Origin: Trichomonas gallinae
Taxonomy: Eukaryota
Reading direction: 5' to 3'
Length of the DNA: 64,000 bases
Assembly: GCA_008369845.1 (NCBI GenBank)
Contig: MRSU01010452.1
Coordinates: 1 to 64,000, forward strand
Shown: positions 1 through 64,000 of the stretch, piece by piece
Position numbering within the stretch: position 1 is the first letter of the stretch
Layout of the letters: each line of letters opens with the position of its first letter
Notes under the pieces: model-generated
Told to the model about the DNA's origin: nothing
Database searches by the model: none
Seen by the model: only the letters and a program-made list of their open reading frames with translations
Translations under genes and position numbers: made by a program

Positions 1-1063
1 ACGAGCCTGAGTTATAGCATATCCTCTGACATACAATCACAGGAATACTAGTTATAATGATTCAGAAGTTTTCAGAAAAAAATGAAAAATTATTTCTCAT
101 ACTCAATCACTTTTACAACCATTATTGATATATCCATTTCATTGTTCTATCAATGCATATTGTACCTCTATAATGACTTACAATTTTATCTTTTACTTCT
201 TGAAATAAAATATTTAGCTATTATATGGGAAAATCCGAAAATTGATTTAAACATTATCTTAATTATATAATATGAAATACATTCTTGCTCTATTTATGTC
301 ATTTTTTAATAAAGTCCAAAGTTTATATTTTCTTTTTATCAGATCAGAAACTGCAGAAAAGAAATTTTCTGATTTCCCCAAATCACAAAAGCAAGAGTAG
401 ATTTGCTTAGACTATCTCTTGGCGAAATTATCGTATCAATCAAAAAATGCAAATTTACTAACCTCAACAAAAAGATCCCTATCACTCATCAAAACACAAC
501 TTAGACATAGTGCTTTACATCTTTCCGTCATTTTTAAGGTTTGGTCTTGGAAATAATATTGTTCATCATCATCATCGGACATTAAAACAATCGATTTTTG
601 AATTCCTCCTATCTCACAACGCAAACGAAACGATTCTAAGTCGTTCAAAGATACATTATACAAAAAATGCAATTTTCTTGAAAAATATTGCATTCTCAAC
701 TCGTTTTATTATGTTTTTGTACTAAACAACTTACTGTTTAAACATAGCATTTTTGGTGGATATTATAGTATTGATGTTTGAATTGATAGCTTGATTATTG
801 GTTTGAATGATTTGAAAAGAAAGTACAAATATCTATCAAAATATGATGTTTTAGCAATGATATGATACATATTTAGGTCAGAATGATTTCATATAGTAAT
901 ATCGTGACTTCCAATGCATAATTGCTCGAAAATTGAATCAAAAATCAAAATAAACAGTTTAATAGAACAATTTTCGGCATAAAGTATCAGATATGAATGT
1001 TTCGTATATGATAATCATATGAAAAGCGTTAATATTAATTTGAATCAAACAAAAAGTATTTAT

Positions 1064-1873
1064 TTAAATGCTTTGCATTTCAGCAAGTTTTCTCTTATTC
1101 TCAGCTATTTCAAGTTCAAGTCTCTCAATCGAATTTTTCAAATTTGAATTCATTTCTTTTGCATTAGCAAGCTTGATTTCTTGTACGACAGCCGCGACCT
1201 CAAGCCTTTGAAGAACATAAACTACATTGGGGCGCTTATCTGGGTTGTGATGAGTTAATTCAACAATTAATTTTGCTAAATCTTTATTGAATGAGCGCAA
1301 TTTCCTTTCTTTTGAGCTACTGCTCATGTCGGAATCGTATGTCTCAAGTGTAATCATCTCGTATAATAAAACTCCAAGTTGAAACATATCATCTCGAGGT
1401 GTTAATTTCTCGTAATCTTCCATATTACATATACCTACTTTTATTGTTGATGCGTTTGGGCGAAAAACATTATCAGCTGTGATTCTTCCGTGTGAAATTG
1501 GCCTCGACTGAGTGTGAAGGTCGTATAAATCAATGCATATGCTTGCTATAAGTGTCCAAATGAAGTCTTCGGAGAATTTATTATTTGTTTCTTTAGTTTC
1601 GCGAATAATAACTTTTAAGTTGTTTTCTCCACAATAATCAAGACGTGCATTCAAATAGCCACTTTGTACTATAGGATTGTGAAATCTTGCTATCGTTTTC
1701 ATTGTCTGTGTCTTAGAAAGCATTTGATTATACCTAGAAACTAGATCAGATTTTTTCTGGTGATGGAGACCAACAAACGAGATTGATTTAATATAGAAGT
1801 TTTCGCCATCAGAAAGTCTCTTGTAGAGACCTGAGCGTTCTCCAAGTTCTTTTTCCTTTCGATAATCTTCCAT
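1064..1873 (-). CDS. NEK-like pseudokinase with C-terminal coiled coil
   Basis: Kinase-fold remnants (EDFIWTLIASIC, DMFQLGVLLYEMIT, PDKRPNV); HRD is replaced by HGR and DFG is absent; first ATG (MEDYRK) at 1873. Confidence 0.75.
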   Translation of the reverse strand: MEDYRKEKELGERSGLYKRLSDGENFYIKSISFVGLHHQKKSDLVSRYNQMLSKTQTMKTIARFHNPIVQSGYLNARLDYCGENNLKVIIRETKETNNKFSEDFIWTLIASICIDLYDLHTQSRPISHGRITADNVFRPNASTIKVGICNMEDYEKLTPRDDMFQLGVLLYEMITLETYDSDMSSSSKERKLRSFNKDLAKLIVELTHHNPDKRPNVVYVLQRLEVAAVVQEIKLANAKEMNSNLKNSIERLELEIAENKRKLAEMQSI

Positions 1874-2032
1874 TTCAATATTATTAAACGTGCACAAAAA
1901 TAAAAGTGACAAATTATCAATTTGACATGTAAAATTCAACAAATGTCACGTAAAGATTTGAAAAATAAAATGTGACAAATTAAAATCTTTGACATGTAAA
2001 TTTCGAAATGACGCGTAAAGAAATTAATTTTA

Positions 2033-2803
2033 ATGAGTAAGGAAAAAGAATGGATAGATTCATTAAAAGAGCACGTTCGGCCGACTGAAGAGACGCTCGT
2101 TGACTTTAGTCTTAGTGAGCCTCCTGCTGCTTCAGGAAATTTCCAACGTACTCCCCAGCAAGGATTGTTATCAACATTTTCTTCTTCATCTTCAGCAAAA
2201 CAAAAAAAATTTAAAGTAGAAGTTGCAAGAGAGAATCATCCACCTCCACCTGCACCAAAACATGTGGAACCAATTACGCCTCCAGTTAAAGAAAATATCA
2301 AAACAATTAACTTTCATCATGGAGTTAAAAAACCATTTCACGTCGAATTTTGCTTTGGTACTGATGAAAAATTTGAAGGATTTAGGCATCCAAATACACC
2401 ATTTTGCATACCTTCATTCAAATTATCAAGGCCAGAGTTCTTTAGAGGTGAGATTGACGAAGAACCACATCCAAATGAAGTTCATTCGTTTCCTGCTCAG
2501 ATATATCGCGTTTCAAAAGATGAAGCCACAAATAAAGAATCATATGTTGACATTGGAACCGGTTCTGTATCACTACAGCATTCTGATGGATCATATATTC
2601 TCGAACTTAATGTTGATTTTGCTCATCCTTCACTAAGATTAATTAAAGGCGTACAACCAAGAATCAAGCAAGATTGTTTCGTACAAATATTTGTTGAGCA
2701 ATTACCAGCAAAAGAGCCTTCTATCTACTTGATTCGCTGTTCAAGCGCAACAGATGCGCAAGATTTTTGCAAAATTGTCTCGGATTGCGTCGCATTGTTT
2801 TAG
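2033..2803 (+). CDS. Protein with C-terminal RanBP1/PH-like domain
   Basis: 256-aa ORF; FPAQIYRV...YVDIGTGSVSL resembles a Ran-binding domain. Confidence 0.55.
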   Translation: MSKEKEWIDSLKEHVRPTEETLVDFSLSEPPAASGNFQRTPQQGLLSTFSSSSSAKQKKFKVEVARENHPPPPAPKHVEPITPPVKENIKTINFHHGVKKPFHVEFCFGTDEKFEGFRHPNTPFCIPSFKLSRPEFFRGEIDEEPHPNEVHSFPAQIYRVSKDEATNKESYVDIGTGSVSLQHSDGSYILELNVDFAHPSLRLIKGVQPRIKQDCFVQIFVEQLPAKEPSIYLIRCSSATDAQDFCKIVSDCVALF

Positions 2804-3097
2804 TTAGTTATGCTTACCATATATTATTTTGTACTATAGTTAAATAGAGTGTTTTTGTTTTTATATTTAATTTTAACATTTTTTCTTTTTCAATGATACA
2901 TTATCATGCATGCTTATTACCATTATAATAGTCATAATAAAAGGGATTTTCATGATAAAACACGTTTTTACAAAAAAATAATATCAATATCTTAACAAAA
3001 AAACCTATAATCATATATAAATATGAATGAAATCTGCATATTGATAATCAAATATAACTAGTATAACTTTAATATATACAAACAATGATATATAAAA

Positions 3098-4393
3098 TTA
3101 TTCTTCGCCTTCTTCAAGAAATTGACGGAGTAAATTTAAAGTTTCAGACTGCAAATCAAGTTCATCGTAAATATAATCGATAAACTCTGCTTCTCTAATA
3201 TAATTCATCCATTCGATATTTGTCCTGTTAATATCAATAAATCTAATTAATTTATTGGTATAATACTCAATGTATTCGTCTGCTGTTTGAATGTCATCTG
3301 AGATTCTATCAATAACAGGTTTAAACATTTCATCAGTCAATGATTTGTTTTCTGACAATAAAATGACTAAATCGAATATGAAATCAACTATTCCAGCCTT
3401 ATTATGCTGCGTGAAATCTGGTGTCACTCTCATGATTATATCAAGTAAAATGACTGCATTTTGGGAATTTGGCGTGCCTCTATAGAAATCAACTAAAAGA
3501 GCCATTAGAGACATGAATTCATCTTGTTTTTCTTGGAAATTCGTCATAACTTCTGTGAGATAATGAAAATAAAAATCATAATTTATGAATTTCATGAATT
3601 CTTGACTCCTCTTATTCAAAGTTAGAAATAATTTTGGATTAAAAGAAATTCGCGCATCTGATAGATTGGTAATTGTAAAAATATTTACAAAATTATCTGA
3701 ATTCGGTTGATTTGCATAACTTAATAACATTTCTAGATGAAATTCGCCTTTGATGCTTTCTATTAGTGCAGTGTAATAGCTTCTATAGATTGGTTGAATG
3801 TTCAAAATTGTATCAGATATTGCAAGTAATATTTTTTGTTGAAACTCCTGTGAAAAATCAATTTGACTAATACTGCAAATGTAAAATGCGCTTGGATAAA
3901 CCATTTCAGCATCATATCTTCTTTTTTTGATTATTTCTATGAAAGTATCTGTATATTTCAACAGTATCGATTTATTTTTCGTTTCTAAGATATATGAGTC
4001 GAGAATCTTGAATGCTTGCTCCAAATTTGCGTTATAACTAAAATAAAATTCTATATATGACGAAATCGCATCTTCTGGAGCTTCTGCAAGTACTCCTGGT
4101 GTTTGTGATATGTAATTTATCAAGTAAATTAGCTTCTCTTTATATTGATAATCAGGGGCCAAAGTAACGTTGTCCATTAGATACTGAATAAGCGGTACTA
4201 ACGTTTCATTAAAAGGAAGCGGTGGTAAGTTATATTGTTTCACTGTTTTTTTAAATTCTTTAATCGCATAATATGAATCATCGTCATCTGCTAGAATTTT
4301 GTGGACCAATACATACACATGGGTGTAAATTTCATCCAGGTTTTCCGAATTTTCATGATTCGCCTTGCTTTCGCCTTCATCCTTATATTCCAT
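3098..4393 (-). CDS. Hypothetical alpha-helical protein
   Basis: 431-aa ORF starting at ATG. Confidence 0.75.
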   Translation of the reverse strand: MEYKDEGESKANHENSENLDEIYTHVYVLVHKILADDDDSYYAIKEFKKTVKQYNLPPLPFNETLVPLIQYLMDNVTLAPDYQYKEKLIYLINYISQTPGVLAEAPEDAISSYIEFYFSYNANLEQAFKILDSYILETKNKSILLKYTDTFIEIIKKRRYDAEMVYPSAFYICSISQIDFSQEFQQKILLAISDTILNIQPIYRSYYTALIESIKGEFHLEMLLSYANQPNSDNFVNIFTITNLSDARISFNPKLFLTLNKRSQEFMKFINYDFYFHYLTEVMTNFQEKQDEFMSLMALLVDFYRGTPNSQNAVILLDIIMRVTPDFTQHNKAGIVDFIFDLVILLSENKSLTDEMFKPVIDRISDDIQTADEYIEYYTNKLIRFIDINRTNIEWMNYIREAEFIDYIYDELDLQSETLNLLRQFLEEGEE

Positions 4394-5014
4394 TAAAAAA
4401 TGACATGTAAACTTTCTACCATATCTTTCTTTTATGATGATTCTAACATTAGAAACTGATCAAAAAAATAACAAACAGCTTTTAACCATGTAATACATCA
4501 TTAATAATTGCCCTAATGCCAAATTTACCGCATAAATAGAGTAAAAAAACTCAATGAATTATATAATATAGAAAATCTAGGTTTACGAAAGGAAAAATCT
4601 AAATGGAAGAATATGTCTTTGTATGCATATCAATTCTTGCATAAAGCAAGAAATTATGAGATGATTTTACATGACAGATTGCCATATTTAGTATAATTTT
4701 GAACAATTTACATGTCAGATTGATTGCTTTTTGACAAAACATAACTAAGCTCGACGTTTTTGAGCACAAGTTTATTAGCAAAAAGTGAAACTAATACAGT
4801 GTTTATGAAATCAATACGTCTAAAAGTTTTCATTATATATTATACCGTCACTTGCCCATCGGATATGACATTGCTTCAAGGTCATGAATGGCATTTGAAA
4901 TTTGACGAATAAATTATTTATATGACAAATTTCGATTAATTTACATTTTTCAAATATTTACATGACAAAAATTGATATTGTCACTTTTCGGTGTAAAGTT
5001 TTTTCTAATTGAAT

Positions 5015-7519
5015 ATGAGTGATATCTCGAGCATTGTTCCTCGAGAATTGCTGCCGTATTCAGTTGACCTGAGCGAGTTTAAGATGGGCGACAGTATAGG
5101 TGCTGGCGCTTTCGGTGAAGTATTCCTCGCAACTCACATAAACACGCAAAAAAAATGCGCTATTAAGAAACTATACACGAAAGAGTTGAAGGGACAAGAT
5201 CTCAAGCTCTTTACGCGTGAAGCGGAGATATTATCTCAATGTAACAACAGATTCCTTTTGCCATTCTTCGGATGCACGCTAAAATATCCGTTTTCAATCA
5301 TCACACAGTATATACCTAACGGCACACTATTCAACGCCCTCAGACACAAAGAAGGTTCGCCTGACCTTTCAGCTACAAATAAAACAATCATCGCGTTTGG
5401 CATTGCAAGAGGAATGCAGTACTTGCACGATCACGATATCATCCACAGAGATATAAAATCGAGAAATATTTTACTAAACGAAGACTTTTATCCAGTTATC
5501 TGTGATTTTGGCTTAAGCAGAAGAATTGACGAGCTAGAACATATAGACGCGAACGCAACAATGACAAGAGATGTCGGCACGCCTCATTATATGGCTCCAG
5601 AACTGATTTCAAACAAACCTTACGATTTCAAAATCGATGTTTACGCTTACGGCATAATTTTATGGGAAATGCTCACAGAAGACAAACTCTACAAAGGCAT
5701 GTCCGATATCCAAATCGCTTACGCGGTCACACAGAAAGAAGAAAGGCCGCAATTACCGTCGATTATTCCAAATGGACTAAAATCGCTTATTTCTCGGTGC
5801 TGGCACCAAGATCCGGAGAAACGTCCTACTTTCAAAGACATTGTTAAAGAATTCAGAGATGGAAAAGTTTCATATCTCGGAACTAACTCAGAAGAGTTCA
5901 AAAAGTTCCTCAGACGTATAAGGCACTCACCAGACAGCCCCAGGCCATCAAAACGAGTCTCTCTCAGATCAACATCTTCATCTACGACGCCGATGCCTGT
6001 TCTCGAGGGCAGGAGAAAATCTCTGCCTCGTATATCACAGCCAAAGTCAACGGGACACAGAAAATCGAAATCTACAATTTCTTCGAAAAGTTCGGAATCT
6101 ACAGACTGGGTTTTAGTTCTTAATCCATCAGATCCTGAGTTTATCAACAACTACTTCAAGGCAATCGAATCGATTGACGCAATTACGGCAAAAGAGTTCT
6201 TTATTGTCATGAGAGAAATTATTAATATTATTACAGACGTAAATGTTCAAATTCGCGTGATTCTTCCATTAATCAGGGTTATTTCCAAAGATGTCAACAT
6301 CCTAAGGGCAATGATTGAATCAGGTCTTTATTTTTCGCTGCCAATGAAACATAAAAAAGTTCGTGAAGGAACATTAATGGTTTTCCTCATCTCAATGACA
6401 TTCTTTCCGTCAATAATGAACAGAGATTTCTTAAATCTCTTAAAACCCTTCATTACAGAAAATCCATTGCAAATTATTAAATTAATACAGCTTTTCTTTC
6501 GTCCTGGCGATCATTTGGCCGCAATGAAAGATTCTGTAGACTTCATCATCGAAAATTCCCGCGATTTCTTAAAATTAGGCGGAATTGATTACATCAGACT
6601 CTTAAATACAGTTTTCACACAGAATGAAACAGCTCTGACACCGAGATTCATGGATTTCGTTGAAATATTTATGCGAGGCATCCAAAACTCAAGCGAAGAA
6701 GTCGTCTGTGAATCGTATAAATTTTTGATTAATAATTTCGACGCAAGAATTGAAATCAAGCCAGAAATAATCGAAAAGCATCTTTCAATCGACTCACTGT
6801 GTGATGTTGTTGCATCATATCTGATCAGAAAGCCAGCAATAGAAATAACAGACACAATTGTTCAAAAATTAATTCTCGTTGCATCAAAATCGCGTGTTGC
6901 ATACTATGAGATACTAGATTTGTTCTGCGACAACCAGCATGAAGTCGGCAACGTGCTACTGAAGTACTCCAAGAAGTGGATGCTCGAGAAAGACTTATCA
7001 ATCGACGACAGACTCGCCGTGATTATCATGATTGCGTCGACGAAAAAGCTGAGGCCGAAACTCGCACAGTCATCATCCTTCTGCAAGCTTTTGATCAGCG
7101 CGCTGGACAACAACACGGCCGAGCTGATCTACCCTGTCACGAGCATTCTGATCAAAATGGTCGACCAGCCGAAGTTTTACATCAAACTTTCATCGACTGA
7201 CTTCTTCAAGAAATATATTATAACAGTCAACAAGTTCAAACTGCCAGAACTAGTCAAAGGAATGATCGGATTGTTCGAGACAATATCGCGAAATGTCTTC
7301 ATCGACGACATCCTTCTCTACGTCCCTGAGATGTTCGAGATGCTGAAAGATGAGTCTGAGTTTACATTCCCGGCTCTATCGGCATTGACTGTTTTGTCTA
7401 TGAACGAGAAGGTCAAAGAGCTTCTGAAGACATATGACTTCGCGCAAGTTTTGCATGACTTGAGGCAGGTGTCAAGCTACAAGAATTACGTGGCTTCTTT
7501 GCAGCAGAACTTATCATGA
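5015..7519 (+). CDS. TKL-family protein kinase with ARM-like C-terminal region
   Basis: GAGAFG, AIKK, HRDIKSRN, DFG, GTPHYMAPE, CWHQDPEKRPTF. Confidence 0.92.
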   Translation: MSDISSIVPRELLPYSVDLSEFKMGDSIGAGAFGEVFLATHINTQKKCAIKKLYTKELKGQDLKLFTREAEILSQCNNRFLLPFFGCTLKYPFSIITQYIPNGTLFNALRHKEGSPDLSATNKTIIAFGIARGMQYLHDHDIIHRDIKSRNILLNEDFYPVICDFGLSRRIDELEHIDANATMTRDVGTPHYMAPELISNKPYDFKIDVYAYGIILWEMLTEDKLYKGMSDIQIAYAVTQKEERPQLPSIIPNGLKSLISRCWHQDPEKRPTFKDIVKEFRDGKVSYLGTNSEEFKKFLRRIRHSPDSPRPSKRVSLRSTSSSTTPMPVLEGRRKSLPRISQPKSTGHRKSKSTISSKSSESTDWVLVLNPSDPEFINNYFKAIESIDAITAKEFFIVMREIINIITDVNVQIRVILPLIRVISKDVNILRAMIESGLYFSLPMKHKKVREGTLMVFLISMTFFPSIMNRDFLNLLKPFITENPLQIIKLIQLFFRPGDHLAAMKDSVDFIIENSRDFLKLGGIDYIRLLNTVFTQNETALTPRFMDFVEIFMRGIQNSSEEVVCESYKFLINNFDARIEIKPEIIEKHLSIDSLCDVVASYLIRKPAIEITDTIVQKLILVASKSRVAYYEILDLFCDNQHEVGNVLLKYSKKWMLEKDLSIDDRLAVIIMIASTKKLRPKLAQSSSFCKLLISALDNNTAELIYPVTSILIKMVDQPKFYIKLSSTDFFKKYIITVNKFKLPELVKGMIGLFETISRNVFIDDILLYVPEMFEMLKDESEFTFPALSALTVLSMNEKVKELLKTYDFAQVLHDLRQVSSYKNYVASLQQNLS

Positions 7520-7852
7520 TTTGTTTTATTTTTATTTGTATGTGTTTTATGTTTTTGTTTTAAAAATAATGTTTGAATCATCACCATTTTGACATTGAAT
7601 TTATCTTAATATTGCTCATCTTTTTGCAGCTCCAAACTTTCAAATTCACTGCTGATTTTATATAAAATTCATATATGAAAGCTTGAAAGATTTTGCATGA
7701 AACATCATCCACAAATATAATGATATATGATTGTTGCCTGATTCATGATAGTTGCACTAATGATAAAAAATCATGTATAACACACATTATTAATAACATA
7801 TTTACATATATATATGAATATATTAATAAAACAAACAAAATAAAAAAAAATA

Positions 7853-10800
7853 TTAACGCTTCGACTTGAATGCCTCTATATATCTATAAGCATAGTCTTG
7901 TGCAGCATCAACAATTGCTTCATTCAGTGCATGACTTATCAAATCATCTAGGTTTTCTTCGTTGTTTTGATATGCATCTGCAATTGATATCTCGATATCT
8001 GTGCTACTGCTGGCGTGAGTCTTAGGTGGTGGTCCAAAAAGGGTCTCATACTCTTCCTCTGAGTCTTCCTCAATGAACGGCTCTAGCTCTGTTGTGTTTG
8101 GTGCAGCTTCTTCATTGTCGCTGTCTCCTGGTTCTCTAAACACATCAAATAGCAATGCGTCAAGATTCAACTCTTTCAACAACATCTGATTTGGAATATT
8201 ATACTCATGATGATCTTCTTCGTCTTCTTCTTCATCTGGAATAGCTTGTTCTGGGATGTAATCTTGTTGATCTGCATCAACAAACTGTATTGAATTGAGC
8301 AAGGCATCAAAGTTCAACTCTTTTCCAAGAATTTCTTTAATCTCATCTTTATTTTCTTTTGGTTTCTTTTCTTTCTTTTCTTCTGTAGTATTATTTGAAG
8401 CTCCAAACATGATATTCAATGCTGATACTAAAACATTGTCCAAGTCATTAAGGATATATTGATCGAATTCAGATGTCTCAGCATTTTCTTCCTCTTCTTT
8501 TGGAATTTCTTCCACATCTTTTTCCTCAGCGACTTCTGCTATTTGTTCTTTTTCTTCTTCTTCTGGAATTTCTTCCATATTGTAATCGAAAATGATATTG
8601 GTGAAGTTTTCAAAAATACTATTGATTGAGACTTCATATTTGAAGATTTCTGCTGAGAAGTATGAATAATCGAAAACAAACAAAGGCTTGACTGGTTCTG
8701 GGCTTTGTAGTGGTTCAAAAACAGTCACAGGAGGGAGATTGACTTCTGCTGGGCCAGATTTGAAACTATTTTCTTCCAATACCTTTGGCTTCGAGTCGGG
8801 TGAAGTAACAGGAACGCTTATCATTGCAAATGCGCTGTCATTTGATGTCGGATCTGTAGATGATGTAGGATCTGCAGTTAACGTTGGATCTGCAAAAGAT
8901 GTATGGTCTCCAGTTGATGCTGGATCTACAGTTAATGCATCTTCGTCGTCGTCATCATCTTCAAACAAAAACTCTGCATCAGACATGCTTAGTTCTTCTT
9001 CATCTTCGACTTGAGCAAAGAAAATCATATTGAAAGTATTTGTTGGAATAGAATTAGATGTTGCTATAATTTGTGCAGTGAGTGATAAATCAACGCCGTT
9101 CATTATCCACTGCATATCAAGGTCGTCTTCACATGGAACACTCATGTCTCTCTTTTGTTCAAATAAGTCGTCCTTGTTATCGAAGACAATGCTTGACCCA
9201 TGCGTGTTCAATCCATCTGAATCAGAGTCCTCAGAGAGAAGATTGAGTTTCTCAACATCAGTGACGAATGATGGCACAGGAATCTTTGTGCGCAAAGGTA
9301 CATCAACAATTGATTCTGCTTCATTTTCTTGTTGATGAGAAATTAAAGATTTTTCTTTGTCTTTTTGTTGGCGAGAAATAAATGATTCAAACACATTCTC
9401 GTGTTCACGAGAAATAAATGACTCATCTTCGCTTTCATATTGATGAGAGATTATAGATTCTTCTTCTTCATTCTCTGGCTGATCAGAAATAAATGACTTT
9501 TCTTCGTTTTCTTGTTCACGAGAAATTAATGATTCATCGAGATATTGTATATTTGCATTGACAGCTAATAACGCCACATTTATTACTGATTTTGTTAGAT
9601 AAGTTGAAATTATTGATTCTTGTTCTTCGTTTAATTGATAAGGAATTAATGATTTTTCTTGACATGAAATAAATGATTCATCGAGATATTGTATATTTGA
9701 AATGACGGCTGATAAAACAACATTTCGTATTGTATCTGTTAATGATGTTGAAATTATTGTTTCTTCTTCGTAATTTAGCTGATAAGGAACAATTGATTTT
9801 TCGTGTTGATCAGAAATTATTGATTCATTCATAAGCTGACGAGGAATAAATGATTCATCATCTTTTTCATGTTCAAATGAATTGAATGACTCTTCTTCAT
9901 GAGAAATTGTTGTTTCTTCTTCATTTTCTTCTATTTGATCAGAAATAAATGACTCTTCTTCGATTTCTTGTTCATGATAAATTAATGACTCTTCTAGACA
10001 TTGTATATTAGAATTGACAGTTGAAAATGCAACCTTTCTTATTGTATCTGTCAATGCCGTTGAAAAGTTGATTGTGTCTAAAAGGTCTGTGTTAAACAAA
10101 TCAACGTTGAACTGCATTATATCGAACTTGAAGACAAAGTTGTGCCTGATCATGTTAAGAATTGCTGCATCAAAGCTGCGATCGAATGTATTCAACGAGC
10201 TCTGATTAAGATTGAAAATACACAAATATCTTGCAGCGTGAAGAGAATCAACAGTTTCACAAACAATGTCATTAACGGCATCGAAATCTGGTAGATATTC
10301 TTCGACGAATAAATCATTTTCATCGAATGTTGTGCATTTAATAACAGGTGGAAGCTTAATCTGTGATATTCTGTTCATTGCATCCACATCAAGCTTAACT
10401 ATATCATCAAATTTCTGTAATTTGGTTTGTTTCGTGACTTGATTTAATAATTTTTCATTAATTGGAATATTTTCTCTTGATTTGATGTTAATAAGATGAT
10501 TTACCATTTCTAGTGGGTTAACTAAGTCTGAGAAATCGAAATCAATGTCATATGAAGAAGTTTCAAGTGGAATTTCAACATTTTCGAAGTTTTCGATGTT
10601 TGGCAGCACAGGATACTTCTTAGGAATGAATATTACGTCATCAATCATTTCTCCGACTTCAAGACCAACTTCTTCTGCTAAAATCATGTTGTTTTCATAT
10701 TTCATGTTGATTAAATCTTCGAAAACATCGAGTTTGATGTCTATTTCTGGTTTGAATATATCTAGTGATCTATTGAATGGAGATCTCATGATCAAATTGA

Positions 10801-12025
10801 GCTCTGGCACAGTTTCTATCATATTATTTGTAAGATTTGATGAAATTCCACGCCAATTCATAAATACCTTGAATAAAATGAGGTTATTTTCTCTTGTTCT
10901 ATGCTGGAACTGAATAAAAGCATTTTGGATCGTTTTTGCAGCTTCGTTTTGGATATGTTTCGAAACATCTCTTAAAACTCCGTTAAAATGTGATTTGACG
11001 AACACATTCGAATATTTCACAATGTGCATGCGTTCATTCCACTTTCTAATATACATTCTAAGCATATTTGACTGAATTGTTTTATTTAATTTGATTCTTG
11101 CATTTTCAAGGTTCTGCTTTCTCTTAAAAAGAATATATTTGTCCTTAAAATGCCTAAACAGCTCTGCAACTGCATCTTGACGCTTCATTTTCTTGCAATT
11201 TTGAATCGAAATTTGAACTAAGGCTTTAACAGTGAGTTTTCTCCATATTTCTCGTTTTTCTAGCCATCTTTTGCCTGCTTTGAACAGTTCTCTTTTGTTA
11301 GATTCGTTGATATTAAAAGCAAATCTTTCGAATTTTCTCTGAAGATCGAATTTTCGCTTTGCTGCTGCGAATATGTCATGGCTCTTGTGTAGTGTCAAAA
11401 AACTATTAAATTTTTTCCATTTTTGATATATTTTATTTGATTGAATTGCTTGTTGTCTCATTCTGATTATATTTGCTTTTATGGCCTTCTCAGCTACGTT
11501 AAACCAAAAATCAAAGCACATGTCTCGTGTGAATTTCAGTTTAATGCAAACGAACTTCCAATTTTTTAGAATTTCAACTAGGAACTGATTTTGGTGAAAT
11601 TCACGAAAAGCCTGTGCTTTTTGCGTGATCTGTATGTAATGGATTGCAGCGTTTAGTAAAATACTCCATTTTTTAACTGGACTTTGATATTCGATACTTT
11701 GAATGTTTTTCATGTAATATCTATGTAGTATTTCACGTACTATTCTTCTCCACTCGTGTATTACCTTCATTTTATTGAAATATAACGACTTTTTAAATAA
11801 TGTTAATTTTCTTGTAGATGAATCGTAAATTTGTAATTGTTTCATGTTTCTTATTGTCACTTTCAGTAGTATTCTATTCTTAAAATCAATCCATATCGAT
11901 TTAAATTTTAAATTTCGATCTATATCTTGTGATGGAATGGAAATACTGTTGTGATTATCTGTATTTTTATGATGATGCCGCCCCTTCCCCTTTTTCTTAG
12001 AAGAAATAGAGGATCTTTCCGACAT
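7853..12025 (-). CDS. Large protein: basic Trp-periodic (Sfi1/IQ-like) N-terminus and acidic repetitive C-terminus
   Basis: ~1390-aa ORF; repeated K/N-W-K/R helices, AAKTIQNAF IQ-like motif, EESFIS repeats. Confidence 0.7.
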   Translation of the reverse strand: MSERSSISSKKKGKGRHHHKNTDNHNSISIPSQDIDRNLKFKSIWIDFKNRILLKVTIRNMKQLQIYDSSTRKLTLFKKSLYFNKMKVIHEWRRIVREILHRYYMKNIQSIEYQSPVKKWSILLNAAIHYIQITQKAQAFREFHQNQFLVEILKNWKFVCIKLKFTRDMCFDFWFNVAEKAIKANIIRMRQQAIQSNKIYQKWKKFNSFLTLHKSHDIFAAAKRKFDLQRKFERFAFNINESNKRELFKAGKRWLEKREIWRKLTVKALVQISIQNCKKMKRQDAVAELFRHFKDKYILFKRKQNLENARIKLNKTIQSNMLRMYIRKWNERMHIVKYSNVFVKSHFNGVLRDVSKHIQNEAAKTIQNAFIQFQHRTRENNLILFKVFMNWRGISSNLTNNMIETVPELNLIMRSPFNRSLDIFKPEIDIKLDVFEDLINMKYENNMILAEEVGLEVGEMIDDVIFIPKKYPVLPNIENFENVEIPLETSSYDIDFDFSDLVNPLEMVNHLINIKSRENIPINEKLLNQVTKQTKLQKFDDIVKLDVDAMNRISQIKLPPVIKCTTFDENDLFVEEYLPDFDAVNDIVCETVDSLHAARYLCIFNLNQSSLNTFDRSFDAAILNMIRHNFVFKFDIMQFNVDLFNTDLLDTINFSTALTDTIRKVAFSTVNSNIQCLEESLIYHEQEIEEESFISDQIEENEEETTISHEEESFNSFEHEKDDESFIPRQLMNESIISDQHEKSIVPYQLNYEEETIISTSLTDTIRNVVLSAVISNIQYLDESFISCQEKSLIPYQLNEEQESIISTYLTKSVINVALLAVNANIQYLDESLISREQENEEKSFISDQPENEEEESIISHQYESEDESFISREHENVFESFISRQQKDKEKSLISHQQENEAESIVDVPLRTKIPVPSFVTDVEKLNLLSEDSDSDGLNTHGSSIVFDNKDDLFEQKRDMSVPCEDDLDMQWIMNGVDLSLTAQIIATSNSIPTNTFNMIFFAQVEDEEELSMSDAEFLFEDDDDDEDALTVDPASTGDHTSFADPTLTADPTSSTDPTSNDSAFAMISVPVTSPDSKPKVLEENSFKSGPAEVNLPPVTVFEPLQSPEPVKPLFVFDYSYFSAEIFKYEVSINSIFENFTNIIFDYNMEEIPEEEEKEQIAEVAEEKDVEEIPKEEEENAETSEFDQYILNDLDNVLVSALNIMFGASNNTTEEKKEKKPKENKDEIKEILGKELNFDALLNSIQFVDADQQDYIPEQAIPDEEEDEEDHHEYNIPNQMLLKELNLDALLFDVFREPGDSDNEEAAPNTTELEPFIEEDSEEEYETLFGPPPKTHASSSTDIEISIADAYQNNEENLDDLISHALNEAIVDAAQDYAYRYIEAFKSKR
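9330..10060 (-). repeat. Intragenic degenerate tandem repeats
   Basis: ESFIS/ESIIS/KSLIS units and three copies of STxLTxxxxxVxxSxVxxNIQxLxES. Confidence 0.75.
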
Positions 12026-12151
12026 AGCAGGCAAATATCAAACTAAAATCTTGAAAAATACAAAATTTTACAAAATTAGAATTATTTATATCATTCTTAG
12101 TCCAATATGAATCAATGCGGAAATCTTATAATTACAAATATAAACGGTCAC

Positions 12152-12380
12152 GTTTACGTGTCATATTTATTTTGTTTACGTGTCAGATATATTTATGAAT
12201 TTGTTTAGTTTACATATCAGCTTAGTTGACAAATTTGTTTTGTTTACATGTCGGATTGTTTGATAATTTTTAGTTTACATGCCAAATAAATTTTTGGTTT
12301 ACATGTCAGTTTTTTTTTTGATATTATTTATTGGATTTACGTGTCAGAATAATATTCAATTTATTCTGTTTACGTGTCAG
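12152..12380 (+). promoter_or_regulatory. Array of 8 TTTACRTGTCA-like motifs between divergent genes
   Basis: Copies near 12152, 12174, 12208, 12242, 12273, 12297, 12335 and 12368. Confidence 0.6.
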
Positions 12381-12717
12381 ATTATTATATCATCTCAATC
12401 AATTCATCAATAATTGATAATTTGGATCCTCTTCAAACCAATGATGTTATCAAACATGAATTTTTGAATGATTGCTATATTCAGTCATTTTGTGTATTAA
12501 ATTGAAATATAAGGAAAATAATAACAATGGCAAGATAGATTTATATAATTTTATCAAAATAGATTGTTATGATAACCAAGAATAAGGAAAAATTATTCAA
12601 TTTATCAATCAAAGCTTGATATTTTGATGAAAATTTTGGTAAATTAGAAATAATTTCAGTAGTTGTATCTATTGGTTGAATAAAGCGAAAAAGTTGTAAA
12701 TATAACTGAAAAAAAAA

Positions 12718-14058
12718 ATGTCGAAAATCGTTCGAACTGATTGGAGTGTTACAAGGGATTCCCTCGAAAACTTCCAGGTGAGCACAAAAAACATAGACAT
12801 GCTTAAAGGCAACTTCATTTTATCATGTTTCCTAGTTAGAAAGCAAATTTCAAATATTTTATGTTTCAAAATTGCCATTGAGAACATTTCTTATATAACA
12901 TACGAATTAATAGCAACAATCAATCTCATAAATAACAACGGTCCGCAATATAACGTTCCAATTTCTATAAAATCGAATTTCAATAAGACATGCACAGAAG
13001 TCACGATAGAAACGGATCTTGATTTGGACCAAATTGACTTAGATGGATACTTTAATATGGGAGAACTCAGATTTGAAGTAGTTTTTTCAGTTGTTGATAG
13101 AATATTCTTTAAAATCCCTGAATCAAACAACATAACGATCAACGATATCATCAAAAAGATCCTGAAACCGCATAAACTTACAGATAAATCAGTTTTAGAC
13201 GAACAGCACCAAAATTTCTTATTATCAGCTGCAAAATCAGTATTTCTTGATCAACCTGTTTTGCTTCGTTTGAAGGGCCCTATAATAGTCGTTGGAGATC
13301 TACATGGAAAGTATTTCGACATGATGCGCGTTTTTATGAAGTTTGGTTTCCCAGATAAGGTAAATTACGTGTTTTTAGGCGATTACGTTGATAGAGGATC
13401 CGACAGTTTAGACATTATTTATCTTCTGTTTGCCTTGAAAGTAAGATTTCCAGATAATATTTTCATGATCAGAGGAAATCACGAATGCGAGGAAATTTCA
13501 ACTATCAATGGCTTCAAAGAAGAATGCGAACGTAAGGGAGGCAATTACAAAGGAATTATCTCAGTTTTTGAATGTCTTCCGCTTGCTGGAATCATTTCTA
13601 ACAAGATTTTCCTTGTTCACGGTGGTATATCGCCGCATGTTAACAGCCTCGACCTTATCGAAAGCATACAAAGGCCAATTGTCTTCGACACTGATCATCC
13701 CGTAAATGATATGCTATGGTCAGATCCAAACCCCGATATTGAGCACTTTGGAGTATCAGAGCGTGGCCCATTCTCAATTTATGGAAAAACTGCCGCTGTT
13801 CACTTTTTGAAGAGATTAAACTTGGATCTTCTCGTTAGAGCTCACGAAGTCACTCAAAATGGTTTTGGATTCCCATTTGGTACAAATATTCCTGTAATTA
13901 CTGTCTATACTGCAACAGATTCGCATCAAAATAATCGCGGTGCAGTTATGCTGATTTCATCTGATTTAAGATATACCTTTGATGTTTTCAAAGGCCTTGA
14001 TGCACCAGGAGAAGCTCAAATGGAAAAGAAAGATTTCAATGAATTTATTTCGCTTTAG
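12718..14058 (+). CDS. Ser/Thr protein phosphatase (PPP family, PP1-like) with N-terminal extension
   Basis: GDLHG, GDYVDRG, RGNHE, HGG, LWSDP and RAHE motifs. Confidence 0.93.
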   Translation: MSKIVRTDWSVTRDSLENFQVSTKNIDMLKGNFILSCFLVRKQISNILCFKIAIENISYITYELIATINLINNNGPQYNVPISIKSNFNKTCTEVTIETDLDLDQIDLDGYFNMGELRFEVVFSVVDRIFFKIPESNNITINDIIKKILKPHKLTDKSVLDEQHQNFLLSAAKSVFLDQPVLLRLKGPIIVVGDLHGKYFDMMRVFMKFGFPDKVNYVFLGDYVDRGSDSLDIIYLLFALKVRFPDNIFMIRGNHECEEISTINGFKEECERKGGNYKGIISVFECLPLAGIISNKIFLVHGGISPHVNSLDLIESIQRPIVFDTDHPVNDMLWSDPNPDIEHFGVSERGPFSIYGKTAAVHFLKRLNLDLLVRAHEVTQNGFGFPFGTNIPVITVYTATDSHQNNRGAVMLISSDLRYTFDVFKGLDAPGEAQMEKKDFNEFISL

Positions 14059-14255
14059 AAACTATATATTTGTTTGTATTTTTATATTTCATTACTTCTA
14101 AACTTTATGTCATTTAATTAGCAGGTTGTAAAAACAAAATATTTATAATTTTTTTATATAAACAAGAAAATTTGCAAATTCAAGTTAGTATATTGATGTA
14201 TAGCATGGTTAATACATGTAATTCATTCTATTAATTATTTTCGATATTCATTAAA

Positions 14256-14852
14256 TTAATTTAGGCTAATCGAGCCATCTTGTATGTTTTCTGTTGTAGC
14301 AACATCAATAACTAATAGAACTGAAACAATGAACATGATTAATGAAATAATTAAATATGCTAATCCTGTAGTTGTTATTTTTCGATTAACATTTTTGTAA
14401 ATTGAGTGGAAACATGAATTTGGCTTTTTGAATGGGCATTCATCAACTGGAATATCATTAATTTTGAAAAATCCGCAACATCTATATTTATTCTGGATTA
14501 AATCGATTTCAGACGAGTCAATATTGTGTTTCCATGTCTGTTGTAGCGATGATAAGTAAATATTTGGATTAAAAGCAAGTCTAAGTCCGATATAAAATTC
14601 GAAAAAGCAAATGCAAGAGCCTGCGGCGATATATGCGACTATAGTATTTGTATTTTTTGATTTCTGTGATAAAATTGTCGCTGAGAATACAGTAACAATA
14701 AAGGAAGAAATTAAATTTGTTATTAAAAGCGAGTCATCTAATAAATATATACCCGATTTCTTAACATATCCGTATATAAACAAGTGGAGCAACACAGATG
14801 TAACAATACTACCAGTGCTGATAATTCCAGCTAACCAATATAATGCACCCAT
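14256..14852 (-). CDS. Tetraspanin-like membrane protein
   Basis: Four hydrophobic segments and a CCG motif (IQNKYRCCGF) in the large loop. Confidence 0.8.
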   Translation of the reverse strand: MGALYWLAGIISTGSIVTSVLLHLFIYGYVKKSGIYLLDDSLLITNLISSFIVTVFSATILSQKSKNTNTIVAYIAAGSCICFFEFYIGLRLAFNPNIYLSSLQQTWKHNIDSSEIDLIQNKYRCCGFFKINDIPVDECPFKKPNSCFHSIYKNVNRKITTTGLAYLIISLIMFIVSVLLVIDVATTENIQDGSISLN

Positions 14853-15364
14853 ATTTCGAAATGACCCTATATTTATTAGTCAGACCCTCTTTTATTATTC
14901 CAACCCTATAATTATTTTCCAGACCCTTAAATAATTTTTGAAGCGTATGTTGTATATTTTGCAACCTTCTACAGTATCTGCCAACAAAACGCAGCAAGAT
15001 ATCAGTGATGTATTTGAGAAAATAAACCAATTGAATCAATCAATGATATAAATAAAATATCGAATCAATAAAAATCATGGAACACGAAAAATTCAAGCTT
15101 TTAAACGATGTGAGAAAATCAAATAAAAAGATAGATGAAGTGTTTAATGATGAAAATATATATAAATATGTGAGTAGATTTGAGGATATAGCCTTAAAAA
15201 TGGGCGAATAGTTAACATTGAAGGAAGGAAAAGTGTTGCTATTTTTGGCAGTTGTGAAGCAGTTTGCATGTTTGATTCTATGGAAATTGTTGCATGTGTT
15301 TGATTTGTCATGGAATCCATGATTTTTTTTTTTTTTTTTTTACAATCGAATAAGCAATAATGAA

Positions 15365-16348
15365 TTAATTCTTGGGAATGATATCCTTCAAGCATGCAAC
15401 AAATTCATCGCTGCAATCTGCGATTACGAACTTCTCTGGGTGTTCTGCGATAAGCTTTCTCTGTGTTCCAGGATGAGTGTTAAGGGCAACAATCTTTCTC
15501 AATGGGCTCTGGAGAAGGAAGTTGATGATCTTGTCATCATTTGGCAAGAAGTGGGAGACTAAGACATCTACAGACAAAGCACCAACACTGAGGTACTTTT
15601 CGGCTGCGTGGACAAGTGTTGTGCCGCTTCTTGTCATATCATCGTAAATTACAACGTGGCGACCCTTAACATCACCGATGACTTCGAATGCTTGCGATTT
15701 AGATTCATCTCCGACCATTGTTCTGACTTTTCTGATGAACGCGACAGGAGTTCCAGTATCTCTTGCGAAAGAGTTAACCCAGGCTGTTCTACCAAGGTCT
15801 GCTGATGCAAACATGAATGTTGAAGGATCAAAGCCAATAGAAGGTAAAGCTCTTAATAAAGCTTTTTGTCCGTAAAGCTCCAATCTCAAGCACGGGCCTT
15901 CGAAGTAGTGGAGAAGACCAGCTGTGTGAAGATCGAACAGAAGGAAGACGTTACCATTTGATCCTGAGCCGATTGAAGATAACATCTGTATTGTGCACTT
16001 AGCTGTGACGACTTCACCTGGAAGAACAGCACGCTCCATTGTTGAGTATGCCATAAATGGTATAATAAAGACACGTCTCCTTACACCGTATTGAACCAAT
16101 GTTGAGCCAACACGAACAACTTCAAGAATATCGTCATCATCCACTAATGCACTAACATATATTGATATTTTACCTAACAATTCGAAATTTGATTGAACAT
16201 CAAGTCGATAATATTTTTCTCCGCCTGGAAATGCCGATCTTTTGATATTTAAATGATTTGGGTGGAATCCATACTCTATAAGTTGCTTTTCTATCAGGTC
16301 TGAGAAGTATTTTGATTTATCAGTGCTGAGAATTAGTAATTCACTCAT
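15365..16348 (-). CDS. Ribose-phosphate pyrophosphokinase (PRPP synthetase)
   Basis: FPGGE, DLH, ADLG, IGDVKGRHVVIYDDMTRSGTTL. Confidence 0.92.
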   Translation of the reverse strand: MSELLILSTDKSKYFSDLIEKQLIEYGFHPNHLNIKRSAFPGGEKYYRLDVQSNFELLGKISIYVSALVDDDDILEVVRVGSTLVQYGVRRRVFIIPFMAYSTMERAVLPGEVVTAKCTIQMLSSIGSGSNGNVFLLFDLHTAGLLHYFEGPCLRLELYGQKALLRALPSIGFDPSTFMFASADLGRTAWVNSFARDTGTPVAFIRKVRTMVGDESKSQAFEVIGDVKGRHVVIYDDMTRSGTTLVHAAEKYLSVGALSVDVLVSHFLPNDDKIINFLLQSPLRKIVALNTHPGTQRKLIAEHPEKFVIADCSDEFVACLKDIIPKN

Positions 16349-16661
16349 AATTTTTGTCACTTTTTGAGCAATTATTAATTCAAAATGAAATCTATTTAAT
16401 TCAACTTATAATTATCTGTATATTCTATATATCAAAGATTTTTCAATTTGCCAAAATTAATTTACATGGCATAAAATTAACTTTATATGTCATAAAATAA
16501 TTATACGTGTCATATTTTTGCAAATTTCTTTATTGTTGCTACTCCCTGAAATATAATGGATTTAAGTGTCAAAAGTTGTATTTCGGCTATAATAAATTTG
16601 CAAAAGTGCAGATGTAAAAAAAACAATATTTAATAAATCGGCTAAAAGTTAAAACATTTAT

Positions 16662-17228
16662 TCAGTGTTTTGGTCTATCTGAAGGATAGATTCTGAATCC
16701 GAAGATTCTAGGTTCATATGGAACTGCTGGTTCGGCTGGAATTACTCCTGGATAAGCATTCAAGAAATTACGTATATAATTTGGTCCAAACCACGAACCA
16801 TCGATTTTCTTGTAGTCATCTGTTTCGATTATGTAAACATCTGAGCAATTTGGACAAAACCATTGAACATGAACTTCTGAAGGATTTGTAGATACTCCAT
16901 ATGGAAGGCACAAGCAACATTTGCATAAAATATGTGGGCATCTATGGAAAATCTGTTCTTTATATTTTTCGCAGAGTGCAGCTAAGCCCTCATCAGTTTC
17001 CAAGTACTTAGCATGAATTCCACCATAAAATTTCATGGCGTCTTCCTCTGTAGATGCTGATTCTAACGAATTTTGTTTCTGAAGTAATAATTTTATGGCA
17101 GTTGTTGGTTGTTTGGATAATGATTGTATGTCAGGATCTTTAGAATGCTCCTTTATGAACTCATCTGGCACTTTTACTAATATTTTATAAGGATTGCGTG
17201 CTAATATATAATCAATCCAACCCTTCAT
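16662..17228 (-). CDS. Casein kinase II regulatory (beta) subunit
   Basis: YGGIHAKY, CPHILC...FCPNCSDVY zinc ribbon, IDGSWFG, YEPRIFGFRI. Confidence 0.9.
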   Translation of the reverse strand: MKGWIDYILARNPYKILVKVPDEFIKEHSKDPDIQSLSKQPTTAIKLLLQKQNSLESASTEEDAMKFYGGIHAKYLETDEGLAALCEKYKEQIFHRCPHILCKCCLCLPYGVSTNPSEVHVQWFCPNCSDVYIIETDDYKKIDGSWFGPNYIRNFLNAYPGVIPAEPAVPYEPRIFGFRIYPSDRPKH

Positions 17229-17761
17229 CTGTTTTTTTTTTTTTTTTTGCTTTGTAAATCATAATCTAAATTTACATGGCAAAAATATAACTTTAATGAA
17301 AAGCAGTAGTTCTGTACATGTTTTAAAGATTGGTCATGTTATTAAAAAAACGCAAAAATTTTATATGATTCAAAGTTGATGTTCTTATTACTTTATTGCT
17401 AGATAAAAATTAATATTTTTTTTTTATATGGCTTACCTTTCATCGATTATAGTATACTATGAAAAACATGGAATTATCTGTTAATCATTGATGCTTTGAT
17501 GAAGCATTTTAAAAAATCGATATGTAAAACTAAATAGAACTCTAACAAAAAACTTAGTACATTAAAATTTATACTTATACACATGTAGTGATTGTATAGT
17601 AGAAGTATTAAATCTCAAGACTCATTATAGAAAAATAAGTTTTTGATGTTGCGTCAAATAACTAGTTTGTTGTAAGGGAAATAATGATGTACTAGAAGAG
17701 AAAGAAAAAATATTAATTTGATCAAAGAAGAAAAACATGAATTTAATAAATTAAAAGAAAG

Positions 17762-19156
17762 TTAAGCGGTGAGGAAATCTTCCTTCTCAGCACGCTGGTA
17801 CTCCTCTATCATGCTCATGACTACGTTGCAAGAGTCTTCTAGCTCTGTCTTTGGATTAGATCCGAGAACTGATGCGTTTGTCTTAGTGAATTCGTTTAAG
17901 TAGGCATCTGTCTTTATGAGACCCTTGTAGTCGTCGATGATTCTCTTGAAAAGTTTCACGATATTTGTGTGATTTGCAAGCATGAGACCAGAAACTCTGT
18001 TTGGCATTGCCACGTATGGCGACTTCCTTGAAAGAGCGAGTTGTATTGATGCTGGGCCCCAAGGAATGAATCTCAACTTTTGATTTTCGTGAATCTGCCT
18101 CAAAGCTGAGTGAATTTCTGTTGGATCGATTTCTCCTTGAAGTATGTTCAAGATTGACATGTATAAACCATTGCTCATCTCTGTGCTAACCATGATATTC
18201 TTTTGATCCAATAATCTGTTCATAACTTCGATAACTGATGTCTTCTGGATGTACTGGCGGATGGAAGGAAGTGTAATTGGTGTATAGCCTGTCATTAAGA
18301 AGTGGCATTTTGGTGTTGGAACCAAAGGAGCCAAAAGTGAGACTAAATCGTTGTTTGAGTATGATGGGAATCTGAGTGTAGCTGTTGTAGCAGCCATAAC
18401 GTTTGAAACAAGCATGTTCATTTCTCTGAATGAAGATGCATTTCTCTTTGTTGTGAATCCATCGCCAAGCTCATCGTCTTCTTTCTTCTTTGAGATGCCT
18501 CCTGGTGTCTTAGGATTTGTAATGTTAGCAAGAGCTGTATTATCAAGGACAACAACAGCATCGCAATTATTTGTCAATCTCTTCAGTGTAAGAACGCTGT
18601 TGTATGGGGCAACGACGACATCTTTGTCTGTTGCACCTGGGAACACTGAGTATGAGATTGTTGTCGCTTTCTTATATTCATCAGATAATTTTTCAATGAG
18701 GAAAGAGCCTAAACCGGAACCTGTACCACCACTAATGGAATGTGTGAAAATGAATCCTTCCAATGCATCAGCAACTTCGACTTCACGACGGACCATTTCA
18801 GAGAAAATTTCGTAATTCGCTTCACCTTCAGCGTAACCTGTACCCCAAACGTTACCAGCACCACTACCTTGGGATCCTATGAAGATATTCTCAGGATTGA
18901 AGAAATCTGAGAGCTCTGACTTTCTAATTCCAGAAATAACTCTAGGCTCAAGATCGATCAAAATGGCTCTCGGAATATACCTTCCGTCATCAGCTGAGTA
19001 GAAGAATACGTCTTTTCTGTCTTCAAGTGTGTTTTCTGGCTCTTTTAATACTCCATCGGGGCCAATGCCGTGTTCCGTCGACAGAGTCTTCCAGAATTCA
19101 AGGCCAATGGAGTTGCCGCACTGGCCAATCTGTAGAGTGATGATCTTTTTACTCAT
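17762..19156 (-). CDS. TUBG1: Gamma-tubulin
   Basis: IITLQIGQCGN, YIPRAILIDLEPRV, GGTGSG, WGPASIQLAL, VSGLMLANHT. Confidence 0.97.
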   Translation of the reverse strand: MSKKIITLQIGQCGNSIGLEFWKTLSTEHGIGPDGVLKEPENTLEDRKDVFFYSADDGRYIPRAILIDLEPRVISGIRKSELSDFFNPENIFIGSQGSGAGNVWGTGYAEGEANYEIFSEMVRREVEVADALEGFIFTHSISGGTGSGLGSFLIEKLSDEYKKATTISYSVFPGATDKDVVVAPYNSVLTLKRLTNNCDAVVVLDNTALANITNPKTPGGISKKKEDDELGDGFTTKRNASSFREMNMLVSNVMAATTATLRFPSYSNNDLVSLLAPLVPTPKCHFLMTGYTPITLPSIRQYIQKTSVIEVMNRLLDQKNIMVSTEMSNGLYMSILNILQGEIDPTEIHSALRQIHENQKLRFIPWGPASIQLALSRKSPYVAMPNRVSGLMLANHTNIVKLFKRIIDDYKGLIKTDAYLNEFTKTNASVLGSNPKTELEDSCNVVMSMIEEYQRAEKEDFLTA

Positions 19157-19518
19157 TTACCAAAAAATGATTTTTAAAAAAGTGAACGTTTATTAATTCG
19201 AACAACTTCAAAAGTGACTATAACCAAAATATACATGTTTTATTTCATTTTTTGGATTTTAAAAAATTTGATTCCTTTAAAATTAAAATTAAATCATTAA
19301 AGCTCATTAATTATTCACAAACTACAGGATTATCTTAAAAATTTCAGAGTTTCACGTTGATTTCTGTGATTTATCAAATATATTTTTCGATTTTTATAGA
19401 GAAAGTTATATTTTTGTTTTATAAAAATATCAAGTGTCAACAGAATGTTTAGAATATTAAAGGAATAAGGCCGAAATTGCTGCTTTAGGGCTGAAAAATA
19501 AAAAACGAATTTTTAAAA

Positions 19519-21681
19519 ATGTCTGAAAACTCTTCGAAAAGGCCGTCGACAGTTACATTTGATGTCGATTACCACAGGCCTGGAACTCGAAGCGGTGCAC
19601 GGACAGCTTCAGGAACCAGAAAGAAGCCAGAGTTGAAATCTCAAACAAGAAAAACTACGCAAAACCTAAAAACAGCAGATTTATCGCATATTACTGATAC
19701 GAAGACGACACCTAACGTTCCTACATTCATACCTGACGAATTTACCAAAGAAGTTGCTACTCCAATTCCATTGAGGCCAGGAACTTCGCAACTGGATCCA
19801 GAAAACAACCAGTGGCTCACACGCGTGTTTCCTTCGCCTGAACCGACCGATTCTCGCCAAGAAGTCGAGAATTTGGGACAATGGCTAAATTCAGTTTTAG
19901 AAAAAAATCAGCAAGAGTCGAAAGAACCGATAGAATTGGCAGCTAACGCACGTCACTGGTTTACTGTTGCATATGAGGAGCTCTGCAGACAAGTTTCTGT
20001 TGAATGTCCAGAAAGATCAACACTTTTACTATCGATTTGGCGTCGTTATCAGGAACTGTTTGCAAGAGTTGTTCAGCTGCATCAAGAAGAAAAGAACTAT
20101 CTCATATCAAATCACAAGGAAAGATTGCAAATCCTTAAATCTCAATTAGATCATGATCAATCGCGATTAAAACAAGTAACACAACAATACAGAGATGACC
20201 AAGAACGTTGGTCTAACGCTAGAGAACGCGATGAAACAAAATTTGCGAATATGAGAAAGAAATTAGATCTTCAAGTCAAAAATAAGCGCTCACTCCAAAT
20301 GCAAATCAAAATCCTTCGTGATCAGCTAGAAAAACCACATTCAACTCAAACATCACAAGAACAGTTCGAAATTAAAGAAGAAACAGAAGAGAAAACAGAG
20401 CAAGAACCAATTACAGAAAGACATATTTCAGATAAAACGCATACATTTCGCGGAAGAATCAGAAAAGATTTTCCACATATGCATGAAGCAGTCAATATTT
20501 TGGATGATATATCACGTCTTGTGGATCAAGATCGTCTGCCAGCAAATATTACGAGGGAACAATTCCCAACAATCTTAATTCCAGTTCATGCTTTGAGAAT
20601 TCCGAAAATCAGGACTTTAAAGTGGGTTTTATCTGCAATTTCGCTCTTTTATGGCCTAAGATTGACAGATTTAGCTGAAAGAAGAATGGTTAGCGATTAT
20701 TCAACAAATCGCCAACATTTCGCTGAAGACATTTACCAGCACTTTCTAGTGATGTTTGGAAACCCACAGGAAGCAGCAGAGACCTTCTTCGACCTTGTTG
20801 AGTCCGCAAGATCACATGCTGACTCTGGAAATCTTCGATGCAAGCATTTCCTTCAATTTTTAGATGTTGTTCAGCCATACAGGGACAGCGTCTACCTGGA
20901 CTTCTACTGTTACTGTTTAGGCTGCTTTTTGTCAACAAACGCAGCTCAAGGTCAACTTTTCAAGGATGAATTAGACTCGGAAGGAGAAAAGTTCTCTCCT
21001 GTCAACGGATCATTGGTTATTGACAGAACGAAGAAGGTTCTCTATGCAGTATCAGATGGTGCGAGTGCTGAGAGTTTCATAAATCGATTGACAGCGAAGC
21101 TCAACATCAAAGAAGGCGAAGAATTCGATACGATTGTTTCCGAAGATATAATTTTGGATGAATTGATGATATTTTATCAGTCAGAAGAATCGAGGATGAC
21201 TGACCAGATTCGTGAGCAGTATGACATGGATGCTGCACAGTTTGGTGGCATTGTGACATTCGGGCAATTCCAAACATTAGCATTGTTTTCATCGAGAAAA
21301 ATCGACCCGAGAAGTTACGTCGAAATGATGAGAGAAACATTCGAGAAAATGACAACAGAGACAATATCATTTGGTGGACTTATTGATGCAATGCACAGAC
21401 GCGCAATGCTTGTTCCATTCTCGTTCGAGAGAATCGACTATGATATAGCTGACCATCTCGAAGACATGTACGGATTTATGACAGCTGAATATGAATTCCA
21501 CAAACCTGACCTAGAAGCGAAACTCGAAACGCTCGAGAAAACAGACGATGGAGCTTACAAAGCGCTTCTTGCAGCTAAGACTAAGCTGGAGCAAGTCATG
21601 GAATCAAAGAGAATCGGCTTCTTCACTGAAGTCGCGCAAAGAGAGTTTTACGAAAGACTCCGCTCAATCAATATTGAGTAA
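19519..21681 (+). CDS. Axonemal dynein light chain domain-containing coiled-coil protein
   Basis: YEELCRQVSVECPERSTLLLSIW matches the p28-type Ax_dynein_light motif. Confidence 0.7.
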   Translation: MSENSSKRPSTVTFDVDYHRPGTRSGARTASGTRKKPELKSQTRKTTQNLKTADLSHITDTKTTPNVPTFIPDEFTKEVATPIPLRPGTSQLDPENNQWLTRVFPSPEPTDSRQEVENLGQWLNSVLEKNQQESKEPIELAANARHWFTVAYEELCRQVSVECPERSTLLLSIWRRYQELFARVVQLHQEEKNYLISNHKERLQILKSQLDHDQSRLKQVTQQYRDDQERWSNARERDETKFANMRKKLDLQVKNKRSLQMQIKILRDQLEKPHSTQTSQEQFEIKEETEEKTEQEPITERHISDKTHTFRGRIRKDFPHMHEAVNILDDISRLVDQDRLPANITREQFPTILIPVHALRIPKIRTLKWVLSAISLFYGLRLTDLAERRMVSDYSTNRQHFAEDIYQHFLVMFGNPQEAAETFFDLVESARSHADSGNLRCKHFLQFLDVVQPYRDSVYLDFYCYCLGCFLSTNAAQGQLFKDELDSEGEKFSPVNGSLVIDRTKKVLYAVSDGASAESFINRLTAKLNIKEGEEFDTIVSEDIILDELMIFYQSEESRMTDQIREQYDMDAAQFGGIVTFGQFQTLALFSSRKIDPRSYVEMMRETFEKMTTETISFGGLIDAMHRRAMLVPFSFERIDYDIADHLEDMYGFMTAEYEFHKPDLEAKLETLEKTDDGAYKALLAAKTKLEQVMESKRIGFFTEVAQREFYERLRSINIE

Positions 21682-22029
21682 TTTTTTTTATTTCCTTTTT
21701 ATTTTTGTTTGTAATAAAAACTATTGTTGTTTGCTATTATATTAAACAGAGGATTTGAATTTTATCTATGAATATTTAATCATTTTATCAAAAATACTAT
21801 ATATATCAAAATAAATAAAATCATTTGATTGATTTAATTGAGTTTATGTTATAATTATCATGATAATAGATGTAATTGATATAGTATATAAATATTTCAA
21901 TTGTTATGAGTTGCGTAAGAGAAAATTTTTGGATAAAAAATATTATCTTAAAATCACGGAGTAGTATTTAATAGTTTAATCAACAAAGCTAGAATAAGAC
22001 TGTATATAAAGAATTACATGGAAGGAAGA

Positions 22030-22641
22030 CTAGCAAGCACATCCTTGAGAAGATTCTGTATCAGAGTTTGTAGTTGTAGGTCTGGCTGATGGAGTAGATA
22101 CTGGAATTCCATGTGCTGACGATTTCATTAAATGCTGAGCTATAAAATTAATCATATCAGCAATTCCTGTTCCATCGAAAGCAGAAGTCAAAAACCACTT
22201 AATTCCGCTGTTTGCAGACCAAGAAGCAAGCATATCATCAGAAACTTGCCTTTCCATCTGCATATCAGCTTTATTTGCTGCGACGACAAGCAATGCTTCG
22301 TTTCCAGCAATTTTTCTGAAGTTCGTTATCCATTCGTCGATATGCTGGAACGATACTAATGAAGTAATATCGATAACAATTATTCCAACATGCGCATTTC
22401 TGTAATAAATTGGTCCTAACGCTCTGAATTTCTCTTGTCCGGCTGTATCCCATATCTGCATCTCTACGTGCTCATTGCCAACTTGAGCTAAATGCATCAC
22501 GAACATTGCGCCAACCGTTGTTTGCTCATTTTTGTTAAACTCGTTGTGCACAAGCTTGTTTATGATCGATGTCTTGCCAACAGAAGCATCGCCTATCGTG
22601 ACAACTCTGTAGATCGGCGGTGCTTTGTCTCCCAATAACAT
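22030..22641 (-). CDS. Rab-family small GTPase
   Basis: GDASVGKTS, WDTAGQE, NKAD, TSA, C-terminal CAC. Confidence 0.95.
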   Translation of the reverse strand: MLLGDKAPPIYRVVTIGDASVGKTSIINKLVHNEFNKNEQTTVGAMFVMHLAQVGNEHVEMQIWDTAGQEKFRALGPIYYRNAHVGIIVIDITSLVSFQHIDEWITNFRKIAGNEALLVVAANKADMQMERQVSDDMLASWSANSGIKWFLTSAFDGTGIADMINFIAQHLMKSSAHGIPVSTPSARPTTTNSDTESSQGCAC

Positions 22642-23149
22642 TTTTTTAATTTTTTTTTCTTTGTTGATATTTTTGGCTTTAAAACTATGTGTTTAGTTGT
22701 TTTCCGATTTTTCTGAGAAAAAAATGACATGAAAAAATCCGAAAAATTCAAAAATTTTCTCAAAAAAATGGAATTTAGCGATCATCACAGCAACCCTGTA
22801 ATTCTCTGATGAAAACACACTGATATTTACAACTTTTGATTCCCTTACACTACCATAGAATTCATTGACGCACCACAAAAATGTGCTTAAGTTTTGAGAA
22901 TCAACATTTATCTATTCTATCTTTTAAATGTTTGATTTGCATCATGCTGGATCCATAAATCAACGATTAATGCACGAAGATAATATTTTCAAAACCAACA
23001 ACAAAGGTTAGATGATATTTAACAAAAATTCGATAAGATAATCTATAAATTAAGTAATATACAAACATTTTATAAAACATTAATTAAATATATTAAAAAT
23101 TAATGATAATTTTGTCTCGTTTCATTAGGTTATTTGGAAACTAAACGTA

Positions 23150-24037
23150 TTAATCATTTTCATTTTGGTTAGGAGCTGTTTCACCTTCTTGTTCTTGAGA
23201 TTCAAGTTTTTGTTCCTGTGATTCGTTTTGATCTAGTTGATTATCGCCATCTGTGTTTAAAGGAACTGTTTCTCCATGTATTTCTGTTGTAGAAACTTCT
23301 TCTCCGTCTCTTGTAAATGGTTGAGAATCGCCTTGATATCCAGGCCTGTCCATAGGCTGTGGCTCGTAAAGTGGAAGATATTCTTGAACTTCTGGAATGT
23401 TTGCACGATCTTTACACTGGATTAATAAAGAATCTTTTTGCCACATGACGAAAAGAAGAGTTTGAACAGAACTTTTGCCAAGTTCTTCTGTAGCTCTTTC
23501 GAATTCATCAACAATATCTGGCATTGGATACCTTTTTTCGTTTCCATTAGATTCTTCAATGAGTCTTGCTTGTGGAGGTGGCGGAGGATTACCGCTCTTA
23601 TCTTTTGGATCCGGTGGAGGTGGGAAAAATCGTGCATATATTTGATGTAAAATATCTAAAAATCGATCTTTTGAAATTACTCCTCTTCTAAGTGTGTCTG
23701 CTGTCTTAAATAGTGTAAGTAACTCGTGCAAGAAGTATGGATAGATGATACAACATGGAAACGCAAGCAAGAAATTTCCGAACGGAATTCTATGCGACAT
23801 GATTGTTCCTGATGATATAGAAGGGTCAACACACTCGCATACAAAGACAATAAAGTTGTATGGAACATCAGCACAAACGAGTGAAATTATGGAATAAAAA
23901 TCATCGCAATTCAATCGTGTTTCTGATGGAAACTGTTCAAAGGCGGCAAGTATATCACGAGTGAATTTTATTTTTGTCTCCAATGACTGGAAAACGGTTG
24001 GAAATGTCCAATCAAATCCATGATTTTCTTCCCCCAT
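23150..24037 (-). CDS. Hypothetical protein, possibly C11orf49/CSTPP1-like, with an EF-hand-like segment
   Basis: DDFYSIISLVCADVP resembles the C11orf49 family; ADTLRRGVISKDRF is EF-hand-like. Confidence 0.5.
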   Translation of the reverse strand: MGEENHGFDWTFPTVFQSLETKIKFTRDILAAFEQFPSETRLNCDDFYSIISLVCADVPYNFIVFVCECVDPSISSGTIMSHRIPFGNFLLAFPCCIIYPYFLHELLTLFKTADTLRRGVISKDRFLDILHQIYARFFPPPPDPKDKSGNPPPPPQARLIEESNGNEKRYPMPDIVDEFERATEELGKSSVQTLLFVMWQKDSLLIQCKDRANIPEVQEYLPLYEPQPMDRPGYQGDSQPFTRDGEEVSTTEIHGETVPLNTDGDNQLDQNESQEQKLESQEQEGETAPNQNEND

Positions 24038-24546
24038 AATAATAAATAACGAATCTGTATTTTGACATGTAAAATGTCAAAATTATTTGGTAATTTTGTT
24101 CTTCAATCAATAAATTGTCTTTAAACTCAATCAAATACATATTAAGCATGCAAACATCTGAATGCTAAAACCATCAAAGAGGATATGATTATTAATTTGA
24201 TGTTTTAATATATGACCACAATATTGATTATTCATCATGAGCACTATTGAAATATTATTATATTGGTCAGTAGTATTATTAATGTTTATTTCACAAGATC
24301 TATTTTGTAACATAAAATTATTGACTTTTAAGTTGATCGTATTGTAATATAAATAACAATGATATTAGAATATTATAGAGTAGTATATAATAAATATAGC
24401 TGACATTGAAGGATTTTTTAGTGTTTTTATCAGTTCGATAAAAATCTATAAAATGTTTCGTTAAAAAGTGGAAGGATGCAATAGGTATAAGATAAACATT
24501 GATTTTAGTGTGATAGATGTACTCTATTTACTCTATGGAAAATTTA

Positions 24547-24888
24547 TTAAACAAGCTTTGGGATGAAATTGGTGCCTCCTAATGATGAAAGGCCTTTAAG
24601 AGATGATTTGCAAAGGAATGAGAACATGCAGCTGTCGCATTGACGGTTGCAATTTGCAGATGGATCTGTAGTTTGTCTTGTAGAGCCAGCAACTGTAGTG
24701 TTCCTCTCTGACCACTCATTGCGAACAAACCCGCCCATCGTTCCACTCTGCTGGTTCTGATTTCCAAATGTGTAAGAATTTCCCATATCTAAGTGGAAGA
24801 AGGCCGTGTCATCATCTGCATTGACAACAAAAGTTCCCTCGTATTCTTGCTCGTCGTTGTCCTTCTCGATGTCAGTGCGAATCATCAA
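24547..24888 (-). CDS. Small hypothetical protein with Cys cluster
   Basis: 113-aa ORF, GC above flanks, CNRQCDSCMFSFLC. Confidence 0.55.
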   Translation of the reverse strand: MMIRTDIEKDNDEQEYEGTFVVNADDDTAFFHLDMGNSYTFGNQNQQSGTMGGFVRNEWSERNTTVAGSTRQTTDPSANCNRQCDSCMFSFLCKSSLKGLSSLGGTNFIPKLV

Positions 24889-26430
24889 AGATAATAATGA
24901 AAATTTTCAATGGCCAATTGTATTTTTTCAATATAAATTGCTTTTAAACAGACCAACCAATCGAACCTCCCTACGATTTTGACCTCAAAAGGCGGATTCA
25001 CCTGACCCATTTTGGAAGGCTCATCAAAAAATCAAGTAATTCAGGATAAAACTTCGATTTTCTTGTTGAGTACAACTTGTATATGATAGTCCACTAAATT
25101 CTGTAGTCGCCAACCATAAGTAATTCATATTAAAGGGGGGTGATAAAAATAGCAGGGGAATAATTGAGTAGTTTACAAATTATTTTTATATCATTTGAAA
25201 AGGCTTCAGCAAAATGGAAATTAGTCCATAAATAACTAGCGCAATACTAATTATCCAAAATAACATGCGATTCGAAGTTATCCAAATGATATGGAGTCGT
25301 GAATTCAAACAAAGATTTTTTTTATAATTTGATCTGCCTCTGTCAGATTGCAATAAATCTTGTGGAAAGAGTTATAAAAACTAGTTTTGAAGTCTGCACG
25401 CTTCGTTTCGCACATTGTTTTTCCTTATGTTTCGATAATTATGACTCGATTCGCAAAAAAACACAGCATAATGGCATGAATCATTAATTGTCTGTGACTG
25501 CTGATTGAATGTAATATTAAATCAAGGATAAAATTAAATTTTGTTACAAAAAGATTAAAAATAAGCTGTCATCTGAAAAAATACGATAGACAATTTTCTC
25601 TCAAAATTGATTTTGACTCGAAAATCGCATATTTCATTTTATTGCAATGATATTGACCGATTGCAGCTGATGTGAAAAGGTGACAAAAAATGATCCCCTT
25701 CTATAAATGAATAATCATTCGAAGGTTAATATATTTAATTTTTTATGATAAAACATAAACATAAACAAATTTTGTTCGAACATTCAACTAAAATTCGGAT
25801 GCAAATGTCTTTAAAAAGAAGTGTAAAGTGGAAAATCAGTTTTAATTTTAATTTTTTTTATTCTCACCCTCAACAAATTTTTTTTAAAAAATTAGCTGTA
25901 ATGATTTTTCATCGATTAATGACTATAAAAATACAACTGATTGATAGGAAAGGAGATTTGCATGGCGAAAACATCAGGATTTGCCTTTTTGTCGGTTTGT
26001 CGATCAAATCACGAGCTATCGCTTTAATATGAATACGCAACGTGTTATTAGCCTGATGATGATTGTGATAACAAAAATTGACACTATTTTCAAAAATAGA
26101 ATTGGGAAGAAATTCCTAGCAAAGTGAAATCAATCCATACTCAATGTATATGTATATATTCCAAAATTTCAAGAATCTTTTTCAATTTTTGATTACTCGC
26201 TCTGCATTTTTTGCTTATTGCCATATTAAAAACTCACTGAGCATTTTTCGGAAAAATTTACATTGATGTAAAAAAATGAGTTTTGCGTGAAAATTGCGAG
26301 GTGAGACTCTAGATATTCCATAGTAGATATGAAAAACAATCTTTTCCGTTTTTATTTTTTGTATTTTTTTGAATTTTTTGAGAGAACTCACAGAAAATGT
26401 AAAACCGTCATCTGGGATTCAAACTCTTGA

Positions 26431-29400
26431 ATGGACGCAGTCCCGGTCCTGGACATTACAGACCCAGGCATCGATGAATTCGTTGAGTTTGACCCAGATG
26501 AGACCGAATTCGTCTACGACACACAACCTATTTATCATGAAATTTTTATGAAATATAACTTGACACATAACGAAATATCTTTATTTAACATCTGGTATAC
26601 AATCCACAAATTCCACCATTATATGATACACTCGCCGAATATACAGACAATTGATAGAGAAATATTTTTGCAAAATATCAAAATTTATGAATTATTATGC
26701 GACAAATTAGATATCTTCGCTTCCATTAAAGATAACTTATATACGACACTTCAAGAAATCACACTGACATCGATGGATTGTTTTGATAATTTTTATTTTG
26801 ATATATTTTTAACAGAATTTGAAAAGCATAGAACGATATTTAACAAGCAAGTACAAATTGTGAATCATTATCATCGTGTTTCTAAGCACCCACCACAAGT
26901 ATTTACGGAAGAATATCCAATTTTTCAAAAACAGAAGAGGATCATGGCAGCTCTCATGTCATTCTTGAAAGATGAAATGTTGCCACGATCTTGTAATAAG
27001 ATTATTCGCAAAATACAAAAGCTACGGGAATTATTTATTTTAATTATCGAAACATCTCCGATAGATGCGGATAAACTTAAGACTGCAGGAACATCAGCTT
27101 TTAATAGTATCATCACGCTTGTTCTCGACCTCAAAGGTATGCTTCTCGGCCGCCAACTCTTAAATATGTCATTACAATTCATCCCGCAGCCGAAAATCGA
27201 CGCCCAGAAGCGAAGCTTCATCAAGAAGGACGAGATCTTCAAGCAGCAGGTAGAGCTCGAGAAGAACTACATAGAACTAGCGGAGTCAAGGGGAACAGAA
27301 AGAATCGCGCAACAAAATTCCGAGGATCTTAAAATCTCCGAAAGTCTGTTCAACCAAATTTTAACTCTTGACAAAAATTCAGAGCTCATCCAACGCGCTG
27401 TGGAAATGCTGAAGCAGGGCATAGAGAACCAGGATATCAAACCTGACATCTCGAAAAACTCGTTTTTAGAAGTTCTTGACTCGCTCAGAAAATTTCTCAA
27501 AAAAATCAACTGCATTATGCCGGAAATAGAGTTGTATGAGATTAAAATAGCACTGGGACTCGCTTCTGCGACACTTACACAGGAAAAATCTGAAATAATT
27601 CATAAGTTTATCTCTTCAATTGATCAGTTTTACGGACCGATAACAAAAGTGTCTCAATTAGCCAATATACAGTCGATTTTCAAGCTTATCAAGGAAATTG
27701 ACGAATGCAACGAATTATGTGAATCGTTCGAAAAAGTTTTTATTCCGTTTCAAAGGATCATTGAAGTCATCGAGTTGACCAATGACCTCATTAGCCGCAA
27801 ACTTACTGGTATTAAATACACTCCATTAGCTTTAGATTTTGATAATGCAGAAAACTTAACGATTCCTGCTGAATTTCGAGAAAAGTTCAACAGCCTGTGC
27901 CAGTTTTTGCATGAGAATAATATCGATATTTCAAAAAACCAAAATTTCGAATTCGAAAATCTGACCATCCCGAATATTTACTCAATACTCAAGGACTTAA
28001 ATGGACTCCTATCCGAGCTTCCTTTTGCGCCAGAATTTGAGTTCGCTCACAAGTTTGTCGAGAATTTATTTGATACACAAAAAAATTTCAAATATTTTTT
28101 TCAAATAGAAATGGATTTCATCAGAGTGTCTAAATCAACGAGTATCCCGAATATCGATAAGATCCAAAATGACTTAAAATTAATCAGATGTTTAGATTCA
28201 ATATATTTTATGCTCGATAAGGTCCGCACTATATCGTATGAGATAGCTGTCCAGAACACATATTTAAGGCTTGGGTACATTGTTAATGATCAATGCGACC
28301 ACTTGAAAAATGTTTCATTAATTAAACCATTGAATCCCAAGCATCTTCAAGATATTATTTACAAACAGAGCCTGCTCAAGCTTGTTTTCCTCATGAAGAT
28401 ATATTGGCCAACGCTATTAGAACTTGAGGAATTGAATCAAACAAGACATTTATTTCGTTTGCTAGTTAAATGCCTTCAGGATAAGCAATTTGAGACACTA
28501 ATGCCACTATATGAATACTTTAATAGCAAGAATTCCGAAGATATTCCACAAAGTGAAAATATAATGGAATTATGTCTTAATTTGTTAATGATTTCCACGA
28601 GAATCAACTATGAGTATGGATGGATCAATGAAAAATATGCAAAACCAACTATTCATGATTTATTAGAATATTTTTATAATTTTAAGATTATTGAAAACAT
28701 TGATTCGATTTTCGACCCACTTGAAGAGTTTATAGTCAATCTCAATTCACCAAAGCTTTATAATAAGTTCACTTCATTGAAATATGGAAGTTCATCATCA
28801 CAGTCGCTCATTGAACTAGCGCTCTATGTAATTTCCGAACCCAATCTAACCTATGATATCAAGAAATTCGTTGAAACCCTTTCTCGCGTTGCAATTTTCG
28901 TATCCAACATTGAAGGTTTGGACTTTGCGGCAAGTTTAGTAGTTAGGCAGATCCAGTCGGACTTCATAAAGCCATATGCAGTAGCATCTTTCAACCTTAC
29001 CCGTTTCAGTTTCATGTTTTCTGATCTACTCTTTTATCTCAACACAGCAGGCATAATCAGCTCATCGGAGTCATACAAAACAATACAGATGGGAATACAA
29101 TTGAAGAACATTCATCCGCCAAACTTAGTTTTAGGGACAGAAGTTAAAGATATCCTGCAAAACATAAAAAACGCAGCCAATTTCATGTCCAACTTCTGCA
29201 CAAAGGACAATGCTGCAATTCAGCGCATGTTTAATGCCCTAAAGACTGCAATTAACTTCACAATTTCAAATTCTGAAGTTCCTCTTTGCTTTTTGTCTTC
29301 CATCCAGGAAAAACTATTTTCTGGTGAGAATGTAACCGATGACTGCGCAATTCTGCTCACTTATTTCGACAAAAACGATACAAATTATTCTCATATTCAA

Positions 29401-30108
29401 GCTTATGCTAACTGCATAAAAGCAATCCAAAGTGTTCTCATTATCATTGACCAGCTCGATAATTTTGACATGAATCTCGGTTATTGGAGATATGAATTAT
29501 ATGATATTCCAGTTCCTGTTAATCCAAAACGCCAAAATCTGAAGATAAACAGGCAGAGCATTGCTGTTCCTAAATATTGGGCACCAATCACGCTTCTTGA
29601 ACTGGAAGATCAAAGAAGATTAATCGATTCATTCGAAAAAGAGCAGGAAGAAAGAGATAATATAGCCCCACAGATAAAGGAGTATGATGAAATAGTCCAA
29701 AAACAGAAAGAAATCGAAAAAGAGTTCATTGATACACAACTCAATCGAATTTTTCTTGTTGATTCGATGAAGATGCAGGTAATAAAGACAGAGAACATAT
29801 CTAAACTAGAAAACCATCAAACCTTATCGAATTCCTTAGAATATCTTAATCAGGAGCGCAAGCTTTTAACTGATCATCTTATGCTTAGCGAATGCATGAG
29901 AAATTATATTGAGCGCGATTTTTCAAAATCTACGAAACAAATTCACGAAAATCGGATCTTGACGAATCCAATCGATACAAACACTTCATCTCAGTGTTCA
30001 GAGTGTGGATGTGAGGAATGTCATGTTGAACCTCATGAGAATTCAGTTTTGAACGAAGAATTGACGTCTTTTCTTGGGCATCTTGCAGTTCAACCTGATT
30101 CGGTGTGA
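26431..30108 (+). CDS. Large hypothetical protein
   Basis: 1225-aa uninterrupted ORF. Confidence 0.8.
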   Translation: MDAVPVLDITDPGIDEFVEFDPDETEFVYDTQPIYHEIFMKYNLTHNEISLFNIWYTIHKFHHYMIHSPNIQTIDREIFLQNIKIYELLCDKLDIFASIKDNLYTTLQEITLTSMDCFDNFYFDIFLTEFEKHRTIFNKQVQIVNHYHRVSKHPPQVFTEEYPIFQKQKRIMAALMSFLKDEMLPRSCNKIIRKIQKLRELFILIIETSPIDADKLKTAGTSAFNSIITLVLDLKGMLLGRQLLNMSLQFIPQPKIDAQKRSFIKKDEIFKQQVELEKNYIELAESRGTERIAQQNSEDLKISESLFNQILTLDKNSELIQRAVEMLKQGIENQDIKPDISKNSFLEVLDSLRKFLKKINCIMPEIELYEIKIALGLASATLTQEKSEIIHKFISSIDQFYGPITKVSQLANIQSIFKLIKEIDECNELCESFEKVFIPFQRIIEVIELTNDLISRKLTGIKYTPLALDFDNAENLTIPAEFREKFNSLCQFLHENNIDISKNQNFEFENLTIPNIYSILKDLNGLLSELPFAPEFEFAHKFVENLFDTQKNFKYFFQIEMDFIRVSKSTSIPNIDKIQNDLKLIRCLDSIYFMLDKVRTISYEIAVQNTYLRLGYIVNDQCDHLKNVSLIKPLNPKHLQDIIYKQSLLKLVFLMKIYWPTLLELEELNQTRHLFRLLVKCLQDKQFETLMPLYEYFNSKNSEDIPQSENIMELCLNLLMISTRINYEYGWINEKYAKPTIHDLLEYFYNFKIIENIDSIFDPLEEFIVNLNSPKLYNKFTSLKYGSSSSQSLIELALYVISEPNLTYDIKKFVETLSRVAIFVSNIEGLDFAASLVVRQIQSDFIKPYAVASFNLTRFSFMFSDLLFYLNTAGIISSSESYKTIQMGIQLKNIHPPNLVLGTEVKDILQNIKNAANFMSNFCTKDNAAIQRMFNALKTAINFTISNSEVPLCFLSSIQEKLFSGENVTDDCAILLTYFDKNDTNYSHIQAYANCIKAIQSVLIIIDQLDNFDMNLGYWRYELYDIPVPVNPKRQNLKINRQSIAVPKYWAPITLLELEDQRRLIDSFEKEQEERDNIAPQIKEYDEIVQKQKEIEKEFIDTQLNRIFLVDSMKMQVIKTENISKLENHQTLSNSLEYLNQERKLLTDHLMLSECMRNYIERDFSKSTKQIHENRILTNPIDTNTSSQCSECGCEECHVEPHENSVLNEELTSFLGHLAVQPDSV

Positions 30109-30482
30109 ACTAAATGTCCTTGCTATACAGTTAATAAATTGTTGTTATTTATTTTGTTTTAACATGTAAAGTTTATATTTTGTTCGATAAATCATCTATT
30201 TTTATTGAATTTATTCTATTAAAACATTCTATTATTGCAGTGTTGTTGGTCTATAAAGTCAAAGAATATAGTCTTCATTTGGAAAACACTTGCAAACTAA
30301 CATTAAGAATTTTTGACGATTAAAAATATTTACATGACAAAATAAATATAACATTTGCAATGTAAATTATTTTACAAAGCAAAAAATTAAAATAGAAAAA
30401 AGTGAATTTTACATGACAAAAGAATGATTTACATGACAGAAAATTTAGACAAAATTTATTATAAAAGTCGTGATCGAAAAAA

Positions 30483-31217
30483 ATGTTGAAGTTATTTGTT
30501 AATACAGCGAAAGGCATTTTCAGGTCGGCGTTCACATTTCCATCGAATGTGTTCTGGGTTGCCACGTTTGCGTCGCTTACTGGACAGTTATTCGGTGCAG
30601 GAATGTGTATCGCTAACGGCGACATCCTTGAAGGATTAATTCCAACAAAATCAACACTTTTGGCATCAGATTGGTTTCTTGCAATTATTATCATGGATTT
30701 AATTCAAATTGTTTCTCAGATCAGAATTCACTACATTATACAGAAATATTACAAGCACATGATTTACAATGCCGCTCCAAAAGCAAAGCTTCTCGCAACA
30801 AAATATCTCAAATACGAGCGAATCACTTTTGTTTTCATTGCGATTTCACATATTTTTATGCTATTTACAAATCCTGAAGGATTTCCTAAAGTTCACTATG
30901 TTTCTCTCTTGGTTTACTACGTTTCCTTCTGCATGTACAGCAAAATCATTGACAAATTAAATTATATCAAGAATGGCGAAATTTATCCAGTCGGATATGT
31001 CATTGACTACTTCCTTATACCATTCACAGCTATTTGCCTTCCATATACCATTTATTTGATGTGGACAGAGAAATATGGACTTGAATTCTTGTTTTTAGCA
31101 CTCATTAGTTTCATTATGTACTTCCTCGCAGATTTGAAGTATGTATTCTTCGCTCTAATGGTTCTTGGCGATAGATTCATTAGAATCGAAACAAGTGGAA
31201 TGGTTGACCTCACATAA
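30483..31217 (+). CDS. Multi-pass membrane protein
   Basis: 244 aa with about 6 hydrophobic segments. Confidence 0.75.
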   Translation: MLKLFVNTAKGIFRSAFTFPSNVFWVATFASLTGQLFGAGMCIANGDILEGLIPTKSTLLASDWFLAIIIMDLIQIVSQIRIHYIIQKYYKHMIYNAAPKAKLLATKYLKYERITFVFIAISHIFMLFTNPEGFPKVHYVSLLVYYVSFCMYSKIIDKLNYIKNGEIYPVGYVIDYFLIPFTAICLPYTIYLMWTEKYGLEFLFLALISFIMYFLADLKYVFFALMVLGDRFIRIETSGMVDLT

Positions 31218-31522
31218 TCTCTAAATACTGGCCGTATTGATTGTATGCTTAATATTAAAATGTTAAATTTAATTTTTTAATTTTCATAAATATTTGTCAA
31301 GTAAATTTGATTTTTGACGTGTAAAGCAAAATATTAGCTTGAAATAAGTTAAATATTCGGAATCTATTTGTATATAGATTCACTTTTTACCATATAACTA
31401 TAAATCTTTCTTTTCATTTAATTTATCAAAAATAATATCTTAAGTATCAAGTGACGGTATATAAAAATACCAGATATAGAATAGCTAAAAGTATGATTTA
31501 TATCATTTTTTCTTGAAGTCGA

Positions 31523-34435
31523 ATGCTTCCTCCAAGCAGGGGCGATCCAGCTGCTCCTGCTGCCATTCTGCAGGATGCACAAGACGATTTTCAGCAAATA
31601 GCAAAGGAAATGCATGTTCATTCTGACGATCCAATTGATAACGAGATTCCATATATTTATGAACAAGCGGCAGAGATCGTTAACACTATAATTGTATCTG
31701 TATCTGGTGTAAATTCAACAACTAGCAACTTAGAAATGGTCGCTGAGCTTGATTCGCAGTTTTTAATAATTGAAAAGCAATTTTTGAAGAGAATGGAAAA
31801 TTTAATGAATAAACTAGCATCAAAAGTCGAAGATCTACAAAATGAGCTAGAAACACACAATCTAGATTATAATAATGAATTATCACAATTACCAGGAATC
31901 TTTGAGAAGTCAATTGAGTCCATAAAAATAAAGCATCAGCAGCAAATAGAAGAAGCACAGAAAGAATTTGATAATAGACTGCATACTCATCAAGAAAGAC
32001 AAGCAATCATCACAAAAGACTACGAATACGACTATTTGCGCCAAGTAGAAGGCGCAGAAGCAGTATGGAAGCGCAAAATTAAAGAATTAGAGCTAGAATT
32101 TGAAAATTTAGAAAAAGATTTAAAAGCAAAAATAAACAAGAAACAGCAATTTACTCAACTGAAAAACGTTGAATTAGGACAAAAGGCAACAGAATATAGA
32201 CAAAAAGAGGCCGAATTCAAAGAAGATCTTAAAGATATGATTCGATTAAAGCAAAAAGAGCTCGAAAATCTTAAGAAAGAGCTAGAAACAGCAATAGAAC
32301 TGACAGAATTTGAAAACAACAACCTGAAGGAAATACAGAAACAGCAACATACCAAATTAAAGAAAAAAGAAGACGAATTAGTGAAAAAATATACTAAGGA
32401 ATACAACGATCAGATGTTTGTTCTCGATGAAGAGACGAGAAAATGCATCAAGATACAGCAGGATATAGACAATATTCAATTAGATCATGATTATCAAGTA
32501 AAAGAATCTCAAAAATCTACCGAACAGAAAATTCGCGACGCGCAAATCGAAACAAACAGAATCGTCATCACCAATGTTGCAGCTGTTACAGCCGAGTACC
32601 AGCCCAAGATACTCAGCTTAACGCAAGAGCTCCAAGTGCTCGAGCACCAGAGATCTGTTTCTTTAGAAGAACTGAGAAAAGCAAGTTTAGTAACAACAGA
32701 AGAATGCGAGCTAAAGATCATCGAGCTCAACAACAAGCACCAAAAGAAGCGCTCCAAGCTTCAGATGGTTCTCAGGAAGGAGAAGGATGAATTACAGTTG
32801 TTATTAGACAAAAGAGGAAAAACTATTGATGACTTGAAAACTGACTTCAACAAACAAATTTCGACTATGCAGGAAGAATTGAGATCAGGAGAAGAAAACC
32901 ACGCTAACAAAATCCGCAAGATCTTGGAGATGTACAAATACGAGAGAGAGCAGATAGAAAACAGGAGAATAAAGAATATGGAAACGCTCAATAAAAGACT
33001 GCAAGAAACGAAGCAAATTTTGAAGGAAGAACACGACCAAAGGATGACAGCAATCACATATAGAATGGACATGCAGCAGAAGATGGAGATGGAGAGAGCA
33101 TATGCACAAGGTGTAGCCGAAGCAAACGAGCAATGCGCGAAAGAACTCGCCGATATCAAAGAGAAAATTAAAACATATCAAAGCAGTATAATGGTCATCG
33201 AAAACGAAATGGAAGCATTGTACAAGAAACACGCAGAAGAGTACAAAGAATACAGTGACTTGAAAAACGCTGAATTTGAAGAAAGGAAACAATTAATCGA
33301 ATCTCAAAACGTTATAGAAATAAATGAGATGATTGCAACTCGCGATGGATTGAAGGAAAAAATCGAAATAATGAAAAAGAAAATAGAAAAGTTTGATAAA
33401 GAAACTAAAGATTACGAAAAGCACAAAATCATCAAACCAGAAGACCTGGCTATTGCTGGTGATCCAGTTTTCGCTGAGAAACTCCAGGAACAGCAAAACA
33501 TCATCGCGAAAGCGAAAAAGAGAGAGAAAGAATTAGAAAGAGAAATTAAACAAATGACAGTGAGATTTGAGACTGCGAAAGGAATAACAGATGATCTGCA
33601 GGCCGAACTCAACGAATTCAACAGACACTTCGACAGCGGAGTAGAAGAGAAACTGATAGATAGGAAATTCATACTCGAGAAAGAACTGAATGAAGTGAAA
33701 CAAAATCTCAATAAATTCTCAGACAAATGCGACAAAGAGAGACAAGACTTGGAAAAGCAGCTCGAGCTTATCATAGAGAAACATAAAAATGCTGAAGAAA
33801 GATATAAGAACGCTTTGGAATACAGCCAACTCGACACCGCGCAAAAACTGAAAGAAGCAGAAAAAGAGCCTCTAAAACGCTTCGAAGAGGAAGATGCAGA
33901 GATGGAAAGGAAGCATAAGGAAGATCTGGAGGCGATGCGCAGAAGGGTAGAAGAGCTGAAGCTCGAGCGCAAACAGAATCTCGACACATACAGAAAAGAA
34001 TATGAAGCTGATCTAGAAAATGCACAAAGCCAGTTTAAAGACGCAATGAAAAATCTCGAATCACAGCAGGAAGAAGCGCTCAGACAAGTATCATCGCTAT
34101 TGTCAAGATTGAACGAAGAGCGTGCTAAAGAATGCCCGTCGTGCAAAGCAAAGGAAGAAGAGTTAGCGAGAATAAAAGCGAAACGAGAAGAGTTGCAAGA
34201 AAATTTGGATGATATGATTAAACATTCACAAGTCAGCAGCCAAAAGATGACAAACGTGTTCAGCCAACAGCCAACCATCATAAAAAAGCAGCAGAGTTCA
34301 GGAAATCTTGCAGCTACACAACCAACCAAAAAATCTATTTCTACATTGGGAAGTAAGCCACAACAAGGTAGTAAAACTATAGCAAGGCCTAAGTCAGCGC
34401 GAAGAACATCACTTGCGCCTTCAACTCCGCGTTAA
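31523..34435 (+). CDS. Long coiled-coil protein
   Basis: 970-aa E/K/Q-rich heptad sequence. Confidence 0.85.
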   Translation: MLPPSRGDPAAPAAILQDAQDDFQQIAKEMHVHSDDPIDNEIPYIYEQAAEIVNTIIVSVSGVNSTTSNLEMVAELDSQFLIIEKQFLKRMENLMNKLASKVEDLQNELETHNLDYNNELSQLPGIFEKSIESIKIKHQQQIEEAQKEFDNRLHTHQERQAIITKDYEYDYLRQVEGAEAVWKRKIKELELEFENLEKDLKAKINKKQQFTQLKNVELGQKATEYRQKEAEFKEDLKDMIRLKQKELENLKKELETAIELTEFENNNLKEIQKQQHTKLKKKEDELVKKYTKEYNDQMFVLDEETRKCIKIQQDIDNIQLDHDYQVKESQKSTEQKIRDAQIETNRIVITNVAAVTAEYQPKILSLTQELQVLEHQRSVSLEELRKASLVTTEECELKIIELNNKHQKKRSKLQMVLRKEKDELQLLLDKRGKTIDDLKTDFNKQISTMQEELRSGEENHANKIRKILEMYKYEREQIENRRIKNMETLNKRLQETKQILKEEHDQRMTAITYRMDMQQKMEMERAYAQGVAEANEQCAKELADIKEKIKTYQSSIMVIENEMEALYKKHAEEYKEYSDLKNAEFEERKQLIESQNVIEINEMIATRDGLKEKIEIMKKKIEKFDKETKDYEKHKIIKPEDLAIAGDPVFAEKLQEQQNIIAKAKKREKELEREIKQMTVRFETAKGITDDLQAELNEFNRHFDSGVEEKLIDRKFILEKELNEVKQNLNKFSDKCDKERQDLEKQLELIIEKHKNAEERYKNALEYSQLDTAQKLKEAEKEPLKRFEEEDAEMERKHKEDLEAMRRRVEELKLERKQNLDTYRKEYEADLENAQSQFKDAMKNLESQQEEALRQVSSLLSRLNEERAKECPSCKAKEEELARIKAKREELQENLDDMIKHSQVSSQKMTNVFSQQPTIIKKQQSSGNLAATQPTKKSISTLGSKPQQGSKTIARPKSARRTSLAPSTPR

Positions 34436-34568
34436 TAAAAAATATATTATGTTTTGTTTTTTTATACAAAAGAATTCGTAGTTTTTCTATAATTTTATCG
34501 CGAGAAATAGCGATATATTTAATATTGGAGAAAATCTAAAGTCAAAATTAAATAAACAAACAAATATC

Positions 34569-34904
34569 TTACCATTTTCTTTGTTGGAAAAGCACTGGCT
34601 TTCGATCCTTTTCCTCCTTCGATTCTCCATGGCGCATCCTTGTTTTTGTTGGGCTATCGTCGACAAGTAAAGTATCGAGGTTCAAAACGTCTGGTAATAT
34701 AACGTAGCGGATTGAGGCACCACGTATTGTAAGATTTTCGAGCCTTTTTTCTTCTTGTCCTGGAGTTTTGATATGGACTAATCGTAAATGTGTATTCATC
34801 GCTGAATCAACGCCAACAACAGTTCCCTTTATAACTGTGTTGTCCTTGAGTTCAACCGTGACCGTTTCTCTGACGAGTTTTCGCAGAAAATGAACCAATT
34901 TCAT
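34569..34904 (-). CDS. SNRPD1: Small nuclear ribonucleoprotein Sm D1
   Basis: MKLVHFLRKL..ETVTVELK, MNTHL, IRGASIRYVILPDVLNLDTLL. Confidence 0.93.
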   Translation of the reverse strand: MKLVHFLRKLVRETVTVELKDNTVIKGTVVGVDSAMNTHLRLVHIKTPGQEEKRLENLTIRGASIRYVILPDVLNLDTLLVDDSPTKTRMRHGESKEEKDRKPVLFQQRKW

Positions 34905-35545
34905 TTATTTGTTATGTCAAAATATTGCTTTACATGTCATAATTATGTGATTTTTGTCATGTAAAATTTTGAATTTGCAATAATTTTGGATTTTAATGGA
35001 ATAAATAGATAGAAAATGAGAAATAATTATGATGGGATTATTTACTTTTACTAAAAAATGTTTTTTCATTGAAATTTTTGAAATATTATGAAAAATTATG
35101 CTAAAAAATTAAAAATCAAAACTATATTTACTAAAATAGACAAATTATCTATTGATTCAGTAGCAAATTAGGATTCTCTCATTTTCCATTAGAGCTTCTA
35201 TCTACATAATATGCCATCACGATTCAAATCATCAAGTTTTTACAGTGTTTTTCGATATTTCAACCATATATCTTCGCAGATAACAAGAGAATGAAAACAA
35301 TCTACAAAAATATTTAATTGATCCTGAAAATCAGACATAATGCTAGAATTAGAAATATTCAAAATGCTATGTTTGTAGAAATCAAAATCGAAATTTCAGT
35401 ATTTTCCCAAGAGAAACAATATTTAATCGATTATTTTACTTCCTTGCTACATCAAAACCATATATTCGAAAGATAGAAGGGAAATTCTAGAAAATTTAGT
35501 ACCACAAGAAAAAAATAAACGTTCGTTTTTTGTTAGAATTATAAA

Positions 35546-36313
35546 ATGGATGAGGCAGAGGTAAGGAAGCTTCTTGAAGCCAGTGGCTACAAGAATATCC
35601 CACCAGAGACGCTCAAAGCATTCGTTAGATCCCTTCAGGAGGAAGAAGATGCAGATCCTGAAGATATGGAAATCGAAGAAGAAGAAATTCATGAATACAG
35701 ACCACTTCAGAAACCACCAATGAAGAAATCATTACTACCAGCGAAGAGACAACCGATCAAAAGTGTTTCAAAGTCACCACCAAAGAAAATCGATAATGAT
35801 GATCATGAAGATAGCGATGATAACGAGGCAATTCCACCTCCAAAGAAAACATCGCCAAAACCAGCCTCTCCAAAGAAGTCCTCACCAAAAAGAATTCAAC
35901 CAAAATCGAAATTCGATGATGACGACGAAACAGCGAAATGGGCAAAGAGAATGCAAGAATTACGCAACAAAGCTGATCAGCTCGATCAGTCCCTCCAAGA
36001 ATGCCGCGATATTATCATGCAAGAACCGCCAGAAGACGACGGAGAAGCAGTTGATATTCCTATGTACTTTGGCACGTCAGAGAGGAAGCTAGACCCATAC
36101 CCAGCTGTGAAGAAGGAGTATGTCGGCGGATTTATCAGACCACCGCCTGTTAAACCGAATAAGAGAAAGAATGCGCCGGTACCTAAGAAAGGCAGGCGTC
36201 TTCTTTACGAAGAGAGGTTCCCAGACTATATCCCTCCGCCAGAGAGAAGGCGTGATGACCTTAGATGGAGTATCAGGCAGAAATTAACATATAGCGATCC
36301 AGCTTATCACTGA
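35546..36313 (+). CDS. HYLS1-like centriolar protein
   Basis: C-terminal PDYIPPPERRRDDLRWSIR resembles HYLS1_C; N-terminal LEASGYKNIP box. Confidence 0.65.
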   Translation: MDEAEVRKLLEASGYKNIPPETLKAFVRSLQEEEDADPEDMEIEEEEIHEYRPLQKPPMKKSLLPAKRQPIKSVSKSPPKKIDNDDHEDSDDNEAIPPPKKTSPKPASPKKSSPKRIQPKSKFDDDDETAKWAKRMQELRNKADQLDQSLQECRDIIMQEPPEDDGEAVDIPMYFGTSERKLDPYPAVKKEYVGGFIRPPPVKPNKRKNAPVPKKGRRLLYEERFPDYIPPPERRRDDLRWSIRQKLTYSDPAYH

Positions 36314-36424
36314 AACTTTCTCTTGATATGTTAATTTTTATATGTAATGATAACTAAATTACTTATTTTATTCTTATTTAAATACGATGCTCTATTTTTT
36401 TCTTTTTTGATTAAATATATAATT

Positions 36425-36781
36425 TTATAAGTTGGTTAAGACAGTATAGATTGAGGCCCAGACGAAGACCATAAGAGGAATACCTTGAAACATGCCTTCC
36501 ATTACTGGAGATTCGTTTGGTCCGAAAAGATCTGCAACTTGCAAAACGTTGTTGACATAGTAAGTGGTTCCATATCCGGCGATACCTAAGTACAAGAAGA
36601 GTGGTGTTAAGAAGGTCTTGAATTTAAGAACGCCAAGGACGATTCCAAAAATTAAACCTAATATTATTTTTGTCCAATAAAGGCCATCCTTAATTTCCTC
36701 CTTTGTCCATGGTCCTTGGCCTGTAAGGAATCTCTTAAGAATGTTAATTTGATAAGCTGGACCTGCTTTAACTGGAGCCAT
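36425..36781 (-). CDS. RAB5IF/EMC6-family small membrane protein
   Basis: WTKEEIKDGLYWTKIILGLIFGIVLG...EG..QG...FVWASIYT. Confidence 0.75.
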   Translation of the reverse strand: MAPVKAGPAYQINILKRFLTGQGPWTKEEIKDGLYWTKIILGLIFGIVLGVLKFKTFLTPLFLYLGIAGYGTTYYVNNVLQVADLFGPNESPVMEGMFQGIPLMVFVWASIYTVLTNL

Positions 36782-37423
36782 TTTTTTATATTATTTTTGT
36801 CAGTTTACAAACAATTCTTGACGCTTTACATAATTTTTTTGATAGTTTACAAATCAAAATTATCTCAATTTTGGATTGATTGATTATAGAGTTTGTGAAT
36901 AAAGTCATAGACTCCACACAAATATGTAGACGCAGCATATCTGATGCAGAACCTACCGTAGATGAAAACTTGGATTTAGTATTGTTCAATGGTTGAAAAC
37001 GTCGACAAATAATTTTTGACACTTTACACTATTTTTTTGTCTGCTTACATAGCAGATTTTAATTTAATTATTGTTTGATTATCTATATCATTTCTATTGT
37101 AATTTTTAAAGTTGGAAAAATTAAAAAGTTTACAAAAAAATTATTTCATGATTTTTCAAATTTTGGTTTAATTTAGATATATATTTTTACTGCAAAAAAA
37201 TTCCAAAAAAATTAAGAAGTTTACATAAAATTGCCAATTTACAAATTTTTGAATAATTTACAAAAGAGTTTTTCCAAACTTCAAAATTCTGATAAAATTC
37301 TATGTAACATTTATATCCTCAAAGAATTCGACAAAATATTTGAATAGTTTACAAAAATAATTAAAAAGTTTACAATTTTGTTATGAATTTTTTTGAATGA
37401 CACAAAGGTGACACTGTTAAATA

Positions 37424-38011
37424 ATGGAAAATAGTTTAGATGAATTAAGTGAATATCTGAAAGCGTTTGACAAAGAATTTCTCAAATCAAAGGACATAGA
37501 TTCGCTTAATCAAGCGTTTAAGCGCGTGATGTATGAAGTTAAAAATATCTCTACATATTGGCATGATTTTGACAAACTTCAGCGAAAAATCTTCAAGCTT
37601 TTGAATAAACTCGCCGATCTCAATCCAGATGCCGAGGCAGCAACTGATATAGAAAAGGCAGAATTTGCTTTTGCTGATTTACACGTTAAAATCTTGCCAA
37701 TATACGATTCTGTCATTCGCAATTTGCGCGAGCAGTATATACTGTGGCGTAATTTCAGATGCAATACAACAGATGAAGGTGATCAGGGAACCAAAATCAA
37801 AATCGAGCAAGCAGAGTTCAAAGCCTGGAATGAAGTTGGTAACGAATTAAAGCGCGCAGGAATAAGCGAGTTCACGTATGCACTTTACCATTATTCACGT
37901 TTTACAGCACCGAAATTATTGGATTCGCTCAAATATCATTATAAGAGGCTCTCAGAACTCCATATTGGCTACGTATCAGACCCGTCTTACGTTCCCATTG
38001 AGGCTCATTGA
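37424..38011 (+). CDS. Hypothetical protein
   Basis: 195-aa ORF starting at ATG. Confidence 0.7.
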   Translation: MENSLDELSEYLKAFDKEFLKSKDIDSLNQAFKRVMYEVKNISTYWHDFDKLQRKIFKLLNKLADLNPDAEAATDIEKAEFAFADLHVKILPIYDSVIRNLREQYILWRNFRCNTTDEGDQGTKIKIEQAEFKAWNEVGNELKRAGISEFTYALYHYSRFTAPKLLDSLKYHYKRLSELHIGYVSDPSYVPIEAH

Positions 38012-38574
38012 AAACATCCGAAAATATTTCATATTATTGTTTGTACAAAAAACCATGATATCTGGCTTTCAAATGACGCAAATGTATGGTTTCTTTACCA
38101 TATAGTCACTGTCAGGCAAATAGCAAATTTTTTGTTGCCAAAAAATATCACGACAAATGATATAACAGATGGTTCGCTTATTTGCCGTAGTCATTACTTT
38201 TATTATTTAAAGCTTTATTTCACTCCTAATGTTCGTCTTTTTTCAATTAAAAATATTTTTTTAAAAAATACAGTCTTTATATTGATAATTTATGAGACAA
38301 AATATCATTATTTTTATTATATAATATTATTTAAAATTTAATAATGATCAAAATAAAGGTTTGTTTTATTGAGGATATATATTTTGATCTATAAAGCTTG
38401 AAAATAAGCCAATATGTATAATTATAGTAGCATTCATATTTCTCTTAATAGAATCTAGTCTTTGTCAGATAAATTATAAATTTTAGTAAAATCATGATAG
38501 TATAAGGTTACATTAGATGACAGAATCTATTTTTACTATAAAACATGGTAAAAATATAATAATATAATTAAAAA

Positions 38575-39696
38575 TCATATTTCTTGAGCTTGCTGTTCAA
38601 AAAATTCATAGTTATAGGGCTGACCTTTCAAATCAACATAATTATGGAAGTTTTCATCATCTCTTGGACAATATTTTAATAGTGAAGAGATCAATTTCGA
38701 AGATTTGTAATAATGATGAATAACTGATGCATATCTAGACGAATTAGGTATTGTAACATTTCCTATCAATTCCTTCCCATCTGGAATAATGTTCTGCCCA
38801 GATAAATGCCGAATTACAGAATTATTTGTAATATAATTAATATTATTGTCACGAAGCTTTCCAGAGTCAATGAGCATGTTAAATATAGCTTGGTCCATCC
38901 AATCTCGTCCAAAATAATAATGAGAAAGCGCAAGAGAGAGGAAATTTTTCACAATTGTTGCATCTCCTCCAAAATAACCTGCGCAGACATAATAAAACAC
39001 TTCAGCACTTACATGATACCCTATTATAGATAATTCTCCTTGATTAATTGGTCCAATCATTTCGCAATCGTTACAATAGAGATTTAATCCTTCTTCAGTC
39101 ACATGAATGGAATCTCGCGGCAGAAGTTCATTAAATGGGTCACCTTGGAAAACTGTATCGAATAAATCTGCTTTTATGACTCTATCTATTTGATCTATGT
39201 TTCGAAGAATAAAATCGATCATAATTATGTATGAAACAGTAAATGTTTCCTTTTTATGAATTATAGGTGGCCATATTAACTCTATAATATGTCCACCGCA
39301 GTTTTTGATATCTTTCATCATTTTTGAATTTATATTTCGTAATGCTTTGGAGTCAACGAAAATAACGCAAGTACATTTCGACCCTGTATGTCTTAATGTC
39401 CTTAAGAATAGGTTTATGTTCGCAATACCATTAACAGAGTATGTTAATAATATATCTCGTGGAGTACTGTTAGGTTTTGTGTTCCTCACATGAAATTTAC
39501 ATTTATCGCATGTATAGTTTGTATTTTCGATGTTTATTCGTAAATTCTTCGCATGATATAACTTAAAATCCCACGGAATAGTGAAGAAGTAGCAATATCC
39601 GATGTAATTTATTTTGTTTTGTCTGTCATTAACGAGAATGGCATAATATATGATAGCCAGGAATATCCAAGAAAACGAGAAATGAAAAAACTGCAA
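38575..39696 (-). CDS. Putative GT-A glycosyltransferase-like type II membrane protein (start uncertain)
   Basis: N-terminal TM segment, DLFDTVFQGDPF, DQAIFN, VIHHY; no in-frame ATG upstream of the TM segment. Confidence 0.6.
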   Translation of the reverse strand: MQFFHFSFSWIFLAIIYYAILVNDRQNKINYIGYCYFFTIPWDFKLYHAKNLRINIENTNYTCDKCKFHVRNTKPNSTPRDILLTYSVNGIANINLFLRTLRHTGSKCTCVIFVDSKALRNINSKMMKDIKNCGGHIIELIWPPIIHKKETFTVSYIIMIDFILRNIDQIDRVIKADLFDTVFQGDPFNELLPRDSIHVTEEGLNLYCNDCEMIGPINQGELSIIGYHVSAEVFYYVCAGYFGGDATIVKNFLSLALSHYYFGRDWMDQAIFNMLIDSGKLRDNNINYITNNSVIRHLSGQNIIPDGKELIGNVTIPNSSRYASVIHHYYKSSKLISSLLKYCPRDDENFHNYVDLKGQPYNYEFFEQQAQEI

Positions 39697-40221
39697 TCAA
39701 ATTAAATTTATGGAGGGGCGCGTTTGATTAAAATGGGATGCTTTCACGCCTGTATAACACACTCAATTTTATTTAAACGAACATTAATATAATAACCTTA
39801 TTTATTCGGACAATTGTTCTACGAACAAATTTCTTCTGTGCTATAGCAAATCTAATTTTGATCATTTTACATGATAAATTATTATTGGTAGTATCATATT
39901 AATATAGTCCATCATTATTAAAAATAATAGTCAATGCCCAAACATCGAAATTTATTATTCGAGAAAAATTTTTCAAGAAGATATAAAATTTCATAAAATT
40001 TTATCAATATGCGTGAAAATAATGATAAATTGATTTGTCATTGATAAAATCAATAAAAATTGATTTTTTAAAATATGTTAATCAAATGTTTTGTTTTTTC
40101 GCACCAATTCATAATATGAGGTAGTCCATGCTGTAAATATAGCAAATAAATTGCTATTTTCGGGAGTTTTCCTGGTCAAGTTGTTTTTGCTGAAAAAGTG
40201 ATAAAATTTTCATAAAATTTT

Positions 40222-41382
40222 ATGTCGAGAAGAAACGGTAGCGACTCATCGAGACGCGCAGGAATCAATTGGAACTTCGTAGATTCTTTTGACATAGACG
40301 AAATACTGAATGGCAATGGAAAAAACGCGCAATTGAAAAGTTTCATCAAAGGATTCAGGCAATTTCAAATTTCTGATAACTACAATGAATACAAAGTTGA
40401 TCTAATGCCTAAATTCTTGCGTCTTTGCCAGCTCTCGTGCGAAGCTTTAATCGAGAAACAAAGGTCGACCATAAAAGAGAAAGATTCGATCATACAAAAG
40501 CTGCAACAACACTGTACATCACTTCAAAATTCGTATGAGAAAGCTCGCTCTTTGATTGAACAAATTAAAAACGATATCAATCCATGTCCAATCTGTAAAA
40601 AGAAATTCAAAACGCCAGAAACACTCCAAAACCATATCAAAACCCATCACCCACAACAACTACATCATTGGAACTGCTTAATAAATAATCAAGAACATAT
40701 CTCTACAAAACCTGAAGAAATCACAAGCAGACTGTCAGAGATTAACAATAAAGTCTCTAAAAACGTCATTTTACCAGCTGAAACTGAAGAAGAAAATCTT
40801 GGAATTTCAACTATTGAAGAATCAGAGAAAACACCATCACCAGAGATCAAGAAAATCATCAGATCTGAGCCAACCACACCACCTCCGAAGCCGTCTCCAC
40901 GAAAGAAAGTTAAATTTCATGAAGACAGCGTCGTAGAAGAAGATTCAACAATACAAACGATTAGAAACAAGAATGTCCCTCAGATGCTTGAGGATGATGT
41001 TCTTGAAGATAATCAAAGATCAAAGAAGAAGATTAAAAAATCAAAGAAATCTTCTCCAACGAAAGAAGAACAAATATCAGAAGTTAAAGTTGAAGAACAG
41101 CCACAAGCACCGATTGAAGAGGACAGCGGCGTCACTTTCATTGATGACGATGATGATGATATTTCTTTCTTCGGAAACAGAAATGATGATGAAGACGAAG
41201 AACCAGTAAACTCTAATGATGATAATAACGCTACATTAGAGGATGGTTTGCTACAAACAACATTGCCACCAATCGCAATGATCGAATTGTTCGATAATAA
41301 TCCAGAGAGTTTTTATCTTGAGAATGTGTCTAATCTTGACAAAAACTCATTTGTCGACGAAGAGCCACCAATTCGATTTTAA
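40222..41382 (+). CDS. DZIP1/Iguana-like C2H2 zinc-finger protein
   Basis: INWNFVDSFDID (Dzip-like N-terminus), coiled coil, CPICKKKF...LQNHIKTHH. Confidence 0.75.
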   Translation: MSRRNGSDSSRRAGINWNFVDSFDIDEILNGNGKNAQLKSFIKGFRQFQISDNYNEYKVDLMPKFLRLCQLSCEALIEKQRSTIKEKDSIIQKLQQHCTSLQNSYEKARSLIEQIKNDINPCPICKKKFKTPETLQNHIKTHHPQQLHHWNCLINNQEHISTKPEEITSRLSEINNKVSKNVILPAETEEENLGISTIEESEKTPSPEIKKIIRSEPTTPPPKPSPRKKVKFHEDSVVEEDSTIQTIRNKNVPQMLEDDVLEDNQRSKKKIKKSKKSSPTKEEQISEVKVEEQPQAPIEEDSGVTFIDDDDDDISFFGNRNDDEDEEPVNSNDDNNATLEDGLLQTTLPPIAMIELFDNNPESFYLENVSNLDKNSFVDEEPPIRF

Positions 41383-41698
41383 TTTTTATTATTTATGTGT
41401 TTGAATTTTAAATTGTATGTTATATATTATTTCATCACTACTAACTTATCTTTTCTCTCACATATCCTGAACTCATTTTAATATTGTTAATTATCATTTT
41501 TAATTGCAGTATCATCTAATATGAGAATATTATGCATGTTAAAACAGCAATCTATATTTAATATGAGTGTCAATATTTAGATAAAACGCATGTATCAAAA
41601 TTTCAAATAAAGATTGAACAATTTTAATGGGAGAAGTATAGAATTTTATTGTTGATATTAATATAAAATATGTGCCTATATTATATGTGTATCCCAAA

Positions 41699-42331
41699 TC
41701 ACATAATAATGATAACAGCACATAATATCGAAATCATTCTTGTATTTATAAGCGGAGAATCTGGATTTGTGCATTCATAATCATATAAATCGGCATCAAA
41801 AAGATAATAACCATAAAATTCGAAACCAAACATTCGTAAAAAATAGAGTCTATTTGGTGCAGGCCATTTTAACCTATCATCAAGCATAACGAACCTAAAA
41901 CTGTTGAAAATCTGGGTGTTTTCAAAATAGAATCTTCTTGTGACATTTTCGCCACATCTATTCGGGTATTCCGGATCCCAAGATGCAAATGAGCAAAAAT
42001 CTGAAGCATTTTCTTCTGTATATTTGACATAATTTAGCTCAGTCCATGTACTGTTATCGGTTGAACCTAATAATTGCCACTCAGTGGGTGGATCTGTTCC
42101 ATTAATAATTGAAAATTCATAAGATATAGGCATCATGTATATCTTTTTAGAGTAAAACTGAAGATATGGATGATCATTGCTATATTCACCATAGCCTGGA
42201 TTATTTAATGGACGTTCAATAAGAAAATCTGCGCTTGAGTTGTCTTTGTTTGTGACAGATATAAATTTCTTATTGTGTATCGAATGGTATATTCCATGGT
42301 AGTCTAACGAACTATCAATGAATCTTATACA
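41699..42331 (-). CDS. F5/8 type C/discoidin-like protein with C-terminal TM segment; 5' end lacks ATG
   Basis: PISYEF..PTEWQLLGSTDNSTWTEL..FRF..FEFYG; frame is open 65 codons upstream of the ATG at 42136. Confidence 0.55.
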   Translation of the reverse strand, partial: CIRFIDSSLDYHGIYHSIHNKKFISVTNKDNSSADFLIERPLNNPGYGEYSNDHPYLQFYSKKIYMMPISYEFSIINGTDPPTEWQLLGSTDNSTWTELNYVKYTEENASDFCSFASWDPEYPNRCGENVTRRFYFENTQIFNSFRFVMLDDRLKWPAPNRLYFLRMFGFEFYGYYLFDADLYDYECTNPDSPLINTRMISILCAVIIIM

Positions 42332-43095
42332 CTATCTCTATTACCTTTAAACCTTTTCAAAATCTTAAAAATTAAGATTTTGACATGTAAACTGACAAAT
42401 ATGGTTATGAATATTTGCATCTTGTCTATGGCATCCATTACATTAGGAATACTGATTTTGCAAATAATGAGCCACAAATTTCAATTTTTTTATTTGATTC
42501 ATAATCAAATAAACAAATCTAGTTCTTAATACCTTCACAATGACATTAGAAAGTTATAAGTTGTTTAATTTAACAATATAATAAAATTGATTAGATTTAA
42601 TATCAAATTGATTAGCAGCTTTGTCACCATTTTTCATAGGAATATGTTATATAAAATGTTATAAAATATGATTTGGATAATTAGAATAGCTCTATATATG
42701 TTATTTAATCAAAACAAATTCTTATTTTGGTTATTTTCATTATAATAACTTATTGTGTAATTCAAATTACATTTCATTTCTTGAGTTTATGCTTATATTT
42801 ACAATTTACTCAAGCAAAACACAAAAATTCGAAATCAAAATAATATTTTTGTAGAAATCTAATAGTAATTTCGCATTTAACTTGTTTAAATGAATTAAAA
42901 CAAATATTGAATCGTCACTTAAAAAAATCAATAAATAAAATTATTAATTAAAAAAATCGAATATTTTTGCGTATAAACTGGATAAATCGCTATATCTAAA
43001 TGTTATATGCAGAAATATGAAGTAAAGAGGCGAAGATTTATAAAATACAGAAGTTTTGTGATATAAAGTGGCCGGCCATTTTTTTAAAAAATAAA

Positions 43096-43602
43096 ATGAC
43101 TTTAAATCCTCCTCTCATGTGGGCACAAGACCGTAACGTCGTCTACATTACGATCAAACTCCAGGATGTTGCAAACGAGGAGATCATCTTCGGAGATGAC
43201 CACTTTATTTTCCGCGGAAAAGCTGGCGATGTAAATTACGACTACAAGCTTGAGCTTTTCGGAAATATTCACCCAACAGACCAGACAACGAAGTACGTCA
43301 AGTTCGGCAGATACATGCAATTAAACGTACGCAAGATCGATACAAGAACTTGGTGGCCACGTCTCGCTAAGACAGCTCGCAAGCTTGCCAATGTTGGCAT
43401 TGACTGGGAGAAGTGGATCGATGACCCAGAGGACTCAGATGATGAACATAATCATGATGATGGCTCATTCGAGATCTCAAACACACCAGACGCCGACATG
43501 ACATCAAGCTCTGATGATGAGGAAGAGGCTAAGAAGGATAACAAGCCCGAAGAGAAGCCTGCTGAAGAAGCTAAGCCAGAAGAAGAAAAGAAGGAAGAAT
43601 AA
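43096..43602 (+). CDS. p23/CS-domain Hsp90 co-chaperone
   Basis: PPLMWAQD, WWPRLAK, IDWEKWIDD, acidic tail. Confidence 0.9.
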   Translation: MTLNPPLMWAQDRNVVYITIKLQDVANEEIIFGDDHFIFRGKAGDVNYDYKLELFGNIHPTDQTTKYVKFGRYMQLNVRKIDTRTWWPRLAKTARKLANVGIDWEKWIDDPEDSDDEHNHDDGSFEISNTPDADMTSSSDDEEEAKKDNKPEEKPAEEAKPEEEKKEE

Positions 43603-44293
43603 AATGTCTATAGATAAAGAATAAAAATGGTTCAGATCATTTTGACATTGTTACAAGTTTTTAATAATATTATTTTATTAAAATCTTGAAAATGAACTGA
43701 CTCAATCACAATCATTGGGTTTTCTTTACCATAACTCATACACTACAGTTAACTTACATATTTTTCAAAATTATTTTGAAAAATTTCAAATTTCAGTCAT
43801 TTTGAGCCAAATCACTTTGTACATCTTCATATTTTACAATTTCAATTTGTTTTGCATTATAAATTTAGATCTTTCAATATTTATATAAAAGAAAATTAAG
43901 AAATGGATAATTTTGAACAAAAACACTAGAAATATTTTCATATTCTACAATTTTGATTAAATATAAGCTTACAAATCTCGATCTTTCAATATTTTATGAA
44001 ATACAATTGTATTGTTCAAACTTCTGTGATGCAACAATGTTATATGGGGAAAAACAGAAATACATGTTCAATACAACATAATGGATATGAAACTTTAGCC
44101 AGATTTCGTTTGGATAATTATTGATTTATAAAATTTGAAATATATCTGATATGTAATATACATATAGCAGAGTTGATGGCACCTCAACCAAACGAATAGA
44201 AAATCAATGTATAGATATAAAAAGTAATATAATCAAGAAATCATATGATATCGAAAGAAGAAGAAGAAAAAATAGAAATTGTCACTTTTTATA

Positions 44294-45250
44294 ATGATAT
44301 ATTTAATTCTTTTCAGGCTTCCTTCTGGCTACGAAAGTAATGAATCAGAGTTTGATCCTTATGCCACACTCGGTCTTAAGAAGTTCGCCTCGCAAAATGA
44401 TATCAATAGATCTTACAAAAGATATATTAATTATCGAAAAACACATTTAAATCCATCAGAAAAGATGCTTAAGCAATGGAATGATATCGAAAAAGCTTAT
44501 GATATACTCAAAACGGATGTTGGACGTTCAATTTATGATCAAATCGGAAATGAAGGTTTTGAATCAGAAACTTTTAAGATTGTTGGATATAAAAGCGACG
44601 AAGAAGTTATTTCTCTAGGATATTTTGATGCAAATAGAGCGAATCAAGCTTCTAAATTTGGTGGAATAATTACCTACCCGATTTATCTCGAATTAAAAGA
44701 CTTCATGACTGGCAAAAAGAAAAACTTCCACATATTTAGATCTGTTCCATGTGTTTGTGCACAAAAAGGAACAAATTGCAAGAAATGCAAGCAATCGCCG
44801 ATTATTTCGCAATATGAACACTATACTCTTTACGTGCCTAAGGGAACTAGACCATCTTCGCGTCTTTTTGCAAGCAATATTACAGATTCAGATAAACATA
44901 GAAGTGCAACTGATGTGATTTTTATTGCTTACGTTAAACCTAATAATAATTTCACTCTCGTTGGCCATGATCTATACAGTAATGTTACTATCCCTCTTGC
45001 ACAGTCTTTTACTAAGAATACAATTAATTTCAAGAATCTTGATGGACAAAATGTTCCTGTTTCATTCCAAAATGTAAGAGATGGTGATACAATTGTTGTT
45101 TCTGGCAAAGGTTTCCCATATCAAAATGATCCAAAGAAACGCGGAGATTTGATTTTAACTGTTAAGCTTCAGTTTCCGAAGAATCTTTCTAATGAACAGA
45201 AAGAAAAAATTAAAAAGATTCTTCCTGATGATATTTGTAACTATCAATAA
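44294..45250 (+). CDS. DnaJ-like protein (J domain without HPD, plus DnaJ_C)
   Basis: DPYATLG, AYDIL, RSIYD, GKGFP, RGDLILTV; N-terminal hydrophobic leader. Confidence 0.85.
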   Translation: MIYLILFRLPSGYESNESEFDPYATLGLKKFASQNDINRSYKRYINYRKTHLNPSEKMLKQWNDIEKAYDILKTDVGRSIYDQIGNEGFESETFKIVGYKSDEEVISLGYFDANRANQASKFGGIITYPIYLELKDFMTGKKKNFHIFRSVPCVCAQKGTNCKKCKQSPIISQYEHYTLYVPKGTRPSSRLFASNITDSDKHRSATDVIFIAYVKPNNNFTLVGHDLYSNVTIPLAQSFTKNTINFKNLDGQNVPVSFQNVRDGDTIVVSGKGFPYQNDPKKRGDLILTVKLQFPKNLSNEQKEKIKKILPDDICNYQ

Positions 45251-45650
45251 AAACTGTCTTGTATTTTCCTTTAAATAATATTTTTATTTTCTGTGGTATA
45301 CTACATAATATTATCGATAAAACAGTTCAATCAAACAAGAATTTTCTATCTCGAAAAATATTGTTTTCGATTATAAAAAGAAGTTCACTATAATAACTTC
45401 TGTCGACATTTGTTTACAATCAATGTGTCCCTGACGAGTTTAATGCAACTTTTTTGATTTTCTATGAAAATGCCTTTAAATATTGACAGAAGATGTATTA
45501 GGAAAAGTGATTTGGCATATATATACTCCAGATTTCACATGAAAACCTACAGAAAAAGAAAATATTTATATTTTTTAAATAAATCGTTTTTGGTAAAGAT
45601 TGCAATACAAAACATACTTTATTACGTGTAATATACAACTAATGATGGAT

Positions 45651-46253
45651 CTATTTGCTTATTTTGTGCAATTGACACAGAGTAGCATTTTCTGGGCATG
45701 GAGTGCGGCAAACTGTTTTATCTTCCTTTTTATGTGTGCATGTTGATACAAACTTTTGTTTTGAATATTTTGGATCTATTTGAATATGATTAATGCAATA
45801 TTGGAACTTTGGAATTGCATTGTTCAGACACTGAGGGCATTTACATATTTCTATTTTAACAGGAAGCTCTAATTCTTCAGATTGCATTTCGTAATATGTT
45901 GCTAGACTTTGTTTGAACTTAATGAAGTTATTTACACTCGTAAATTGATTGTTCATGTCTAATTCTGTGCTATGAAGTACATTTTGATCGACTTTTCCGC
46001 TCTCAATTTGCGAAGCGATACGTTTTATTTGATATTGAACGAATTCTTTCTTCATTTCATCTGTGTCAAGCTTTGTGTATTTTGTTGACTCGAATTCCTG
46101 GTTAGAAATGTCTCTAGGAATGGGATGCAAATCTTCAGGATTTGGAATATGGTCACCATACTTAGAAACATTCGGAGGAATGAATGGACTCGGTTCACCA
46201 ATATTTATCGATCTAAGATAATTATGAAAAATATCAGTAGCACTTAAAGCCAT
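45651..46253 (-). CDS. zf-C3Hc3H (KANSL2/INO80D-type) domain protein
   Basis: CxxxxC...YCINHI..D....C......C........C..H. Confidence 0.65.
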   Translation of the reverse strand: MALSATDIFHNYLRSINIGEPSPFIPPNVSKYGDHIPNPEDLHPIPRDISNQEFESTKYTKLDTDEMKKEFVQYQIKRIASQIESGKVDQNVLHSTELDMNNQFTSVNNFIKFKQSLATYYEMQSEELELPVKIEICKCPQCLNNAIPKFQYCINHIQIDPKYSKQKFVSTCTHKKEDKTVCRTPCPENATLCQLHKISK

Positions 46254-46987
46254 GATGTGAAAAAATATATACAAAAGTGACAAAATTGAATAACTCTGTT
46301 CATTTACTGAAAAGTGACAAATAAATAACATTTCATATCAAACATTTCAAATTTTGGCCAAACCGTCTGATGCATTGATGTCTTAACACTTAATGTATTA
46401 CCTCACTCATGTATGCCTGAGACAAAGAAACAGAATGAATATTGTCAGTTTAAACATTGATGAGTAAGAAAAATCACTGTGGCAGTTCTCATTCTCAACG
46501 AGTGCAATGAATTAGCTAGTTTCATGTACTCCTTGAGAATGGTAGCTTCCAAGAATTTTGTTATTAGAAGATAATATATTAAAATTCAAAAAGAAAATAA
46601 GAGACAATTAGATGAAAATCTAAGTAAACTAAGTATTATACTTATATATATCTAGTGATTATATGGTAGAAGTATTAAGACTCAAGCTTTAGTTAGAACG
46701 CATAATTCAATGTAATAATCCATATGAAGAATAAAATTTACCACCTAAATATATCTAGAGCAAGATAACCTAGGAATGATTCAATATTTAGCAAAAAAAC
46801 AACTTTCTGAAACAATAGAAATTTTCAACTCAGGTATCATAAAAGTGACAGAATTGAAAAGCTGTGTTTTGATATTGAAAGAGATAAAAGTGACATTGGT
46901 CAATGAGATAAAGGTGACAACTTACTGAAGGCATTGTCACTTTTCTTAATTATATTTTTGAAAAGCTCTGTTCGAAATTTTCAAAAA

Positions 46988-47653
46988 ATGGTAGGATACT
47001 CACAGGAATTGATCCAGCACAAAGTTGTGTTTGTAGGAAACTCAGCTGTCGGCAAAACATCAATCATTAACCAGTACATGTATGATTCCGTATCTAATGA
47101 TCACGAGCCAACGGTCGGTATCGACTTTTTCGCAAAAACATTGCATCTTGAAGGCAGAGATATCAGAATGCAAATCTGGGACACTGCCGGTCAAGAGAAA
47201 TTCCACTCATTAATCCCATCCTACATCCGCGACTCGACTGTCGCTGTTTTCGTTTTCGATATAACTCAGCGCCAGACATTCGACGATCTTGAGAAGTGGT
47301 TCAAGATGGTTATAGACATTGCCAATCCACAATTCGTTATCGTTGGAAACAAATGTGATCTCGAAGCAAATCGCGAAGTTACAAAGGAAGAAATTGCCAA
47401 ATACGCTGAAAGTAAATCTGCTAAATATATCGAAACAAGCGCAGTTACACCAACAAATATCAAAGAACTCTTCAATATTGTTGCTTTAATCCCAACTGAA
47501 GGTGAATCACAAAATGCGGCCCCAGCAGCTGCATCTGGAGATAAACCAGCCCAGCAGTCTGGAGAAACAGCTACAAAAACAACGGCTCAGGCACCAAGCA
47601 TTGACTTAACGAAGCCAAATGCTCCACAAAATGGTGGCGGCTGTTCTTGCTAA
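46988..47653 (+). CDS. Rab6-like small GTPase
   Basis: GNSAVGKTS, TVGIDF, WDTAGQEKFHSLIPSYIRDS, NKCD, CSC end. Confidence 0.93.
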   Translation: MVGYSQELIQHKVVFVGNSAVGKTSIINQYMYDSVSNDHEPTVGIDFFAKTLHLEGRDIRMQIWDTAGQEKFHSLIPSYIRDSTVAVFVFDITQRQTFDDLEKWFKMVIDIANPQFVIVGNKCDLEANREVTKEEIAKYAESKSAKYIETSAVTPTNIKELFNIVALIPTEGESQNAAPAAASGDKPAQQSGETATKTTAQAPSIDLTKPNAPQNGGGCSC

Positions 47654-47716
47654 ATATTCTATAGTGTCAATCTTTTAAAATATAACTGATAAAAGTTTAT
47701 TCGCCATTTTTTCATA

Positions 47717-48565
47717 ATGTTGTCAGGACTAAAGAGATATGAGAAAATCAAATATATCCAACAAGGGACTTTTGGCAGCATTTATCTGTGCAAAGACCTA
47801 CTAACGAACAAGACTGTTGTGTCTAAAGAGTCAGATATTGATGACATCAGTGACCAGGAAATTGAAACTCTTAAATCCTTAAAACATCCGAATATTATTG
47901 TCATGCTTGACACTTTCAAGGACTTTATGTCGCAATACATCATACTAGAGAACGGTGGGAAAGACTTATTAGCGATTTTAGATGAAAAACCAACAATGGA
48001 AATGAAACAGATAAAACACATAACGAGAGAAATACTCAAAGGCCTGGATTATATACATTCACACGGTTATATTCACAGAGATATCAAATCTTCGAACGTT
48101 TTAATTTCTGATTCAAACGAAGTTAAACTTATTGACTTTGGATACTGTCGCAAAATAGAAGGGAGGCCTCTTACGCCATCACGGTTTACAAATCAGTTTG
48201 CTCCACTCGATTGTTTGCTTGGATTAGAACATTATAATGAAAAAATGGATATTTGGGGTGTAGGATGCATACTTGGTCACATGCTTGCTGGTAAACTGCT
48301 TTTCGAAGGAGATGGACAAATTGCTGTAATAATGAGTATTATACAGGTTTTGGGCACTCCTAAAGCCGAAGACTGGCCTGAAATGAAAGAAATAGAATAT
48401 TTTAATGGGTTTAACCTCCCAGAACATCAGTCAACACTTAGAACAATTCTTCCGCCAAACGTTGACGAGAGTGCTGTAGATTTGATGCTGAAAATGCTTA
48501 CTGTTAGTCAATTCCATAGGATTTCCGCCCATGAAGCACTTGAACATCCGTTTTTAGCTGAATAA
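47717..48565 (+). CDS. CMGC/CDK-like protein kinase
   Basis: QGTFG, HRDIKSSN, DFG, DIWGVGCI, LGTP...WP, RISAHEALEHP. Confidence 0.9.
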   Translation: MLSGLKRYEKIKYIQQGTFGSIYLCKDLLTNKTVVSKESDIDDISDQEIETLKSLKHPNIIVMLDTFKDFMSQYIILENGGKDLLAILDEKPTMEMKQIKHITREILKGLDYIHSHGYIHRDIKSSNVLISDSNEVKLIDFGYCRKIEGRPLTPSRFTNQFAPLDCLLGLEHYNEKMDIWGVGCILGHMLAGKLLFEGDGQIAVIMSIIQVLGTPKAEDWPEMKEIEYFNGFNLPEHQSTLRTILPPNVDESAVDLMLKMLTVSQFHRISAHEALEHPFLAE

Positions 48566-49208
48566 ATTTATAAATTTATATGTATAGCAATATTAAGTCA
48601 TCTATGTGTCTTTTTGCCACAATTACACTAAAATTTATTGCTTATTTGACTGTTTTTATATTATCAATATGTTTGAAAGAAAAAAGATGTAAGACAAAGA
48701 TTACAATTTTTTTGGTGAAAAATTAGAAAATTCGTAAAAATCCAAAAAATTAAACCATAAATGTTCATAATAATTCACTAATATTCTTTAATTTTATCTC
48801 AAGCATATAAATAATAACTAATTTCCGATCTATGTAAAACTTGCCATTATTTGATTATATCTGACGTTCTTTTTTAGACGCTGTTGGGGAGTATTATAAA
48901 TACTTATCTGCCATTTTATGCCCATCTCATCCGAAAGTGAAAATGGCACATGTTTCGAAAATTCTCCAATGTTCAGGTCGAATGCCATGTTGTTTGACAA
49001 CAAATGTAGTTAAATAACACTTAGTGTTGTTATTTTACAGAGAATAGCAGGCATAAATTCATGTTTTGATTAAAATTTTGAATTATATTTTGATTATTCA
49101 GGGAAAAAACATTGTATAGACGACGAAATTACGAGCTATAGAAGGAAAAGAAGATATATATGTTAAAATTTCGGATTAATTCGTATTATAGACTTTTACG
49201 CAGATTGT

Positions 49209-50516
49209 TTATTTCTTGAGCTTAGCAATCTCAGCTTCTAACTCGGCAACACGGGCCTTAAGCTTTGTGTTCTCCTCCTTGAGGGACTCAAGTGTCTCTT
49301 CTGGAGCAGCTGTGACAGAGAAAGCAGCACCATCAGCTGGTGTGTAGCCGTTCTCGAGTGAGAACTTCTCGAACTTTGGCTGGCCACCGGCCTTCCAAGC
49401 ATCGAACTCGATAGCTGGGACTGGCTTCATTGTCTCTGGATAGATATCTTCCTGGAAGATTTCAGCATTCTTACGTGGGATGATTACCTGTGTTGTCTGG
49501 AGCTGCTTAGCCTGGTTGATAACGTAGAAGCGGTCGATTTCGCAAACGTTTGTGTCGACGCAGTACTTTGGAGCGCGGGCGAAGGCACGGATAGCCTCCT
49601 TGTTCTGGAAGGAGTTGCAGATGACGAGTGGGTTCTCGGCAGACTGGAGCTCATAGAAGCGGATGAGAGCATCACCACGGGAGAAGCAAGCAAGGACACC
49701 AAGGTCTTCATCGATGAATGGAGCAAGGATACCGTTGTTGGAGTCGACATCAATCTGGGCGAGGGCCTTCTCTGGGTTACGAACATCGCGGACGGCGATC
49801 TGGCGGCCAGAAGAGGAAGAGAAGCCTGTTGTGGCGATCATGTTGAGCTTGTCATAGAAGCAAGCACGGCCACCACGAAGGCCTGGGTGAGAAGCAACAG
49901 CGAATGTTTCAGCGTTGGCACGAACATCGAGAACGTGGAGCTTCTTATCCTTCATTGGGTAGCAGACGAGGTTACCGTTCTGGTTCCAGTTGATGTCAAG
50001 GAGAGCGTCCTTGCCTGGCTTGAATGTGAAAGCGCAGGCAGCCTTAGCAACATCCCAAACCTTGATGCTGTTCTCAGCACCGAATGAGACGATTGTGTTG
50101 TTAGCAGCTGGGTTCCAGGAAAGGCGTGTAACACGGCGGGAGTGGCCCTTCATGACAGCGAGAGAGTTGTTCTGCTCCTGGACATCTGTGCCGTTGAACT
50201 CGATCTGCCAGACGCGGATTGTGGCATCCTCAGCGGCGGAGGCGATGATGTTGTCGTTGAATGGGTTGAAGTCAACGTCAAGAACTCCACCTGTGTGGCC
50301 ACGGAATACGGAGTTTGTTGTTCCGACCTTGCCGTAGCCGTTAGCTGGAAGGACAGCGAAGAGACCACCACCAGATGTCTCAACTGGATATGCAACATAA
50401 CGATAGTTAGCTGCAAGGAGGTTTGTATCAACGGATGTTGTTGAGATGTTGACTTCCTGGTAGGACTTGTCTACTTTAGCGACCTCAGCATAGACGTGAC
50501 GATATGGGGATGCCAT
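49209..50516 (-). CDS. Coronin
   Basis: YRHVY, GHTGGVLDVDFNPFND, WD40 repeats, IPRKN..FQEDIYP, C-terminal coiled coil; strong codon bias. Confidence 0.96.
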   Translation of the reverse strand: MASPYRHVYAEVAKVDKSYQEVNISTTSVDTNLLAANYRYVAYPVETSGGGLFAVLPANGYGKVGTTNSVFRGHTGGVLDVDFNPFNDNIIASAAEDATIRVWQIEFNGTDVQEQNNSLAVMKGHSRRVTRLSWNPAANNTIVSFGAENSIKVWDVAKAACAFTFKPGKDALLDINWNQNGNLVCYPMKDKKLHVLDVRANAETFAVASHPGLRGGRACFYDKLNMIATTGFSSSSGRQIAVRDVRNPEKALAQIDVDSNNGILAPFIDEDLGVLACFSRGDALIRFYELQSAENPLVICNSFQNKEAIRAFARAPKYCVDTNVCEIDRFYVINQAKQLQTTQVIIPRKNAEIFQEDIYPETMKPVPAIEFDAWKAGGQPKFEKFSLENGYTPADGAAFSVTAAPEETLESLKEENTKLKARVAELEAEIAKLKK

Positions 50517-51613
50517 GTGTCAAAAATAATGTTAATCATGGGAAATTCAATTTTCTGAGTAGATAAAAAGTGACGGGACATTCGAACCTGGTTACACATA
50601 CTGCATATATAAATATAATTTGGCAATTAAAATTTTTAACTGAATTTCGGCGGTTTTTATTACTCCATTTCGTTTGCCTGGATCAAAAATTTGTAAATAA
50701 CGGCAAATAAGACATTTTGAGTTTTCAGCCTTTTTGTTGAGTTTTCACAAAATGTTGATTTCCTCCAATATATAATGATTTAACAGAAATGTTAGAATTT
50801 TCCAAACCGTTTTCCAATTCAAAAGTTGAATGTCACGTGTTATCACTCTCAATTTTAAAATCATTTCACTTCATATTTAATTGTTTACACTTCGGTTTTT
50901 AAATTTCGTATGCAATAACTGAATTTCAATAGAACAAAGTTTTTGTTGACTGTAAAAAAAAAAGTTTTCGTTGGCTGCAGAACAAAAATCGAGGATAAAT
51001 GACTAAAGGAACTGAAATTGATTAAAATGAATATGATACATTGCTACGTTGGGCCAATATAACTGTTCCATTGGTATTATTTTAGACAGATTCCATGATG
51101 GTCGGATTGGCATTATATTTATTCCCAAAGTTCACCATATTGAGACAATAGAAACATTTTGTTCCAGGCCAACGAACGGAGCCATTTCATAGCTATGACG
51201 TTCAGAAGACTTTGGCTTATTACAAATTTAGAAATTAGCTCTAAATCATACTTGCCCCTAGCTAATTTCGTAGCATTCTTTCATGTCATTGTATAAATGG
51301 ATGTTTAAGGCTGATTCAAAGAACTTTTATTCGACCTAATGTATACATCTCGAAATTCGTGTTCGATTATGATATCCATAAGTCTAATGACATTATGCAT
51401 CGATTGTTAGCTCGCTGACTGTTATTTTTTGATATTTGATTCAACAGAAATTTCGAATATCCAAGATTTCCTGCCAGAACAAAGAAATTTCGATACATCA
51501 ATTTCCAAGCTGTACATCTTATGAATGCTTTTTGTTTGTAAAAATTCACGAAACAAAAAAAAAAAAAATTAAGCAGGGGGTGACTTTTTAATTTGGTGTT
51601 TTTTTTTATTTTT

Positions 51614-51991
51614 ATGACACATCTCACCGTCATCGTTCTTGAGGCTAAGGGTGTTCCAAAGGTCGATCCAGTCGGCTGGGCTGATCCATTCGTCCAATTG
51701 AGACTCACAAACGGAAAGGTTGAGGAGACAAAGGTCAAGAAGAACGAAAAGAATCCAATTTGGGATACACGTTTCGTTTTTCCAGTTTTAAACAAGAGTG
51801 ATAGCCTCCACATCCGCTTAATGGATCATGACTCACTCTCTGCTGATGATCCAATCGGAACACTTCAGATCCCACTTTCTAAATTTGAACAAAACAAGGC
51901 AGTCCTCGATTGGTTCCCACTTGCAATCTGCCCAAAGCTTAAGCCAGAGGCTGAACCACTGGCGGTTAGACTCGTCGTTGAATTGAAGTAA
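51614..51991 (+). CDS. C2 domain protein
   Basis: VLEAKGVPKVD..G.ADPFV, KNPIW, MDHDSLSADDPIG. Confidence 0.9.
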   Translation: MTHLTVIVLEAKGVPKVDPVGWADPFVQLRLTNGKVEETKVKKNEKNPIWDTRFVFPVLNKSDSLHIRLMDHDSLSADDPIGTLQIPLSKFEQNKAVLDWFPLAICPKLKPEAEPLAVRLVVELK

Positions 51992-52228
51992 AAATATCTA
52001 AGCACTACAACAAAAATAATACTAATGCATATATATTGTTTATTCATGAGTACAGCAACATTAATAGCTATCGATATAAATGATTAATTTGAATTTTATA
52101 ATGATTTTGCATAAAGAAAAATGATAATTATACCATTCTATATACCGGTATGTAGATAATTAATTCTTCATGCGATTTTGTTTCAATTCACAATAAATTA
52201 TTAATCTTATTGAAACTATAATTACATT

Positions 52229-52552
52229 TCATATTCCCTTTAAACGTTGTTTAGATCGATCTAATCTCATTTGTAGACAGATTTTTGCGCGATTTAGCTT
52301 TTGTTTATTTTCTTTTTCACGTAACCATTCAGAATAAGGCTTACCAATGTTTTTAGGGATAGGTTCTGGTGCCTTTTCTTTAGGTATTGTATTCCTTTTA
52401 ACATATCGATCAACGTTTTTCATAGCAGATAATTCAGTTTTCAAAACATCTGTTGCATGGCTTTCTCTATATCCTTCCCTCATCTTCTTTTCCATCGCAT
52501 GAGCTTCTTCACTCGTATAATGTTTATCACTACAATACAAAAAAGTTGTCAT
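52229..52552 (-). CDS. Small hypothetical protein
   Basis: 107-aa ORF starting at ATG, charged composition. Confidence 0.55.
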   Translation of the reverse strand: MTTFLYCSDKHYTSEEAHAMEKKMREGYRESHATDVLKTELSAMKNVDRYVKRNTIPKEKAPEPIPKNIGKPYSEWLREKENKQKLNRAKICLQMRLDRSKQRLKGI

Positions 52553-52780
52553 TACAATTTTATGACAAATAATTAATTTTACATGTCAAAATCATTTACC
52601 ACCCCCTGCCTAAAAAACGGTTGGAAAGAATGAGGGAAAAATGTGATGAAACAGCATTTGGAGTAATTTTTGAGTGCCCAAACTATGGTTTTAGCATCAG
52701 TATGTTATACCACATATGCTGATTAAATATGAGACCATCTTATTATTAGCATATTTTTTACAAATTTGTCAAATAATAAA

Positions 52781-52966
52781 ATTACACGACAAAATTTCTA
52801 TTTATATGTCAAATAATATCATTACATGCCAAAATTCTATTAATTCGCCAAATAATAAAATTACATGACAAAATTTTTAGATATTTGACAAACAATAATT
52901 TTACACGTCAAAAATTTATTTGTCAAAATTAGTTTACACGACAAATTTAATATTTACATGTCAAAA
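52781..52966 (+). promoter_or_regulatory. Array of ~7 TTACAYGWCAAA motifs upstream of the LRR gene
   Basis: Copies near 52781, 52801, 52821, 52861, 52900, 52932 and 52953. Confidence 0.6.
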
Positions 52967-52997
52967 TGAAAATTATACGTTTATAACATCAAAAGAT

Positions 52998-54782
52998 ATG
53001 ATTCGCAATAGGACCCGTCCTCCATTCGAATATCAACGACAGGGGCCTATTGCGCGTCCTGCTGGTCATAGGCCAGATCTTGGTATAGCAATTAATGCTC
53101 GAACAAGACAGAATTACAACAATTACAATCAAAATACCGTAAAAAATTCCAAAACACCACGAAAAATATCAGTGAGACGTAAAACAGCGAATATTGTTGA
53201 CTCTATTTATCTTTTGGAGTTATTAAATGCATCAGATCTTTCAAATATTCAATTTATCGAAGCATCAGGCAAAAAATTAACAGAAATTGATGTAGAAGCT
53301 TTTAAAGAACTTATGTCACTCGAAAAAGCTGATTTTAGCGATAATAAACTACCTATGGAACCATTTTCAGTAATTAAATCATTAAAAGAACTCGATTTGA
53401 GCTGCAACTCTATTAAATCATTCGATTTTAGGTCATCAGAAGAACTTTGCGATGATAATAGAGCATGGGATTCGTTGATAACTTTGAATTTATCATTCAA
53501 TTATTCATCATCTTTCATCAATGAGCTTCAGCTCATGCCTCATTTAACTAACCTCAATCTTTCTAATAATTCAATATCAGAATTACCAACAAATCTCATG
53601 CATTTTACATGTTTAACAAAATTAAATTTAACAGGTAACTCAATTAATACAGATCAGAGCTTTTACGCGCTTTCAACTATAAGCTCATTGCAGACATTGA
53701 TATTAGATGACAACCAAATCACCACAATTCCAAAATTTTCTTTCGGATTTGAAAGCTTGCAAGAATTATCATTACGACGCAATCACATAGAGTTCGTTGA
53801 TGATATGACATCATTAATTGAAGTTAGCTCGCTAGAAAGAGTTAATATCACGAATAATCCAATCGTTCTTCGCTCAAAACAGATGAAAGCCGTCGATGAC
53901 GTGTTCGAAAAGACAAAAATCATAATAATTACTGAAGAAAAACCGAATAGAGTTCAAAAACGCGCACTTCCTGTTAATGTCCGCACAGTCAACTTTGATC
54001 CACTGACTCTCCCATCATTTACCAAAGGCCATCTTCGCGCACTGAACAAGAACTCAAAGAAGCTCAAAGAAAGAGCGCAGAAAGAAAAGGAAGAAGCAAA
54101 AGAAGAGGAAGAAGCGGACGAACTCGAAGAGAAATTCCTGCCGAAAACAGTGCAACAACAAACGAAGACAGAAGAAAAGTCATCATTCTTCCTCACTGCG
54201 ACAGATGCGAAAGGCAACGAAGAAGAAAAGTCCCCGGAAAAGCAAGAAATCGTCGAAGAAGAAGAGGAAGAAATCGTTGAAGATGAAGAACCACAGATTA
54301 CATCAATTTGGAGGGAAGTTCCTGTAGTTGATGCATCAGAGAGATTGCCACTTAATAACCGTCGCAGGCAGGACTTCATGCAGGCTTTCAGGAAGCTCGA
54401 GTTCATCTTGTCTCATCCGGACGTGAGAATCAAGCCGAGGGAAAGCACATCGAGGCAGCAGCAGAAGGAGAAGCCAAAGGAGCCAGAAAGCGAGCAGCCC
54501 GACCTTCTCCAGTCAGTGCCGAGGCCATCGAAGACGAGGAGGAGGCAGAAGGACGCCACAATGTCGAAACTTGCAGCGAGAACAGAGTACACGAAGACGG
54601 AAGTCCAGCAGATGCTCAAGAGTATGGCGGAGAGACTTGGCACTGTCGAGAAGGACTTGAACGCTGCAGATGAGACAGGAATGCGCGCAGTTGACATTGC
54701 TCTCGAGCAGAAGAATTTCTCAACCCTTCAGAAGCAATACGAGACAATTCGTGCTGAGCTTATTAATGCATTGAATTCATAA
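52998..54782 (+). CDS. Leucine-rich repeat protein (XRRA1-like)
   Basis: Several LxxLxLSxNxI repeats, SFFLT motif, coiled-coil tail; first ATG at 52998. Confidence 0.8.
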   Translation: MIRNRTRPPFEYQRQGPIARPAGHRPDLGIAINARTRQNYNNYNQNTVKNSKTPRKISVRRKTANIVDSIYLLELLNASDLSNIQFIEASGKKLTEIDVEAFKELMSLEKADFSDNKLPMEPFSVIKSLKELDLSCNSIKSFDFRSSEELCDDNRAWDSLITLNLSFNYSSSFINELQLMPHLTNLNLSNNSISELPTNLMHFTCLTKLNLTGNSINTDQSFYALSTISSLQTLILDDNQITTIPKFSFGFESLQELSLRRNHIEFVDDMTSLIEVSSLERVNITNNPIVLRSKQMKAVDDVFEKTKIIIITEEKPNRVQKRALPVNVRTVNFDPLTLPSFTKGHLRALNKNSKKLKERAQKEKEEAKEEEEADELEEKFLPKTVQQQTKTEEKSSFFLTATDAKGNEEEKSPEKQEIVEEEEEEIVEDEEPQITSIWREVPVVDASERLPLNNRRRQDFMQAFRKLEFILSHPDVRIKPRESTSRQQQKEKPKEPESEQPDLLQSVPRPSKTRRRQKDATMSKLAARTEYTKTEVQQMLKSMAERLGTVEKDLNAADETGMRAVDIALEQKNFSTLQKQYETIRAELINALNS

Positions 54783-55435
54783 CTTTTTGTTTGTGTTTTT
54801 TAAAAATATATTTTGTTTAAAATTATTTTAGTGTGAAAATTGGTAGGCAACATTATAATTATGATAATGAATCTAAATTTTAAGGCGATTTCAGATATTT
54901 TTTAAAATCTAATATGAGGTCAACACAAAGACAAATCATAACAAAACACCTTTGATTTGGACATCATAAAAAATCTATCATTAAATCATTATCTCCTCCT
55001 AACATATCCTGGTATAAATATGAATGCAAAAGATTAAAACAGCTTTGATTCTAGTTTCATATAAAGGATATCATGAAATAATTGAACTTCTCCTAAACAG
55101 TTCCTGGAATAGATGTCAAGTTAAAAGATTAAAACAACAGAACGGCTTTGATATTGGCTTCAAAATTTGGCCATTAAGAAAATAAAGTATCTTGCAAGTT
55201 TATGCGGCACTATATATTTCTTTCGTTGCTGTTGTTATGTAATTATAATATGTTCTATCATATGTCAAAATTATTTGTCATTTACATGTCAATTTAAAAC
55301 AATTTACATGACAAATTAATATTTTCCTGACCATGATGAATTTTTAAGTGAAAACTACCCAGAATAATAAATAACACCTAATTTTCGTGTTAAATCAAGA
55401 ACTATAAAACATACGACTTTTTAAAATTGTCAAAA

Positions 55436-58400
55436 ATGGATGATTCATCAAAAAAGTATGTTGAAGACTTAATGAACAGCCAATCAAATCGTGTTTTGAT
55501 GATATCATCATGCAATGTGACAAGTAAGGGCAAAAAATATAATGCTTTTGCTTGCATTACTGAATTTAATTTATCAATTTTCACAATTCAACACGAAACA
55601 AACAAAATTGGAATAGACAAAGAGATGAATTGGATGGAAATGACATCATTAAAACAAATAGAATCACAAAGCATCGAAATTTATTTTGCAAATGAAAAAT
55701 ATATAATAGAATCCATTGATATTAATGACATTTACCAAACTATCTTATCGCATCTGTACGATATATTCAGTAAAAATGAACTTGAAAAGAAGAATGTTGA
55801 TATATCATATTATAATAGCCTAACATGTAATTTTAGGGCAAGAATAGGATCAACAATCCAACTATACGAGAAATCCATCAACAACAATAAATTTACACAA
55901 ATAACGAAAGATTTAGATATCATATCTACAGATTTTATCAATACAAAACTAGTTTCAGAAATACCAGAGTATTTTCCATATGCTTTACAATCATTAAATG
56001 GTTTCACATTAGTTAAAAGGCTTATAATAGAAAATCTCCCAAAATCATTGGAAAATTTCATTATGGAATTCTTCAAAACAAATGAAACAATACAAGAACT
56101 ATATTTAATTTCATGCTGTGAAGACACTTTACCTCAAATATTCGAACAAATCGGAAAATCGAAAAAATCCAAAATAAAAAAAAATATCAGTGAATTCATT
56201 GAAGTTTTCTCTTCAGTCAAACAAGAGATTAAGATATCTACTAGATAAGAAGCAAATAGACCAAATAGAAGTAATCAATTCCCTAAAAGTCACGCCAATT
56301 CACGTTTTCATTACGAATATATCAAAATCGAAGAATTTCCGTAATGTCAAGAAATTTGTTTTCGATCAAAACACTTTTGAAATGTCAAAGCACATACCAC
56401 TAATAGCGGCAATGAACTCTGTCTCTATTGCAAATACTAAGATAAACGGTGCTGATGTATTATCGCAATTATCAAATAATGAAAAATCGATTTTAGTTGA
56501 AGCGAATTTGTCAGGAAACTTATTTTCTTGTGATAAATATTTCGAAATCCCTAAGAACATTAATAGCTTGATACTCAACAACTGCGACTTCGCAAAAGGC
56601 TTGGCATCACTGTTTCAGAAGTTTTTCGAATTGAAATCAAGAAAATTGTTTTTATCAATAAATGCACCAAAAAATCGAGAAAAAATTGCAGATGTTTTTG
56701 AAGTTTTAGAAAACCTCAATCCAAAGCATTTATCAAGTTTTAGCTGGGATGACAACATTTATGATGAGAGACTGATTAATTTTCTATTGAAAGCAAAATC
56801 GTTGCATGAATTTTCATTCTCAAGAGTCGTTAAAAATGACAGCGAATTTTCATCATTGATAAAATTGCTTGAAAGTTTAAAGAAATTTACGAAAATTACA
56901 TTAGCAGGTGATGCCAATAAAATTGCTGGATCAACGGAGAAAATATTATCTGTTTTGATGCACAAGAAACACATCAGATATTTGGATCTTTCGAACAGAA
57001 TTTTTGATGAAAAATGTTTCGAAATTTTAGCAAAAATGTTGAACAAGAGAACAAAAATCGTTTATGTGAACTTCGATGGTTGTGAAATTACAGATATAAA
57101 CGTAATTGATAGATTTATAGGCAAAATACAAAACAGAAAACCAATAACAATAAATGTTCCAGCTGAAACTTTCAAAATAATGATAGAAAAAGGAACAGAT
57201 AAACAAAAAATCGAGGAATTAACAAGAAAAATAGTAAATCTCCGAAACAATGAAGATGAATCCATAAATAACGAGAAAATTGATGAAAATGAAGAAGAAT
57301 CAGAAGCAGAAAAATTCATTGTCAATTCACCAAAAAATTTGAATTTTTCGTCATCTTCTGACGAAGAAGTCCAAACAAAACAAACAATTAAATTTTCATC
57401 ATCTTCTGATTATTCATCGGATGATGATAATTCTATTAACAAGAAACAAAACAAGTATCAAAAGCCTCCACCATTATCAGATGATGACGAGTCTGATTCA
57501 ATTCCAGGAAATATTCAAAGAAAATTCGATGTTTCTTCTGATTCAGATGATGATGATGAAGCAGTAATGAAGAGTATGAAGAGAAAACAAAACCTACATG
57601 CGAGTTCTTCACAAGAATCAGATAGAATTTCATATTCAGATGATGGCGCATTGAAGTCTACACATAAGAAAGTGATAAAATCTGATGACGAAGGCTCTAG
57701 TGCTTTGCCTGCACCCAGAATTCTCGGCCAAGTTCATCCGATGACAATGTTCAACAATCCAACAAAATTAAACTTAAATTCAGTTCAGATTCATCATCAG
57801 AATCATCACAAATAATTAGTAGTCGAAAATCAAATCAAAACAATGGAAAGAAGAATAAGGAAGATCAAGAAAAGAAACTCAAAGAAGAACAAGAAAAGAA
57901 TAATAAGGAAAAGCAAGCAAAAAAGATCAAGAAAGAAGAGAAAAGGATGAAAGAAGAACAAGAAAAGAAGTTGAAAGAAGAACAAGAAAGGAAGCTTAAA
58001 GAAGAACAAGAGAAGAAACTTAAAGAAGAACAAGAAAAGAAACTTAAAGAAGAACAAGAAAGGGAATTCAAGGAAGAACAAGAGAAGAAACTTAAAAAAG
58101 AACAAGGGAAGAAAGAATGGAATAAGGTAAAGAATAATGCGAAAAAAATATTGCAAGAAAAAACCCAAATTAAAGAAACAGATGAAAATCGAAGAAACAA
58201 GAGTTCCAAAAAACAAATACAATCTTCTGAATCAGAAGAAGAGCAGTCTTATGAATATCACAAAAATATAGACTCAGACAGTTCTTCAAGAAAAATTCTC
58301 GATACATCAAGCAGCTCAAGCGAAAAGAAACAAGACAAAAAGAAACAAAACAAATCTTATTTCGTTGAATCGGAATATTCTCACTTTTCAGAAGAAAAGA

Positions 58401-58918
58401 CTCAGTTTTCCAGATCAACAATCAATTCACCATTTAGAATCAGACCATCGAGAAGACCACACATTGAACCAGAAACATTCACGCCAATAGAGATAAGAGA
58501 GATGACTCCAGCCAGGAAAACCAGGCCAATGCCAGAGCAGATATACGAGGACTTCAACCCATACGCAAAAAAGTTTGTACAAAATGACTCTGAAGATGAA
58601 AATTACTCGGAAGAAGAAAAGCCGCAAAAAATTCCGCGAAAAGTCAATTACAGGAATCCAAAATATACAATCCTAAAAGTCAAAGAGCCAGAGCATGATG
58701 AGCCTGATCTTGAAAAAGATCCAAAGGTTAATTTCAGCTCTGATGATGGAAAAATCGAAATCGAAAATAATTTCGAAAGTGAGTTTAGCGCGAAAAAACT
58801 TGATTGGACATTCGATATTCCTATTATTTTACAGCCATCTACTAAGAGAAAAATAGAAGAACTCACCAAGCAGTTTTCATTGAGGCCACTTGCTGCTTCT
58901 GTATCGAAATCAAAATGA
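55436..58918 (+). pseudogene. CARMIL/LRRC16-like PH+LRR gene split by two frameshifts
   Basis: Three overlapping frames join at the A9 run (56176-56184) and at ~57701-57722; LDLSN and VNFDG LRR motifs. Confidence 0.65.
57950..58108 (+). repeat. 24-bp coding tandem repeat (KEEQEKKL), ~6.5 copies
   Basis: AAAGAAGAACAAGARAAGAARCTT units. Confidence 0.9.
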
Positions 58919-59273
58919 ATTTAATTTTGTGTTGTTTAAAAAATATGTGATTTTGTTATTAATGAATCTTATATGTCCACTATATTACTGTTATTAGTTA
59001 TATTAAGTTTAATAATTCAATTGATAATTTGAGAGTTTGAAAATCTGTCATTTTGTTATATATTTTGTAGATTTTGGAAATAATCAGACAAATATGCAAC
59101 AACCAATAATCAAAATTGTTCAAAATCAAATTGAAAATATTTTGGAAATATTGTTTTAAAACAAATGTGCTTGAGCTATGCTATTAGCTAAAATAACAAT
59201 ATTGTTGTCAACATAATCAAACAAAACATGATTTATACATACAAAAACAAGATAAAAATAAGTTTCGATTCAT

Positions 59274-60254
59274 TCATTTAAAAGCAGCCGAATAATTCAG
59301 TCTTGTGAATGAATCCTGCTCACTTATCAAACGCTTCAACTCTTCATTTCTTCCTCTTAGCTCATTTATTTCTTCTTCCATTTTTGAAAATTCTTCAAAC
59401 AAATGATATGATTTAGATTCGTCTTCTTTGGGGACAAGCGACGACTTAGCAATAATCATTCTTAATCTAGTAATATCTTCGTTAATTTCTTGAATTTTTT
59501 CGCGATTATGATTTGCAATACTTTGATACATCTCCTCTGTTGTTTTTAGCTCGAAAATCTGCTTGTTTATATCATTCTCGTATTGCTCTCGTTCTTGTTG
59601 GTATTTTCTAGAGATTTGGTCCATTTTTTCTTTGTGTATTTTTTCGATTTCGACAATTTGTTGTTTAAATTTCTGATTTGCTTCATTTGACTCTCTCTGT
59701 TGCCTTTTCTTCTCGTTTATTGTATCCTCAATCTGCCCAGCAACAGCAATAACTTGTTGGTTTCGCTGAGTAACTAATTTACTAATTGCTGTGTCTATTG
59801 AGTCAACAACTGATGTATATTTTTCAGACAACTTCTTTGCACGCGTAAATCTATAGTGTTTATCGTTAAAGTCGCCAGAAATGATAAATTTTGCAACAAA
59901 ATCTTCTGTATCTTGTAAGGCCGTGCGTAACTCATTGTGAACATATTCTAGCTCCTTCTCATGTTTTATTTTGAGTTTGTTAGCTTCAGAATTCATAATT
60001 TCGATAATTGCAGAAATTTCTTGCTGATATTCCTTTCTATTATTGTCTCGCTGATATGTGAGTGCATCTATCTCTGATTTACTCCTTAAATCGTCATCTC
60101 TGATCTTTTTTTCGGTATCCTGAATTTCTCTTTGTACTTCAGCCAATTCTTTGTTTGCTTCGTCTATCTGGGTCCTCAGCATCTGCACAAGCTCTTCAGT
60201 TGTCTGTCCTTTCTGTGCATTTTTCGTTGCCGGACGTTTATGGATTCCATACAT
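59274..60254 (-). CDS. Coiled-coil protein
   Basis: 326-aa heptad-rich ORF. Confidence 0.8.
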   Translation of the reverse strand: MYGIHKRPATKNAQKGQTTEELVQMLRTQIDEANKELAEVQREIQDTEKKIRDDDLRSKSEIDALTYQRDNNRKEYQQEISAIIEIMNSEANKLKIKHEKELEYVHNELRTALQDTEDFVAKFIISGDFNDKHYRFTRAKKLSEKYTSVVDSIDTAISKLVTQRNQQVIAVAGQIEDTINEKKRQQRESNEANQKFKQQIVEIEKIHKEKMDQISRKYQQEREQYENDINKQIFELKTTEEMYQSIANHNREKIQEINEDITRLRMIIAKSSLVPKEDESKSYHLFEEFSKMEEEINELRGRNEELKRLISEQDSFTRLNYSAAFK

Positions 60255-60716
60255 TCATTTATGGGTCTTCCACTAAAATACAGGGTCCATTATTTAAAAT
60301 TAGTTAACCAGGGTCTTACAAAAAAATAAAGGGTCCAAATTTTAAAAGAAGTAGTTGAGGGTCCAAATTTATTTATACGATATAGATATACCAACATTGA
60401 AATATGTTAATCATTATTACAATATTGAACGGAAGCACCGCGACTATTATTCCAATTCTGTTCAAACAACGAAATTGTATTTTATTTTCGTTATCCTTTT
60501 GATATTTTCGAAAACAAATTCAAAAAATAGCAAGCTTATGAATAATGTTGACTTATTACCGCATAATGTCAAATCGAGAAAAAATTTCACGGGCGTCGAA
60601 CACTAAAATAATAGGTTTAATAAATTATATTGTTAATGTATTTGTTATTTGTAGTAATAAAAATGTCATTTTAAATAAATAAACGGTTATGTCAGTTTTC
60701 TGTTAATTTTTTTCAA

Positions 60717-62636
60717 ATGGAAGCAGCCAATAAAATCCTCGAAATAGAAAGTCTTAAAGTAAAGAAATTTAGTGAAGTCCAGATAATGGATGTTTTCAAG
60801 AACTACCACGAAGCTTCTACACTTATTTTAGCCAAAAATTTAAATGTCGACGAAATTTGCGAAAAATTAACGAAAATGATCGAAGAAAAACTCATCAGTA
60901 TCCAATTCGTTATTAAAACAATTCTTCATGCAGCTGATATAAATTACAAAGAAAAGCAAAATCTTGCCAATTTAGCTTCTAAATTAAAAGAAAAATTCGA
61001 ATTTAAATTAAGAGAAAGAGATGAAGAAAACCTTCAGAAATTGATTGTACCAGAACAGGTCGACACTGAGTGTCCATTCTATCTGGTCAAAAACGATCTC
61101 GTTGACAAACTCAAAGAGAAAATTATCGACTTCGCAAAATTAATGACAGATGATAAAACATTGTTAGATTTCGCATGCAAGTACGGCTCACTTCAGTGTT
61201 ATGAGTTTCTCATCGAAAAGGGCTGCACAATCACAGATAACACAATCAAATACGCAATCCAGGGCCAAAACATGAAGATTATCGAAAAAATGGATAAAGA
61301 AAAAATCGGAAATTATCTTTCAGCAGCTATCTCTGTAAATAACAATGAACTTGCTGATTGGATTCTCGCCAATTATAAGGCAAAGGCTGTTACAGTCAGC
61401 CAGTGCATGGATTCATCAAATTTCGTTGCCGCATCTTTCTTTATTGAAAATGGATTTGATATCAAAGAAATGTGTGAAATTTTTTGTTATCATATAACGC
61501 TATTGAGGTTTGTTATAATATAACTATGTTTATCTTGAAATTAGAGAATTTATCAAATTTTAATAATGGAATTTGTTATTATAATATACGACAATTTATT
61601 ATATATAAATGAAATATATCATGTTTACATCAAAAGAATCCACTTTGTGTTGCAATTGAATTTAATTCTTTGGATATCGCAAAATTCTTAGTCGACTTCG
61701 GTGCTGAGACAAATTGCATTTATATTCATCTTTAACAGACAGAGAAATTCATTGTTATTTCAAAAAATTTATAATTTTCTTATTACGATATTCATTTTGT
61801 GCTTTTTCAAGCTTTCATTATTTTGTTATTTCGCAGTTCATTATATTTTCATTATGGTGACGTTCGTTTTTTAATTTTGAAGTTGAATTTTGTCCGTTAG
61901 CCATTGCAATCGAATGTAATTTACTTGAATTCGTCAATTTCCTTATCGAGAACGGTGCTGATGTTAATGTCACTTTAATTCATTATTTAATAATTTAATT
62001 CTTTATTAATTTATACTCACGTTCATTTTTACTTCATTGGGTTCATCATATTCTTAGAAACGCATTCATTTTGCTTTAATTGGGTTCATTTTATATTTTT
62101 AATGATATTCATTATTTATCAATGAAATGAGTCCTCTTAGTATTGCAATCGAACAGCATAACCTTGATATTGTTACTTCCTTAGTTGAACACGGCGCTAA
62201 TGTCAACATTGTTTTAATTTATTTTAATATTATCAAGTTCATACTTCATCTCATCACATTCATTATATTATCATAGCCAAATTCATTATTTCTATTTGGC
62301 ATTCATTAATATTTAATTGCACAATTTATCAAAATATAACAAATGCCCGCTTTCAATTGCAATTGTTGAGAAATCTGCTGACATTGCTTCTTACTTGATT
62401 AACCATGGCGCCGACGTAAACACAACAATCAGAGTCCACACAATTCATTTTATTCTTATAATGGAGTTTATCATTCATTCAATACGTTCTTCACTCTTTT
62501 ATGAAGTTTTTTGTTTGTTTTTGAGAAAAGCCTCTTCTCGCTCGCTAACGAAAACAGATTCGAAGATATCATTCCTGATCTTGTTGAACATGGCGCAAAT
62601 CAAAACGGTGGACGCTCAAGCTGCCGCATATTCTAG
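60717..62636 (+). CDS. DUF3447/ankyrin-repeat protein with CaaX end, in six coding segments: 60717-61478, 61628-61723, 61879-61977, 62118-62216, 62329-62442, 62523-62636 (junctions approximate)
   Basis: N-terminal LLDFACKYGSLQCYEFL...AIQGQN...NELADWIL, then five intact ankyrin repeats in shifting frames, ending SSCRIF*. Confidence 0.75.
61479..61627 (+). other. Intervening sequence 1 (~149 nt)
   Basis: AT-rich, in-frame stop, lies between GFDIKEMCE and HQKNPLCVA. Confidence 0.65.
61724..61878 (+). other. Intervening sequence 2 (~155 nt)
   Basis: Starts ATTCAT, lies between GAETNCIY and EVEFCPLAIA. Confidence 0.65.
61978..62117 (+). other. Intervening sequence 3 (~140 nt)
   Basis: Starts ATTCAT, lies between GADVNVTL and INEMSPLSIA. 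Confidence 0.65.
62217..62328 (+). other. Intervening sequence 4 (~112 nt)
   Basis: Starts ATTTAT, lies between GANVNIVL and SKYNKCPLSIA. Confidence 0.65.
62443..62522 (+). other. Intervening sequence 5 (~80 nt)
   Basis: Starts ATTCAT, lies between GADVNTTIRVHT and EKSLFSLANE. Confidence 0.6.
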
Positions 62637-63112
62637 AAAAAAAACCTAAGCTGCGATTAAAATTATTTTATTTTAAATTATCATATTGATATGAAAATGC
62701 AATATCTACGCACCATAGTCCTGAAATACAAAGCAGATGGTCCTAATATTGTATTTAATTTTAAGAAAAAAATTATCATGATTTAAGCCTCATAAAACAT
62801 ATCAACAGCTCACATAAATCAATAATGTATAAGAAAATCAACTTTATATATTCTAATTTAATGAAAATTAATTTCAACAAATTTTTTTTGAAAAAAATCA
62901 CTTTTGACTATAAAATACTCCATAACTCATCTATTTGCGTTTATGACATGTATGCTACAGCTCATTTTAAATTAAATTTGATTTATCAAATTAGAAAATA
63001 GAAAATAACTATTTTTAATTATAGAACATTCCATATAGTATAGAATTATATTAAATATTTGCGATGTGCAGCTTGGTATCAAATTTATCTAAATATTTTA
63101 TTAAATAATAGC

Positions 63113-64000
63113 TCAATTTCTAGGTACTTTAACCTTTGTCTTTCCAGACAATGGAACTGATGCCTTGGATGACTCAGGGCCAGGCTCTAAAGAAGCTTGT
63201 CCTGTTAAAAGTTTATAAGGAATTGTCATGAAAGCAATTCCAGCGCGTTTTAAGAGCGAGACTGTATACTTCTCGCCATATCTATCAGCACCGGAGATAA
63301 CATTGATCATTTTATCGCCGAAATCTCCGAGATTTACAATTTGACGGATATCTGGGTCCTCGAGGTTAATAAGAGCGAGGAGTTCACCCTTGAGAAGGAC
63401 CGTGATCCAATTATCATGGAAATCCCAATATCCGGACTTCCACTTAAGAAGACCGATTGTTTTAGAACCAACAACTGTCATGATGCATTTTTCGCCCGTA
63501 ACTGACACGACGACAACTCTGTCCTTGTCAACCTTAAAGTCAGCGATCGTTGGGCACATTTTTGATGTTGTTCTATAATATTCCTTGAATTCGCCATTTT
63601 CGAAGTAGAAAAGAGATTCCTGTTGCTGGATAAGGTATCCATTACCAAATGCAGCAATGTTTGATGCTGTAATCGGTAATTTATGCTCACCGATAACAAT
63701 TTCATCGTATCTGTTTAATTCTTCGTAAGCATTAAGCTTGATTTTGATTATACGTAACGAGCCCTTATGAAGTATGACTAATTCGTTTGGTTTTTCTGGA
63801 TTCATTGAACCAGCAAATGCAACAACTTCGTTCATGTTTGGATAACTGAACAGTGTGCAGCAGAATTGGTGTCCATTATCGTAAATACCGAATTTACCAG
63901 TTGAATCTTGGAAAATGACGCATGTTTCTGGGTGAGGATAGAATTCTGGTCTTTCTTCCTCAGGTAATGCTTGATGCTGAATAGAGCCATCGAGGCAGAT
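63113..64000 (-). CDS. Hypothetical protein, 5' partial (runs off the window)
   Basis: Frame stays open from 63835 to 64000; beta-propeller-like composition. Confidence 0.75.
   Translation of the reverse strand: MCLDGSIQHQALPEEERPEFYPHPETCVIFQDSTGKFGIYDNGHQFCCTLFSYPNMNEVVAFAGSMNPEKPNELVILHKGSLRIIKIKLNAYEELNRYDEIVIGEHKLPITASNIAAFGNGYLIQQQESLFYFENGEFKEYYRTTSKMCPTIADFKVDKDRVVVVSVTGEKCIMTVVGSKTIGLLKWKSGYWDFHDNWITVLLKGELLALINLEDPDIRQIVNLGDFGDKMINVISGADRYGEKYTVSLLKRAGIAFMTIPYKLLTGQASLEPGPESSKASVPLSGKTKVKVPRN

Follow-up and report, generated by a model that had tools for sequence, protein, structure and literature searches.

The five spacers that break the frame of a DUF3447-ankyrin gene at 60717-62636 are arrays of tiny introns separated by coding micro-exons, and not five single inserts. 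The blocks that make up these arrays have a defined length and register, and they are absent from a contig assembled from a related strain. A preliminary description had placed one insert before each repeat; each spacer was found instead to hold 4-7 blocks of 17 nt alternating with coding micro-exons. The gene sits in the window, that is, the whole 64-kb stretch of DNA that was analysed, which has 33% GC, is gene-dense and is nearly free of interruptions. It contains 51 ORFs of at least 100 aa, with products including gamma-tubulin, a coronin-like WD40 protein, Rabs and kinases. The earlier reading of an ORF with a DUF3447 segment followed by frame-shifted ankyrin peptides was borne out, as 60717-61523 is an ORF with DUF3447 at residues 170-239 (Pfam, E 3.9e-7). 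All five quoted ankyrin peptides were found, the frame changes from each to the next, and AT-rich stretches containing stops lie between them, as had been described. Five complete repeats had been claimed; four of the five match Pfam ankyrin models (best E 1.9e-5 to 5.2e-4), but the fifth, at 62523-62633, is a weak terminal repeat with no Pfam match at E<=0.01. The gene shares with the parabasalid DUF3447-ankyrin proteins their defining order, DUF3447 followed by ankyrin repeats, and the named members in the clusters of the gene's protein relatives are Trichomonas vaginalis proteins. The window probably comes from a parabasalid, and likely from a trichomonad. Word searches for relatives recovered just 1 and 3, and none was found among viral contigs. 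Between the divergent genes at 60254 (-) and 60717 (+), GGGTC(C/T) occurs five times in about 100 nt (60260-60370) and is perhaps a promoter element.

The processed form was found in X1, which is likely an RNA run. The comparison covered 59000-64000 of the window, and a single X1 contig of 1,404 nt, at depth 75 and about 96% alike to the window, spans 60724-62643 in six pieces and crosses all five spacers. Among three runs compared, X1 alone gave a matching contig, X2 and X3 giving none; the evidence for a processed form thus consists of assembled contigs from one run of one study and a different strain, and the RNA status of X1 is a guess. The contig does not simply skip the spacers. It retains 32, 35, 25, 21 and 11 spacer letters at the five joints (124 in total), and the letters skipped less those kept come to 119, 119, 119, 103 and 68 per spacer, or 7, 7, 7, 6 (+1) and 4 times 17. 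A dynamic-programming parse, with the letters taken in order, yielded 31 removed blocks in the spacers, of which 30 measure 17 nt and one 18 nt, with 2 mismatches in the 124 kept letters. When lengths of 10-29 nt without 17 were used, there were 6-21 mismatches per spacer or the spacer could not be fitted; one spacer was an exception, yet none of these lengths fits it better. In a shuffle control, 0 of 200 shuffles per spacer equalled the observed parse score.

All features of the gene lie on the forward strand. Exon 1 (60717-61478, covered by X1 from 60724) has 254 codons and carries DUF3447 and one upstream ankyrin-like repeat. Array 1 (61479-61630) has seven 17-nt introns starting at 61479, 61508, 61528, 61548, 61571, 61594 and 61614, with micro-exons of 12, 3, 3, 6, 6 and 3 nt, and the X1 parse of this array has no mismatches. 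It is followed by ankyrin exon 1 (61631-61723, 93 nt). Array 2 (61724-61878) again has seven 17-nt introns, at 61724, 61747, 61767, 61790, 61813, 61836 and 61862, with micro-exons of 6, 3, 6, 6, 6 and 9 nt; its parse holds one strain difference at 61765, and the placement of block 61747 is tied with 61749. After ankyrin exon 2 (61879-61977, 99 nt), the X1 parse of array 3 (61978-62123) gives seven 17-nt introns at 61978, 61998, 62021, 62041, 62064, 62084 and 62107, with micro-exons of 3, 6, 3, 6, 3 and 6 nt. Block 62064 assumes one synonymous strain difference, the alternative with zero mismatches being 62063 in phase 2. Ankyrin exon 3 (62124-62216, 93 nt) precedes array 4 (62217-62340), which was parsed without mismatches into six introns at 62217, 62237 (18 nt in this strain), 62258, 62281, 62301 and 62324, separated by micro-exons of 3, 3, 6, 3 and 6 nt. 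Ankyrin exon 4 (62341-62442, 102 nt) leads to array 5 (62443-62522), with four 17-nt introns at 62443, 62466, 62486 and 62506, the last without adenosine, micro-exons of 6, 3 and 3 nt and one synonymous strain difference at 62462 in the parse. All four ankyrin exons are found in the X1 contig and by Pfam. The last exon (62523-62636), also in the X1 contig, has the weak terminal ankyrin-like repeat and the TAG stop.

Joining the exons gives a frame of 1,392 nt and 463 aa with no internal stop, longer than the product of about 427 aa proposed before. The 26 micro-exons are 3-12 nt in size (12 of 3 nt, 12 of 6 nt, one of 9 nt and one of 12 nt), and their GC content is 41% vs 15% for the removed blocks. 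All 31 blocks can be placed at codon boundaries (phase 0). Among the 15 blocks that cannot be slid, 13 are in phase 0; one more can be placed equally well in two ways, and another is in phase 0 if a synonymous strain difference is assumed. Removal of the blocks does not restore the periodicity of about 33 aa that had been expected: the repeat periods are 45, 40 and 37 aa, whereas 33-34 aa is the most frequent period in the relatives, and thus the micro-exons encode lengthened hairpin loops. For 29 of the 31 blocks, a ribosome that read into a retained copy would reach a stop after 2-47 codons, so that block removal must be near complete.

It is very probable that the blocks are removed from RNA. 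The X1 contig runs from 7 nt past the ATG to 7 nt past the stop; the neighbour gene has its own contig at half the depth, with the stretches between them uncovered, though the filter can leave holes, and the run as a whole comprises 21.1 million letters in 71,730 contigs. All this speaks against the contig being DNA, whether an intronless allele, a retrocopy or a product of the DNA-level excision that the preliminary description had considered. The RNA status of the run being a guess, such a reading draws on the second organism described below, where close paralogous repeats occur with and without the insert, so that DNA copies gain or lose inserts. However, a retrocopy or an exact loss of 31 blocks would first require RNA splicing. 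In addition, the relative P0001 (from a 5,216-nt contig) is 95% identical and reads on into the first insert, and it has 8 of the 10 amino-acid changes listed for X1 in common with X1; close kin of X1 therefore keep the first insert. A DNA origin of the contig is thus improbable, and DNA-level excision unlikely. It is still less probable that the gene is a decayed pseudogene and the contig an artefact of assembly or reverse transcription. Split genes are numerous in trichomonad genomes according to a recent account (10.64898/2026.08.31.748405), but here 31 deletions of one length at codon boundaries restore the ORF, and the 17-nt length recurs 233 times in the DNA of the second organism, where no reverse-transcription step is involved. 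A synonymous bias also exists downstream of the first break: 9 of the 12 differences there (9 among those listed and 3 from the parse) are synonymous in the spliced frame, and upstream of it 18 of 28 are; 40 of the 66 differences between the window and X1 were listed. The view that the gene is functional and not decayed has held, the X1 contig reading through without frame breaks. At the end of that contig (62643), 7 nt past the stop, 12 letters do not match, which could reflect a strain difference, adaptor or further processing.

The blocks have the consensus RTTYATYWT...AT. Among 30 17-mers, position 1 is A in 19, G in 10 and T in 1, position 2 is always T (30), position 3 is T in 29, position 4 is C in 18 and T in 12, position 5 is A in 23 and position 6 is always T (30). 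Further on, position 7 is T in 21 and C in 8, position 8 is A in 18, position 9 is T in 26, position 16 is A in 25 and position 17 is T in 23. The ends are AT-AT in 14 blocks, GT-AT in 4, GT-TT in 3, GT-AG, AT-AC and AT-TT in 2 each and four other pairs in 1 each. A GT start is thus present in 11 of 31. It had been stated that no GT/AG pair near the junctions restores the frame, which needs correction, as blocks 61528 and 62041 have GT...AG ends; these are the only two, and 29 of 31 are without AG. Compared with the 5' sites of type B trichomonad introns, the blocks have T at +2 in 30/30, T at +3 in 29/30, Y at +4 in 30/30 and T at +9 in 26/30, with G at +1 in only 10/30. Positions 7-15 contain no invariant A, the best interior A being that at position 8 (18/30). 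Block 61790 has no A at all in positions 7-15. Block 62506-62522 (GTTTTTTGTTTGTTTTT) holds no A in this strain, though its counterpart in the X1 strain could contain one. As first described, the branch motif is absent: a scan of the window for the trichomonad ACTAAC...AG motif gave 0 matches. When the RNA folds of the five arrays were compared with shuffles, z was -0.03, -0.30, 0.02, -2.02 and 0.48, four of the five being no better than shuffles and none stable. In the window blocks, pairing between the intron ends would be limited to positions 1:17 and 2:16.

Inserts of the same length were found in a second organism. Metagenome contigs were searched with alignment A2 (12 of 160 proteins) and 80 of 95 loci were retained (L001-L080), most of them from three assemblies and seemingly from one AT-rich eukaryote. 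For a phosphofructokinase on one of these loci (L067), the species-named matches among 72 were Tritrichomonas foetus (59%), Histomonas, T. musculus and T. vaginalis, and third-position GC is 0.26 vs 0.35 in the window; the second organism is thus another parabasalid. Its successive ankyrin cores lie 99 nt (283 cases) or 116 nt (254 cases) apart, with 133, 215 and 232 nt occurring as sums. After deduplication, 233 of 248 frame-breaking spacings of up to 140 nt are exactly 116 (99+17) nt, and 5 more fit one or two 17-mers. At least one such spacing is present in 48 of 74 AT-rich loci. Stops inside the repeat cores are found in 4 of 560, and 224 of 233 inserts, if retained, would hit a stop before the end of the next core. 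The dN/dS of repeats behind a break is 0.56 vs 0.44 for the others, both values being biased low by the picking of cores. There are 227 distinct insert-bearing linkers and 143 after dereplication at 70%, which indicates that the length of the insert is fixed while its sequence drifts. A typical insert reads GTTGAGTTT... and is T-rich, with a consensus unlike that of the window: position 6 is mostly G, position 8 is A in 12% and position 16 is T in 74%. A 17-mer of the form GT...AG occurs anywhere in just 19 of the 227 linkers.

Of the 227 insert-bearing linkers, 133 have RTT on the codon boundary that lies 15 nt from the linker start, vs 2 of 233 intact linkers. This placement matches the register that RNA would fix in the window, although the DNA letters would by themselves also allow a start one base later. 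In register fits on the DNA of the second parabasalid, the unbiased fit gave phase 1 and paralogue pairs allowed offsets of 14-16. Near-identical repeats with and without the insert co-occur, their flanks differing at 3-7 of 60 nt, so that the insert has been repeatedly gained or lost. Chains of three blocks were not found in L001-L080 with the window profile, and the inserts there are mostly single. In L027 (1250-2500) and L029, linkers of 133 and 136 nt amount to two 17-nt blocks with a very short or absent exon between them and may be read as an early stage of array growth. The profile did not pick up degenerate ankyrin repeats in L035 (4900-5100) whose loops hold phase-0 candidates of 17 nt; the counts for the second parabasalid are therefore lower bounds. 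In the 116-nt linkers of L001-L080, the two codons preceding the insert are far more variable than the flanks among near-identical repeats, as expected of the tip of a diversified binding loop. One ACTAACACACAG at L009 (7748-7759) equals the type A 3' motif and hints at ordinary trichomonad introns in this organism.

The inserts are tied to ankyrin loops. A codon-only model, blind to ankyrin, was run over 555 kb of second-parabasalid loci; near ankyrin repeats it gave 48 gaps of 17 and 2 of 16, and elsewhere 3 of 17, 8 of 16 and 5 of 18, with no excess of 17 outside ankyrin. The 5' motif is not depleted in coding DNA, being at or above expectation in every frame of 32 window genes and 187 second-parabasalid genes. 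Thus, the blocks go with ankyrin loops, and the 5' motif by itself does not mark them. When the window was scanned with the intron profile, only the DUF3447-ankyrin gene showed chains of at least three blocks, and the single matches elsewhere were unconvincing. An in-frame 17-mer at 24902-24886 (-), with a profile score of 9.3, lies between a 36-codon ATG-led stretch (from 25010) and a 112-aa ORF (24885-24547); its excision would fuse both pieces, and it is the window's only plausible non-ankyrin candidate. Two other intron-like phase-0 17-mers, at 26530 (+) and 38721 (-), score 10.9 and 12.0 and lie within long intact ORFs.

Among 150 representative relatives, many end at an ankyrin loop with tails rich in I, V, H, Y and F. 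In the composition of the loop tails, VH is enriched 6.1-fold and FI 5.6-fold, and [IV][HY] is found in 14 of 47 tails. Three clusters among 26 hand-picked loop-tail relatives bear T. vaginalis G3 names (TVAG_004680, TVAG_272630 and TVAG_254550), and TVAG_004680 has about 60 such residues inside one ankyrin loop. The relatives P0024 and P0152 are 98% identical; one ends at the loop and the other continues across six such residues into the next repeat, a contrast suggestive of 17-nt and 18-nt versions of an insert. No peak of a +1-frame ankyrin signature 13 residues past the loop was seen in 160 proteins. At the protein level, therefore, it is only suggested that T. vaginalis may share such introns.

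How the introns might be cut out can be answered only tentatively. We lean towards a predicted length-measuring cut-and-ligate step, which would give the 463-aa DUF3447-ankyrin protein with its long hairpin loops. A nuclease or RNP would anchor on the 5' RTTYAT...T signal within a U-rich stretch, the second cut would fall 17 nt downstream of the anchored signal, and a tRNA/IRE1-type ligase would join the ends, the blocks being taken one after another. The ACTAA branch point and AG end of the known trichomonad introns would not be used. Since ordinary coding sequence often contains the 5' motif, an additional ankyrin-loop cue would be required for specificity. The absence of a stable fold in the arrays counts against an IRE1-like route, as IRE1 substrates form stable folds. 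The tips of ankyrin loops are the usual binding surface, and intron-plus-codon units could make these tips easy to lengthen, shorten and vary. Unspliced mRNA would yield a truncated DUF3447-only protein and could serve as a switch. Phase 0 can also be explained by descent, because duplicated intron-plus-codon units must keep the frame, and it does not prove a frame-aware machine.

A serious competitor, which we consider quite possible, is that the 17-nt blocks are a third trichomonad type of spliceosomal intron, with a 5' RTTY...T site, a loosely placed branch A, a 3' end chosen by distance, and tolerance of AT or GT starts and of AT, TT or AC ends. It would be the economical answer, as a new enzyme is unnecessary, and the assembly of a fully processed form is what efficient nuclear processing would give. 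The 5' end of the blocks has some likeness to that of type B sites, which are described as having W at +3, Y at +4 and T at +8/+9 (PMC12316389), and with 11/31 GT starts and 2/31 GT-AG pairs it appears to fit a spliceosome. There are also precedents on record for introns of 15-16 nt in Stentor (PMC9505925) and for mostly non-GT-AG introns in Fritillaria (PMC13326754). But AG is missing from 29/31 blocks, one block has no A, and no branch A is fixed; in Stentor it is reported at position 10 in 90.9% (PMC9505925). Known trichomonad introns require a branch site plus AG, the exons here would be 3 nt long between 17-nt introns, other genes do not avoid the 5' motif, and the inserts keep to ankyrin loops. 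The cut-and-ligate reading is narrowly favoured because no precedent that was found combines all these oddities, and trichomonad introns are reported to keep GT-AG and the fused branch site throughout (PMC12316389). A bolder and rather unlikely proposal is that parabasalids, including T. vaginalis, run a spliceosome-free mRNA splicing coupled to translation, by which hundreds to thousands of 'broken' ankyrin genes would be expressed. After an ankyrin repeat the ribosome would pause where a block begins with U-ending codons, the 17 nt that it spans from the paused codon would be excised and the mRNA religated, block after block, and stackable intron-plus-codon modules would make up the binding loops. 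A length of 17 nt comes close to what an 80S ribosome covers between its P-site codon and its edge. Such coupling would account for phase 0, for the T at positions 3, 6 and 9 in the window and, through the nascent chain, for the restriction to ankyrin; however, descent could also account for the phase, G predominates at position 6 in the second parabasalid, and a fully processed form was assembled. The preliminary description had proposed that whole spacers are removed or skipped by an unconventional route. An unconventional, non-GT-AG removal agrees with the blocks and with the X1 contig, but the spacers are not taken out whole. Frame shifts at every spacer would suit a skipping of five units, or a ribosome hopping over them on unspliced mRNA, but 124 letters of the spacers survive in the contig as micro-exons, in their original order. 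Given that a processed molecule exists, this reading has almost no likelihood, and ribosomal bypassing of an intact mRNA is not needed.

Trichomonads have been described as intron-poor; here one gene has 31 introns of another kind, and 74 loci of the second parabasalid have more than 230. If T. vaginalis shares such introns, many truncated ankyrin genes need re-reading. The same would hold for part of the long-standing split-gene and readthrough puzzle. Ankyrin genes are reported among the commonest readthrough classes in trichomonads (10.64898/2026.08.31.748405). If the introns are spliceosomal, a spliceosome able to process 17-nt introns between 3-nt exons with neither AG nor a fixed branch A would be new. 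A second mRNA splicing machine, if that is what acts here, would be new and also a parasite-specific drug target. Standard pipelines would miss 17-nt introns of this kind. By default STAR treats gaps of less than 21 nt as deletions. The 2025 survey of trichomonad introns describes the use of STAR defaults followed by the discarding of junctions without known motifs (PMC12316389). The gap default and the motif filter together would explain why such introns escaped it.

In the literature outside subscription journals, no description of 17-nt or ankyrin-loop introns in parabasalids was found. For T. vaginalis, the survey reports 63 introns, one per gene, all GT-AG and the shortest of 23 nt; the trichomonad introns it describes have type lengths of 23-28 or 56-196 nt and a fused [A/T]CTAA branch site at the 3' end (PMC12316389). 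There is a likeness to its type B introns, which come from the same lineage and are uniformly short and T-rich, with some similarity at 5' positions +2 to +4 and +9; as described there, they are 23-28 nt long and always GT-AG, no gene has more than two of them, all phases occur, and the [A/T]CTAA branch site is fused (PMC12316389). In contrast, the present blocks are of 17 nt, GT-AG in 2/31, without a branch motif, 31 per gene, in phase 0 and in ankyrin loops only. Neither the GT...AG ends, nor the fused [A/T]CTAA branch site, nor a length of 23-28 or 56-196 nt is thus shared with type A or type B. The tiny introns of Stentor and Fabrea are alike in a fixed length near the lower limit (15-16 nt) and in being U-rich, but these reports describe them as GU-AG introns that retain a fixed branch A and are spread over the whole genome (PMC9505925, PMC9004412). 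The blocks are fixed in length at 17 and not 15-16 nt, and the position of a branch A is not fixed in them. Fritillaria tunicates have non-canonical spliceosomal introns genome-wide, with the U2 spliceosome documented; as described, these show neither a fixed length nor stacking with exons of one codon (PMC13326754). In XBP1/HAC1, processed by IRE1 and tRNA ligase, the likeness lies in a short, frame-shifting, non-GT-AG mRNA intron and a possible switch, as far as the accounts go (PMC4687415, PMC5333776). Stem-loops of the IRE1 type at both cut sites were not found in the arrays, one of which has a z of -2.02. XBP1/HAC1 is a case of one intron in one gene, with paired stem-loops and a CNG'CAG-type site, whereas the present introns number hundreds, have no stable fold and bear a different motif. 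In translational bypassing the insert stays in the mRNA, but the X1 contig, if X1 is RNA, is without the inserts. Schistosome micro-exon genes, a route to protein variation in a parasite, have runs of symmetric micro-exons flanked by long canonical introns; the runs are common to both systems and the long canonical introns are theirs. The nonconventional introns of euglenids are longer and have paired ends. Extended end pairing is absent from the blocks, only two end bases being able to pair in the window and none in the second parabasalid. Like the present introns, those of euglenids are described as non-GT-AG and nuclear, with machinery that is unknown (PMC12501133, PMC11170887). The defining features that were tested failed for every intron family considered, and the inserts are likely an undescribed kind of intron.

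What the first reader, a model, noticed from the sequence alone, without database searches (positions are those of the whole stretch)
61479..62522. Shared junction signature and TTCATT periodicity inside the ankyrin inserts
Seen: with junctions placed to restore loop length, all five inserts start at a codon boundary with ATT (ATTTTT, ATTCAT, ATTCAT, ATTTAT, ATTCAT) and end in a T-run (TTTA or TTT). Inserts 2-5 contain repeated TTCAT(T), often ~20-23 nt apart (e.g. 61790/61813/61836, 62021/62041/62064/62083/62107, 62237/62258/62281/62301). Inserts 1 and 5 share TAATGGARTTT. Some junctions have matched flanking codons (TGT/TGT in insert 1, ATT/ATC in insert 3, TTA/TTA in insert 4), as take-off and landing sites in translational bypassing would. 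Inference: these are cis-signals for the removal machinery. Alternatively TCATT, which matches the trichomonad initiator TCAYT, may mark internal promoters that express the repeats as separate modules.
Basis: partly seen in the sequence, partly recalled or inferred. Interest (0 to 1): 0.75.

Follow-up and report, generated by a model that had tools for sequence, protein, structure and literature searches.

The report
Stacked 17-base introns in trichomonad genes
In an ankyrin-repeat gene of a trichomonad protist, each AT-rich insert is a stack of 17-base segments that mostly lack the usual GT-AG intron ends and are separated by one to four codons; a likely RNA-derived contig lacks all 31 and encodes an intact protein, so they are likely an undescribed class of tiny introns, predicted also in Trichomonas vaginalis.

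Summary
The motifs are real, but the inserts are neither bypassed nor removed whole. A contig from a run that behaves like a transcriptome (X2) joins across all five inserts yet keeps 12-36 letters of each. These resolve into 26 micro-exons of 3-12 nt between 31 introns: 30 of 17 nt, one of 18 nt, all between codons. Removal gives a 463-aa DUF3447-ankyrin protein with no internal stop. A DNA-type run from a related strain keeps every insert. The TTCATT boxes are intron 5' ends (RTTYAT), and the 20/23-nt period is 17 plus one or two codons. Only 2 of 31 introns are GT..AG; there is no fixed branch adenosine and no consistent hairpin. Truncated C-terminal tails of homologs, including a large T. 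vaginalis subfamily, fit the same phase-0 array model, there with back-to-back units (protein-level inference). Ten literature searches found no description. Most likely mechanism: stepwise removal by a relaxed spliceosome that reads the 5' motif and measures 17 nt; a non-spliceosomal or ribosome-framed cutter is the main rival. RNA support is one contig from one run.

The parts
60717..62636 (+). DUF3447 + ankyrin-repeat gene; 1392-nt spliced CDS, 463 aa plus stop
   Evidence: Pfam DUF3447 E 3.9e-7 and ankyrin hits for exon 1 and four downstream pieces; the last piece had no Pfam hit. Open frame after removing 31 introns. X2 contig 60724-62643.
60717..61478 (+). Exon 1 (762 nt), N-terminal region and DUF3447
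61479..61630 (+). Array 1: seven 17-nt introns starting at 61479, 61508, 61528, 61548, 61571, 61594, 61614; micro-exons of 12, 3, 3, 6, 6, 3 nt (11 residues)
   Evidence: 33 of 33 kept letters equal the X2 letters
61631..61723 (+). Core ankyrin exon (93 nt)
61724..61878 (+). Array 2: seven 17-nt introns starting at 61724, 61747, 61767, 61790, 61813, 61836, 61862; micro-exons of 6, 3, 6, 6, 6, 9 nt (12 residues)
   Evidence: 35 of 36 kept letters equal the X2 letters
61879..61977 (+). Core ankyrin exon (99 nt)
61978..62123 (+). Array 3: seven 17-nt introns starting at 61978, 61998, 62021, 62041, 62064, 62084, 62107; micro-exons of 3, 6, 3, 6, 3, 6 nt (9 residues)
   Evidence: 26 of 27 kept letters equal the X2 letters
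62124..62216 (+). Core ankyrin exon (93 nt)
62217..62340 (+). Array 4: six introns starting at 62217, 62237 (18 nt), 62258, 62281, 62301, 62324; micro-exons of 3, 3, 6, 3, 6 nt (7 residues)
   Evidence: 21 of 21 kept letters equal the X2 letters; only one length pattern possible
62341..62442 (+). Core ankyrin exon (102 nt)
62443..62522 (+). Array 5: four 17-nt introns starting at 62443, 62466, 62486, 62506; micro-exons of 6, 3, 3 nt (4 residues); the last intron has no adenosine in this strain
   Evidence: 11 of 12 kept letters equal the X2 letters; only one length pattern possible
62523..62636 (+). Last exon (114 nt), terminal repeat and TAG stop

Best explanation
Each insert is a stack of 17-nt segments that start with RTTYAT, lie between codons and are separated by 3-12-nt pieces that a likely RNA-derived contig keeps, and they are likely introns cut out of the pre-mRNA one after another by a relaxed spliceosome that reads the 5' motif and measures about 17 nt to the 3' cut. 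Shown: the DNA has the stacks, the X2 contig lacks exactly these 31 segments, and the frame is restored. Inferred: X2 is RNA (about 0.93); removal goes 5' to 3', so each micro-exon first becomes the end of a long 5' exon; the 3' site is set by distance with only a weak preference for A at -2; the machinery is the spliceosome (about 0.55 overall); the stacks grew by slippage duplication of intron or intron-plus-codon units, which alone would keep every intron in phase 0. The kept codons build the lengthened loops between ankyrin repeats (repeat spacing 37-45 aa), which in ankyrins form part of the binding surface (established knowledge).
For:: one X2 contig (1404 nt, depth 75) has five joints with 32, 35, 25, 21 and 11 letters between; net loss 119, 119, 119, 103, 68 = 7x17, 7x17, 7x17, 5x17+18, 4x17; the X1 contig keeps all inserts; 126 of 129 kept letters equal X2; 463 aa, no internal stop; the fewest gaps that explain each array equal the number of introns, and 24 of 31 lengths are forced; the 8 listed X2 pieces lie within ORFs, 7 of them ending within 30 nt of an ORF end, at depth 4-384, while the listed X1 pieces run through intergenic DNA at 25-32; signal is concentrated at +1 to +6 (T at +2 and +6 in 30 of 30) plus A at -2 (25 of 30); a matrix trained without an array ranks that array's true starts in the top 4-7 of 73-148 places. 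For the spliceosome: the 5' motif fits the trichomonad type B motif GTWYWD with +1 relaxed to A (PMC12316389); 15-16-nt introns are spliceosomal in Stentor (PMC9505925); the U2 spliceosome removes non-GT/AG introns in Fritillaria (PMC13326754).
Against: RNA support is one contig from one run whose RNA status is a guess in the record, from another strain (about 96% identical); no raw reads, intermediates or lariats were seen. Against the spliceosome: 20 of 31 introns start with A and 24 of 31 end in T; only 2 are GT..AG; no position holds an invariant A, two introns have no A at -12 to -3 and one has none at all in this strain (X2's own intron letters are unknown); the trichomonad branch motif CTAAC is absent from the arrays. 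Seven of 31 lengths depend on where a 3-nt micro-exon is placed. No snRNA or splicing-factor evidence could be had: no genome is held, Rfam gave 0 hits.
Confidence: 0.55

Rival explanations
1. The same 17-nt units are removed by a non-spliceosomal cut-and-join enzyme system with a 17-nt ruler, possibly framed by the translating ribosome, which would explain why every cut falls between codons.
For: All 31 introns are phase 0 and all 26 micro-exons are multiples of 3; the 10 introns with forced length and no slide are all phase 0 and none is GT..AG. No branch consensus. In 55 T. vaginalis tails, allowing zero-length exons raises the fit from +20 to +213 nats while 1-, 2-, 4- or 5-nt exons add nothing. 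17 nt is near the distance from P site to the ribosome's leading edge (recalled, from no call).
Against: Duplication of intron or intron-plus-codon units from one phase-0 ancestor explains the phase without a ribosome; position +4 is array-specific (0 of 5000 permutations), as local duplication predicts. All cases seen are one gene family. No hairpin as IRE1 or tRNA endonuclease need. The 5' motif resembles a known spliceosomal one.
Confidence: 0.32
2. X2 is DNA or transcript of an intron-less copy (retrocopy or allele) in another strain, and the window's gene is not processed.
For: X2's library is not on record and it is a different strain.
Against: X2 behaves as a transcriptome. It shares most listed variants with X1, whose contig keeps all inserts, and X1 showed no joined form. 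A precise loss of 31 segments would itself need a processed RNA.
Confidence: 0.06
3. TCATT boxes are initiator elements that start separate transcripts for single repeats.
Against: One contig spans the whole gene and the boxes lie in removed segments at a 17+3k spacing.
Confidence: 0.02
4. The ribosome bypasses the inserts on an unprocessed mRNA using matched take-off and landing codons.
For: Inserts start at codon boundaries.
Against: The X2 contig lacks the segments and keeps internal codons; flanking codons at the true ends are unmatched.
Confidence: 0.01
5. Assembly or reverse-transcription artefact, or a decayed pseudogene.
For: One contig only; AT-rich sequence.
Against: Inserts are present in an independent DNA run; 14 of 31 junctions have no repeated flanking base; 30 of 31 gaps have one length and restore a 463-aa frame; chains of three or more motif hits occur only in this gene in 64 kb, both strands.
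Confidence: 0.02

Closest known systems
Trichomonad type B spliceosomal introns (PMC12316389; abstract, Results part 1, Discussion part 1 and pipeline methods read)
   Same: Short, U-rich, uniform length; 5' motif GTWYWD matches the G-starting members here.
   Different: Type B are 23-26 nt, all GT-AG, with a TCTAAC branch motif fused to the 3' end, one per transcript. Here 17 nt, 2 of 31 GT..AG, no CTAAC, 31 in one gene.
Stentor coeruleus 15-16-nt introns (PMC9505925; passages read)
   Same: Near-fixed tiny length, AU-rich.
   Different: Stentor introns are mostly GU-AG with a branch A at position 10 or 11; neither holds here, and the passages read mention no arrays with codon-sized exons.
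Fritillaria borealis non-GT/AG introns (PMC13326754; abstract and introduction read)
   Same: Non-canonical ends removed by a U2-type spliceosome.
   Different: Genome-wide class in a tunicate; the parts read describe no fixed 17-nt length or stacked micro-exons.
IRE1/RtcB (XBP1, HAC1) and tRNA-type short introns (PMC5435141; passages read)
   Same: Very short, non-canonical, frame-shifting if kept.
   Different: Cut within stem-loops, single and regulated; here no consistent folding signal and 31 units.
Schistosoma micro-exon genes (PMC4015677; passages read)
   Same: Runs of micro-exons in a parasite; exon skipping yields variants there.
   Different: Their introns are ordinary long spliceosomal introns and their exons mostly symmetric (recalled). 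Skipping was not observed here.
T. vaginalis 'readthrough' genes (bioRxiv 10.64898/2026.08.31.748405; abstract and section 9 read)
   Same: One transcript spans closely spaced predicted genes, ankyrins among them.
   Different: Explained there by stop-codon readthrough; array removal is not mentioned in the parts read. Some of those loci might be arrays (untested; supplements closed).

Membership tests
Canonical U2 (GT-AG) introns | GT..AG or GC..AG ends | tested here: not met
   2 of 31 GT..AG; no sliding placement gives another
Canonical U2 (GT-AG) introns | Branch adenosine near the 3' end | tested here: not met
   No invariant A; 2 of 31 lack A at -12 to -3, one lacks A entirely in this strain
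Canonical U2 (GT-AG) introns | Lariat formation and snRNP dependence | not testable with these tools
   No raw reads or genome
Trichomonad type A/B introns | 5' GYAYGY or GTWYWD | tested here: inconclusive
   G-starting members mostly fit GTWYWD, but 20 of 31 start with A and one with T
Trichomonad type A/B introns | Branch motif CTAAC fused to the 3' AG | tested here: not met
   No CTAAC inside the arrays
Trichomonad type A/B introns | Length 23 nt or more, one per transcript | tested here: not met
   17-18 nt, 31 per transcript
U12 (minor) introns | 5' RTATCCTT and TCCTTAAC branch box (motifs recalled) | tested here: not met
   Consensus is RTTYATT; 2 of 31 are AT..AC; no branch box
Stentor-type tiny introns | 15-16 nt, GU-AG, branch A at a fixed place | tested here: not met
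IRE1/tRNA-endonuclease or hairpin-defined introns | Stem-loop at or across the cut sites | tested here: not met
   Intron plus 6-nt flanks fold at 0 to -2.8 kcal/mol in 30 of 31 (one at -7.5); array z-scores 0.2, -0.2, 0.0, -2.5, -1.5
Micro-exon genes (Schistosoma type) | Runs of micro-exons of 3n length (3n feature recalled) | tested here: met
   26 of 26 are 3, 6, 9 or 12 nt
Micro-exon genes (Schistosoma type) | Variant transcripts by exon skipping | not testable with these tools
   Only contigs were available; they drop rare variants
Translational bypassing (T4 gene 60 type) | Gap kept in mRNA, matched take-off and landing codons | tested here: not met
DUF3447-ankyrin protein family | DUF3447 followed by ankyrin repeats | tested here: met
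   homologs named in T. vaginalis G3

The most novel reading that the evidence does not exclude
Trichomonads have a second, non-spliceosomal mRNA-processing machine that ratchets along a transcript deleting 17 nt at a time at codon boundaries, possibly guided by the ribosome, and uses it to assemble, and perhaps vary codon by codon, the binding loops of a large ankyrin family that is now annotated as truncated genes, T. vaginalis included.
Probability: 0.3. Interest if true: 0.98.

Novelty: categorically new. Interest (0 to 1): 0.92.

Why it matters
Trichomonads are described as intron-poor, with 63 GT-AG introns, one per transcript, the shortest 23 nt (PMC12316389). This one gene has 31 introns of 17-18 nt that fit no class tested. 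If the protein-level signal holds, at least dozens of T. vaginalis DUF3447 genes annotated as short proteins are longer, multiply spliced genes. They would have been missed because the published pipeline used default STAR settings and dropped junctions lacking known motifs (STAR's 21-nt minimum is recalled). Mechanistically it tests how little a spliceosome needs (no GT, no AG, no branch consensus, one-codon or zero-length exons) or points to a new processing enzyme, in a culturable, transfectable human parasite. If the ordinary spliceosome turns out to do it, the rating drops to a new variant of a known kind.

Tried and rejected
No own genome is held, so no genome-wide census or snRNA search was possible. 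The look-up of sequencing runs listed no holder on record as RNA; runs X3 and X4 laid nothing, which is no evidence either way. The second laying (40501-60500) showed no X2 joint among the 15 rows shown (10 rows not shown, 1 joint dropped at a repeat), so arrays in other genes are neither shown nor excluded. DNA of arrays from other organisms was not obtained: the alignment query had no conserved stretch, and the single metagenome scan and one viral scan carried a spacer one base too short, so they did not test the 17-nt unit; their 13 and 2 loci were chance matches. The correctly spaced pattern matches once in the window. A viral scan for three boxes in a row gave 48 loci, nearly all simple tandem repeats, none an ankyrin array by eye. 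No spliced full-length protein of this gene or of T. vaginalis array genes turned up. Rfam gave 0 hits. Folding gave no consistent structure. Overall within-array similarity was only marginally above between-array (286 of 5000 permutations; positions 7-15 none), so duplication is supported only by position +4. At protein level a 15-nt intron with exons 2 nt longer fits as well as 17 nt (-14.6 against -14.7), so tails fix the period and first phase, not the length. Two of six T. vaginalis tails tested singly were not significant (19 and 14 of 200 shuffles). No structure of the spliced protein was predicted. Earlier scan findings held nothing related.

Full report
Setting. The window is a gene-dense, about 33% GC eukaryotic sequence. 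Its gamma-tubulin is 84% identical to a partial T. vaginalis protein and 61% to Histomonas meleagridis, and the best DNA holder is a bird metagenome, so it is most likely a trichomonad. No whole genome is held. The finding lies in a gene starting at 60717 whose first ORF carries DUF3447 (E 3.9e-7) and whose ankyrin repeats are scattered over short pieces in different frames.

The observation. TTCATT occurs 16 times in the five inserts against a shuffle mean of 1.3 (0 of 2000 shuffles reach it), and at 24.4 per kb against 1.2 per kb in 106 AT-rich tiles. The five ATT starts and both TAATGGARTTT copies are as described. The T-run ends hold for only two of five inserts, and the matched flanking codons disappear at the true ends.

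What the contigs show. Four runs were laid on 60500-62800. X1 (DNA-type) has one 5216-nt contig covering 60579-62772 with 97 other letters and no gap in the inserts, so they are not an assembly artefact. X2 has one 1404-nt contig at depth 75, running from 60724 to 62643, that skips all five inserts but carries 32, 35, 25, 21 and 11 letters between the sides. X3 and X4 laid nothing. The net losses are 119, 119, 119, 103 and 68 nt. The between-letters are ordered pieces of the inserts. Parsing by window coordinates gives 31 introns (30 of 17 nt, one of 18 nt), all in phase 0, and 26 micro-exons (12 of 3 nt, 12 of 6, one of 9, one of 12). The result is a 1392-nt CDS of 463 aa without an internal stop, and 126 of the 129 kept letters equal X2's, a difference rate like that in the long exons (compared by eye). 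Using the window's own kept letters as stand-in, the minimum number of gaps equals the number of introns in every array; 24 of 31 lengths are forced and 7 depend on where a 3-nt piece is placed. Fourteen of 31 junctions cannot slide; ten are both forced and fixed, all phase 0 and none GT..AG.

Is X2 RNA? Its library is not on record. On 40501-60500, the 8 X2 pieces listed (of 44 records laid) lie within ORFs, seven ending within 30 nt of an ORF end, with depths from 4 to 384 and bins up to 1971; the listed X1 pieces cross intergenic DNA at depth 25-32. X2 therefore behaves as a transcriptome. It is one run and one contig, from a strain about 96% identical to the window.

Anatomy of the unit. 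In the 30 17-mers, +1 is A (19), G (10) or T (1); +2 and +6 are T in all; +3 T (29); +4 C or T; +5 mostly A; -2 is A in 25; -1 is T in 23. Ends over all 31: AT..AT 14, GT..AT 4, GT..TT 3, GT..AG 2, AT..AC 2, AT..TT 2, four others. No position holds an invariant A, and the intron at 62506 has no A in this strain. Folding shows no consistent structure. A matrix trained on four arrays ranks the fifth array's starts at the top, and chains of three or more hits at 17/18+3k spacing occur only in this gene in the window.

Relatives. A search of 1.84 billion representatives gave 756 hits, 150 listed. Of 112 whose match reaches the end of DUF3447, 42 stop within 75 residues, often in tails rich in F, I, L, Y and H. 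Of 20 clusters looked up, 7 are or contain T. vaginalis G3 genes. I scored tails with a model that back-translates the protein and asks whether it fits an array with the window's matrix. For 22 of 49 tails chosen by composition alone, the 17/18-nt phase-0 model scored +54 nats over an unstructured null; 100 shuffled sets averaged -116 (maximum -86); phases 1 and 2 scored -65 and -44. A further search returned 97 proteins, 76 newly seen and named T. vaginalis; 55 had an anchor and a 4-60-residue tail, 21 were dropped. Phase 0 scored +20, phases 1 and 2 -267 and -128; with a slightly different length mix the set scored +12 against a shuffled mean of -200. Allowing zero-length exons raised the score to +213, whereas 1-, 2-, 4- and 5-nt exons left it at +17 to +21, which suggests back-to-back 17-nt units. 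These 55 belong to one expanded subfamily and are not independent, and this is inference from protein, without DNA or RNA of those genes.

How it most likely works. Shown: DNA has the arrays, the X2 contig lacks them unit by unit, and the frame is restored. Inferred: a machine recognises RTTYAT at the 5' end and cuts again 17 nt (rarely 18) downstream. Working 5' to 3' would turn each micro-exon into the end of a long upstream exon and would also handle back-to-back units. I put the spliceosome first (0.55): the motif overlaps trichomonad type B GTWYWD, T at +2 and A at -2 are the letters it normally holds, and precedents exist for 15-16-nt introns and for non-GT/AG ends. The absence of a branch consensus, the A-less intron and the strict phase keep a non-spliceosomal or ribosome-framed process at about 0.3. 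Strict phase 0 does not decide between them, because duplication of intron or intron-plus-codon units would preserve it; position +4 is array-specific, as such duplication predicts. The kept codons add 11, 12, 9, 7 and 4 residues to the inter-repeat loops. Because every exon is a whole number of codons, skipping would vary these loops without frameshift; this was not observed and contigs cannot show it.

Comparison and novelty. The units fail the defining tests for canonical U2, U12, trichomonad type A/B, Stentor-type and hairpin-cut introns (membership table). Ten full-text searches listed no paper describing such arrays; the library lacks most subscription journals. Read: PMC12316389 (abstract, passages, Results part 1, Discussion part 1, section 15); bioRxiv 10.64898/2026.08.31.748405 (abstract, section 9); PMC13326754 (abstract, introduction); passages of PMC9505925, PMC5435141, PMC4015677, PMC10711314, PMC12428144, PMC13735942; a term search in PMC12289875 that hit only its references. 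No supplements were read; the preprint's gene lists, which are closed, may bear on whether some readthrough loci are arrays. The Giardia non-canonical junctions in ankyrin genes are long, GC-rich and rarely spliced, unlike these.

Verdict. A real and unusual feature: stacked 17-nt non-canonical introns with codon-sized exons, supported by one RNA-like contig and by protein-level signals in homologs. Removal from RNA about 0.9; spliceosomal mechanism about 0.55; presence in T. vaginalis about 0.8.

Noticed in passing
proteins P0233-P0320: A large T. vaginalis DUF3447 subfamily is annotated as ending 7-50 residues after the last ankyrin-like motif; the best-path decoding of most long tails shown is a repeating pattern of two 17-nt units and one codon.
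   Followed up: partly
P0156 (TVAG_004680): The annotated protein appears to read through a whole array in frame (61 residues) into the next ankyrin repeat; a 17/18-nt mix fits it best (1 of 100 shuffles).
   Followed up: partly
P0174 and P0229 (TVAG_019730, old and newer models): The newer 'partial' model leaves out about 20 nt after the DUF3447 end and changes frame into an ankyrin-like sequence (read from the two proteins); this may be a 17-nt intron plus one codon.
   Followed up: no
window 55394-58918 (+): Three overlapping ORFs look like one long gene with two frame breaks, the first near an A-run at about 56171-56184; X2 gave almost no cover. Assembly error, pseudogene or single small introns not resolved.
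   Followed up: partly
window about 46470-46690, 52570-52980, 55030-55325: Many X1 contigs match briefly and run off here, as for dispersed repeats or transposon ends.
   Followed up: no
window 1-64000: No match to the type A or type B trichomonad intron patterns I used and no Rfam family.
   Followed up: yes
window 61479-61630 versus 61724-62340: Intron position +4 is T in all of array 1 but mostly C in arrays 2-4 (0 of 5000 permutations), hinting at local duplication.
   Followed up: yes
P0207 (JGI/IMG) and P0325 (Tritrichomonas foetus): P0207's tail fits the array model (0 of 30 shuffles); P0325 ends in a short hydrophobic tail after an ankyrin motif (not scored). The arrays may extend beyond Trichomonas.
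   Followed up: partly
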